A stretch of DNA of 64,000 nt. Origin: Paragordius varius. Lineage: Eukaryota; Animalia; Nematomorpha. Positions 1-64,000 of this stretch are shown piece by piece. The translations under genes were made by a program, and so were the position numbers. Location: contig OZ176054.1 of assembly GCA_964247055.1 (NCBI GenBank), forward strand, positions 12,152,001 through 12,216,000, read 5' to 3'. The notes beneath the pieces were generated by a model that saw nothing but the letters and a program-made list of their open reading frames with translations, had not been told where the DNA came from and made no database searches. Within the stretch, counting starts at the first letter, position 1. Every line of letters starts with the position of its first letter.

Positions 1-226
1 AGGCCCTAACATATGTATTTAAAATATTGTTTAAAGTTGTTTCAGGTAAATTTAAAATTGTATATCATATAGCATTCAAAGGCAACAGACAAAATGGAAT
101 ACCTATGCCAAGATGGTGGACTGTGTTACAAAAGAATCGAATAGGTTTATTAAAATTAAATGATCGGAAATAGAAGTGGAAAGAAGTAGTTATAATAATT
201 TGCAATTTGTTGATTTTGCCCTAGAG

Positions 227-1887
227 CAGGGCTTCTTAAACTATGTGCGACCCCATTTGGGGTCGCGTAGCAAAATTATGGGGTCGCGAGTGATAAAAAT
301 ACAGTTTAAGGAAAAATGTTTTTTAACTTGTAAAATTATTCTTATAAAAAAATAACAATCATCGTAGATAAATATATCATAAAATCTTCTGGTTCGGAAG
401 GACTGTTTTATATCAGCATTTCTATTCCGATCATTATATCTAATGTATTTATAAAAATAGAAGATGCTGGCTTTGCGATCTGTTTCCGGAAAACCGGTAG
501 ACCCATTCAAATCCAAACATCAAAAAAATATAATCATTAATGCATGCCCCGACAATAACTTCGCCCTTTTTTGAATTAGGTTTCCAGTTCGGGCCCACCC
601 CGTGATGGTTTTTTTAGAAAACAGAAATCCAGAAAATCGTGTCTTTGAGACAATTTTCCGGAAAACGTGTTGTACCTTATTATTTTTTTCACTATCTTTA
701 TAATTCTATCTGATTTCAAACGTGATTATTTTTACTTTTTTTTCGATTGCGCCGAACCCAGCCAGCTTACTTTTTTAATTTATTTGTTTGCCCAGGGCAT
801 GAGACAGTTAAAATTCCCTGAGAATTCGAGTTCTCAGTTAAAAGGCAAAAAATTTAGTCTTGCATTTTTTTATTATTGGCTGCAAGGCAAACAGATAACC
901 GCTAAAACTGCGCCACTATATAGAAATTGCGTTGTTCTGGAGCTAATTTACAGAAAATTTAAGAAACCATATGAGCTCATTACTCGAAATATTACATTAA
1001 GGTCGGGTTTTTTTATTAGCCATTAATTTGGGGCCTTTAATGCCCTAAAACGCCATCATATAACGATTATTTAGTGTTGAGGTGTTTTTTCGAATAATCC
1101 ATGAGACGATGGTATCAAAGATGATTCCAAATATTTGCCCTATAAAGGCAAAGAATTTAAATCAGCGCTTTCATATAGTATGGGTAGGGGTCTACCGATT
1201 TAAAACTGAGACGCCATACAAAATAGGCGTAGTTTTGGAGCTAATATTCAAAAAACTTAAGAAGCCATCCGAGTTCAGTTAAACAAATTTCTGTGGAATT
1301 TGTATAATATCATTCTTTCCTTTAAAGGGACCACAAATGATTTACTTTTTATATCCCTTGATCCCAGCTGTATGAAGACAATTTCAAATTAGAACTTTTA
1401 ACCATGATTTCGTAAAACGAAAATTTTAAGATAAATCCAATGATAGTTGAATATTAACTTTAATAGGGGACAGTAAAAATATGGTTAATTTCGAATCAAC
1501 AATATTTCAGCCTATGCAAAAACCCGTAACAGAATAATTAAAGTTCTTTTTATTAAATATGTTTATTATTATTTTTTATCTCCATTAATCTATTTACTGA
1601 AAATTATAAAGAATATTTATCGGGAGACTACGCCACACCGAAACGTGACAAGGCCTGCAAGTATCTTGTATAAATTTACTATGAATTAAAAAATGTTATA
1701 GAAATTTAAAAATGTAGATTTATTTTTCTCAATCTCTCAAAACCGAAAAACTCCTGATAAATATTATCAACAAAATTTCTAAGTGTTATTTCGAAGAAAC
1801 TATTATTTTACTTTTATTTTCTTGGGGTCCCTAAGCTACTCGCAATCATAAATGGGGTCGGGAACTACAAAAGTTTAAGAAGCCCTG
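227..1887. mobile_element. Non-autonomous hAT element (MITE, ~440 bp native) interrupted by a Helitron
   Basis: Perfect 16-bp TIRs CAGGGCTTCTTAAACT (227-242, 1872-1887). Perfect 8-bp TSD CCCTAGAG (219-226, 1888-1895). An 8-bp TSD and CAGGG ends are typical of Charlie/Buster-type hAT elements. Confidence 0.9.
439..1661 (+). mobile_element. Non-autonomous Helitron copy A (internally deleted)
   Basis: Starts with TC after A (438) and ends with CAAG before T (1662). Degenerate 3' hairpin GCCACACCGAAACGTGAC. Colinear with copies at 24594-26792 and 33233-35518, but lacks about three internal repeat units. Confidence 0.8.
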
Positions 1888-2356
1888 CCCTAGAGCATTA
1901 TCTACCTATTTTTATTGGAAAACTTGTCTGGTTGATATAATTTAAGTTATCAATGATTACGCTTTTGATATTGGATTTGTGTCCTTTGTAAGTATTATAT
2001 GGGAACCACTATAGGATGCCGAAACCCTATTTTTGCTTAGCACCATATCAAAATTTTGAGATAAAAACTATCTAAACTCTTCTAAGATGGCCCAGATTTT
2101 ACGCTAGATACATTAGTTTATTATTTTTTATATCAATTATTACTTTACTATCTTTCTTTTTTAATAATAAAAATATGTAAGTAAATCTATGCATATAATA
2201 TTTTTACTTTAGCTCTTCTGGTAAAATATTATTGTTAAGCAATGAAGTATAATGGAGGCGTCGGATATATTGCAGAGTCTTAGTTATGACAAGTTTAAGT
2301 TGTTTGGGATTCGGAATCTCTCTTTTATTACAATATTCATGCAAAATCGTTTAAAA

Positions 2357-5300
2357 TTAGCTAAATTTAAAACTTCTTGAGCTAATACACTCTTCAACTC
2401 TACCAGTACACCCTTGATAAACTTTTATGATTCAAATCTCATAAATTTTGAATATTTAAAAAATAGCATATATCAATTAAGCTGTTTAAATCATATTAAG
2501 CGGTCTATAGCAGTGGTTGCACGCCCCACCAAACCGAAAATAAAAATTCTTGCGTCCCTCTTAAAAAAATCCGAGAAAACGTGAAATATATTATTATATT
2601 ATAAAATCCCAATCAATGAGATTCCTTATATCTGCATTTTTTGAAATATGTTTTCCATATCGGTAACTTTCGCAATCCTTCGTTTCTACTTTTATTTTTT
2701 CATTGAATTTACCAAACTTTTCGCGCCCCTTTTTGAGAACCACTGGTTTATAGCATGACCAATATAAATTTTAGGCATACTTGAGGATCTTGCGGTCCGC
2801 GGACTTCCAATACGTCTGGTTGAATTAGGACGAGGGGTTCTTCTAGGTGGTGTGAATGGCACTCTTCTTCTTGTAACATTGGTACGACCACCACCTGATC
2901 CTCCGCTTCCAGATCCGCTGCCACTTCCTGAACCGCTACCACTTCCTGAACCGCTACCACCGGAACCTCCACTGCCACTTCCGCTTCCTCCACTACCACT
3001 TCCACCACTACCGGATCCGCTACCACTCCCACTTCCCCCACTGCCGGATCCGCTGCCACCACTTCCGCTACCACTCCCTGATCCACCACTCCCACTACCG
3101 CCACTGCCAGATCCACTCCCGCTACCCCCGCTACCACTTCCCCCACTGCCAGATCCACTCCCGCTACCCCCGCTACCACTTCCGCTTCCACTACCACTCC
3201 CCCCACTGCCAGATCCGCTTCCACTACCACTCCCCCCACTGCCAGATCCGCTTCCACTGCCACTTGATCCGCTACCACTTCCAGACCCGCTGCCACTTCC
3301 ACTCCCTGATCCACTACTCCCGCTTCCCCCACTGCCGGATCCACTACCACTTCCTGATCCACTTCCACTCCCACTTCCCCCACTGCCGGATCCACTACCA
3401 CTTCCACTCCCTGATCCACCACTCCCGCTTCCTCCACTGCCGGATCCACCACTCCCGCTACCACTTCCACTGCCGCTACCACTCCCGCTTCCACTACCGG
3501 ATCCGCTACCGCTTCCACTGCCACTACCACCTATTATTATATTATATATATATGTATATATATACCAAATTTAGGGTCAAAATGTAGTTTATCTAATTTT
3601 CGCATTTTTGGAGAGTTAAACTTATCCTCAGAATGCGAAAATTTTGCATGTTGCATTTAAGTAAATAAACTCAAAAATCTCGTTCTTAAAAGTCACCTGT
3701 TTTTAGAATATAAAAAAATTTTTTTGTAAAAATGACTTCTCCGCAAAATACAATAAATTTAGACATATACCAAGGTTATATTGCCAAAATGAATTTTTTT
3801 AATGAAATTTTTCTGTGTATATGGGTTTTAAATTGTAACAGTATTAACTAGAGCAGGGGTGTCCAACACAAGGAGCTTACCAAATATTGATTTTAATAAA
3901 ATTTTGTGAGCATATTTTTGCGAAATATCGACATCTAATTTTTTCTCCGGTCGCACATAAAATCTCAGAGGCTCGCGTGTTGAACACTCCCAAACAGAGT
4001 ATCAGTATTGTCCAAAAACGCTTGGCTTTAAACAACAGCTTCTTAACTTTAAATTATTTCCAACATATATTAAAATCTTTTTTTACCTGAGATAAGGAAA
4101 GTATGTTACAATCCAAAAATGTTAGTTTTATAAAATATAGAGCCTTTTTTATATTTACAATATTTTTGAAGCTGGCTTAAATTTATAAAAAGTTTTTAGT
4201 TTATCTGTCCATTTCGGGGACCGAATGGGTTAATCACAAATACAAAATGTTAAGTAGTGTGCAAATAGGCGCCTTTAATACTACCCTCTATATCACTTTG
4301 AACACAAATAATACTTTTGTTTTTATTTTAATTTCTGATTTTTATATTGCAGACCTACTTCATAAAGGTCAAGTAAAACACAAGTTTATTATATTGTTTA
4401 GTATTAACTAATGATATGTATAGTAATTTTAACTTAAATATAAATTTGAAAATAACCAGCTGCTACTTAAAATTAGTTTTTGGAATTTTTCTAATATGGT
4501 ACGTGATTCCTAATTTTATTATCAATTCTGGAAGCCAATAAGCTTTTCTATCCAAAATACATTTTATAAATTACAATTTTGACCCAATTAAAATCAAACT
4601 CTTTCATTATGTTATTAATAATCTATATCCAATATATTAGGAGTTCAAAGCATCATACGTTATGCTGCCAGTGAGTATATTCTAGTTGTTAAAACTTTAG
4701 GGGGTTATACAAGATGTAAGTCCCTTTTTAGGAATAATATATATAATTACAAGACCACTAAGAAATCAGTTATTTATAGATATCTTTTATTAAATTTATA
4801 TTGCGATTCGCGATATATGTTATTATCTTAAAAAGAGGCGAGGATGAATGTTCAAAACGGGTTAACCATCCACTGTCTGAAAAATTTTGGTATATAATCT
4901 AATAGTCAATAAATAAACATGAATACTTATCCAAAAAATTGTCCCCTTTTGTCAAAATGGAATTTTTTTAATGGATAAATATTTATGAATTTCATACACT
5001 CGTTATGTACCTCATTTGATAAATAATTTGTATTTCGGATTATCAATTAAAATTCCCATCTTTGAGACTATTGTGATATTCAATTTTTCATGGGTTATTT
5101 TTAGAATCATATTTTTATATGGCTAGAAGACTAAACTTTATTCTTTTCGTAGTTTCATATATTTTGATAAATAAAAACAAAAATCGTTTTATGATCTTAC
5201 TCTTAGAATAAAATTTAAATATACGGTTATTTTCATGAAAGTAGAGTTTTAAATTTTTATGATTTATAACTCAAAAATATTAAATTCTTTTAAAAACATT

Positions 5301-5766
5301 GTCACCCCTAATAAAGATTAATACCTCAGCTATAAAACGTTCCGAAAAGTTATAAGCCACTTAAATTTTAGATATTTCGAAAAATTTGCATTGTAGCCAA
5401 TGTAAAATAATAAAATGACCTATATTAAATTATATGAAAGGTAGAGTAGAGTTTAAGAAATAATTCATAAAATTCCATCTTTTATTAGAAACTTTTAGGA
5501 TTGTGTCTTTTTAAAATTTAGGCAAAATGCAAAAAAAATCGACAATTCCGGTTTTTTTCTTGCATTTATATATACTACAAATATAAATAGATTTTGTACC
5601 TAATTTTTAATTTGGCACACAGTTATATAAAATACTATTTTATGTCCATTATTAGTATATATATATATATATAATATATATATTTACTTTGTTGGAAGCT
5701 GCTTTGTATCAAGATGAGCAGTAACAATAACCCAACAAACCATTTGCTACAAGGGTCCCGTCTCAT
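2357..5766 (-). CDS. Predicted secreted Gly/Ser-repeat protein, ~294 aa; exons 5766-5688, 3530-2781, 2412-2357
   Basis: Exon 1 encodes MRRDPCSKWFVGLLLLLILIQSSFQQ (signal-peptide-like) with a phase-1 GTAAAT donor. Exon 2 is 750 nt, phase 1-1 (AATAG acceptor, GTATGC donor), and encodes ~215 G/S residues plus an R/P-rich tail. Exon 3 encodes RCTGRVEECISSRSFKFS-stop, with AATAAA ~28 nt downstream. Exon lengths 79+750+56=885 nt stay in frame. Exon 2 is well supported; exons 1 and 3 are less certain. Confidence 0.68.
2511..2745. mobile_element. hAT MITE in intron 2 of the Gly/Ser gene
   Basis: Ends CAGTGGTT...AACCACTG. 8-bp TSD GTCTATAG/GTTTATAG (one mismatch). Confidence 0.8.
2887..3530 (-). repeat. 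GC-rich low-complexity repeat encoding (Gly-Ser)n on the minus strand
   Basis: Minus-strand codons are essentially GGN, AGY and TCN only. The Pro/Leu/Asp (plus) and Val/Ala/Glu (minus) ORFs in the track are other frames of the same repeat. Confidence 0.95.
3854..3992. mobile_element. Short degenerate hAT MITE
   Basis: Starts CAGGGGTGTCCAACAC and ends GTGTTGAACACTCCCA. Flanks AACTAGAG and AACAGAGT resemble a decayed TSD. Confidence 0.55.
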
Positions 5767-6884
5767 AACTTCAATAATTTGTAATTTAAACTAAAAATTG
5801 ATAAAAAAAATTAAAATGATTTAAATAATAGTTGGATCATTTCACTAAAAGTCATTGGACATTATATAAATTTCTTTAAGAGTTTGACTTTAAAAAATCA
5901 CCTAACTAAAAAAACATCTTTTCAAGGCCACCGTCATAATATCTTTAGCCAAAAATTGATATAGGTGATAATTAATAATTTTAGATCTTAACTTTAATAA
6001 TATGTTGTTTATTATAAAAAATATAAATGATATAATAAAAACATGTTGTCATGTTTGGCTCATTATACCAAAATTTTTTGTATGTTAAGATCAATAAATC
6101 AAAATCAGTTTAAAAACTTGTATGGTTTTGATAACTTTTAGGTCGTTTCAGGTATAAAGAGTTATATACAGGATATACCGTAAATTAATTGTATCAATGC
6201 CAACAAAATAGATATTATATCATGTGATTAGTAATTATCATTGTCATGTCATATATAATAAATTTCCCCTAATAAAAAATTACACATTCATCCTGATAAT
6301 ATATTATGATAAAAAAATGTATCATGTAACCATGATGTTCTTAGGTTTTGGTAATGAGAGTGATTTAAGAAACTTATTTACAATTTTGTTGGAAGTATAT
6401 ATCTGAAAAAGGCGAAATTGGCCCACATTTCTTAAAAATTTTTTTTTGACTAGAGCTAATTTCAACAAAAAGATATTTTAAAAAAATTATTTTTAGATGT
6501 GGTCGCCGAAAGTCCCAATTTTTTTTCACTCGTCTAAAATGGGCTGCTTCTTTGGAAACAAACGAAAATGCCGATTGTGGGAAAATATTTTTAAATATTT
6601 GCTAAATATTAATATAAACTAAAAATATTTCTAAAATTAATGTATACTTTTTTTGAAAAAATTTGAGTTTTAGAAATTTTGTTGAAGCGTATTTCAAAAT
6701 AAGGAAACAGTATAAAAATGATTTAAGATATTATAAAAACACATTTTATATATATTTCGATGAACATATCCATCATCAATGTTAATTTAAAGGTTCGTTT
6801 GCTTTAAAATTTGTGTGAATTTTACGAATATTTTAACAAATATTTTAATTAAAATTAGGAGGTAACAAAAATGTTTAGTATTAT

Positions 6885-7149
6885 TGTAGTAAATCAAGAA
6901 ACCGTAAAACAATAAGATTTATTGAGATAAAGTGCAAAAACTAAACTACATACAGTTTGCGATGTTTATATACTTTTTGTGAATATAATATTTACATGTT
7001 AAACCAAGGTAAAATAACGTGTGCAGGTTAAATACAAAATTGATACAATAGTTTAACTCATATATAAAAGGTCATCAAAATGTATTCAAATCTAATATAT
7101 AAATTGGTCTCGACTAAGGTTTACTAACTTGATGTATTCTAATCTATCG
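6885..7149 (-). repeat. 3' LTR of element 1
   Basis: Direct repeat of 10904-11168. On the minus strand it begins CG rather than TG (point change). Confidence 0.95.
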
Positions 7150-7156
7150 TATCTCC

Positions 7157-9776
7157 TTATCCAAATCCGAGCCGATCTGGTGCTTTTCTTTCTCTAAGAA
7201 AATATCTTCTTTCAGGTTCTTTCTCAGTTGTCTTTTCCGTTCTTATTTCAACCTGGGTGTCTTTCTCGTTTTCTTTTTCTTTGCTTGGTTCCTCCTCCAC
7301 CTCCCGATTATTGGTTGTCATCTCTTCATCTGTTTGGTTTATCGTTAAATTATCATCCTCCTCAACGCCGTTCTCGACTCCGGTCGGCCGTAATTGATCC
7401 GCATGCTTGCAAAGTGTTCGATTTCCATCTTTAACCGTGTACGAGAGTAGCCCTGTTCTCTCCAAAATAGAACCTTTTCTCCACCCTGAATTGATTTCAT
7501 TCTTTATGTACGCTTCTTCGTCCGGTCTAAAAACTTGATTGGGAATTATGTCGTCCTCTAATTGTTGTGCGGGTGTTTCCCTAACCCAAGAGAAGGGGGT
7601 ATTAATATGTCTTTTCAGAAATAAATTATACGGGCATTCTTTTGTGGCGCTATGTACGGCGGAGCGATAACCCCATAACACTTGGTTTATTTTTTTGTCA
7701 GGAGTCAGCTTAGAATCCGTTAACGATTTATAGTGTGCTTTTAAGGTGTAAATGACCCGTTCCACCAGCCCATTTGTTCGTGGATGATAGGGGGCGCTAG
7801 TGACATGTTTTGTGTTTGCTCGTTGCAAGGTATCTTTAAAATCTTTCGATGCAAAATATGATGCATTATCGGTAACTATCATTCGGGGAAACCCGTACCT
7901 TACACACCAAATTTCCAACCAATGTAGTATGTTTGCAGAATTAACAGTTCTTAGCAATTCGACTTCAACCCATCTGGAGCTACTATCTATAGCTACTAAC
8001 CAATACAACCCATCTATAGGACCGGCAATATCAAGATATATCCTTTCCCAGATACTCGTATTAAAATTCCATTTGTACGTTGGATTACTTTTTATGTTAC
8101 ACTCCGGTTTAACTGACACCCCATACAAGATCTCACATAACTTTCAATATCTTGGTTTATACCTGGCCAATAAACCCTAGCCTTGGCAGACTCTTTCATT
8201 ACATTAGCCCCCGAATGTCCAACATGCAAAAATTTTAAGGTTTCATTTCGCAACGCCCTGGGAATAAACAGACGATCGCCCCAATACAACAACCCATATG
8301 ATTCTTGTATTTCGTTTCTTATACTCAATATCGAATTTAAAATTGGAGCTCAATCATTATGATGTAGAGCCGATTTTAATGCCATCAAACACTCATCCCG
8401 TAAAGTATTTTCTTTCATTCGCGCTACGCTTAAGTTGTCAGTTGTTAGAAGTTGATATGCCTGGGTTGCTCCTCAACTTCCTCAGTTCTTCATACGGTAG
8501 ACGAGATAACCAATCCGCTAAATTTTCCGAACCATTAATATATTGTATAGTAAAATTATAATCGGCTGTTCTGAGTATCCATCTTACTAATCTACTATTG
8601 TTAATATTACTTAGATCTCTCTTAAAGCCAAACAACTTGATCAGGGGTTTATGATCGGTTAATAACACGAACTTTCTGCCATACACAAACATTATTTTTC
8701 TAGCGCATATAAAATTGCCCTTGCTTCTTTTTCAATTACCGAGAAATGTTGTTCTGCCTTCGCACATTTTCGAGGCGCAAAAGCTATCGGCCGTTTTCCC
8801 TCACTTGTCATATGTGATAAGACTGCTCCGAATCCGTCATTCGATGCATCTGTTTCCAACACTAACGGAAGGTTCGGGCTAAACGGTATTAGACATAATG
8901 CATTACTCACCAACAGTTTAGCTTTATCAAAAACCCTCTCTTCTTTTGTCGACCAACACCATTTCTTAGAACCTGTAAGCGCATGTAAGTCCGCGATTGT
9001 AGCATGATAAAGATGGAATAAAACGAGCGTGAAAATTTAACATTCCCAAAAAAGACCGAAGTGATGTTTTATTGGTAGGTGTAGGACAATTCAAAATTGC
9101 TTTTACTTTTTCGTTATCAGGTTTAATTCCTTTGTCTGAAATTATATATCCTAAGTATGACACTGAGGAACGAGCTAATTGGATTTTATCCTTTTTTAAT
9201 TTCAAACCCACAGCAGCTAATTTGTTCAACACTTTTTCTAAATATCCTTATGCTCCATCACCGTTGTTCCACTAACAATTACATCATCTAAGTAAACCGC
9301 TGTACCTGGACAATCTTTTAATAACTTATCCATAATTTGTTGAAATATCGTGGGTGCACTAGATATTCCAAATGGCAGTCTCTTAAATCGAAAAAGGCCT
9401 ATGTGTGAACTAAACGTGAGTAAATGTTGATAATCTTGGTGTATCGGACTTTTCCTTGCCCGATTTTAAACACTAACTGATCAAACGTTGGAATCAGATG
9501 ATCTACAGGAACCAGACTTGGGTTTAAAGTAACTCTAAAATCATTACATATGGCAATATCATTATCATTCTTTTTAACTATCACCAACGGAGTTACCCAG
9601 TCAATTCGTGTTTGCGAGGGGTTTATGGACTCTATAATACCCAGACTTTCAAGCCTCTTTAATTCACTCTCCACCTTAGACTGAAGCGGAATAGGTACCC
9701 TCCTGGCTGCAAATCTTTTGGGGATACTCCCTTTTTTGAGAAACAACTTGATGGGTGGTCCCCTGTAACACCCCAT
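7157..9776 (-). pseudogene. Disrupted pol (RT, RNase H, integrase)
   Basis: Fragments in several frames: WVTPLVIVKK/CNDFRVTLN, FKRLPFGISSAP..VYLDD, LETDASNDGFGAVL, LLTDHKPL, IYLDIAGP..APYHPRTNGLVER. The segment carrying the first RT catalytic Asp appears deleted after GQGKV. There are several frameshifts and stops. Confidence 0.9.
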
Positions 9777-10861
9777 ACCCTCACAAAAAAATCCTTAAAT
9801 TTATTCAATTCCACGTAATTAACATTTTTTACACATACAGCCTCTGGAAATCTGCATTCAAAGCTTTTCATCCATGGTAACCCAAAAATGTTACCCCAAT
9901 CATCCCTAGTAAACATACATTCCAACTGTTTGACCATACCATTCCATTTCACATCTACCACACATTGTCCCATCACCTCTACACCTTGCTGGTTGAATCC
10001 AACTATTGGACCCGCGGGTGCTAAGGTCGGCCTTTCAATCTCCATCCACGTGCTCTTCCCAATCAATGATATTTGAGCTCCGGTATCGTACAACATCCTC
10101 ACCCAATGGCCATTCAGACTTGCTTGCGTTCGGGCTTTATTATTATTATTATTATTGTTACCATTCAGTATATTAACGCACGGGCAACACCTTCCAAAAT
10201 GACCACGTCCTTTGCATCGGTAACACTCCTTGTTTGAAGCGGGACACCAGTTGATCACATGCACGTATCCACATTTTCCACATTTTTTTCTTATCATCAT
10301 AACCTGCCTATTGTCGGGACCCTGATCAATCAAGCAGCTGTCCGCCTTTTCGTACGCCATTGCCATTTCTACCACCATCTCCAACATAACCGGTTTCCCA
10401 TCAACCATTGCATCTGGAAATTTTGTGAACAGATCTACTTCCAATCTTTTGAGTTGTAACCCTCCAACAAACCCATCTCTGATTCTTAGCATTGCATCTT
10501 GCCCAAAGTTGCACCGGGCAGCACATTCCTTTACTCGAATCAAAAAATCCATCACTGATTCCGTGGCTTCCCTCCGGAGTTGCGTAAACTGGAACCTGGC
10601 TGCAAACACATTGTATGTCATAGCAAATAATTTTTTCCCAGCTGCTACCAAAGCATCCCAGCCCACATCCTCTAACAGTACGGGATAAAAGAATTTCTTC
10701 AACTTTGAAATATGGGATAGACCAATGTAGGCCAATAATAAGTTTTTTTTTGTTTCGTAATCTTCTGGAATTAATTTCACTTTTAACATTATCTTTATAT
10801 AATCGATATAATAATCAAAGCTAGTTGCGGGATCATAGGCTTCCAGACTTAATTTCTCCAT
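9659..10861 (-). CDS. Gag plus aspartic protease of the Mag-like element
   Basis: Intact 400-aa ORF. Knuckles CGKCGYVHVINWC and CYRCKGRGHFGRCC; protease motif LYDTGAQISLI. Confidence 0.85.
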   Translation of the reverse strand: MEKLSLEAYDPATSFDYYIDYIKIMLKVKLIPEDYETKKNLLLAYIGLSHISKLKKFFYPVLLEDVGWDALVAAGKKLFAMTYNVFAARFQFTQLRREATESVMDFLIRVKECAARCNFGQDAMLRIRDGFVGGLQLKRLEVDLFTKFPDAMVDGKPVMLEMVVEMAMAYEKADSCLIDQGPDNRQVMMIRKKCGKCGYVHVINWCPASNKECYRCKGRGHFGRCCPCVNILNGNNNNNNNKARTQASLNGHWVRMLYDTGAQISLIGKSTWMEIERPTLAPAGPIVGFNQQGVEVMGQCVVDVKWNGMVKQLECMFTRDDWGNIFGLPWMKSFECRFPEAVCVKNVNYVELNKFKDFFVRVWGVTGDHPSSCFSKKGVSPKDLQPGGYLFRFSLRWRVN

Positions 10862-10903
10862 GCGCGAATGTAATGAGGTAAAAAAAATATCGACCGCGCC
10901 AAA

Positions 10904-11168
10904 TGTAGTAAATCAAGAAACCGTAAAACAATAAAATTTATTGAGATAAAGTGCAAAAACTAAACTACATACAGTTTGCGATGTTTATATACTTTTTGTG
11001 AATATAATATTTACATGTTAAACCAAGGTAAAATAACGTGTGCAGGTTAAATACAAAATTGATACAATAGTTTAACTCATATATAAAAGGTCATCAAAAT
11101 GTATTCAAATCTAATATATAAATTGGTCTCGTCTAAGGTTTACTAACTTGATGTATTCTAATCTATCA
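10904..11168 (-). repeat. 5' LTR of element 1
   Basis: TG...CA termini; direct repeat of 6885-7149. Confidence 0.95.
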
Positions 11169-12298
11169 ATTATCTAAATGTATAAAAAAACTGTTATATT
11201 ATTTCAAAGCGTTTTTATACCGTTTCCATCATGGCTCAAAATAATACGATGCTTCAACAAAAATTTAAATAGAAAGAGTATGTATTTTTTAAAAATATTT
11301 TTAGTTGATATCAATATTTAGCATATATTTTTTATCGCGCAATCTTGGCATTTTATTAACTTTTAAAGGCCAATAAAATTGGGATTTTCGGAGCCCACAT
11401 CTGAAAATTATCAAAAAATATTGTTTTGCTTTTCATATGTGGTTTTCATATATTTTAGAGATATTTTAGATGATAAAGCATTTAGCGATTCCTAAAAACT
11501 TTTGGTTGACAAAATATCAGCAAATTTTACAAGTTTTTGATATGTGGGAGTTACAACAAAAGTGAAAATATCACTCGTAATGCCAAAATCAAAAGCACAT
11601 ATTAATCCTGATACATTTCCTATCACAATATATATTTTTATCAGGATATTTATACTCCCAATTTTGGATAGGAAGATTAATATTTAGCAATCAAAAAAAT
11701 TAGGAAAGCAAAAATTAGATATTTTTTGTTAAAAAAATTAATTAACTGACAAAGATTAAGCACTATATTTTCCTAATATTTTCGTACCATTACATATTTT
11801 CGACCAATTGTAGGCGACATAGAAGCCGTTCACAGCAAAGTAAATTTAAATTGGTAATTAAATATGTTTTTTTGTTCTTCCAAACTTACTTGGCACCATA
11901 TCACCTTTTGATGAAATTTTCTACAACAGAGCAAGAATTAATTTTTAATATATAAAATATCATGCCATTGCAATATCAAAAAAATATTTAAAAAAATATA
12001 AAAATGTGAATAGATATTCAAATATTATAAGCCCGAAAATTTATTTTTAAAAAATTCATGTATCTAACTCGTGTTTAGGTATAATCATATTTTTTCGTTA
12101 CAAAATAAATAGAGAAGCAAATTGTTAATGCACTCAATTATATAGTTTAACATCGTATTTATATCTTGTTTATGCAGGAAATTAAAGGTTAAAAAAGTAT
12201 GGTTGTTTTTTATTTTTAGAATTTCCGATTAGTTATAGGGATGTTAATGTATTAAAGTTTTGTTATTTTTTAATTAAGGAAAGAGAGGCAGTTGCAAC

Positions 12299-12985
12299 TA
12301 GGTCTGTGTGACTGCTTTTTCAAAAATATACGGTCAGACCTAGTCAGACCATGGTCATGACCGTGGCCATGACCACCTTTTACTTAAGTAAATATCATGT
12401 GATATTAGATTGTGAAAATAATGATCGTACTTGCGTTTTACTAATAATGTCATGTTTTTTAAAGTTTATATTATCATTTTTTATTTATTATTTACAAATA
12501 TTTTCAATCAAATTTAATCAAGAATTTTGTTTTTAAATAAATTTTGCCACATTGTTAAATTCTGAATCCTCAAATACCATAGCTCTTAATACAGGATATT
12601 GCAAATAAAATTTTACCTAGTTTGTTTTATACTTTCTTTTATCATTGTAATAAATTATAAAATGTTTTTTTCATTTTATTGGTTTACATATATGGAATAA
12701 TTGCATATTTTGAGTGCTTGATTGTTTTGTTTTTTAAGCTTAAATGCTTATGTTATAACCATGCATGTTTACAATTTTAAATTGTTAAATAAGCATTTAA
12801 ATATTTAATTTATATTTTTTAAAAAAATATTTAAAAACAATAAAATTTTAACATTTTTCTTCCAAAAAAATTTACTGCAATTTTTCAAAAAACAGCTTTT
12901 TTAAATGATCATGGTCAAAAAATAAATAGTCACTGACCTGGTCACGACCCGATCGATTGACCAGGTCTTGGTCAGCACAACCCTA
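12299..12985. mobile_element. Non-autonomous hAT element (TAGG-type ends)
   Basis: Starts TAGGTCTGTG and ends CACAACCCTA. Perfect palindromic 8-bp TSD GTTGCAAC (12291-12298, 12986-12993). Subterminal TGACC/GGTCA motifs at both ends. Confidence 0.85.
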
Positions 12986-13601
12986 GTTGCAACTATTTTA
13001 CCTTTCAATTATTGTTTAATTGTGGTTGTGTGGATTCTATTGGATTGCGTGGGTTGATAACCATTTTGTTTCAAGATTGTTTAAATATTTCGGGTTGCAG
13101 AGAAATAGAGTTGCATATGTGTTGAGTTCGATTTTTGATAATTGATTTATTTGGTCTGGGGTGATGATGACATTCAGGGTAATGTTGATGTGTGGCTTAT
13201 ACCTTGCGTATCCGACCTTTTGATTTTTATTACACAATTGTTTCTATCCATATACCAAGGATAATTACAACTAGTTTCTAGTTGTTTAACGCTGCTGCAA
13301 AATTCGTAATAGGAAGTCAATTATTTTATTTTCATAATATTGTCCGTCGTTCACACATTTCGCACATCTCTGCTTTTAAAATTTATGTTACACAATACGG
13401 ACGTTTAAATGTATTATTAAATTAACGAGTCTAATTTTTTATATATTCTTTAAAAAGGGTGAGTGTCGATAATAATCCATAAATCTTGTTGGGGAAGAGG
13501 GGAGGGTTTCATAGTTATTCTACAAGCATAATTTAAATATGAATAATTTTATAGACCTAATTCTATATCCTTTAAATAACATGGCTAATCATAAGTTTTT
13601 A

Positions 13602-14553
13602 TTTGGCTTCGGAACCAAACCGAAACCCAGTCCCTTACATTTTAGCAGGAAACGGTTCAGTTTTGCAACCATCCCGGTCTCGGTTCCACTTCTCCAGGAA
13701 CACCCCGGTTCATGTAAAATTTTAGGACTACCTTTGTTTCCATTTTATGTTCTTTGGAATAAGCCTATTCCGGTTCCAGGCAAAATAAGTGCTATGCTGT
13801 TTAAAAATTTAATATTTAAATATGATTTTGTATATTGTGTTGTTTAAAAATTTTAAAAAATTGGCCATATGACATTTTATTCTCCTATCCGATTGAAATA
13901 TATATGTTCTGAATAACCTTTAATTGAAGAGAAGCACAGACATAAATTTTCGTAGATTTCAAAAATATATATATAACGTTTTTATTTAAGAAATGTTTTG
14001 GTTTGGAATCCTGTAGTTTAGGAAAAGGGAAAATATAATAAATTTATCTTATGCTCTTACTTTTTTTACTTCTAAATATTTTCCCAAAATTATAATCAAT
14101 CCCACATAATGAAAAAAATGAGCCACATTGTGGTAATTATACCGCAGCTCACGAACCTCATGGGGTCCTCAAACTTATTTTTTGTCCACAGATTTTACAA
14201 TAATATTAATATTTTATCATGTAAGGTTAAATTAGCGGTACGTATCGCGGCTTACAATATGATTTAAATTAGTGCCAATGATTTTCTTTTCATAAATTTA
14301 GTTTGATTCACAAATGTTGTTATTTTGGTTTATATTATTCTAATAAAAATGTGTCTGAAAATCATTTTATAAAAGTGAGGAACCAAAATGTACCCGGTTC
14401 CGTAACCACTACGTTAAGGAACACCCCGGTTTCGATTCCAAAATTTTGGGAACTACCCCGGTTTCATTTTTAAATTCTTGATTCTTTGGTTCCTATTCCA
14501 ACCGTAGGAACCACCCCGATTCCGACTTTTTTCGGGCCAGGTTTAAAGCCCTG
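13602..14553. mobile_element. hAT-like MITE with GGAACC/GGTTCC subterminal motifs
   Basis: Right end AAAGCCCTG, degenerate left end GGCTTCGGAACC, with clustered GGAACC-type motifs near both ends. Similar to 55067-56122. No clear TSD. Confidence 0.5.
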
Positions 14554-14560
14554 CTTTTTA

Positions 14561-17500
14561 CCGTTTTGTAATTTTCTGGAAAACCAATTATTAAATAGTT
14601 CAAAATACTCTGTGTTGACTACAAATTTTCCTCATCTCTCAATTAACATATGAATGTCATGCCAAATAAACTGATTATTTTTGGTAATATTTGTCAAGGC
14701 ATTTTCCAACGTTTTCTGTATTTAGAGGCACTGCGAGTGTGTGCCACATTTATGCGGAAAAATATTAGTTAGATGGCCCCAGGTCATACGGAGTCATTGT
14801 CCTGGCTTATTCCGGTCGTTAATACCATTTTAATCCCACTACACATGAGCATGGTCTACTGGCTTGTAAATGGAAAGCCACAATTTCTGCTTTGTATTTA
14901 CAAAATAAAGCCACTATTTATCACTCGTCACCATCAAATGCAAAGAAATTTTATTTCGTAACGTTAAAGTAGGATTTCACAAGTCAATTTGCGATCTTCG
15001 AGTTAACGTTCATTCAAATTGTGTGGACCCCGTTTATTGTGCTTGTTCTTTTCTATTCATATACTTAACTCATTTTTGTGATAAAAGTAAAGCGTCTGCC
15101 GATTGCCGTTTGGCTTTAGTTGGGTCATCCAATAATCCTTGCATTTTATCGTTCAGTCTGCGATCAAACTATATCCCTATGAATTAATGCGAAACCCCAG
15201 ACTATAACAATATACCATTATCCCACGAGTATCTTACCAGAAAGTTAACGCGAAAAGTTCTATCAAAAACATTCCACATTTTCGTCATCGGTAATTTTAA
15301 CAATATCATAGCTAACGATAAAACCGAGAAGATCACTGGTGGAAAAGTCCTTGGTAAATTAAAGTCCCTATGGACTTATTGATTTTGCCAACAAAACAAT
15401 ATTCACATATTAGGCATGCAAAGAACCAAACGCTAATTCCAGAATATCCAATGCTATGCAGCGCGCACTGTAGTTAAGATCAAAACCTTTTAATAGCCAA
15501 AATGAAAAGAAGGTTATGACCCATGTTCAGGTAAGTATTACTTACGTCCTTATACTTAAATCCTTATGCTTACATCCTTATGCTTACGTCCTTATGCTTA
15601 CATTTTTGAATAAAAATCATACATTCATCATTAGTCTGCTCCTAGTAGACTTATTAAATTTCAAAGTGGCATAACTTTAAAAATATTGCGAATTTTTGAA
15701 TTCTGTAAATGGGAGGATAAAAATCAAAGTATAGTTAACAAATAATGTATATGTTTGAGTAAAGTTGCTTCAATCTTTTGGCATTATAAGGGGTTTACAC
15801 AACCCCTGTTAAAAAAATAGATAAATCCTAAAACATACATGCAAAATCAAAAGTTTTTTAGAAGAAATGGGTACGCATTTTATCCAACTACATTTTTAGA
15901 TTTTTTTGAGTTATCAAAATTAAATATTTGCATACTTCGTGAAATAAAAAAATCCACCCAGTTTTTGAATTTTTTAAATTGGAGGACAAAAAATTTGTAT
16001 ATATAACAAATAATTTATAGCTTTTAGAAATTGCATCGATCTCTTAGACGTCTTAGGTTACTAAACCGCTTCAAAAATATATCTGGAACAAACATTTAAA
16101 ATCCAAAGTTTTTTAGAAGGTGTGCAAATGATTTAACTATATTTTTTAGATTTTGATATCATGACGATTGAAATATCTGGGCAATTTTTACATTTTGAGG
16201 ATGAAGCATTTAAGAATCTACTCATTTTATTGGATATTATAAAATATTTACTATTAGATGTATAAAAATAATATTAATGACAATAAATATATGATATTTG
16301 GAATTTAATCTTGCAAGCGTTTAAAAAATATTTCAATCCACAGTGCCCAAAATCGGAGGCTAAATATCCTAATACATCAAATATATTGCATATTAAGAAT
16401 ATCATGGTGATTTTAGTTTTAAGGCTAACGAATATAGAGTTATATCCACTTTTTTGGTAATTGTTCCTTATCTAAAAGTTGCAAATTAGGCAAACTTATA
16501 AAATTATTTGGTGAAGGTTAAATGCTTCCTTTTAAAAATATCATTAGATTATGAGCTATAAAAACCAAAATAAGTTTACAATTTTAGGCGTAGACTCCAA
16601 AAGTCACAAATTTTTAGACCCCTAAATATTTTCTCGAATTTAAAGCAAAATCTAATCACAATTTTGCGGTGTTAGAAATGTTTCATCAAATTATATATAA
16701 AAGGTGTTTTTGCATATAATAAAGCACCATAAAATACAATAAAGATTGCCAAAATTCTAAGAAAAAAAATCTATTATAATGTCAAATTCTAGTTTAAATG
16801 AAAAATGTTATCGCGCATCGGCTTTTTTAAAAAACTAACCCATTTTGGAGAAGTCCAAATGAAACTTTTAAAGCCTACGCTTAAAATTATAAATTTCATT
16901 TTGGTTTTCGAATATAGTTCATGTCATAATATAATGAGATTTTTAAAGGGAGGCATTGTGTTTTCATTAAAAAAATTTATAAATTTGCCTAATTTGCAAC
17001 TTTTCGATAAGGAACAATTACCAAAAAAAATGGATATAACTTTTAATTATTCGTTATTAAAACCAAAATCATAATATTCTATTTGATATATTAGAAAATT
17101 TTTTATAGCATCCGATTTTGGGCGCTGTGGATTGAAATAATTTTTAGACGCTTGGATCGTAAAAACGATATATTAAATTCCAAATATCATATATTTATTG
17201 TCAAAAATTATTTTTATACATCTGATAGTAAATCTTTTATAATTTCCAATAAAATGAGTAGATTCTTCAATGCTTCATCCTCAAAATGCAAAAATTGCGC
17301 AGATATTTCAATCGTCATGACAAAATCTAAAAAATGTAGTTAAATCATTTGCACACCTTCTAAACTTTGGATTTTACATGTTTGTTCCAGATATATTTTT
17401 TGAAGCGGTTTAGTTAACTAAGATGTGTAAGAGATCGATGCAATTTCTAAAACCTATAAATTATTTGTTATATATACAGATTTGTCCTCCAATTTAAAAA

Positions 17501-18006
17501 ATTCAAAAACTGAGTAGATTTTTCACAAAATATGCAAATATTTAATTTTGATAACTCAAAATCTAAAAAATATAGTTGGATAAAATGCATACCTATTTCT
17601 TCTATAAAACTTTTGATTTTCATGTATGTTTTAGGATTTATCTATTTTTTAACAGGGGTTGTATAAACCCCTTTTAATGCCAAAAGATTGAAACAACATT
17701 ACTCAAACCTATTATTTGTTAACCATACTTTACTTTTTATCCTCCAATTTACAGAATTTAAAAATTCGCAATATTTTTAAAGTTATGCCATTTTGAAATT
17801 TTAATAAGTTTACTAGGAGGGGACTTATGATGAATGTATGATTTTCAAAAATGTAAGCATAAGGACGTAAGTAATAATTACCCGAACATGGGTCTATAAC
17901 TTCCTCAACCACAAAGAAACTTTTACTTTTTATGATCATACAAATAATATAAACTGATGAGGTGTAAGTTATGTGTAAATTATGTTTGCCTCATCTTTTT
18001 CACCGG
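14561..18006 (-). mobile_element. Decayed mariner element interrupted by a 2.4-kb foldback
   Basis: TA-flanked ends CCGTTTT (14561) and CCGG (18006). Minus-strand remnants PYDLGPSN*YF (cf. mariner PYSPDLAPSDY) and LLDDPTKAKRQSADAL. Confidence 0.7.
15509..17903. mobile_element. Long foldback element, ~1-kb inverted arms and ~470-bp spacer
   Basis: 15509-~16505 pairs throughout with ~16975-17903 (termini GTTATGACCCATGTTC / GAACATGGGTCTATAAC). A 14-bp unit (CGTCCTTATGCTTA-like) occurs about 4 times in the left arm only. No TSD found. Confidence 0.85.
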
Positions 18007-18329
18007 TAAAATATGCCTTATACCCAACTCTCTAATTCATTATATTGGGGAGGGTATATGTTAAAATATTATTATTGGCAAAATCCATCTTAAATTGTTG
18101 TAGTTCCTAGATGTAATTCTGTCCTTTTAGCACTGTTAATAGTTTTAACCCTCTGGAATATTATTGATAAATTTAATATGGTATCTTTTGTGTGTTTTGA
18201 TGATTTTTCCCACACGTTGTATTTCGTCTAGTTTATACCGAATATAAGGGAAAATTGAACGACTTTTATAGAGCTTTAATAAAACATCATATTTCTAATC
18301 GAAAAAAGTATGAATGCATTTATAAATCA

Positions 18330-18485
18330 AGTTAAGTAAATGGCAAAAACGCATATAAAAATTTTTTATATATAAATATCTAATTTTCCGTTATATTTGT
18401 AGACTTTTTAGGATAAAGAAAAAATTAAAACAAAATCAAGAAAAATATAAAAATTTATACGCGTTTTTGCCATTTACTTTAACCA
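18330..18485. repeat. Small inverted repeat / MITE
   Basis: GTAAATGGCAAAAACGCATATAAA ... TTTATACGCGTTTTTGCCATTTAC. Confidence 0.5.
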
Positions 18486-19007
18486 TATTAAGTTGAATAT
18501 CAAATTTTTTGGTTATTTTAGGTTTAATATATATACACACATTATTATATGGTGTAACGATATCATTTAGGACGTTCTATATAAGAGGAATAATACTTGT
18601 ACCCATCCATCGATTCCTAAATTGTTTTTATGATTTTATTCTAGCTAAATTTGGCAGACCCACCTAAAGCAATAAAATATACTACTTTTTGTCCGAAACA
18701 GGATTTTGGAAAAATTAGTGCTAAAATTCTGAAATTCCGTGGTCCCCAAATTTATTTAATATCCATAAGGTTTTGTATCTCATTATTTCAATTCCCGCTT
18801 GTGGTGCTTTTTGAATTTAATGGTATTAATTCGCAAGATGCTAAAAGTGGCTATATTTAATCGGATGTATTGAAAATGTTTTAACAAATACTACATTGTT
18901 GATATAAAATACTGTGTGCAAATAATTAACAACTTTTTTTTAATGAGATAGCTTAAAACCAGCAAATTCTTTTGCAGTAAAATTTTTTATTTGTTGACAA
19001 TTTGGTT

Positions 19008-21333
19008 CAGTGATACTCAAACCGCGGCCCGCGGGCCGCATGCAGCCCTAAGAGTGCCTTAAAATTGCCCTATGACCATATTGATACTTATATTTTTTAT
19101 TGATGAAATTTTAAAATACACATAATCGGATTTTCGCTTAGTTTAATATTAATTTATTTTATTAAGATTTACTTGGTATTTTTATTTTTACCCAATTTGA
19201 AATGTAGAATATTTCCCTACATTAAAATGATTTCAAAATTTTGGAACACGTTGTTTTTGTTTCTGCATATTTTCTTTCCTATTTTAAAATTATTGCATTC
19301 CTTTTTTGTATTTAAGCAATCCTTTCACCCAAACTTGCATATACTTATTCTTTTCATTGCTATCCTGCATGATTTTATATAAATCACATAATAAAATTTT
19401 AATATGTTTTTTATTGCATAATTCAAATTATAGTCCCATTTTTTTGAAAAAAATTTACACAATATTTAAATATAAATTCAAAGGATGATATCTAATGCTG
19501 AAAAACGTAAATTATCCTATGAAATCGCTCCTTTTAAAAAGAGAATGGGAAGAAAAATTTTTGTCGTTTTAAATAAAAATGTCACCTGCCTTATATGTAA
19601 GGACAACATAATTATAATACAATTTTGAAAGACATTTTACAATCCAGCATTCTCACAAACCAGAAAATCATGAGGAAAGAAACGAATAAAAGATTAAGGA
19701 ATATACCGGGAAGAAAAATCTATTATGTCCATAGCTTTCTCCCAGGAAAAAGCTGTATTATTAACTTCATATGAAATTTGCTATAGTTTAGGAAAAAATA
19801 TGAAACCGTTTACTGATTGTCAACTAATAAAAAAATGTCTAATAAATGGACTTTTTTATTTGATAAATACCATAGTAAAGATCTAATCATGAGGCAAATT
19901 AAAATACTACAACTTTCTGATTCAACATGTGATCGACGCATTATCTAAATATATTTATTGGCTCTGAAAAACTGCAAATATTTTAGTATTGCTATTGATT
20001 GAGCACTGATATTAGTTAAGCTCCACAGTGTGCGCTCTTGTGAGATTATGCAACGACAACATTATCAACGGGGAATATTTATTATTTTTACCAGTATATA
20101 ACACAACGAAAGAGAGTGATTTTCTCAAATAATTAGCACTTTTTTCGATAATAATGGTATATCTATGAAAAAATTGGTTTCGATCTGCACAGATGGCTGT
20201 CCCTCTATGATTGGAAACATCCTCTTTTGAGAAACAAATATAATTTGCAAAATATTTGATCATTTCACTGCTTTATTCATACACAAAACCTGGTTTCGAG
20301 TGTAAAAATGAAAACTCAATTCTCAGTAATTTAAAAGGGTTGTGAATATAGTAAACCACAGGGGCAGAGATTGTGCCGCCGTAAATTCAAAAACCCTCTG
20401 AAAGATATCCACAGTGAGGATGATATTGTGTTGTATACAAGTGTAAGATGGTTAAGCCTTAGCAAAGTATTAAATAGTTTTTTTGTTTTAAGACGTGAAA
20501 TATTATTTATAAATGATAACAGAAAGTTTGACGAGGAAATTAATAGTGACGAATAATGGGTTTATTAGCCTACCTTTGTGACATTACTTATAAACTTAGT
20601 ATTTAAATACAGTCAAGGGAGATAAATAATAATCCAATTTGCTAATGGGGATTAATTTAATCATAGACAATTATTTAATTTTATCTAATGAGATGAAATT
20701 CAGATTTCAGGAATTAAGAAATATTAAATATTGCTTAAAATTCGTTGAAAATCTCTGGCATATGGATATATTCAATATTAAGCAACCTGAGCATTTCAGT
20801 TTTGATCAGGTATCATTGAAAGATTCGTATATTTTAAATATAATTTCAATATGGAGACTATATTTAAGGAGAATCGTAAATTAGAAATATATGTAGAATT
20901 TTTGTGCCAAATAAATATGAAAATATAAAAAAATGTGCTCAAGTTATACTAACTGTTTTCCCCTACCCTTACACGTTTGAGACGGCATATTCAAAGATGA
21001 AGTATGTCAAGAATACATACAGAAATCGCTTAACCAATGATCATATGGACGACGTATTAAGATTGGCCTGTCATGAGGCGAAACCAAATTTTTTAAAAAT
21101 TATTGGTTAATATCAAAATAAATGTTGTTATCAAAATATTTTAATTTTTTAAACTAAATGGTGAAAAACGAGTTTTTAGCTGGATTACATCGGCCAAAAA
21201 ATTTTGTGCCGATTTAAAGTATTAAATATGTGCATATGTGTCAAATAGCTATAGGATATTTGCCAGTATAAAGTTCATGGCCCTCGAAAAAAAATTTAAT
21301 TTGGCCCGTCAATTTTTTTTGGTGAGTACCAAG
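19008..21333 (+). pseudogene. Decayed hAT transposon with transposase remnants (Charlie/Buster, GTF2IRD2-like)
   Basis: 5' end CAGTGATACTCAAC followed by GCGGCCCGCGGGCCGC. Remnant motifs SYEICYSLGKNMKPFTD, FSIAID*, ICTDGCPSMIG, YTSVRWLS and FETAYSKMKYVKNTYRNRLT. Many stops and frameshifts. Confidence 0.8.
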
Positions 21334-21419
21334 TTTTTGAAAATCAAGAGAAAATCAAAACTGAACAAAAGGTATAAATTAAGGATAATTAAGTATAACT
21401 AAATAATAACTTAAGACAT

Positions 21420-22180
21420 TGAGATTTATTGGATATTTACAATTTATAAATAGCTTAAAATCATATAATTAGGTTTTTCACGAAACAGAGATGAAAAATC
21501 GTGTTTTTCCTTTAACATACTTAATACAAAAAATATTTTTTAATATATAAACTATATTTAAATATTTTTAATTATTTACTACTAAACTCACAATTAAATA
21601 TTTAACATTCATATTTTATACAGTAAAAATAATTTATATATCAAAATTAAATTGATGAATATTGTTTTATTTTTTCATTATGTTTGTCTGATTTATGAGT
21701 GTATAAACTACTGATTTTGGGATCTTACATGAACGTATTTTAAACATGTAATTTGCAATATAGGATGTGCAAGTAGTGGTTTATCAATCAAAAATTTATA
21801 CAAATCCCAGTAACAAGTTTCTTTTAGCACAAATTAATATTTTTACTAGATTTGTTAAAAGATTTTTGGCTGATATTCCACTACTTTTAATTCCTATTTT
21901 AAATGAGATTCCTGCTCATTTAAGATTTCCAAAAAACCATATTAAATTTATTATAAACTTAAAAGCCAGATGACAAAAAATGGAATATAAAATATTAATT
22001 TTGTTTTGATATATAAGTTTTTGCCTATATGATCTTAATAGTGAGTTTAGTAATTTAAAAAATAATTTTAATATAGTTTCATAAAATTTTTTTGTTTAAA
22101 TATGTTAGAGGAAAAACACGATTTTTGATCCGAGTTCCAATTAAAACCCTAATTATATCTAATAAATCTTAGTGTTTATC
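21420..22180. repeat. Foldback/MITE-like inverted repeat (boundaries approximate)
   Basis: AAAAATCGTGTTTTTCCT (~21495) vs AGAGGAAAAACACGATTTTT (~22107-22126), and CTAAACTCAC vs GTGAGTTTAG. Confidence 0.6.
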
Positions 22181-22630
22181 ATTATTTTTTTTAAATTATA
22201 CTTAATTTTCATTTTCACTGTTTTCCCAATTTCGATTTTCTCTCAATAATTCAAAAACTAGGGCAAAAAAACGTGTTATGGCGAATGAATTCGCTGATAA
22301 TAAGCTATACATGAAAAAATTATTGTTAAAAAAATTGACCCTCTTTTTGCCAACAGTGAAATGGAAATTCAGAGAAATGAATAGCATTAATCAGTAGTTT
22401 ATTATTTGGCATTGATATTTTTGAACAAATTTAATAAAGTACATTAAATTGCCGAAACTAAATCATTACAAATATTTAAAACCACAACATGTGTCTCATA
22501 TTAGAACAATAGCTGATAATCAATCTTATTAAAATACACATTTTAGACAAAGTTTTTGGAAAAATAAAAAAAAAACCCAATTTATACGGATTAATAAAAT
22601 ATTTTACCAAAGTGTGATCATAATTCATTA

Positions 22631-23110
22631 CCGGTTTAACTAAGAGACGGTGTTAGTGATAAGTACGCCCGAGATTAATTTGACGCAAACGCCATTTTGT
22701 TTTTCTATTTAAAGACAGACACATTTAAGTTAAATCTGCCAGGGGTCCTGTTTTATTCAGTAATCGTTTGGTGCCTGGAAAATAACATATACGGCACATA
22801 TTGCTTTTCTTATTACCAAAAAATGTTAAAAGTTATCTTGTAGAAAAATATAGTAAACATGATCTAATGCTATGTTTCGAACATTTAAAGTTATGATTTC
22901 ATGTAAAAGAGTGTCGGCGTACTGGTAAACCGCCCAACTGCGATGCCAAATTAAAAGTTACTGAAAGATGAACTAACGCTCGACACAATCCTTATATGAC
23001 AAAAAAACAATCAATCTACGAGCATCTATAAAGGCAAATAAACTCGGTCACTGCACCGCACAATTTGAATAATTGACAAAACAAAAATCGCTAAATGCCC
23101 TCTTAAATCC
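22631..23110 (+). mobile_element. 5' fragment of a mariner element
   Basis: TA|CCGGTTTAACTAA end shared with 50180. N-terminal remnant LVPGK*HIRHILLFL matches the start of mariner transposases. Confidence 0.7.
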
Positions 23111-23362
23111 TGCTTGAACGATATCGTTTTCTTGGAAATATAACGTATAATGCATCATAGATAACTATTTATAATTTACCAAATTATTTTTATTTTGATA
23201 AATTATTCAAGGAATTTTCTATGTAAACGCCTGAAACAATAAGAAAAATAGAATAATGTAATGCCACATCATTTAATATATTATCTTCTAAGATGTGGGA
23301 GTTTAAAGCTGGGAAATATGTTCAATTTAGAATATACGTCAATATACAAATTTTGTGTCTCA

Positions 23363-23860
23363 TCTATATATTTATGAAAATGGAAAATGCTGGCTTGGTG
23401 ATCTGTTTCCGGAAAACCGATAAACCCATTCAAATCCAAATATTGAAAAAATATAATCATTAATGAATGCCCTGACAATAGCTTCGCCCCTTTTTTGAAT
23501 TAGGCCCCAGTTCGGGCCCACGCCGAGTAAAAAACGGGTTTTTTTGAAAACAAAAGTCCACAAAAATCGTGTCTTTGAGACAATTTTTCGGAGAACGTGT
23601 TGGACCATTCACTTTCAAATATAATTTTTGTTTACTTATTTTCGATTGCGCCGAACATAGTCGGCTCGCATTTTTAATTTAGGCACTCTTTTTACCCGCC
23701 CGTAAAATGCCATTTTTTCAAAAAACAAAGTGCACAAAAACAATTTTTTATATCTATTTTTCCCCTAAACAATAAATTAGTATGAATGCACCGTTTTAAA
23801 ATTCCTATGAGATCATAGCTATTAAATAATGTTCAAAATAATCTACATATGTGGATTATT
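23363..23860 (+). mobile_element. Helitron family copy B (5' part plus alternative extension)
   Basis: Starts A|TCTATATATTTATGAAAATGG. The first ~400 bp match copies A, C and D; the continuation is shared only with copy E. Confidence 0.75.
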
Positions 23861-24044
23861 TTATTATTCCATTAGGATTCATACTTGTGTTAAACTGTAT
23901 AATTCTAATACAATATTCTGGTCATGATTGCCTACCTGTCAACCAAAATTCCAACACCACATTCAAACCACCAATCATTCACCATTTAAACTCTCCAAAG
24001 AATTGCGAAAATTAGAGAGCATATTTGAGAATAATAGCCTGTTT

Positions 24045-24410
24045 TTAGCAGTACAGTACTAGGTTTCCGAAAAAAAACTGCGCCTGTACTGCCCTGACTT
24101 TTGTACTGCTTTTAAAATTTTTTGAAAATATATATATATAAAAAAATGAATGTGGAATTTTATAGAGGAGTACCCTCTTTAAGATAATAATTTGTAAAAA
24201 AATAAAAGGTTTATTTTTCGGTAAATAATAAGATTGGCCTATTTTTAATTGTAATATTTTATTTTCTGATTGAATTATACATGGAATCGGGTTTCGGACC
24301 TACAAAACCGCTTATGAAGGCAATTGTGCAGTGGCGGAACTATAATCGACTGTAAGATTTAGGCTAACGGCCCTTTAACTTAGGGCTTCCGCAAAAGCGG
24401 CCACAAAATA
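24045..24410 (+). repeat. Dispersed repeat, inverted copy at 59770-60155
   Basis: GCAGTACAGTACT...TTTTGTACTGCTTTT, AGATTGGCCTATTTTTAATTG and CAGTGGCGGAACTAT...AGGGCTTCCGCAAAAG blocks all recur, reverse-complemented, at 59.8-60.15 kb. Confidence 0.7.
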
Positions 24411-24593
24411 CAAAATAGACACATAATGAATTTGATTAGTAAAAATTTGATCAAAATTTAAAAGTATCAAAGTGTATCAAGAAAAGGGAGTAACAGCCTC
24501 AAGTTTCCACTGTTCACAAAAGGCGTCCTTGCTGCCTCAATGTTTGTTTCAGTTAATTTAATGCATTTGTTAGATATTTTTAATTGTTTCTAA

Positions 24594-26792
24594 TTTATAT
24601 ATTTATGAAAATGGAAAGTGGTGGCTTTGTGATCTGTTTCCGGAAAGCCGGTAGACCCATTCAAATCCAAATGTCCAATAAATATGATCATTAATAAATG
24701 CCTCGACAATAGCTTCGCACTTTTTTAAATTAGGCCCCCAGTTCGGGCCCATCCCATGTAAAAAAGGGTTTTTTTGGTCCACAAAAATCGTGTCTTTGAG
24801 ACAATTTTCCGGAATATGTTGGACCATTCAATTTCATATATGAATTTGTTTTACTTATACTCGATTGCGCCGAAGATGGTCGGCTCGCTTTTTTAATTTT
24901 GGCCTTATTTTTTTCCCGCTTCCCCTGTAAAATGCCACTTTTTTCAAAAAAACAAGTCCACAAAAATTATTTTTTTAAATCTATTTTTCGCCCAAGGTAT
25001 GAGACTGTAAAAATTCAATAAGGATTCCAGGTATTCTCTGTTAAAAGGCAGAAATTTTAGTCGTGCTTTTTTATGACTGCTGGGTAAGAAGATACCCGCT
25101 AAAAACTGCCCGCCATATCAAAATAGCGTGCTTTTAGGGCTAAATTTCAGAAAACCTATGCCATATGAGTTCAATAGGTGCTTAAAATGTTTCCCGTAAC
25201 AAGGCAAAAATTTAGGTCGTGCGGTTTTTCAATACTAGCCGTTAATTAGGCCCTTCACGCCCTGAAAAATGCACCATCATATAATGATTTTTCAGTTTTG
25301 AGGCAATTTTTCCAAAAACTAATGAGAGCATATGGAATCAATCATGATTCCAGGTCGCCGTAAAAGAGCAAAAATTTTAATCAAGCGCTTTTTTTGTATC
25401 AGCGTTTAAACTGCGCCACCAGACCCAAACTGGGTTGTTTAGTAGTTAATTTTCAGAAAACTTATTAGATCATATGAGTTCAACAAGGGTCTGAAATACC
25501 TGTAAAAAAGCAAAAATTTAAGTCGATCGGATTTTTAAATTGACCGTTAATTCGGCCCTTGCCCGGAAAAATAAGCCACCATAGAATGACTTTTTGGTTT
25601 TGAGGCAATTTTTTGAAAATCCCACGAGAGCATATGGAATCAATCTAAATTTCGGTATTACACGAATTAAGGAAAATATTTTAAAGCGTTATTTGTTACG
25701 CCTATGATTGTGTGACCATATCGATACAGCATGCCTCTAAGGCTAAATTTCAGAAAACCTATGAGACTTTGTGAGTTCAATAAGGATTTACTGCCCCTTA
25801 AAAACAAATATTTTGGTATAGGGGGTTATTTTAATGAGTCGTTAATAAAAGTTTTACGCCCTGCCATAGAACAATTTTGTAGTTTTAATATAATATTTCT
25901 AAGAACTAATGGGAACATATGGAATCGATGATAATTCTAGATATTCACCATATAAAGGCAAAAATTATGCCCAGGCTTTTTTTCTATCTGCCTCTATGTA
26001 AGGAGCTAACCGCAAAAAACAGCGCCACTCTAAAGAAATCGCCTTGTTTTGCAGCTAATTTACTGAAATTTTATGAAGCCATATGAGCTCATTAAAATCT
26101 TGAAATATTATCTGTAACTAGGTAAAAATTTACAGGCGTTTTATATCAATCGTTAATTTGGGGCCTTTATCCCCTAAAAATACGCCATCATATAACGATT
26201 ATTTAGTATTTTTTCGAATAACCCATGAGACGATGGAACCAAAGATGATTCCAAATATTTCCCTATAAAGGCAAAGAATTCAACTCAGCGCTTTTTCCAT
26301 ATAGTTCTATGGGTAGGGGTCTACCGGTTTAAAACTGAGACGTCATACAAAAATGGCGTGGTTTTAGTGCTAATTTTCAAAAAACTTAAGAAGCCAGACG
26401 AGTTCAGTTAAACACATTTCTGGGGAATTTGTATAATATATTCTTTCCTTTTAAATAGACCATAAATGATTTACTTTTTATATCCCTTGATCCCAGCGGT
26501 GTGAACACAATTTTAAAATAAAACTTTTAACCATGATTTCCTAAAACGAAAATCTTAAAATAAATCCAATCATAGTTAAATATTAACTTTATTAAGGGAC
26601 AGTTAAAATATGATCAATTTCGAGAAAACAATATTTGACCCTATGCAAAAACCCGTAAAAGAAAGTTTAAAGATATTTTTATCAAATATGCTTTTTATTA
26701 TTTTTTATCTCCATTACCTCTATTTATTGAAAAATATTAAAAACAATTATCAGTAAGACTACGTCACAGCGAAGAAAGACAGGGCCAGCTAC
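24594..26792 (+). mobile_element. Non-autonomous Helitron copy C (full length)
   Basis: 5' A|TTTATATATTTATGAAAATGG (TC mutated). Internal ~300-bp tandem units. 3' GTCACAGCGAAG.. hairpin remnant followed by GCTAC|T. Confidence 0.85.
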
Positions 26793-28730
26793 TAAGCTAA
26801 TAAAAGTAAAGAACTATATCACCTGATAAACCGCAACAAAAATCTGGTGTAAACATAGGCAAAGTATGTTTTAATTTTGTACTGCGCCAGGTTCAAAATA
26901 TCTGGTGACATTACTTTAAGAATTTAAAACACTTTTTCTGTATGATTAAATACGGCTGAATCTTTTATCACCTCAGAATTTTGATTAAAAGTTTCCGACT
27001 TAAAATTTATGTTATATATTAATTAGTTTTTTAAACTAATTCACCCAAATTAAACAAACAAACCTTTAATTCAATATTCTGAAGTAATAGGATAGTAAAT
27101 TTGTTTTTATATTACTTTAAAGTCTGTACCGTTATCATGCTTCAAAATAATATAAAGCTCACTTCACCAAAATTTTGCCATAAATTAAATTTTAAAGCAT
27201 TGGGTAAAAGTTATCAAAATCATCATAGTGCTTTTGGACTTAGCCCTTAAGAGTGATTGAAAGTTATTTACATTTTTGAAAAGTGCTTCACATCAAAAAA
27301 TTGCAAAGTTGCGCATATTTTGAAATAAAATTTATGAAAGCTTAGTGTTTCAATCCAAAGACCTCAAAAATTAAAATTATTTCACGATATTTTCGTAAAA
27401 AATTGATAAAGTTTTGAAAGTTGAATTTTTGTTTCATTAATTAATTTAAGTTTTCATTTCGATTCAAATTAGGGTATCTAAATACCCTACATTTTTAAAT
27501 TGGTACATTTAAAAAACTAGCTAATAGAATGGTCCTAATTTAAATTTATACTTCTATCCCAATCTAAATTATATAAGTAAATTAAAATATCTGAATAAAT
27601 TACGTTATAAAAAAATTCTCATCTCGAAACACTTAAAATTTACAAAAAAACTAAAATAATCCGTTTTATCTCCAGGCCCAAATCAATTTTCCAGGATCCA
27701 CTTACAACATAAATCTTCTCATAACTAATCGCATTAAAATAAGATAAAGTACGCAAATACCTTAATCAGAAAATCGGATTAAAAAAACTTGCCTCAAGTC
27801 CGTAAAAACAAAAAATCCTAACAAAATCATCTTTTTTGGCGTTTAGAAAAGTTGGGAATAGTGTACCGCAATAATATTAATTTGCCAAAAAATTATATTT
27901 ATTCATACATGCTATTTGTATCAAAGACTTGTTAACAAAAATCCGTAATATTTTGCCAAGTAGCAGAAATCCGGTGTGCAAAACCACAGAAAAAAATAAT
28001 TTATTTCAATAATTGCTATATATTTATTATTGATTTTTTTGTATATTATGTAAAACGTTAATATGCAAAATAAATAACTGTTTAATTATTAGAAATTTTT
28101 TTCTGAACTTGATCACATAGTCAAAAAAATCTATAACTCATCCATGAAAATAATCGAAAAATTGGAGATTAAATTTTATAGATGTTTACCAATCTAGCAT
28201 AGCTAAATCGGAATCCGTTGTGATTGTCCATCGAACAATTCTAAATATAAGTGACCCTATCTTCAATTTTTAAATATTTCTTGTATTGAAATCATTCTAA
28301 TCGAATGTCAACGAGATGTGTATGATTACCCACATAAATTTCGAGGGGTCTAAGATTGAGAAAAAGTGGTATTATTTTTAAGCAATCACAAAAATATAAT
28401 TAAATAACTCATGTTCTTAAAAATATTTTAAAGTTCCATGCCCGTTAAGCGCGGTTTGAGTTTCCTGATCTAATAATAAACGATTTTCTTCTAAAAAGCA
28501 AAAAGCAAGTTTTGATTTTAAAAGTTGATCGTAGGAATAATGATCAAAACTAGATTAAAAAGCAATTAAATATTAGAACGATTTTCTGCATTAGAATATA
28601 ATAGGAAAAATTGTCATTCAATAATTGTGTTTTTATAAAAAATAATACCCTAATATTACGCTGAAAATGGTTAAAAGTTATTTTTATATCTTGTTTTGAT
28701 ATTTATCATTAAAAATTAAACCGTTTTTAT

Positions 28731-28849
28731 TGATTTGGAAAATGTTTTGATTGACTCGGAAAACGTTTCGATTGACTGGAAAAACGTTTCGATTGATTGG
28801 GAAAATGTTTCAATTGACTGGGAAAACGTTTATTTTGACTGGGAAATGG
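28731..28849. repeat. 21-bp tandem repeat, ~5.6 copies
   Basis: Unit TGACTGGGAAAACGTTTCGAT with variants, containing an internal AAACGTTT palindrome. Confidence 0.9.
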
Positions 28850-31725
28850 TATATATTAAAATTTACTTGAGGTTTGTGGAATATTTTCATTATTTCTATA
28901 TAAAATTTATAAAATTATGTTGTTTTTTGAGATAAAAAACTGTCATTTAAGATAATCAAACATATATTTGGAAGCCTAATCAAAATTTATCTTCACGATG
29001 TTTTCTTTTTTTAACATAAATAGTAGATATTTGTAATTCTAGTCTGAAGCATGTTTAGATTGGAATTACAATGTATATGTTATATTTAGTTAATTAAGAT
29101 ATATATAACAAGTGTTTAGTAAATTATTTGCTTTTCAAAAACCTGGGGCCAACTACCCCAATTTGAATCAAAGGACATAAATGAATGTGTTGTATTTAAG
29201 TGTTAATAATGCTATCTGGCAATATTTATTGAAAAGTTGAAAAACTTTTTTTATTCATACTATAATAATAAATTTAAAGTTTAAGGATCAATATATTTGA
29301 AACATATGATAAGTAGGATATTTTATATCCTTAGTGTTATAATATTTTATTTGATAGTATTTCCTCAATACAAAAACCAAATTTTTCATATGGATATACC
29401 ATGTATAAAATATCCATATTGTGAAATATGATAATTTTAGTGGGTTTATAAAATTTTTACTATTAGATGTATAACAAATATATTAATTTATTTATTTATT
29501 GACAATAAATAATCCAACCTTAATTTGGCCCACTATCATATATTAAATTATTTTTTATTTAAGCACTCCAAAATATATTTAAATAGTGTTAATATGGATG
29601 GATCACAATAAAAGAAAAATTGTTAATATATATGTTTTATTTCATATCAAATAGTAAAATGCAAAAATATCCAGACAATATTTTGACTATCAATTTTCTA
29701 TTAATTTCCCAATTTTTACAAGATATAATCATCAAAATTTTAATTATTCGGATAATAAAAAAATTTAAGATAAAAAATCATTGAACTGTTTACACAGTCA
29801 AAAATATCTATTAAGTACAAATTATTTTTGCAATTTCTGCAATGATAGTAATATTAATTTTAATAAAACGTAATGTAAATATAACATAATATTTAGAATT
29901 AATTTGGTTGTCGGAAGAAATATCAACCCCTAATCATGTTTCAGGTAATAATAATATATTATATAGAGATCTATGCTTAACCGTTAATGAAGGTGTCGAA
30001 TTGGTTAACTTATCAAGACTAGGATATATCTATGGGTTTTAAATAATTTACATTGATATAGAATAAACTTTACCAACAACATTAACGTTATGAAAGAAAA
30101 TAACTATATAGTGTGGAAAGTACCGATGAATTTAATAAACCGATTTGGCGTTTCTCTGTATTACCCTAATTCAGCTCTTCTTTCCGATATATATAACATT
30201 ATGTATTATATAAAGGCACCAGTAAGCAGTGTCCATATATGATTATTTAGTATTACATTTATATTTCAAGATCTCAGCTTAATTACATAGAGATTTGCAT
30301 GAGTTACAACGCTAATTATATGTATGAATGGCACACTTTGGAACATTGTTTTAATTTTCTTGGCTACAAACCTCAACTAAGTCGCAAATTCTTTCTGCTT
30401 GGGGTAATAAAATCAAATCAAATATATAATTTTATAAAATTTGCCTTAAATACAATTAATACTTTATTACCGTTTATGATTTTGAATCCTACAGATATTG
30501 AAATTCAAACACCTAAAAAGTATTTAAGCTATTAAGCAGAATTTAAAGCTATGCCTTTTTTAGACTTTTGAGCGCATTAAACAATTTTTTTAAAAAAATG
30601 TTAAATAGCAAATACATCCTCATTTTAATCTTTTTTACCGCCATTATTTTATATAAAATTTTTTAATCGCTAATGCAACAGGCCACGCATATGGTTAGAA
30701 AAATGTAAATAATTAACTTTAAAATTTCAGACGGGATTTTATTATAAACTTAATATGTTTGGATTCAAATATCAGTTGTTCGTTTCAATCCTGTTTTGGA
30801 GCCTGTTCCAATACACTCTAGTGTAAAAAATATGTGCCTTTTTATATAATAAGAACAATGTTTGATAATTAAATTTTAACCAAAATAACGTAGGAAACTG
30901 TAGTTTTTATCTAAAATTAAGCCCTGGGAAAAACTACCCCAAAAGAAATATGAGAAAAAAGTTAAAAGGCAATTTATTTTCAACTAATTATATTAAAAAC
31001 CGGAAAAGAAGCATTTTATATATTTCAACCTTTTGTAGCTTATGTTATACCAACATAATATGAGTTCATCTTTAAACCTTTTTGAATACTATCGAAACGA
31101 TACTTCACCAAACAGTTTTGAACATAATAAATTTTTGAGTGCAATGTCACTACCTAACAACAATGCCCAAACGCAGACCCTTAGTTCTTTAAAGTCAAAT
31201 TTATCTTTAAATGAAAATCCACATGATAACGCCACCTTATATCTCAAATTTATATTAACGAATTGCGATGTCAGCAACAGTATCATTATTAATCCAAACA
31301 CTTTTTATCATATGGATAAAAATATTTATTAATTATGATATAGTAGGTAATTTATTTTAGAAATTAGTTTTTAAGTGAAAATATGACGTTAAGAAGCCAC
31401 GAACATCGTTTTGATAATTATTAAGTTCAGGTAAATTAAATAATTACGCAGCATAAAATAGAAAGCTGTTTAGAAAGTTTAAAAACCGCTATAAAACCGT
31501 TCTTTAAACAACCGTTTGCGGGATTTAGATTAAAAATTATTACAATTAGATTTTATTTGGATTCTTTTTCTTCATTATATTTATTGCTATATAAACTTAC
31601 CGTTAACACTTTTAAATTTATAATTTTAATATCATTTGATTGAATTAGAGCTATATTGTAGCGGGATATTTAAAGTATATTGTATCCTATCCGGAGTTTG
31701 TTATAATACCAATTATACACTACTC

Positions 31726-31966
31726 CGGCGTGTCCAACACAAATGGCTCAGGGCCGCATTTTAAACTCAAAAATTATGGCGGCCCGCATAAATATAAATG
31801 GACAATAACAAATATTTTAATATATATCAAAAATACACTATAAAATGCATAATCAATATAACTTTTTAAAGTTCGTTGTCAGTTTTAGACTTATTGTGTC
31901 AATTTTACCAAGATTTCTAAGCATAATTTTTCCAATAAATTATTTGCGCGGCGCATATTGACTCCT
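31726..31966. mobile_element. Degenerate hAT MITE
   Basis: Starts CGGCGTGTCCAACAC and ends GACTCCTG. Flanks CACTACTC / CAGTACTC match at 7 of 8 positions. Subterminal GGGCCGCA motifs. Confidence 0.6.
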
Positions 31967-33232
31967 GCAGTACTCAATTAGGGAATGTTGCAATTTTGAT
32001 CTAATTACACTTGTTAGTCAAATTTTAGCGCATTTATAATTATATTTGGCTTCTTTAAAAAATTTAACATAAGGCGCGGGGACATTTGTCGTTGAATTTT
32101 GCCTAATTATGGAACAGCTCTAACTTTTTTAATGCTCGAAACCAGTTTATACTTCCAAAATTTTTGGAGTGTTATAAACAATCAATTGTAAATATAATTA
32201 CCCATAAATATTTAGATCAACAAATTTTTTTTAAGATTTTCGTTAAAATGAGGAATTAAATATCCTCGGTAGCGTGTGTTAGGATAATTTTAACATCTTT
32301 TATAATTAGTCATAGTGGTGTCTAATTAATAAAAGCAATCCATCGAATAATAGAAAGTAACAGGATATTATTAATTTTATCGTATGAATCTCGATTTATT
32401 AATTCTTAACATTTATAAATTTGTTCATATAGCTTATTTATCGGCTCATTTTCGAGGAATGAGTAAACGAAACACAATGTTAGGGTCAGGTTAGATTTTT
32501 ATGATAAATAATACCAGATCTAATTATTATGGAACGCTCCCTATGTCAATACGTGAAATCTAATGGAGTTTATAGCCTATTCACTATCAAAAAACAGGGT
32601 TTTATTAGGTATAGCTATCTAATGTTTATATTTTCATCAAATTCCATTTTTTAAAAAACAATCTATTGATATACGTTATCTCATAGAAAAAACCCAAAGA
32701 TATCATTTTTTGGTGTAAAAAGACTAAAAAATTTTGTTCGAATTCGGCCAGTATCGATAACCGTAATTTTGACACATTTTGGTAACATTTTACGCAAAAG
32801 TTTAAAATATATAGATTATTAAATATATAACATGCAAAAAATACGTTTATCTTTTTAACGGCTGGTCCATTAAACACAAGCAACGATTGCGCGTTTACAC
32901 ATTGATGTCAAACATATGAATTTTTGCAAGATACCATAGGCCAATAAATTTAAAATTTTAAAAATATTTTGTTAAAACGAATTTGTTATAGGAAATTTAT
33001 AATGCTTATTGAAAACAGTTAAATATTAATGATTAGATGCTAACCCAGGGAATATTTATGGTAAAATATCAAAATGCACCTAACTAAAATTAATTTTATG
33101 AAAAATGTGCCTTTGTTATAAATCAATGATGTGCTGAAACGTATTTTAAATATGTGTATTCTTACATATAAGTATTTTTATAGAGCTATTCAATTTTTAC
33201 ATTTTAGAAAGACAAATTATTATATTTATATA

Positions 33233-35518
33233 TTAGCTGCCCTCTCACGCTTCGCTGTGACTTAGTCTCACCGATAATTATTCTTATTAATTTCCATAAA
33301 TAGAAGTAATGGAGATAAAAATAATAAAATGTATATTTAATAAAAAGAAGTCTTTAATTATCTTTTTACGGGTTTTTGCATACAAATATTGTGTACTCGA
33401 AATCGACCATATTTAAACTGTCCCTTATTAAAGTTAATATTCAACTATCATCGAATTTATTTTAAGATTTTCGTTTAACAAAATCATGGTTAAAAGTTTT
33501 ATTTGGTTTTCCAAAATAAATCATTCGTGGTCTCTTTTTTAAAGAAAAGAATGATATCATACAAATTCTCCTGAAATGTGTTTATAACTCATATGGCTTT
33601 TTAAGTTTTTTGAAAAATAGTTCCAAAACCGCGCCATTTATGGCGTCTCAGTTTTAAACCGGTAATCTACCCATAGACGTATATGGAAAAAGCTCTGAGT
33701 TAAATTCTTTGCCTTTATAGGGAAAATATTTGGAATCATCTTTGATACCATCGTGTCATGGGCTATTCGAAAAAATACCTCAACACTAAATAATCCTTAT
33801 ATGATGGCGTGCTTTTAGGGCATAAGGGCCCCAAATTAACGGATAATAAAAAAATGCTTGACCTTAGTTTTTACATAGTTACGGGTAATGCTTTTAATGA
33901 GCTCATATGGCTTCATAAATTTTCTGTAAATTAGCTCCAAATCAACGCAATTTTTGGCGGATAGCTCCTTCCTAAGGGCAGGAAAAAAGCATTGGGCAAA
34001 ATTTTTGCCTTTATACGGGGAATATCTGAAATTATCATGGATTCCATATGTTCCTATAAGTCTCATGGGTTTCTGAAAATTGACTCCATATATCTATATG
34101 GTGAGCATTTTTACGTGGGAAGCCCCCTAACTAGGGGCGAAACAAAAAAACGCTCGATCAAAATTTTTGTCTTAATTTGAATAATACCTGAAATCATGAT
34201 TGATTCCATATGCTCTGGTGGGATTTTTGAAAAATTGCCTCAAAACCAAAAAGTTATTCTGTGGTGACGCATTTTTCAAGGCAAGTGCCTAATTAAGGGG
34301 TAGTTCAATAACGCTCTACTTAAATTTTTGCCTCTTTACGGACAGTATTTCAAGCCCTTATTGAACTCATATGGGTTGATAAGTTTTCTAAAATTTGCCT
34401 CCAAAGTTCCGCTATATCGATATGGTGGCGCAGTTGTTGGCGGGTAGCCCCCTACCCAGAAGTCGATATAAAAAAGACGTTCGATAAAAATTTTTTATAG
34501 GGGAATAGCTGGAATCATCATTCGATCCATATGTTTTTAATAGTTTTTGGAAGAATGGCTTTAAAACCAAATAATAGTTCAATGATAGCGCATTTTTAGG
34601 GCGTAAAGGGCCTAATTAACGGCTAATTTAAAAACCACTCGACTTAAATTTTGCCTTTTTACGGGCAACATTTCAGGCCCTTATTAAAGTTATGTGGCTG
34701 ATAAGTTTTCTGAAAATTAACTCCTAAACACCGCAATTTCGATATGGTGGCGCAGTTTCAGGCGGGTAAGAAGCTCATACAAAAAAGCGCTTGATTAAAT
34801 TTTTTGTCTCTTTACGGAAAATACCTGGAATAATGATTGATTACATATGCTCTCATTAGTTTTTGGAAAAAATTCCTAAAATTAAAGAATCATTCTATGG
34901 TGACGCATTTTTCAGGGCCTAATTAACGGCTAATTTCAAAAAACCGCACGCCCTAATTTTTGCCTTGTTACGGGAATATTTTAAGCACCTATCTCATATG
35001 GCCTGATAGGTTTTCTGATATTTAGCCCCAAAGGCACGCTATTTCTATATGACGGGACAGTTTTTAACGGGTATCTCCTTACCAAGCAGCCAATATTAAA
35101 AAAAGCACGACTAAAGCTTTTGCCTTCTAACAGGGAATACCTGTAATCCTTATTGAATTTTTACGGTCTCATATCTTAGGCGAAAAATAGATTCATAAAA
35201 TTATTTTTGTGGACTTTTTTTGAAAAAATAACATTTTACGGGGGGAGCGGTTAAAAAGAGGGCCTAGCAATCAAAAATAAGTTAAAAAAAATCATATTTG
35301 AAAAATGGTTCAACACGTTTTCCCGAAAATTGTCTCAAAGACACTTGTAAAACCGTTTTTTACACGGAGTGGGCCCGAACTGGGGTCCTAATTCTAAAAA
35401 AGGCGAAGCTATTGTCGGGGCATTCATTAATGATTATATTTTTTTGCATTTGGATATGAATGGGTCTACCGGTTTTCCGTAAACAGATCACAAAGCCAGC
35501 ATTTTCATTTTTTATAGA
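33233..35518 (-). mobile_element. Non-autonomous Helitron copy D (full length)
   Basis: On the minus strand it starts A|TC at 35518 and ends CTAA|T at 33233. Intact hairpin TCACAGCGAAGCGTGA lies 8 nt before the CTRR end. Colinear with copy C. Confidence 0.85.
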
Positions 35519-36184
35519 TTTTGGGACTTATTCGATAATTTTAACATGATAAAACTCAAAAACGTTAAAATAAAAATGGATTGGAGAATATAAGAGAGTG
35601 TTATAGCTTTATTCGATTATTAATATACGAATATTTAGGCGTTTTCCCTTAATTTAAATAGTGTTATCTGTATAATCTCATTTATTTTAGGATTCTCCGA
35701 AAAAGTTTTAACCAATTTGATTATATCCTGTTTCAACCCTTAATATATTTGTCAGCTGTGTTGGGTTTGATTAGGCCCCAAAAAAATTATCAATTTACAT
35801 TATTATATGTTGGTTGTTATATTTTGCAATATATCTAGATACGTACCAATCTTAAGTGAATTTCAAACAACTAATAACAATATCAAACGGATACTAATTG
35901 TTGAGGCATATGCGAATTTCCTTAAACAGCGCGGATTCTACGAGGAATTCGTCGATTTTTTCCATCTTTCTTTCCTTAATATTTCAGCTTTCGCATGGGC
36001 TTGGTCAAATTTAAGCGCAACTGGAACGGTATATTAACTTTGTATTTGTAAACAAAAACTTATTACTTTTGATCAAAATAATTGTTTAAGTAATTAATAT
36101 TATATTTATATTATATGATATGGAAATGGAAATGGATTAAAGCCAATGCTTAGGAATAAATTTTTTGGGTAATAACTTGGTTGT

Positions 36185-36931
36185 AATATACTATAAGCTC
36201 GTCAAGAGTGTTTTTAAACACTTCAAATTGGTCTTTAAACATTTCAAGTTGGTTCTTAACTTCAAGTTGGTACTTAAACAACAAGTTGTTCCTTGAACAT
36301 TTCAAGTTAGTCCTTGAATACTTCAAGTTGGTCCTTGAACTTTTAAGTTGGTCTTTAACTTCAAGTTGGGCCCAAATCGTTTATCATTCATCTATTTTAT
36401 GATTTTTATATTTTCTATTATTTAACATAAATTTTAAATCAATATCTTTTATTAATCATTCAGAAACCCCATATCCTTATTAAATTCTTAAAAAGTATAT
36501 AAATTTTAATATGATTTTAACACCTAATCAAAAAAATATAGGTATTCTGGGTTATTAATTATATTTTTTAATAAAAACATTTATTTAAATTTGAAAATAT
36601 AGTTTGAAAAAAAGTGGTGTTTGAATAAAGTTTTATTTATGAGTAAATAAATTCATAATTAATTAAAAATATAAGGTTTAAAAATAATAAAATAATAATA
36701 TAAATGAAATATTTTGGTTAAATCCAAATTTAAAATTTTTAGGATCAAGACTAAATTGAAGTGTTCAAGGACATAATGTTCAAGGACCAACTTGAAATGT
36801 TTAAACCAACTTGAAATGTTGGACCAACTTGAAGTGTTCAAGGACCAACATGTAATGTTCTAGGACCAACTTAATGTGTTTAAGGACTAAAATGTTATTT
36901 AAAAACACTGTTGAGGTGCTTATGGTATATT
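36185..36931. mobile_element. Foldback element with arms built of 21-bp subrepeats (copy 1)
   Basis: Left arm is tandem GAACACTTCAAGTTGGTCCTT-like units (36208-36372). Right arm is the same units inverted (~36745-36915). Matching termini AATATACTATAAGC / GCTTATGGTATATT. Confidence 0.8.
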
Positions 36932-37342
36932 AATTCGAATTTATTGCAATAAATTAACGGAGTAACGTTGTTTATTAACTCAAAATAAATTATTAACGTT
37001 TAAATATTACGATAAAATTTTGTAAGAATGCATTTAAGGGTAGATTTACCCCAAAATAATAATTTAGGCCTTTGTTTTTAAAAACCTAATAATCGCATTA
37101 TTATATTTTGACATAAGTGTTTGTCAATTTAGAGTTGAATAATACTATAATCCGAGTAAAATAGTTATTTAGATCCATACTTTAAAAAATTAGTTTGGAA
37201 TACGAAATTAGTTATGATATAATAGAAAATCAGCTATTTAATGCGTTTCAAACTTTGCATTCATTGTCTATTACACCGTTGAGTTCCCTTTTTCTAAATA
37301 TAATAAATATTATTTGCCAAAAAATTGATATTTTAAAACTAT

Positions 37343-38012
37343 TTATACCATTTGCACTTCAAGAGTGTCCTTGAACACTTCAAGTTGGTCCTTGAACATT
37401 TCAAGTTGGTCCTTGAACAATTCAAGTTGGTGCTTGAAATTTATTAATTTTGATTTAACCATAATTTTTGCTTTTATTTTTTTATTTTGTTATTTATTAA
37501 CCTAATTTTCTTTATTTATTATATATCATTTTAAAATAAAATTCTTTATTAAAAAACCACTTTTTTGTTTCAAACTATTTTTTTTTCAATTGAACAAAAT
37601 TATTGACTATTAAATGTTTTTAATGAAAAATTTTGATTAATAACCCAAAAAACTTATAAATTTTTCATTTCGTGTTAAAATCTTATAAATATCCAAAATT
37701 ATTATAGGAAATTAAAAAAGATATACGGTTTCTCAAAGATTAAAAGGTGATATCGATTTAAGATTTATGTTAAATAATAGAAAATAGGTTAAAGACAATA
37801 AAATAGATGAATTATGTACGATTTGATTGATAAAAGTTAAAAACAAATCAAAAAAGTCAAAGGACCAACTTGAAGTGTTCAAGGACCAACTTGAAATGTT
37901 GAAGGACCAACTTGAACTGTTCAAGGACCAACTTGAACTGTTCAAGGACCAACTTAAAATGTTCAAGGACCCACTTGAAGTGTTCAAGGACACTCTTGAA
38001 GTGCAAATATAT
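37343..38012. mobile_element. Foldback element with 21-bp subrepeat arms (copy 2, opposite orientation to copy 1)
   Basis: ATTTGCACTTCAAGAGTGTCC ... GGACACTCTTGAAGTGCAAAT. The spacer is homologous to the copy 1 spacer, reverse-complemented. Confidence 0.8.
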
Positions 38013-38623
38013 TCTTTAGTATACCTTATCTATGACCAATTATGCAACAAGTAATTTGTGCTATATCATGCTAATGAATTTGGATGATGGGGAATTGCTA
38101 AGATACAATATTTCGAGATCAACCAAAGTATGTTTCGAATCTCTTCATCAAGTTTATTGAATTTAATACGGCCTTTAAAGGTATTTGGGTTAATACCACG
38201 GTAATAAATCCAAACAAAAGAATGAAAAGCGTCAATCCTAATAACAGGAGCTTATCTTATTAAATTTTCTAACTCACATTTGTATTAGCCTTGTATACTA
38301 ATTTTTCCAAAAAATTTTGGAGATATTAAAATATTGACAGAAAGTTTTTGCTGAAGCCTTAATCTTGAATATAATTATGCTATTGACGAATATTTATGGT
38401 AGCTTATATTTAGTCTAGATGCTTTCACTTACCAAGATTTTTAAACTTATGACTATATTCAACTATTTTAATTAGATATTAATAATATTTTGTAGAGACA
38501 ATAAGTCATTTTTGCGGCTTTTTTGTGAGTTGCCCAATTACCATCTTTTGTACGATATAAACCTGGATATTTTCGATATATTTAAAGAACGGTAATATTT
38601 TCTTAACATTTCTATGATATTTA

Positions 38624-39470
38624 CCAGGTGTAATCATAAGTCATTTTTTAGCAAATTATTAAAATATTGTACATCGGCTTCTACACATTTCGCCCATCTC
38701 TCAGGTAATATATGTGAATGCCGTGCCAGAAAAACTGAATGACTTTTGCGGCAATCCATTCGTGCCATTTTCCAACAAATTTATTAAGGTGTTGTTCAGC
38801 GGTGTTCCCCTTTGATGCGAAGTTACTTTGGTGGCCCCACGTCAGGAGAGTTCAGAGGATTGTCAAAACATTTCTAAATATCTGTAGTTTTATCAATGAC
38901 TGCTGTGAGAAACGGAGAATCATGTAGCAAAATCACTTTTATATGTTTTCTGGCCAATTCCGGTTGTTTTACGATTAATGCATTATTTAAATCCATTCCT
39001 TTTTGGCGATAGCGCTGTGTATTAACGTTTTCACTGGTTTTTCAGTAAAGAATAATACACAATATCACTCTGGTCTTATCGGAGACATGGAATTGTCCTC
39101 TTTAGACAATTTGGCATCGATGATGGACCGGAGCAAGATCAAAGCCACGATTTTACCGCTCTAGTGTACAAAATAAAGCCCGCCGGTCTTAATTTGATAC
39201 AAAAAATTAATTCTAGATTATTATGTTTGATACACTGATTTGAGTTTAATAACTCTTGTACTTGCCTTCATAGGGTGGTCGATTGGAGCACTCACACCTA
39301 TTTCCCGTGAAATCACAACTTTTCTTTCTAATGTTGTTTCACACGTGTTAATCGATTCAGTAACATCATATGCTCTGCAAAGAGATAATTTTCAGAAGCC
39401 CTTTCTTCTGGCGGCAATGCGTCTGATAAACTTAGGCGCTATTTTTTGACGAACTCAAATTATGTGAATG
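38624..39470 (-). mobile_element. Decayed mariner element (right boundary approximate)
   Basis: TA|CCAGGTGT end. Minus-strand remnants KVILLHD, NPLNSPDVGP and SINTCET..KSCDF. Nucleotide similarity to 49011-50180. Confidence 0.7.
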
Positions 39471-40845
39471 TCAGACGAGTAAAATGTGCGCCTGCAAGCA
39501 TGAGAAAAATAAATTCGGGAAATGGTTTACAATTCGAATGAACATCAAAGCAAATTGACTATGATATCCTGCTTTGACGTCAAGAAAATAATTTTGCAAA
39601 TTGTTAAAGATCATATAAAGTGGCTTTATTTTGTAAATCCAGAGCTGAAAGAATCGTGGCGTCCTTTCCGAACCATCAGAAAGAAAACCATTACTGGTGA
39701 AATAGAGAGGTATTGTGCATTATAAATTGAAGCAAACCATTCATACATCCTCAAAAAATGATTATACTATGCATTAATCAAAAAACGAATTAACCAGAAG
39801 ACATGGCTAAGCGCTAAATACAATGATCTAACTCACACAGCAAAACCAAAAGCACCTAAAAATCACTTCGATGTGAACTTATTTTGCATCGGTTGTTTTC
39901 TACCTGGATTCATCTCATATTACCTCGCTAAATGGGGCACACTCTCGTAGATCAACACGAATAATTTCGAAGACGATGAAAATTATAAATGGTTTAGCAT
40001 AAAAGCCATCAGTTTTTCTGGCCTATATATCACCTGACATTTTAAATAAATTTAATTGATTTCCTTGCAAACGTATTTACCAAAAGGTCAATATATTTAG
40101 TGTATAACCCATGACCGTGCCATAAATATAATCGCTTCTCAAAAAGGTGCAAAAAGCCCCTTTTATAAAAAGCTACTATAGCCACTATTTAAGATCCCAA
40201 ATAATTATGTTGAATATACTACAAAAAGATTTATTACGTAATTAAAAATGAACAGACATGTCATATATAAATACATATATATTCTTTAGATTGAATTTTC
40301 CCAAACCAATGATCGAATAGATATTTGGATGGAAACATCAAAACTTGAGAGACGTCGAGCTTTTTTTGAAAGAAAAGTCGTTATACGATATTTTTGTAAC
40401 ACAATACATTCGGATCGAAACTCTGATGGCTATAATGTTTTACTGGATAGAGGAAATTTTCGCATTTTTAAAGTCATCAAAACTTGCTAATTTATTTTAC
40501 TATCATATTTTTTCTTATAATTTCTGCATTCAATAAAATAAAAAATTTGAGAGATTTGAGGTTAATAATGATCCACCTGTACATGTCTTGTTATAAATTA
40601 AACAAAATAATTTGGGAAATCCAATCTTTTTTAGTACAAACAAAATTATTTAACTAACTTTTTTTACAACAAAGTATTTTTTTGTTATTCGTCTTACCAA
40701 GGGTAGCATTTTTAGATGTTTATAATTAAGATTATCACATATTTAACGAATCCATTTTTTAACCTGTTATTCCGATAAATTCTTTGAGTAACATTAATTG
40801 ACTAAACTGTGCATACTTACTTTGATCAATTTTTGCATCAGCCGG

Positions 40846-43800
40846 TGTAAGATGGGATCACACGTAAAAGGAAATATTTATTGTATATCAAAAATATGTC
40901 GAAATATATCAAAAATATATATATCACAATAGGTTATGGTACTGTATATATGTGTGCCTAACTTAATGAGGTATAAATGTATTCAAATTTATCGTGTAAA
41001 GGGCCTTCAAAACTATACAGTTTATTCAAAAATATAATAATACTAAAAACGTTGGTTGCGAGGTTATTCCCTAATTTGATAATACAAAAGAGGTTCATGA
41101 AATAAGCTATTATCTCTTTTGAAACGATGTGGTAATAAATGTAAATTACAACTATAACATCCCTTCCTTCTTCTAACGAAAGTGACGGGTTCTCGCTCCG
41201 TCTTTCCGGTATTTTTGTGGGTAGATATCGCACTATTATTCTCCTGTATATATTTTTTATGGTACCGACTAACCTTTCTACCACCCCATTTCTTTTAGGA
41301 TGGCAGGGGGTAACTTTAATATGTTTCACCCCTAACATACTTATAGTTGACGTAAAGTACTCACTGTTAAAATACGATGCGTTATCGGTAACTATCTCGC
41401 AAAACCAAACCTTGCAAAGTTTCTTCTAGTTTGTGAATTACATTCGCTGCGGTTACCTTTTTTAATATACAACAAATATTAACCATCTACTCCGGCTCTA
41501 TCAATATGCAAACACTTCCACACAGCAACATTATCATCCCAATGATAAGCGGATTTCTGAGTTACATTCTACCTACTACGTTGGCATGATTCATTCTGAC
41601 TACTGGCTTTAACCAGGTCGTTTTCTGATTCTGGCCAGTAAATCTGGCCATCGATTTTATGATACCATCTTTTTTTGGAAGGGCTTTGGAATTATAATCC
41701 GATCATTTAGCCTTAACAAGCCATATTGATATGCCAACTCGTTTTTACGGTTTACAAACTTTTCTAGTTCTGGATAAATCCAGTCATGGATTTTCAACGC
41801 TTTACTTTTTGTAATATCAGATATAAAGCGGTATCTTTTCGAATTTCATCTCTCACATCCTAACAATTTAAAAATCTCAGGTATATGGTAACCGCATAAT
41901 CTTCATCATAGGCATCGATCTCCATCGGCTATCTCGATAAATAATCACCTCTATTTTGTGCCCTGATGAATTTAAAAATCGTATTCAATTATTTTATTAA
42001 TCCATGTTAGCACTCTAGCATTATGTATTTCTTTTAAGTTTGGATCTAAAACTATCTTTACTAATGGTAAATAATCAGTTAATATCAAAAATTTTCTAAC
42101 TATGAAACTTTTTTAGCGCAAACAATGTTGCTTTTAATACTGATAGTGGAGTAGTTCCGTTCGGCATTGCTACATTTTTATCAAGCATATGCGATCGGTA
42201 CCCTTTCACGATTAACCTAATGAAAATTCACCCAAATCCTAAATCTGACGCATCCTTTTCTATTATCAATTTCTTATCAGTATTATATGGTGTTAAACAC
42301 TTTTTCGCTTTACATATTCTTAGCTGAAGCACAGCATTTATCATTCTGGGTCCAAAACCAACTCGCATTTTTAGTAGTTAATTCATCTAAAGGACCGTCT
42401 ATAAGCTGTAATTTTGATATTAAACGTTCATGAAACGTCAACAAAAATCCTAAAAAATTACGTAACGACTTTTTAAGGCCTTTTTAATTCCTTAAATGCC
42501 TTGATTTTGCTTTTCGGGCTTATACCCATTTTTCGATATTTCAGACCCTAAATAGTTCACTAATTCTGCACCTATCATCATTTTATCTTTTCTTAATTTG
42601 AATCCAGCCTTATCGAGACGACTTAATACGTTATTTAAATTGTTAATATGTTCACTTTCCGTCTTACTAGTCGCTAGAACGTCATCTAAATACACACAAG
42701 TTCTCGAACCGTCAGCTAGCACCTGTTTTACTACCTGTTGAAAAGGATGGTTGCCTTGGTCTGTCCGAACGGCATGCGTTTGTATCTAAAAAAAATCTTT
42801 ATGTGTCGAAATAGTTAATAATTGTTAACACTGCTCTGCCACTGGCATCTGGGGGTACGCATCTTTTAGATCAATTTTTGTTGACCTTCGCCTATTTTTG
42901 ACACCAACTCATCAAACGTGGGAATTCTTGCTGCATATTCGTAACTCTCTGTTCGGTTCTACATTAACCGTGGACGTGTCCCATGTCACAGCCGTAATGT
43001 CAGGATCGACCGGTTCTAAGATGCCTAAGTTTTGTAGCCTCGTCAGCTCTTTCTCTACCTTTTCTCTTAATGGAAAAGGCACCCTGCGACATGGCCATAC
43101 TTTCGGGATCGCATTCGCTGCAATGCAATTTTTTACTGGGTCTTTATAACACTCTAACTTTTTTAGAATAAAATCTTAAAATTTTTGCAAATTTTATTCA
43201 ATTTAAGATAATTTTCTTTAACCTGGGCATCTCAATTGGCAATCCAGTCCACAGATAAGTAGTGCAACCATTTTTTTCAGGATAATATGACCCATTTTAC
43301 CGTTTATCTCCAAGTTTACGGTTGTGATGCCCATCATTGAAACTGTGGTGTTATTGTACGATTTGACCGGAGGCGCCGAGGCATATTTTGGCTCACCTAT
43401 TTGCCACCATGCAAAATTCATCACGCTGACATCTGAACCGGTGTAGATAAATTCTTTCCTCAAGCCATTTATCATTATTGTTATAACCAATGGTGTTAGA
43501 GCTAGTTTTGGCCATACGGATATATCCTTTAACAGTAGTCTATTAGTATTAGGTTTCTGTTTTTTGGCTAAGCACATCCTTGCGAAATGATTCAATTTGC
43601 CACATTTGTTGCACCTTCGTTTCCACGCTGGACATTTGTTGGGCGTGTGTGTTCCACAGTGTCTGCATGGTGTTGACGTTTTTGTCATTGGTTGTCGGTA
43701 GCTATTAATTATTTTGGTTGTTACCATATTGTAAACGATTGGTATTTTGCAAACGATCGATATTATTGTATTTTTTTATGATTCTGGCGATAATGCTAGA

Positions 43801-43948
43801 AGCTACTATCTTCATTGATTTGTCCGTCATTGCGTCTTAGCTACCAATGTAAGATGGGACCACACGTAAAAGGAGATATTTATTGCATATTAAAAATAGA
43901 AGGTTCGAAATATATCAAAAATATATTATCACAAAAGGTTATCGTGTT

Positions 43949-43988
<40 letters not shown>

Positions 43989-45221
43989 TAACTTCATGAT
44001 GTAAATGTATCCAAATATATAGAGGTAAAGTGCCTTCAAAACTATACATTTTATACAACAATATAATAACGCTAAAAACATTGGTTGCGAGGTTATTCAC
44101 TAATATGATAACACATACAGTCATGTAGACTATATTTTGTTAAAGATTTACTTTTTTTCGTTAATTGGGTATTAATATTTGGTAAAGAATATTAAAACAA
44201 GAGCTATATGGTATACAATATCATATTCTTTAAAAAATTAAAAGAAGTGTGGGGAAAGGGCGTCAAAAATCTTTGGTAAAAAATGAATTAATATTGTTTA
44301 AAAGGGAATGGTAATATTTTTGTTAATTTTTTGCAAAATTTTATATATTATTTTTTTTGATAAAATTTTTATTTAACACCTAAAATGGGGTATCCAAATA
44401 TACCCCAGACAAAATTTGAGTTAGTATTTTTAATAAACTAGTGTAAGAAACGGTCCCAATTTAAATTTATGCTTCTTTCCTAATAAAAATTATATAAATA
44501 TGGCAAAATATCTAAATAAAATTTTGTTTTGAAAAAAAAAGTTACATGTGAAACAACTTCGACACCATTTTTATTTTACAAATATTTGCAAAATGTCGTC
44601 TTCATTAAGTGTTAAGGGTAAAATTAAATTTAATTTTTTATTTAAATTACATCTTACATTGATAGAAATAGATAAGGCGGTTTATTTGTGTTACACATGT
44701 CACGTTGAAATTTTTACCATTTGTTAGCTTAAAATAACTAATATCAAGAATTTTTGAATAAAATTTTTATATATTTATGTTTATTAATGTTATATAATTG
44801 GAAAATTTTACAATGGTAATATATTTTTTAAAGAATTTAATTTTATGATTATTTAATATAGCATATTTTAAATCGTTCCCATATCAAAACAAAAAAAATT
44901 ATAATTGAGATAAAAATTACGATTTTCCTAACCCTTTTATACAATAATTTTAAGTGAAGGGTAAGTAGTTAGTGTATTTTCATTTTTTACCAAAGATTTC
45001 CGGCGCCCCTCTACACTTCTTTTACTTTTTTAAAGAATATGATGTGGTATATCATATAGCTCTTGTTTTTATATTCTTTACCAAATATTAATACCCAAAT
45101 AACGAAAAAAAAGTAAATCATTAACAAAATATAGTCTACATGACTGTAAAACGTTTATGCAAATGAGCTATTAATCTATTTCAAAGTGATGTGGTAAAAA
45201 ATGTAAGTTACAACTATATCA
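40846..45221 (-). mobile_element. Old, internally deleted Ty3/Gypsy (Mag-like) LTR retrotransposon
   Basis: LTRs 40846-41159 (TG..CA) and 43848-45221 (split by a MITE) are visibly diverged. PPT AGAAGAAGGAAGGGA and PBS-like TGGTAGC. Gag knuckles CRHCGTHTPNKC and CNKCGKLNHFARMC (43218-43727), RT VYLDD (42492-42722), integrase PCHPKRNGVVER (40958-41338). Flanks GCCGG/GTCAG may be a decayed 5-bp TSD. Confidence 0.85.
44118..45146. mobile_element. Tc1/mariner-type MITE inserted in the 5' LTR of element 2
   Basis: TA|CAGTCATGTAGAC ... GTCTACATGACTG|TA, with ~170-bp TIRs. The LTR sequence resumes in register on both sides. Confidence 0.9.
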
Positions 45222-45388
45222 GTCAGCAAAACCTTTGCTTAATCTATATTTATAATCATACCTTTAGAAAACAGTTGTACTCTGCCCGCGTAGTCTTGCA
45301 ATCACTTACAATACAAATTTCAGTTTGATAAATAAATATAAAAAAACATTTTAAATGAATTTATTTTATTGTAAAATGTAATCTGTAA

Positions 45389-48300
45389 TTACATAATACT
45401 GCAACAAGCATTTGGTTTACCCCTAGAAAAAGCGGATGGGAAGGCCTCCAAAATAAGATCCAGTTGTTCTTGATCGCGATGGAGATAGAAATCAAGGATT
45501 TCTTCAGGAGGTTTTTTCATCATCATTTCGGTGATGTTTAGGTTTTTCATACCTTCTTTTTCGGGCTATTTTATAAGTGTAATAAAGCGCAATTTCTGAT
45601 AAAATTTATTTTTTACAAATTTTTGGGGTAGATATCACTTACATAGATCATATTTAAATTTAATTAGTTAATATACTTAAAGTTGTTTTTAATGCTAAAA
45701 GATTATCATAATGGATATGTTTATTTCTAAAAATATGGAAATTTATTTAAAAAGATGTCATAGAATAAATAAAATTTGCGAACGGTTTCGGACACTATAA
45801 CGTATGTCCGTCCTTAGCGTTAAAAAATTTAATAATGAGTATGGATTAAATAATAAATTTCCATAATGTCAAAGATTTTTAAATTTGATTAAATTATATT
45901 CTCCGAGTTTGCCAAATAATTATTTTTTTGATACATCGCTAACGATTATGCAAAACGATTAAAATATTTTATAGCCAAAAGTTCTTCAATTTATTTAACG
46001 ATTTTAAACCAAATTTATCCAATTACTCCTTTTTAAAAAAAGAAGAAATGCAATGTTAAAATAATATTTTTTGTGTACCCATCTCTCTTCTTTTATTGTA
46101 TCAATAGATAGTTCAATCCTTTCAACATTCATTAATGAGTGTTCAGATTTTATCAAATCGTCCAAAGTGATATCTGTAATGCTTTTGTCCGTTTCTAAAT
46201 TGGTTTTTATGATTGTTGCAGAATTTTTGTTGATTGGATTCTTATTAAAAAATATGGTTAATATTGGGTGATACAAGTTAATACCATATGCATTTTACAG
46301 GAATAAAATATATGTTTTATATATTTAAGAAATGGAGGTTTGATATTATTTTAAGGTTTTGCATTCTTAATTGCCTATAGAATAATTTTAAAAATACCGT
46401 ATTTGGCGTTAAAACATAATTCTTTATGAGGTAGAAAAGGTTCCCTAAATTAGACTATCATCATAAACTACTAAATAAAACTCAGTCAATTTTTTCTACA
46501 TACCTTACTAGAACGCAAACACCTATTGTTCTTTATATTTAAAAAATTTTCAGCGCAATATATTGAGTTACCCTAATATAGAGATATATGTGGAGGTTTA
46601 TTAAAAATCAAATTTTAACGCATTATTAGTGCAGTTTTAAAAGTCTAATTAGAAAAACTCTATGGAGTTCCCAAAATATCTAATTTCAAAAATATAATTC
46701 CTTGCTTGTATACTCAACGCGTTTTTTATTTTATTTTATCGTATCATATTTGGTATTTTTACAGTAATCTTCTTTAAAGGACCGTTTTAAATTATAGTCA
46801 ATCACTATACAAACCAATGATAGAAACTATATATACAATATCCACCATTGTTTGACACTTTACATTGGCAAATAATTGATTTATACCAATAATCTGTTAA
46901 TTTATATAAATCAAGATGACTGAATTATAAGAAAGGCAATTCTATATAAAAATATGTTTGAATATACTTCTTCCTTCTCAGTGTCATAGTAACTATTTGC
47001 TAGATGGGAGGATTGAGATTCATTTGATTTGATATACAAACTTTCCTTGTTTTCCATTTGTTTTTTATTAGACTGCGCCATTTTGAGAGAAATCTCACCT
47101 ATAGCTTTTATCTGTTTTTCAATAAAAGCTGATCTCGAATAATCTTTATTATTATTGTTATAGATATTAAAATCGCTAAGAGGGTTAGAGCCTTGGTCGC
47201 ATGTTTCTTGCAAATTTAAGCCATCATGCGTATGTTTCAAAGTCTCATGAGAAGTTGACGAAATAACAGGTACGACATAACTTGTACCCTTAACATTTAC
47301 AAGTTTAAAATATTCACCTTTAGCATTGACAAACAATTTAGCCCGATCTTGTTCAGAACTTTGATGGAGATTACTATTTATCGGTATTTGAAATGGCATA
47401 TTGGACATTTTTCCATTTTCTTTAGTGTTAATATTGGTATTTAAAAATGGCGTGAAACTCTGGTTCCCTACATTCCCAAACACATTTTTACTTAAGGATG
47501 TAACCCCGATTGAATTGCCATTTAATGTTGTTGATATGGATATAGGAGCTGGCAAAAACTGTGGATGCTGAATAAATTTCGTATTAATGTCTCCATAATT
47601 ATTTTTTATATAATATATACCAGGAGCACTTGGAGCTAAATAGTTTGAACAACTGAATAATGGTGTACCTATTGGTTGTTGATTGATTTTGAAATTATCA
47701 AAATGGGTCTTCGTTTGAAAATTTGGAATATTGTTTGGCAGTTGATAGTTATGAAAAGAGTTATTATTATTATTATTAATATTGTTAGCTGTGTTCCAAC
47801 GAGGAAACAACACGCCTCGGGGAAAGATATTATCTTTTATTAAAGCAGACTGTTGATATGGCAATGTCCATGGATTTTGTGGCATTCTTGGAAAAGTAGT
47901 GTTTGTCGTTTTAGCAAATACTTTGGCTTCTAACGGTTTATTTATGTGATTGGATTGCGATATGTAATGATTATAAGGGTTTGATTCAATAGAAGATCCA
48001 TTTGCCTGACTGAATTGGAAAATATTGTAAGGCCGTTTGCACATATTTATTAGAGGGAGTTTATGACCGTATTTAGGCACAGTTATACCAGAAAAAGCCG
48101 AAGATTGGACATTGTTTATATGATAGGGCATATTTTGAATGCTAATTGGCTTTCCTCCCATGGTTAATATGTTAAAATTTTTGTTACCTATAAAAAATGA
48201 TGGTGCAATGGGACCGAAATGGTTAACGTTACATTGGTATGGTTTTGCCCCCAGTTTTTCTGTGAAACTATTTCTTCGTTTACTCATCGGTCTATTCGTT

Positions 48301-48569
48301 GTCAATGATATTTTAGTATGATAATTCGTTTTACCATTGTTTGATTTTGTGTCCTTAGTTGTTTTCCCTTCACAATCCATTTCAGAAACTGTTTTAGACC
48401 TTTGTAAGGTTTCTATCCGCTTTTTACTGGAAAAAACTGGTATTGGCACTTCTATGAATTCATCTGAACTATCTGCCCTTGAATGATCCAATTTTATTTC
48501 TGCACGGTCATTAAGTTCATCGCTTAGAATGAAAGCGTCTCCACTTAACTGGGAAAAAATTGGAGTCAT
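45389..48569 (-). CDS. Orphan low-complexity (Asn/Ser/Pro-rich) protein, ~646 aa, ending in CCSIM; exons 48569-46968, 46240-46079, 45565-45389
   Basis: The 1.6-kb open frame is far too long for chance in this composition. Phase-0 junctions GAA|GTATAT..TAATAAG|AAT and TGG|GTACAC..AAATAG|CCC join three open frames. The last exon ends GKPNACCSIM-TAA, with AATAAA shortly after. No domain recognised, and upstream exons cannot be excluded. Confidence 0.62.
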
Positions 48570-49010
48570 ATTTCGGATCAAATATATTAAATTGCGAAAT
48601 ATTTTTTTAATAATAAATTGCTAATTTTTTAAATAATATGGTTTAAAGCGCGTTCTCACTAATTGTGTGATGTTAATGTCCGTTTTGTTAAACATGTAAA
48701 AAATATTTTTTGATTCGCATGAATAGTCCTTGTGTTTTTTATATATTTACGAAAATAATGAAGAAATACCGGCTGTTACATTTGCTTAACTAAAATACAT
48801 TTTAAAATGAAAATCAAACAATATTTCTTGCATCTTCCTTTATTGATAATTTAAATTAAAGTTCATTTACCTACCAATTAATTATTTTTTATGGTAATAA
48901 ATAAATATAAGGTCGCATTATTTGAAGATTTTCATTACGGCAATAACAAAGTGGTGTATAAAATAAATTTTCAGAAAAGATACCCATCTAGGTGTATTTA
49001 TATGTTTTTA

Positions 49011-50180
49011 CCGGTTTTTTGTAAAAACAATGCAATTTTGAAAGGAAACCCATTTATTAATATTGTACAACGGCTTTTACACATTTGACCCATCGCTCAG
49101 GTAATATATGAAGGCCGGGCCAGAAAAACAGATTGACATTTGCGGTGAACCATTGTTATTATTGAAATGTTGATATGCTAGTGTGTGCCACACATATGCG
49201 TATTTGTATTAATCAGACGGCACCAGGTCAAATAGTGGATGTAAAAAAAATTCCCATCGAAGCAATTTTATGGTGTCTTTTACTGGGTTTACTGTGCGGG
49301 ACGAATTAATGTCGCAAATGTAGGAAAATCTTTTTGTTACGTTTTCTGGCTCATTCCAGTAGTTTTTTGATTATAAGGTTTTAATTAGTTATTTGTTAGC
49401 GATGGTGTATTTTTAAGGATTTCAAAAGTTTATGCTACACAATACCACCCTTGTCCCACAAGACACACAGCATGGTTTTCTGGCCGAAGAGATTTTACGT
49501 TTTTGTGGATGGAATAGCTTGGCAAGATGAAAGCATCGATTTTTTCGAATTGGATTAGGTACAATAATTCTCATCACCCGCCTTAATTTGAGGCAAAAGG
49601 GATTTTTGGCGTACTCATCACACGCCTTAATTTGAGGCAAAAGGGATTTTTGGCGTAACACAATTTCACAATTTGGGATTGATTTGACGTTTAATCAAAT
49701 TTTACGGGACCATTTAACGAGTTTGTAAGTCTTACCCATTGCTCAATACATATATTGTTGTTTTTTGTGACACATATAATACTTCTGCCGATTGCTATTA
49801 AGTTTGAGTTGGAACATCATTCAATAACATTTGCAGTTGGGCTTCGCAGTTGTAAGGTCTATTAGAGCGCCCGCACTCTTTCACATGAAATCACAACTTT
49901 TAATATTTTTAAAGCATGTTTCACATGTGTTAATGGAAGGATCATGTATCATCAATTTTACCCGCAAACGATAACTTTCAATAGTCTTTTTCTTTAGCAA
50001 TGCGTGCCTCAATTCCTTTTCTGACACAAAATTTTACCTATTTACTAATGGTATCAAGAACCTACCTTTTGTGAACTCTACTTGTGTTTATGTCGTTATA
50101 TGTCAGATGAACAAAATGATGTATGTGTCCAATTAATCGACTACCTCCTTTTCTTAGACCTCTTCTATTAGTTAAACCGG
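49011..50180 (-). mobile_element. Decayed mariner element with both ends
   Basis: TA|CCGGTTT ... AAACCGG|TA. Remnant PVKDTIKLLRWEFFLHPLFDLVPSD* (cf. WEVLPHPPYSPDLAPSDY). Contains a 44-bp tandem duplication at 49570-49657. Confidence 0.75.
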
Positions 50181-51139
50181 TAATAATATATGAATACTCC
50201 TGGTACATATCCGAACATTATTTTGATTCGACAAACGTTTAACAGTTGGGTAATCAACGCCATAAATTATAATGTAAGGTTATTATTTTATTAGTTCTAG
50301 ATCCAGATGTTTCAAATGGAAAATAAAAATTCACCTAAAAATTTAACAAATGAATTCGCAGAAGTCTAAATTTCGGTTAATTTTTATTCGTTTCATTTTA
50401 TATTATCGTTAGTTCATTGAGAAGCAATGTGTTAAATCCACCCTGCAATATACTGTCAATTGGTATGAATCATATTCATCCGTATATTATGTTTAAAAGC
50501 AGCAATTATGCTTACTAAAAATGGGGATTTAGCGCCATTAAAACAAAAACGCACCCCACATGAATTTTGCTTATATGTTAATATTTAAACCAAAAATTTG
50601 ATATATATCTAGTTCGCTCATGTCTCTTCCCCAGGGACTTGGTAAAAAGACAAAAGTGGATAATTCCCAAGCTGTATATTTTAACCTAAGGAATAGCCTA
50701 CCCATACACATACCATATTTAAGTCTCATAAACATTTAGCATAAAAATATTATATATTTATATCGATTAAGGTACATAAACTATTAAATCTTTATTCTAA
50801 AAGGGTTAAATATTTTGTCGTTAGATATATTTTATTAATGCAAATTCCACCCAAATTTTATCTTATACCAAAAGATAATTAATATTTTTTTATTTGAAAA
50901 TGACCATAAAAACTAACGTCATAACTATTTTATTATGTCACCTTTGATACATTTATAATGACTAAATAGTTGTTTATTTTTAGAATTTCTCAAGGTCCAA
51001 TATGTGGTCATTATGACCTCTTTATATACAAACATTGAATAGATCATTATATTAAATTGCGCATAATATATATTTAATTCGGTGACTGCTAAAAATGTAT
51101 CGAGATTTGTAAAAATTAATAGAGACTAAAATATATAAG

Positions 51140-51335
51140 CAGTATACAATATGAGTAAGTATGCATTGTAGAAAGTTATTAATTATTGTCAAATAGCATA
51201 TACAACAAAGGGAAGTATTATTGGCTATCATTTTTTCACTTTTTACTATAATTAGCCAAAAATAATTCTCTTAGCTTGCATATGATATTTGGCAATAATT
51301 GGTAACTTACTAGCAATATACTTACTCATACTGTA
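51140..51335. repeat. Small imperfect inverted repeat / MITE
   Basis: ATATGAGTAAGTATGCATTG... vs ...CAATATACTTACTCATACT. Confidence 0.45.
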
Positions 51336-52023
51336 TTTTGCATTGCAATTTCACAGAATCTGTTGCAAAATATAAAATTATTTTTTGAGTTGTGTATTCA
51401 TTTATTTATTGATGTCAATTGCATACATGTTATGCCCATGCCATATTTTAGCTGAACATTTTATATGGCAATTACAAATTATTATACTCATGAACTAGAA
51501 ATATTTACCAATGTAGATAGATATATTTAGTCACAATTGTATTATTTAGTTAACCGGAATACTCCTTATCCAAAGTGTTTTCCTACACTCTTAATTTCCA
51601 GTATGGCATGTAAAATGTTGAAAAAATATTATTTTTGAATTTTTTTTGTAAGATATCATGACCCGTGGCACTTGCAAAAGTATTTTTTGATTGAAGCAAA
51701 TTGTCTAGGGCTGAAATTTCTCTTTATTATTAATATTATTATTGGTAACTAAATTAACTGATTTGCGTTTTGTTGGAGATGATACAAGCGGTGGTGTTTT
51801 AACTTTTTTCGTTGGGGGTATATCATCAGCTAAACTCATGTCGCTATTTGAATGATCATTTGCACCATGGCTAAAAAATTTAAAGTTTGGGTAAAAAAAT
51901 ATGTGAAATAATACCATTTTTAATTAAACACATTATATTTGTTCATTCATTTTTCGACTTGGAAACGATTCCCCTTTTGTGACAATCAAAACTAATAGTT
52001 TAGTGATTTCACTGTTTTTAATA

Positions 52024-53918
52024 TTATTTAAAAAAATAATGCAAAAATTTAAATGTGTACTCTAATGACAAAGTTTTGAGACAAATTTGTTGAATAACGC
52101 CGCAACCAAATGCATCGCCCAATACATTAACACATGTACGAAATCGATCTAATAACCAATCTACAGGCAAAAGAACTGCAATATCATTGACAGGTAATCC
52201 CACGCTATTAAGAACCATTACCATGGTAACAAGACCGGCGCCTGGGATCGCGGCCGCTCCAATACTTGCAAACGTAGCAGTTATACTTAGGGTCAAGAGT
52301 TGACCAAGGCTCAAAACTTTACCTACATATATATATATATATATATTATATTTATTTATTTATTTATTGACAATAAAATTTGGTTAACTTAAAAAAAAAC
52401 ATATGGAAGCATTTAAAAAATGACCATTTATATGTTTATATTGGGTCAAATTAAAATTGAGCATTTAGATAGGAGGCAGATCAATGTGTAAGGCAAATTT
52501 ACGCATTTCAAAAAAATAATTCATATCATGGCTCATTATTTTGTTAATATATGTTTACAATCTTATAATAAGTATTTTCGAACCCAAACTGGGCTAGAAA
52601 GATAAATCTAAACATAATTTGAATATTCGATATCTATTTCGATTAATAAAAATAGCATCACTCAAATTTGTAAAAAATCATCAAAGCATTAACCATTAAG
52701 ATTGGCTATGAAAACGGCTGCGACAGCTTCATACAAAGCCGTACCATCCATGTTTATGGTGGCGCCTATAGGCAACAAGAATCGAGTAATTCGTTTATCA
52801 ATACCATTATTTCGTTCCGTACATTGGATTGTGAAGGGAAGCGTGGCGGAACTTGAAGCAGTCGCCAAAGCTGTCAATAGGGCCTGAGTAAGCCCACGCA
52901 TAAATACAAATGGATTCTTTCGCGTAAACATCCAATAAATTAGGGGTGTGGTCACAAACACATGTATAGCTAGTCCACTAACTACTGCAGAAACGTAGAG
53001 ACCAAGGTTACTGAGTGCCACTTTGAGATTAATGATGGAAAGAACTTTGGCTGTTACAAGGGAAAGAATACCAATGGGTGAATACCACATCATATACTCC
53101 ACAAGTATCATAATGATATCATTGATTATTACAAACGAGGTTATAACGATAGATTTTCCCGGGTCAGCTGATACAGGCTGACGGCATAATATACTACCAA
53201 AAGCCATGGAAAACACTATGATTCCCAGAGTGTTCATTACATCCTCATAAACTACTTTTCTTTTATATGGTAATGATGGAATTTGAGTTATGTTTTTATC
53301 AATATTGGCTTCCTTAATATTTGAATCTGATTTGATGGGTTCATAAACAGTGCGTTGAGATTGAAAAGTAGCTTTAACAATATTTTCTGGGAATAAATTT
53401 CTTACCAAATCCATAATGGCATCTAGTGTGGTTGAAGTGGTTTCTTTCAATAAATTTCCGTTTTTTGTCGAGGATGTATTCACTGAAGATATATTTGTCA
53501 GGTTCTTATTTAAAGCAGCATTTAATAAGGTTTTTTGACTAATGATACCCGGGCGTAAACATTTCACCATAATAATACCAGTTAAAACTGCTATAAAAGT
53601 TGTAACCATATAATAAGTTAATCCCCATTTCCCTATTTTTCCACTAAGTTTTGGATCAAGCTGGGCACAAGCGGTTAGCAAACTAAAAGCTATCAGAGGT
53701 AATATTAGGCATCGCAACATGTTCATAAACAATTCACCGGGAAATTCAATCAGTATTAATACCCATGGTGGAATATATGTTTGTCTTAAAGATGAGCCTA
53801 TGGCTAAACCCAAAAATACAGCAGAAACTGTGCAAATAACTAATAAGTGTTTGCGTAAAAAATTTATGATGTCGGTGAATAGCATTGATTGAATAGTATA
53901 CTTTGTGTAATCATCCAT
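52024..53918 (-). CDS. SLC1A: Excitatory amino acid transporter (SLC1/EAAT, Na+-coupled glutamate/aspartate symporter); exons 53918-52694 and 52322-52024 (a third exon at ~51870-51705 is possible)
   Basis: Motifs [65 protein letters not shown] and [18 protein letters not shown] 371-nt phase-1 intron joins NLNG|KVLSLGQ without a gap. DRFRT and YEA indicate an acidic-amino-acid EAAT rather than ASCT. The paralog cannot be assigned. Confidence 0.93.
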
Positions 53919-55066
53919 TGGTACAGTTTTTTAGGGTGTAAGATAGCTAATAGAATGACTTGCTTCTAAATTGACTACATAATATATAATAATTTATATA
54001 ACCATCATGCATATTATATTCTGCAATAAACCGAAGGGACAATTTTTTTGTTTGTAGTATTGTATTGGAGACAGGGTCCCGACCTAGTATGTGCTAATAA
54101 AATTTTGTGTAAAATTTTTTGCCCGTATATGAGAAATAAGTAAAATTATTTTTCTATTCATGTGGTCTCATAAACTCTCAAAAACATGCCTAGCCACTTA
54201 GCTTTATATGATCCCGGCGGTTATAAAAGCGTTAGACTAAAATTTTACATCATACCAAAAATATTCAAAACCATGATTTAACTATTATAATCTCTAATGT
54301 ATAATAATATATCGCTTCAAAGCCATATAGCTTACTTAGTTAACTCAAAGGTGTTAGTGTAATTTTTCTTTGTGTTGGATATATTTGAAACTTTATTGTC
54401 CGTAAAATGTTTAAAAGCCAAATTCATATGATGGCGTATCTTTCAGAGCGTGGGTTTCCAAATGTTATTTATAAATTGCATTGTGCTAAATTTTTTGCCT
54501 TACTGGAAATACCTTGGAAAGTGAGTGCATATTGCCTTAAAAGTTTTCTATTGCTCTCAATCCGCGTTATTTTTATATGGTGGCGTATTTTAAAGAGGGT
54601 GGGGCTAATCGAAATACCGCTTGACTAATATGTTTGCCAAAATACAAAATGCTATCATGGGTTTAATTGGAACTTAATTACCGATTTATAAATATTTATA
54701 TAAACGCTTAAAATAATTAATATGCATTGAAATCATAAATTTTTACCAATAATAAATATAATGTTTAATTTTAGTCTCTATCAAAAGGAATCAAATCTTG
54801 CTCAGAGAATCGCCCATTGATATATAATTAAGAGGGTTTTATTAACTTTTTTTATATGGATTCATGCTAAATACCTCATAAAGTAATAGTAAACTACCAA
54901 TCATATAATATTATATTATGGATAGTTTAATTTATAATCCTTTAAAAATATAAGATTTTAGGTTATAAATTTAATAATAAATGATCGGATGGCCATATGC
55001 TTATATGAATTTTGGACAAAAAAATGCCTAACAATAATACAATAGGGGTTAGCAAATTTTATTTTG

Positions 55067-56122
55067 CAGGGCTTCAAACCCGTTCAATTAAGTGAAGCCG
55101 GAACCGAGCTAATTCCTAAGAATAAAAATGAAAGCGGGGCTGATCTCCCTAAATTTTGGAACCAAAACGGGGTGTTTACTGAGCAATTGGAACCGAAAAA
55201 GCGTTAGTTATTAAAATCTAGTAGTTCTCCAACCAGTTTATTACATTTGTAACCGATTTTATTTTGGTTCCTAACTTTTCAAACATTTTTAGTTTAATAA
55301 TAGAATAAAATATGTAAAAATATTTTAAATTGAGTATCAAATTATATGAAATGACAAGCTCTTTGTTTTATATTAACAGCATACATTCATATTTAAAATT
55401 GTGTTGTGAGCCGTTATTGCCGGTAATGTAACGCTACATAAAAAATTTCAATATTTTCGCAAATCTGTGGCAAAAAATGGAATTAGAGACCCCAAGGCCT
55501 GTGGGTTGTGGTTTTACCCTGATATAAAGCGTGAATTTTTGTCGTTATGGGGATTTTGGTTATAGACGCTATAGTTTACGGTTTTGTTGAAAGTTAGGGA
55601 TTGTAAAAAGTTTTAAAGGAGATACTTTAAATTTTTAGAACTAAAAAATATAAGAAGGCGCTAACTAGATAAATTTACCCTATTCACCTTTTCAAGTCTG
55701 TGAGCCTCCAATAAAGATTTAATTGTCTTATTAGATTATTTGTTTCTAAATGAGGTAAATTTTTTAATCTATAGATTAAATTAAATGTATATAATAATTG
55801 TCATTAGGTTTAAGTGCTAAAGGAAGATTTGGAAAAAATTGTTAACATGGTAATTCCGTTTTAATCGCATACGAGAAAATAATATTATCGTATGGTCAAT
55901 TTATTTAACAAATTTAATAATTATGATATGATCATTCCATTGTGATGAAAAACTAGAAAAAAATGATATCATACAATAAAATTTAGGCAATATTTTACTT
56001 TAAAAAATAAAAACATGTGAAAACACTTGTTTTGAAGGTGGAAACGGGACCGGCATGGTTCTGATCCAACAAAATCGGTTCCTGCTAAAACCTCAGGTAC
56101 TGGGTTCTGACTCGAAGCCCTG
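55067..56122. mobile_element. hAT-like MITE with GGAACC subterminal motifs
   Basis: Starts CAGGGCTTCAAAC and ends GACTCGAAGCCCTG. No intact TSD. Confidence 0.65.
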
Positions 56123-56403
56123 CTTAAAGATCCTTGGCAATTATATGATTTTTTTATTTAGGGGTGAACCAGAATTCGGCTCCTAGAATTTACATAGGAG
56201 CGGTTGTGATGGGTGGGGAAACCTGGTGCATTACCTTTTTAAGAATACCTTAAGCTTATTTTACAATCGCCAAAAATCAATCCTTTGGGAATTCGAATTA
56301 CTTAATTCACTTACAACCTAAAATACGGTTTCATTATGGGAGTATGTATAGGATGTTTTTGTCGAAACTTTGCAATAATATAAATATAGTATTTCGACTA
56401 GAC

Positions 56404-57421
56404 CAGGGATGCCCAACGGCTGGTTCTGGCTAATTGTGGCTCTTTAAAATAAATTGAAAAAAATTTTTTTTTGCAAAAAGTTTAATTTTTGAGTGGCGGT
56501 GTAAAATTATATAAAATTGATTTGCATAAAAATATTTTTCATTATTTTTCATCACATACATTTAATCATTGTTTCCTTTACAATCTGAAATTCTTTAGAG
56601 ACTTGCCACTGGTAAACCTTTTTAGGTAATTATTTAGTGAAAGAGCCATATATCCTAGTCCCATTTTTAATATGGCAATAACCATATTATTGAAGCGATA
56701 AATTTCCTATTCAAAAAATCTGGAATTAGTAAATGTTTTTTTTATTTATTTAATGAAAGAGCCATATTTCTATAAAATCATTATAAATATAGAAATATCC
56801 ATATTATTGGTGTTATTAATTGCATGTTCGAAAATTTTTGCAATCGGTAAATGTTTTATAATTATTTTTCTAACCACATGGATTATTTAAAAGGAACATC
56901 ATATCTAGGTGAAACAAGCAGTGCATTGTTAATACTGATATTTATTTAGACTTCGGACTTTATTTTAATACAATAATTAAACATTACTCGGTAGCCCATA
57001 CATATATTTTTACTATATTCTTTAATCGAAAAATTGCATGGTAAACACAGTTTAGCAGGAATTTAAGTGGGGTAAATTAAGTCTTCTGTGTAAAAATTCA
57101 TCAATTTCTCGAATATTTGTGATATATTCTATATCTGTGCTTTCGTAAATGGCAGATATATTTTAAAAATAAATTTAATTTCCATGCATTAGATCAAATT
57201 TTTTGTCTTTACACATTGCAAGTTTACAGCAAATTATTTAACAATATTATAGTATATTTACTAGTTATTTTATTATTCATATAAAAATTAACACCTCTAT
57301 ATATGTTTATATAATAAATTTATGTGATACTTATGTCTTGTATAAATTAATTCAAATATGGCTCTTCAGATTTTTGAGGTCGAAAATGTGGCTTTTAAGC
57401 CATTTAAGTTGGATACCCCTG
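56404..57421. mobile_element. Non-autonomous hAT element
   Basis: Starts CAGGGATGCCCAAC and ends GTTGGATACCCCTG. Subterminal GTGGCTCTT-like motifs. Flanks GACTAGAC / GACTATCA are a partial TSD. Confidence 0.7.
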
Positions 57422-58259
57422 GACTATCATTATCAACATAATATTTTTATGACAAACGCTTTCTTTATTACAGTTTTGTAATATTTAGTAAAGTATAAAA
57501 TTTAAATTGTTAAACAATCGTTTTAAAAATTAAAATTTATCAAAAATTAGTGGAAAAATTAATTTTAGCGAAAATTTATAAATTAATTTTTTTGTGTTTT
57601 TTACACGATTTCCCAAAATTTTAAAACGCTCAAAAGGGATGAAATGTTGATTAAGAAATTTATACAATGAATAATAGGCTCGAAAAATTTCCTCTCCAAA
57701 ATTAAAATAATTATAACAGAAGAGTCGAACCACCATATGCATGCTCCGTATAGAAAAGATGGGGGTAGAAATTAAATTAATTCAAAGATTTATTAGAAAC
57801 TGCCTCAATAAAAAACATTAATTTACGATTGATATAAATATTTAGGTTGTTTTGTATAAAAATATTAAATATCTTAAACATCTACTTTTACTCAACTAAA
57901 GATAGAAATATATATCGCAAATTTTTAGATGGATTTCCATTATCTGAGCCAAGAAATATTAATATTAACGGTTTTTTTATTGCTGAAAAAATTAATGGTT
58001 TTAATGTTGATGGTTGTTTCCTTTGCACCAGATGTGATTTTAGCTTAGGGCTATTTACACAAGGCTAAAAAACAAGGTGGAATATAATAGGATAAATTAA
58101 AATACTTCCTTAAATTAATGTAACCAGATATTTTAAACTTGGACGCGGCACAAAATTAAAACATACTTTGCCTGTTTTTACACCATCGTGTGGTATATTA
58201 GACAGTTTCCACAAAATAACCTGATGAATTATATATATATATATATATATATATATTCT

Positions 58260-59520
58260 GATAGCAAAATATCAGGATTATCATGGTGTTTTTGGTTTTA
58301 AGGTTTACAAGTTATTAAAGAAAGTTATTTACACTTTTGTGGTATGTGCTCCGTATAAAATTGCAAGTGCGCAATTTTTTCAAATATATTTTTTGCTGAA
58401 AGCCAAATGCTTTATTTCAAAAAATATCACTAAAATATAACATAAACTACATATAAAAAACAAAAAATATTTTTAATAATTTTGAATTTTTAGATGTGGG
58501 CTCTGAAAGTCCCAAATTTTTTGGCTTTTTTAAAATGGACTGTTCTCTTAAAATAAACGCGAAAATTCCGACATTGTTCAATTTAAATTTATACTAAATT
58601 TTGATATACACACTTTCATAAATTAAATTTTTAACAAAATTTTGTTGAAGCGTACTTCGTATTATTTTGAACTAGATGGAAACGATATAAACGGTTAAGA
58701 AATATGTTAATTTTATAAAATCTAGCCGGACTACTAAGGAGGGGGGGCTATTTTAAATAAGGGACAATAAATGCACATATGTGGATTATTTCGAATATTT
58801 AAATATGATTTTATAAGAATTTTAAAACGGTGCATTCATACTAATATATTGTTTACTTGGGGGAAAAATAGATTTAAAAAATTATTTTTGTGGACTTTGT
58901 TTTTTTGAAAAAAATGGCATTTTACGGGGGGAGCGGGTAAAAAGAGGGCCTAAATCAAAAAAGTGAGTCGACTATGTTCGGCGCAATCAAAAAAAATAAA
59001 CAAAAATCATATTTTGAATGGTTCAACACGTTCTCCAGAAAATTGTCTCAAAGACACGATTTTTGTGAACTTTTGTTTTCAAAAAAACTCGTTTTTTACT
59101 CGGCGTGGGCCTGAACTGGGCCTAATTCAAAAAAAGGGCGAAGCTATTGTCGGGGCATTCATTAATGATTATATTTTTTCGATATTTGGATTTGAATGGG
59201 TTTACCGGTTTTCCGGAAACAGATCACAAAGCCAGCATCATTTTTATAAATATATAGATTCGATAATGCTAATCAATCAAAATTTTGATTAAAATATTCA
59301 TTCGTTTGCAAATTTATGTTAAATAAAAATTGTGTTTTTTTTACAAAAATTCCCCAAAATTTGAAAGCAAACAAACTTTTAAATTAAAATTCTGAACCTA
59401 TAATAATGTTCAACATCTATATCTTAAAGCTACCGTTTCCATCATGCTTCAAAATCGTAAGAAGTACGCTTCATCAAAATATCTCAAATTTGTTTATGCA
59501 AAAAATAAGAAAACTAATAA
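58260..59520. mobile_element. Foldback arms (same family as 6290-11650) flanking Helitron copy E (boundaries approximate)
   Basis: AGATGTGGGCTCTGAAAGTCCCAA at ~58495. TTTTGTTGAAGCGTACTTC..GATGGAAACG (~58640-58685) is inverted at ~59430-59480. Confidence 0.55.
58760..59258 (-). mobile_element. Helitron family copy E (5' part plus alternative extension)
   Basis: On the minus strand it starts A|TCTATATATTTATAAAAATG at 59258. It matches copy B, including the extension TTAGTATGAATGCACCGTTTTAAAATTC. Confidence 0.75.
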
Positions 59521-59769
59521 AAATTAAAGTTTAGGAAAATTAAGTATTATCATACCTCCCACCTAATGAGTATAGAAAAGGTAAAAACTAAATATTTTTA
59601 ACGAAAACCGGTTTGATATATGCCGTATATAATAAATTTTATATAATATGTTTCGAGAATAACAATTTTCTATATAATTTTCCGTTTGATAATTATTACA
59701 AAAAATGAGCTTTCTAAACTTGATCAAACATTTATGAAAATATCATAAATTAATTTTGTTAATTTTAAA

Positions 59770-60155
59770 TTTTGAGGCACCTCTTTTTGCGGAAGCCCTG
59801 AGTGAAAAAGCCATTTGCCTGAATCTTACGGTGTGGAGTCCGAGATAGTTTCGCCACTGCGCGAAAGGCTGCAATCCTAAGTTTTATGTATAATTCAAGC
59901 GGAAAATAAAATATTAACCAATTAAAAATAGGCCAATCTTAGTTATATTACCGCAAAATGAACCATTTTTTTACAAATTATGGGGTTATTTTTATTGAGG
60001 GTACTATATAATTAAGTTTTAAAATAATTTTTTTGAATAAATAAAAGGTAATTAATATAAATTTATAAAAAATTAAATTTTTTTAATTTCAAAAAGCAGT
60101 ACAAAAGTGGGTACTGGCGCATTTTTTTTCTGAAAACTCAGTACTGTACTGCGAA
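59770..60155 (-). repeat. Dispersed repeat, inverted copy of 24045-24410
   Basis: See the 24045-24410 entry. Confidence 0.7.
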
Positions 60156-60930
60156 AAAAAGTCTATCTGGTCACATTACCTTAAATACGTTATCAATAAA
60201 TAATTAGCATTATACAAAGCAGGATTATGCTTAACCTTTCACATATATTTTTACAATCTGGTACATTTAAAAAAACTTTTAATTAGTAGTAATCGAATGT
60301 TCAAAGCTTTTATGGCCCATCAAAATTCAACCATTAGCAAAACAAATAAATGTAATATGTCCAAACAGCGCTTCCGTCTCTCCGGCTATATCCAAATCAC
60401 GAACACACACAAACGTTTGCAAAAATTAAACTTATGTAGTTTTACTACGGAACGATCAAAGTCCGAATATGGCATTACCCTTCCCTAATTAATTGTAAAA
60501 GCATCTAAATCTTTCTCTATTAATTAGGCAGAAAAGGGGCATTTTCCCTATCATTACTGCCTAAACAGGGGGCTCCTTACCGACTTCCTATGCTTTCCAC
60601 ATTTAAGACAGGGGGCATTTCCTTTGATGCTTCTATGGAATATACAAAGTTAAACGTATAAAAACAACAACAAAGAATAAAACAAATAAATAATGCAATT
60701 ATAAAAACCTAAAATAAAGTTAAACCACAAACTATCCCCGACCGGATAGACATTCTTTGCAGTTAGTTTCTAAGGCGGCGCTCACGTCGACGTTGCCCTT
60801 TGGCGTAATAAAACCGTTCCTCTAATTCCAGCAATTTCTTGCTCACATATTTTTGATTACCATTCATCACTACAACAAAATCAGTTGCGGCATAACCAAT
60901 CACTGCACAAAATCATACATGCGCGATGTC

Positions 60931-61430
60931 TTATTTATATTTCCAGTACACTAAGCAGTCATGTTTTGATTCTAAAGTTGTAAACGGCTTTATTTCATCA
61001 TGGCATAATTGATGAAAGGTAATGCTCATAATATTCGTTTTCGAATGGAGCTTACTAGTTACCAACTGATGTTTTCTTGAAAGTCTCCCAAGTGAAGAAC
61101 GAAACGATTTATTAACAAACCTTGTGAGTATGGTGGATAGAGCCACAAATAATAAAGATGTAAAACATATTTTGCAGATATTAGAGCACCCGCTTTTATC
61201 TACCATTCCAAGGTAGCGAAAGATATCTACAACTTCTATCCCACCTCTAATAGTTTTCACTGGTATCAGCTCGGCTTATTATCATAATCTTCGGCTCATC
61301 CTAAGGGTTCGTCCATAATTAACATTCAAAACACCCACAAGTTGACCTTCCATTAGATCGAGCGCTTGTCTCTTCTTTTGAGTCTTTCACAAAGGTCATC
61401 TGTTCAGCAAAGTTCTTGAAGAAGTAAAGG
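60931..61430 (-). mobile_element. Fragment of non-LTR retrotransposon reverse transcriptase (possibly RTE-like)
   Basis: IEVVDIFRYLG resembles the E.V..F.YLG motif of LINE RT, and a decayed TDDL lies upstream. Short and degenerate. Confidence 0.5.
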
Positions 61431-61599
61431 TAGGCCCTATATAACCTGCTAACTATCGAGTCTATTGCCAAATCAATCGATATACCCGTTTTAGCCACCT
61501 TTCTTAATAAGTGTAGCCCAGCCGACTACGAGTTTTAACAAATGAAATAATCAGGTCATAGTATATTATATTAATTTTAAAATGTCACAAATTAATGAA

Positions 61600-61671
61600 G
61601 GCTCGGTGGCCAAGTGGTAAGGCGTTGGTCTCGTAAACCAAAGATCGGGGGTTCAAACCCCCCTCGAGCCT
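61600..61671 (+). tRNA. tRNA-Thr(CGT): tRNA-Thr (anticodon CGT)
   Basis: Acceptor stem GGCTCGG/TCGAGCC, A box TGGCCAAGTGG, anticodon stem TTGGT/ACCAA with loop CTCGTAA (CGT at 61632-61634), T arm GGGGG-TTCAAAC-CCCCC. 72 nt, no intron. Confidence 0.95.
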
Positions 61672-61673
61672 TA

Positions 61674-61679
61674 TTTTTT
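61674..61679 (+). terminator. Pol III terminator (T6) after the tRNA
   Basis: TTTTTT begins 3 nt after the discriminator base. Confidence 0.65.
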
Positions 61680-62309
61680 AGAATTTATACTAAAATTGAG
61701 AAAACTATTTTACACAGAGGTTTTATTGCGAAACAACAAATTTGCATTTATTTTTTGACAAATTTTTACAAAATTGGCCATTTCCATTGTTTAGTCGGCG
61801 GATTTTCCAGTAATTCTTCCCAAGGTTTCCAGTCCAAAAACTTTTTGGCTAAATTTAATTCATTTTCAGCCTGAATTATTAGGATAAAAACCTGTAAAAT
61901 AGCTTCCTCAACCTGATCACCGTTAAATTTTTTTTCCAATTTAATTATATTAGGTTCCTACGATAAAAATAATTTTCAGTGCTACCGATTTAACCATATG
62001 TAATTTTTCTTTGATTATTTGTTCTGTTGATTTTCTATAAAAAGCTTCCGGTGGCATTTGGGACAATACATAAAGTATTTTTTCATAATAATGCGATAAA
62101 GTCTAAATTATAAAGTAAAACTATGGTACAAGATGCGGGGATTTGGCCACCTTTAATCCAGTTAAACCAGTTGTCTATGGGTATCAAAATTTTTTTATTA
62201 ATCATACCAAAATATAATTTAAAGAAAAAAACTTACTCTTTTGACAAATGAACCCATCTCGATTAATTTAATACATAACAATGTGTTATACTGAATGGAT
62301 GAATAAACC

Positions 62310-63832
62310 ATGAGTACCTCAATCCCACCACAACTCAAAAAAATTCAAGTTTTTATAAAATTGGCTGAAGAACATATTAAACGAGATCCTGTTATAGCTT
62401 ATTATTGTAATTTTATTATGATATATATATATCACAGGTAAATTGCATGCCCTCCAAGAAGGTATGAGAATAGATAAAACATCCAAAGAATGTTTAAAAT
62501 ACCTCACAACTCTTATGGATGAATTGGAGACGGTATAATGATAAATATTAATTATAAAGATATATTAATTTTATATTGTTACTTTGCAATAGTTAATATT
62601 GTAATTTTGCATCGGAAAGTTTTTGTTTAAAATTAATTTAAAAAATTTTTTTTCGCTAAAACGCGTTAAATTTTTTTTATTATGGATGCAAAATATACCT
62701 TTATTAACACAATTCTAAATAGTATATAATGTCACTAAATGTTGATTTTAATCTATGAATGAGGCTTGTAAAAAATAAAAAACAATATATTTATCATGCG
62801 ATTAAAATTAATATTAAAACGTCAAAAACTAAATTAAAATGTTAGATTTAATCACATATGCAATAATTGCTATTTAAATAATCAATTTAAAATGGTAACT
62901 GTATTTTGTTTGACTATTCTTAACTTGTGCAATTGATGACTGCTAATTGCGGCATTTACAAGTCGCCAAATCGGTTATTTTTTAATAGGTTGAATACTCA
63001 ACCCTAACCTATTACATTTATGTTCATGGGTAAAACCATCTCAATTAACAAATTTAATATTAGTATGGTCAATACCTCCTTAAAATTTAGAGTTTATATT
63101 TATATCTGAATTACTATAATACATGCATTCAGTTGAAGAAAGAAAATAGAGCTAACGAAGCCTTAACCAATGATATCATAGGGCAATCCTATGTCGAAGC
63201 CTATGCGATTAAACTTTTTTTGTACGCTGATACTGAGGACAGAAATGCCAATTTTAACAAGTTTTTCGATTTTAATTTTGAATTTTATAATATTTATGAT
63301 AAACCATTTATATTGACACTTTGATAGGTTTTATATCTCCATTATAATTAAATAGTTTATACAGTTAGCGGTCCTATTCCATTCATGAAAGTTTTGAATC
63401 CGTTTAAATATAATCAACTACATATCTATAATTTATCAAAAATTAAATTCATGTACCTTTAAACATTGTATTACTGCCCTGTTAAAGTATCGATTAACGT
63501 CAAAAAAATTGCTTAGATTTAGTGGATTATGCCCTTAAATAGTCATGCTTCATATATATATAATTTTATACAAATTATTTTATAGAAACGTTTTGAAAGC
63601 ATTTTTCACAGCCGGCATTTTGTTTGACACCCTTACTTTGTTTGGTCCTTTGCCAGAAGAAGTAGTTTCTTTTAAATTATTGTTTAATTGTTATGTTAAA
63701 ATTTGGATAAATATAATTGTTTACGTAACTTAACTTAGTTATTGGAAAAACGTAAATATGCCAAATGGAAATCCGCTTATCTGAATGAATGTTTTAAAAC
63801 TGGCGCTGAACCGAAACCTGGTCCTCCTGATG
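62310..63832 (+). CDS. VTA1: Vacuolar protein sorting-associated protein VTA1 (ESCRT/Vps4 cofactor), 5' part; exons 62310-62406, 62438-62532, 63133-63260, 63586-63661, 63739-~63832
   Basis: The spliced peptide MSTSIPPQLKKIQVFIKLAEEHIKRDPVIAYYCKLHALQEGMRIDKTSKECLKYLTTLMDELETLKKE..YAIKLFLYADTEDR..KAFFTAGILFDTLTLFG..KRKYAKWKSAYL..G..P.PGP matches my recollection of the VTA1 N-terminal MIT domains without gaps at the junctions. The C-terminal VSL region is probably beyond the window. Confidence 0.93.
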
Positions 63833-64000
63833 GTTATTTTATACAGATTTATAAAATTTAATTGTTAAAGACAAAACCTAATTTAAGCTATCGTTTGGCC
63901 TGTGGAACAAGGCAGATGTTTGTATTTACTTTTTATTTTTTGTCTTAATCATATAAATTTTTAGTGTAAATAATTATTGAATGTACCTCTAGAAAATTGA

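Follow-up and report, generated by a model that had tools for sequence, protein, structure and literature searches.

The question raised by this locus is whether a GC-rich tandem repeat in an AT-rich genome is an exon of a protein-coding gene, and what kind of product such a gene would specify. The DNA analysed, referred to here as the window, is a stretch of 64 kb. An initial annotation had placed a three-exon gene on its minus strand, encoding a secreted protein made largely of Gly and Ser. Every coordinate and feature given there was reproduced on re-reading, including the total of 294 codons for the modelled three-exon product. A minus-strand gene for a secreted Gly/Ser protein with a short arginine-rich tail is very likely real. 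The coding constraint in the Gly-Ser frame, the signal exon, the missing acidic flanks and the lack of relatives were all upheld, whereas the third exon with its C-x6-C motif did not hold up as a unique end of the gene.

Coding constraint on the Gly/Ser exon

The central exon and its two parts are the following.

3530–2781, minus strand: exon 2, 750 nt, phase 1-1, entered through the acceptor ...AATAG and followed by the donor GTATGC
2887–3530, minus strand: Gly/Ser block of exon 2, 215 Gly/Ser residues in a row, the split Ser codon included
2781–2886, minus strand: basic tail of exon 2, 35 residues with 11 Arg, 6 Pro, 6 Thr and no acidic residue

The run of 215 residues consists of the junction Ser (A from exon 1 and GT from exon 2), 213 codons for 116 Gly and 97 Ser with no other residue and no stop, and one further Gly. 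An AG stands immediately before the first Gly codon, and the GTATGC donor follows the basic tail; the 750-nt phase 1-1 exon flanked by AG and GT reads as proposed. The GSGSGGSG repeat does lie in a minus-strand frame with no ATG, which is closed by a stop at 3573–3571. It had been described as hidden from the ORF track; this is true but nothing remarkable, since internal eukaryotic exons in general escape that track. The tail, which ends at base 2781 with the first base of a split codon, contains the two N-x-T sequons NVT and NST and the clusters RRR, RR and RR, and its Arg/Pro-rich character is as first described. Its net charge is about +11, or about +13 at most with the modelled exon 3.

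The block is built of 74 GS, 19 GGS and two GSS units. Strictly alternating (GS)n runs extend to at most 13 units before an extra Gly or Ser breaks them. At the DNA level the block is an array of imperfect tandem repeats, with periods of 15–105 nt and matches of 64–94%, and recent internal duplications are seen at 3101–3258 and 3323–3405. The amino-acid entropy of the GS frame is 0.99 bit, compared with 1.4–3.1 bit in the other frames, which places the Gly/Ser frame far beyond chance.

Exon 2 almost certainly codes in this frame, and both the frame and the constraint on it are evident in codon usage. Nine codon types occur in the block: all four GGN, AGT and AGC, and TCA, TCC and TCT. A purine is the third base in 68 of the 116 GGN codons and in none of the 76 AGN codons (Fisher p = 1.5e-20). 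A purine as third base of AGN gives an Arg codon; AGA is the main Arg codon of the adjacent basic tail, yet it is missing from the repeat. Since the repeat copies are related through recent duplication, the codon counts are inflated, but the purine test survives de-duplication, with p = 4e-17 after identical 5-codon contexts are collapsed. The Ser codons switch between AGY and TCN, the latter 21 in number. The initial annotation had taken the synonymous variation as a sign that the protein rather than the DNA is constrained, and the use of four GGN, AGY and TCN codons and no AGR bears it out.

Base composition shows the same pattern. The exon has a GC content of 48–65% in surroundings of 20–30%, and the excess is confined to the first and second codon positions. 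GC1/2/3 is 0.54/1.00/0.33 in the Gly/Ser block and 0.42/0.83/0.25 in the basic tail (GC2 vs GC3, p = 1.1e-6), and other coding sequence within the window has a GC3 of 0.27–0.31.

These observations bear on two alternatives. The locus may hold no functional gene, only a GC-rich minisatellite or an ORF that was never, or is no longer, expressed and that mimics an exon. Such an array would naturally be tandemly repeated with recent internal duplications and have neither relatives nor a family, and 3-periodic slippage alone would hold indels to multiples of three. It does not account for the absence of AGR and of all other first- and second-position variants while the third position is saturated, and it leaves the switching between AGY and TCN unexplained. 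Also against it are the GC3, which stays at genome level in the repeat as well as in the non-repetitive tail, the AG and GT placed exactly at the exon edges and the phase-matched signal exon described below; we regard this alternative as quite unlikely.

The other alternative assigns the repeat to the plus strand, as a Pro/Leu/Asp-rich repeat protein read from 2852–3574. That frame is open for 240 codons with an entropy of 1.40 bit, and the variable bases also land on its third codon positions. However, the ban on third-base purines in AGN would have no reason there, because all CCN codons specify Pro, and the 21 TCN codons become 18 Asp and three Glu scattered among Leu. A stop lies just upstream of 2852, the frame has no ATG, and the non-repetitive tail is coding-like on the minus strand only. 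The view that the constraint operates in the Gly-Ser frame and not in the plus-strand Pro/Leu frame is thereby supported, and plus-strand coding is scarcely credible. In the minus-strand gene, the block would lengthen and shorten through slippage or unequal exchange, while selection would purge any variant other than Gly or Ser.

Signal exon, introns and 3′ end

The features outside exon 2 are listed below; a slash marks a splice site.

5862–5868, minus strand: TATATAA, some 100 nt 5′ of the ATG
5766–5688, minus strand: exon 1, 79 nt, with ATG at 5766, 26 codons and one base, phase-1 donor AAA/GTAAAT
3531–5687, minus strand: predicted intron 1, 2157 nt, 20–30% GC, starting with GTAAAT and then (TA)n, with a (TA)n-rich end in ...AATAG
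2413–2780, minus strand: putative intron 2, 368 nt, donor CAA/GTATGC, acceptor ...ATCAAG
2357–2412, minus strand: putative exon 3, a split Arg codon and 17 codons with C-x6-C, stop at 2359–2357
2692–2780, minus strand: alternative read-through 3′ end, 29 open codons from the split base 2781, stop at 2694–2692

By a crude home-made filter, exon 1 resembles a signal peptide: a basic n-region is followed by 12 hydrophobic residues as the core and by a polar c-region. The proposed phase-1 upstream exon, whose junction codon with exon 2 is Ser, fits in phase. On the minus strand it is the window's sole signal-peptide-like ATG start with a good donor. When both strands are taken, two signal-like ATG starts have a good donor inside their ORF, and exon 1 is one of them. 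The chance of finding a phase-matched signal exon 2.2 kb upstream is roughly estimated at 0.01–0.03. The presence of this phase-compatible exon is non-random, and exon 1 as a chance neighbour of exon 2 is statistically unlikely.

The ATG of exon 1 has a purine at -3. In this AT-rich genome the TATATAA at 5862–5868 is a possible TATA box. A glutamate-transporter gene in the same window has a homology-supported phase-1 intron that likewise ends in (TA)n-TGTAG/GT, and the resemblance of the intron 1 acceptor context is counted in favour of the splice model, in which exons 1 and 2 would be joined. The introns gave the impression of an inverted-repeat "MITE", which a dispersed-repeat check of 2200–5800 did not bear out, its matches being (TA)n only.

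The 3′ end is less certain. The third exon with its C-x6-C end reads with its stop as first described, translating to 18 residues, and an AATAAA lies at 2329–2324, 28 nt downstream. Its GC1/2/3 is 0.24/0.59/0.18, over 17 codons only. It is not unique: a phase-1 reading of at least 12 codons is also obtained from 33 of the 77 downstream AG sites, and the frame can be read straight through the donor. The read-through stop overlaps an AATAAA at 2696–2691; its stretch has no codon periodicity (GC1/2/3 0.28/0.38/0.34) and is less coding-like than exon 3, but may still form the 3′ end. That exon 3 may belong to the gene is weakly supported.

Exon 2 could be real within a different architecture, with another first exon, extra exons, another acceptor or read-through, and would then lack the signal peptide or the C-x6-C end. 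The many competing acceptors and the 29 open read-through codons that finish at an AATAAA agree with this, as does the commonness of that hexamer, about 2.6 per kb per strand. On the other side, the signal exon is phase-matched and has no counterpart on the same strand of the window, and exon 3 shows some codon periodicity where the read-through has none. The flanks hold transposon copies, a young LTR element at 6885–11119 and a dispersed repeat at 397–1658, which leave scant room for further exons. A different architecture is improbable in our judgement. On the preferred reading the locus is a lineage-restricted protein-coding gene on the minus strand, in which two exons are certain and a short 3′ end is not.

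The basic clusters and the C-x6-C motif might also belong to a prepropeptide, with the Gly-Ser block as a spacer and RRR, RR and RR as convertase sites releasing short peptides, among them a C-terminal disulfide-looped one. Three di- or tri-basic clusters do occur within 25 residues, behind a predicted signal peptide, and a C-x6-C loop is present in the modelled exon 3. Against such processing, peptide copies, whether repeated or conserved, are missing from the sequence, and the basic pairs are not preceded by a Gly amidation signal. The looped peptide hangs on the putative exon 3, and there are no relatives for a peptide-conservation test. We know of no precedent for a neutral 215-residue spacer in a prepropeptide, and we give this explanation very little credence.

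Search for relatives and the proteoglycan question

Searches were made with exon 2 or with single exons, the three-exon protein of 294 residues being a model. An exhaustive HMMER search of 1.84 billion proteins found no relative, only unrelated low-complexity matches; among the best 44 of these, pure G/S runs reach 82 residues at most, compared with 215 in the present protein. These bacterial and other Gly-Ser linkers are likewise G/S runs in secreted or surface proteins, but they sit between folded or complex regions, and none has the tail of the present protein. Word-index protein searches on the tail found nothing among proteins of 137–436 residues or of 64–203 residues, the second range being chosen because repeated 31-mers would break assemblies near 3100. 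A Pfam scan of the exon-2 product gave no family at E <= 0.01, including serglycin (PF04360), the ESM Atlas searched by features gave no usable match, and tblastn found no paralogue within the window. The claim that the protein has no relatives therefore stands in the two word searches and in HMMER, Pfam and the ESM Atlas. As a consequence, conservation between species can not be used as support. Judged by these sequence searches, a lineage-restricted protein is the best reading.

The abundance of Ser-Gly raises the question of a serglycin-like proteoglycan core, in which xylosylated Ser-Gly sites would carry chondroitin or heparan chains to give a hyper-anionic secreted or granule product, the basic tail being masked by, or binding, its own glycans. 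Downstream of a predicted signal peptide, exon 2 encodes 95 Ser-Gly dipeptides, and the S-G-x-G motif occurs 73 times. The chondroitin cores of C. elegans are lineage-specific, often small, SG-repetitive and unrelated to vertebrate cores (PMC2063922). In addition, xylosyltransferase assays routinely use silk fibroin, which contains Gly-Ser and is poor in acidic residues (PMC4517395), so acidic flanks are not absolutely required in vitro. The site rule of Esko & Selleck, however, calls for at least one Asp/Glu, usually within eight residues of Ser-Gly (PMC2063922). The initial annotation had noted that acidic flanks are missing, and indeed all 95 sites have Ser followed by Gly while Asp and Glu are absent from all 249 residues of exon 2, in a strongly basic neighbourhood.

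With serglycin and C. elegans CPG-2, CPG-3 and CPG-4 (PMC2063922) the product would share a signal peptide, an SG run, here central and uninterrupted, and the status of a small lineage-specific core with no cross-phylum homology. It differs from them in a far longer run, an exon with no acidic residue, a basic flank and no sequence or Pfam relation, similarity to PF04360 included. A proteoglycan core is, on balance, an unlikely identity.

Physical behaviour and proposed role

The reading that we prefer is a secreted matrix protein of simple composition. Exon 1 would supply a cleavable signal peptide, and exon 2 an uncharged block of about 215 Gly/Ser residues together with a polycationic Arg/Pro/Thr tail bearing two sequons for N-glycosylation. 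Once mature, the product would be a two-block polymer, secreted and intrinsically disordered. Its Gly-Ser block would form a long, highly soluble and flexible chain, about 75 nm in contour length and accessible to O-linked modification. Through the tail, this chain would be tethered electrostatically to polyanions, for instance acidic matrix proteins, glycosaminoglycans or charged surfaces. Judged from composition, it would probably serve the worm as a hydrated spacer, as a coat or as an adhesive, be it in an extracellular matrix, a secretion, or an egg or cuticle covering.

AlphaFold2 run on the single sequence gave a pLDDT of 35.8 and no secondary structure, and GS repeats behave as soluble ideal random coils by FRET, SAXS and SEC (10.1101/2021.11.24.469609), both of which are compatible with assembly at high concentration. 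Because of these published soluble coils and the structureless model, a silk-like fibre appears to be the least supported functional idea. Bombyx fibroin with its Gly-Ala/Gly-Ser repeats and louse LNSP1/2 (PMC6328571) are similarly secreted, with long Gly-X repeats, probably grown by slippage, and short non-repetitive ends. Their X, however, is mostly Ala or Gln-Ala and leads to beta-sheet packing, whereas here it is Ser, and there is no homology. Engineered (GS)n and (GGS)n linkers are essentially alike in composition and units, and the same physics is expected of them, but the natural block is about 10 times longer, accounts for some 80% of the mature protein and joins no two folded domains.

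Secreted low-complexity proteins that have no domains form a major part of an ecdysozoan cuticle (10.1101/2022.03.11.483951). The present product has the predicted signal peptide, the absence of any domain and the predicted disordered region of at least 30 residues by which that study defines secreted low-complexity disordered matrix proteins of Ecdysozoa, a kind rather than a homologous family. The nematode cuticle proteins APPG, IDPA/B/C, FIPR and NSPB resemble it in their ecdysozoan setting, signal peptide, lack of domains, biased composition and predicted disorder. They have consensus sequences of their own and compositions prone to phase separation, whereas the product here is uncharged Gly/Ser with a cationic tail and has no search match.

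Taken as a whole, the best explanation is a real lineage-restricted gene for a secreted, disordered two-block polymer of a matrix, secretion or coat, and we are evenly divided in our confidence that it is right in full. Bolder, and doubtful, is the idea of a free-standing natural "ideal chain" with a polycationic anchor under strict selection. In a secretion or coat of the hairworm it would serve as a brush or entropic tether; alternatively, it would be a serglycin-like carrier of independent origin, to which glycans or phosphates are added with no need of the usual acidic flanks. Such a carrier, if true, would challenge the accepted site rule.

The gene exemplifies the repeat-rich orphans that are easily lost when annotation masks repeats. 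Should it not be expressed, the locus is a well-preserved, proto-gene-like ORF with a codon pattern that needs another explanation. If it is expressed, it would encode an extreme natural disordered polymer of single composition, its purity maintained by selection. It would then offer a natural test of what an uncharged extracellular Gly-Ser chain can do as a spacer, brush or glue, or as a substrate for xylosylation or phosphorylation with acidic flanks absent, and it would be a candidate component for the extracellular matrix and secretions of Nematomorpha, the biology of which is almost unknown.

Composition and coding frame of the Gly-Ser exon

The Gly-Ser gene model encodes 294 residues on the minus strand, in three exons separated by a predicted intron 1 (5687..3531) and a putative intron 2 (2780..2413).

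5766..5688, minus: exon 1, whose ATG (purine at -3) leads into a basic n-region, a hydrophobic core of 12 residues and a polar c-region
3530..2781, minus: exon 2, the Gly/Ser block (3530..2887) followed by a basic tail (2886..2781)
2412..2357, minus: putative exon 3, with a C-x6-C end, a stop at 2359..2357 and AATAAA 28 nt downstream

The window is eukaryotic sequence with a GC content of 21–47%, mostly 23–35%, which is in line with the 26.9% GC published for Gordionus montsenyensis. Exon 2 is a 750-nt island with sharp edges, 48–65% GC versus 20–30% around it, with ...AATAG ahead of it and GTATGC behind. The frame from 3528 contains 213 codons exclusively for Gly (116) or Ser (97), then one further Gly. 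Counting the split Ser codon (A of 5688 joined to GT), Gly and Ser run on for 215 residues, the length given in the initial annotation, whose other details (the exon edges, the frame without ATG and the NVT, NST and RRR of the tail) were all borne out on re-reading. The upstream stop closing this frame is at 3573..3571. The tail of 35 residues comprises 11 Arg, 6 Pro and 6 Thr, with basic clusters RRR, RR and RR. Tandem Repeats Finder identified overlapping imperfect repeats in exon 2, with periods of 15–105 nt and 64–94% matches, and identical 31-mers show that 3101–3258 and 3323–3405 are recent internal duplications.

Exon 2 is very probably genuinely coding, and three independent signals place the coding in the Gly-Ser frame. 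The third bases of GGN codons are A45/T32/G23/C16, whereas those of AGN are T52/C24 with no purine, which would encode Arg (Fisher's test, p = 1.5e-20). The difference persists (p = 4e-17) after identical 5-codon contexts were merged to correct for the kinship of repeat copies by duplication. In the adjoining tail AGA is the chief codon for Arg (7 of 11), so its avoidance is not general. The second signal is the use of both AGY (76) and TCN (21, with three third-base variants) for Ser, a switch that is synonymous in the Gly-Ser frame only. Lastly, the GC excess is confined to codon positions 1 and 2: the repeat has a GC1/2/3 of 0.54/1.00/0.33 and the non-repetitive tail one of 0.42/0.83/0.25 (GC2 versus GC3, p = 1.1e-6), with a GC3 of 0.27–0.31 in the transporter exon and one other long ORF of the window. 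These signals uphold the earlier proposal that the protein rather than the DNA is conserved.

In the other minus frame the variable base falls at codon position 2, giving a Val/Ala/Glu/Gly mix with an entropy of 2.49. The only serious competitor is the plus-strand Pro/Leu frame (2852..3574), where the variable bases are likewise third positions and the entropy is 1.40. However, it leaves the purine ban at AGN unexplained, turns the TCN codons into Asp/Glu amid Leu, and lacks an ATG, with a stop immediately ahead of 2852.

Gene model and genomic surroundings

Exon 1 ends AAA|GTAAAT in phase 1. A crude search over the full window, on both strands, for an ATG that combines a basic n-region with a strongly hydrophobic 10-mer yielded 8 starts, 2 of them with a good donor within the ORF. 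Exon 1 is the sole minus-strand start with a good donor; it fits the phase of exon 2, which begins 2.2 kb further downstream. By a rough estimate, such a neighbouring signal exon would occur by chance in about one to three cases in a hundred. The upstream exon of the initial annotation likely supplies a signal peptide. The other start, at 56753 (plus), has a phase-1 donor, TCG|GTAAAT, 94 nt into its ORF and may mark exon 1 of a further, unrecognised gene for a secreted protein.

The gene model is weakest at its 3′ end. The C-x6-C end is putative, because exon 3 is one of 33 downstream AG sites yielding at least 12 phase-1 codons, the frame read past the donor meets no stop for 29 codons, until one that overlaps a second AATAAA, and AATAAA is frequent (2.6 per kb on each strand). 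GC1/2/3 is 0.24/0.59/0.18 in putative exon 3, some codon periodicity in 17 codons, too few to decide; it is 0.28/0.38/0.34 in the read-through stretch, where periodicity is absent.

A (TA)n-rich tract ends at the acceptor of exon 2, and another at that of a phase-1 intron in a transporter gene, an intron placed by eye from the resumption of the coding frame past it. Such microsatellites adjoin both ends of intron 1 and the transporter acceptor. With two introns seen, (TA)n at splice sites may be general in this genome's introns, replacing the polypyrimidine tract. The tracts and other features of the window are:

5650–5689, 3538–3568, 52328–52361, 43947–43984, 58227–58263: (TA)n microsatellites
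52024–53918, minus: glutamate-transporter-type (sodium:dicarboxylate-symporter) gene, Pfam SDF, PF00375, E = 4.7e-70
6885–11119, minus: young LTR retrotransposon, LTRs 6885–7100 and 10904–11119, 99.5% identical
397–1658: dispersed repeat of ~1.2 kb, copies at 23362–26789, 33239–35519 and 59020–59303, 66–85% identity between copies
40958–43727, minus: second retroelement remnant, integrase-like ORF 40958–41338, gag zinc-knuckle ORF 43218–43727

The first exon of the transporter gene has 409 codons, and its intron combines an unusual GTTAAT donor with an acceptor immediately past the microsatellite. The LTR retrotransposon, 1.1 kb upstream of the ATG of the Gly-Ser gene, encodes gag and aspartyl protease (ORF 9659–10861) and integrase (ORF 7157–8128); with its pol region split over several ORFs, the element is probably broken already. 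The dispersed repeat is probably a DNA transposon or other interspersed element. Since transposons flank the locus on both sides, the LTR element upstream and the dispersed repeat downstream, the Gly-Ser gene is probably compact.

Search for relatives

The model was searched exon by exon, with the exons unjoined. A word-index protein search restricted to the tail (proteins of 137–436 and 64–203 residues) gave no match at E ≤ 0.1, Pfam had no match for the product, the ESM Atlas returned nothing usable for it, and no paralogue was found within the window. Exhaustive HMMER against 1.84 billion cluster representatives gave 44 matches at E ≤ 0.001 (best 1.5e-10). All were rejected as relatives: they are unrelated proteins whose low-complexity linkers contain G/S, pure G/S runs in them reach 82 residues at most, and the basic tail is absent from all 44. 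A relative is thus undetectable by these searches, in keeping with the lineage-specific character first suggested, but it does not follow that such G/S runs are absent elsewhere, because HMMER down-weights biased composition.

Proposed nature and function

The protein belongs to a known kind, the secreted Ser/Gly repeat protein, a lineage-specific low-complexity orphan. The length and absolute purity of its block, its lack of acidic residues and its cationic tail are unusual. GS repeats studied by FRET, SAXS and SEC are soluble and ideal-chain-like, with no structural bias (10.1101/2021.11.24.469609), and AlphaFold2 gives a pLDDT of 35.8 with no secondary structure. Together these suggest that the mature product would be a polymer of two blocks, in which a long, neutral and flexible chain carries a cationic anchor of about +11. 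The same data make a silk-like beta-sheet fibre, inferred for the Gly-Ala repeats of louse nit glue (PMC6328571), less likely for Gly-Ser.

A proteoglycan core is a possible identity, since silk fibroin serves as an acceptor in xylosyltransferase assays (PMC4517395); the block offers 95 Ser-Gly sites, and lineage-specific SG-repeat cores exist in C. elegans. The accepted definition of an attachment site (PMC2063922) includes acidic flanks, but these are missing here, as the annotation had observed, the block being only Gly/Ser and the 35-residue tail having no acidic residue. A peptide precursor would draw on the three basic clusters of the tail and on the putative exon 3.

Beyond the Gly/Ser-constrained block, the polycationic tail and the likely signal peptide, the functional picture is one that we infer. 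In the two-block polymer, the tail would bind polyanions, such as acidic matrix proteins, glycosaminoglycans or charged surfaces, and the Gly-Ser chain would be presented as a hydrated, modifiable chain. Secreted proteins of low complexity that lack domains make up a major part of the cuticle in the nearest well-studied ecdysozoan (10.1101/2022.03.11.483951). On this precedent and the polymer picture, we give roughly even chances that the protein acts in extracellular matrix, in a coat or as an adhesive.
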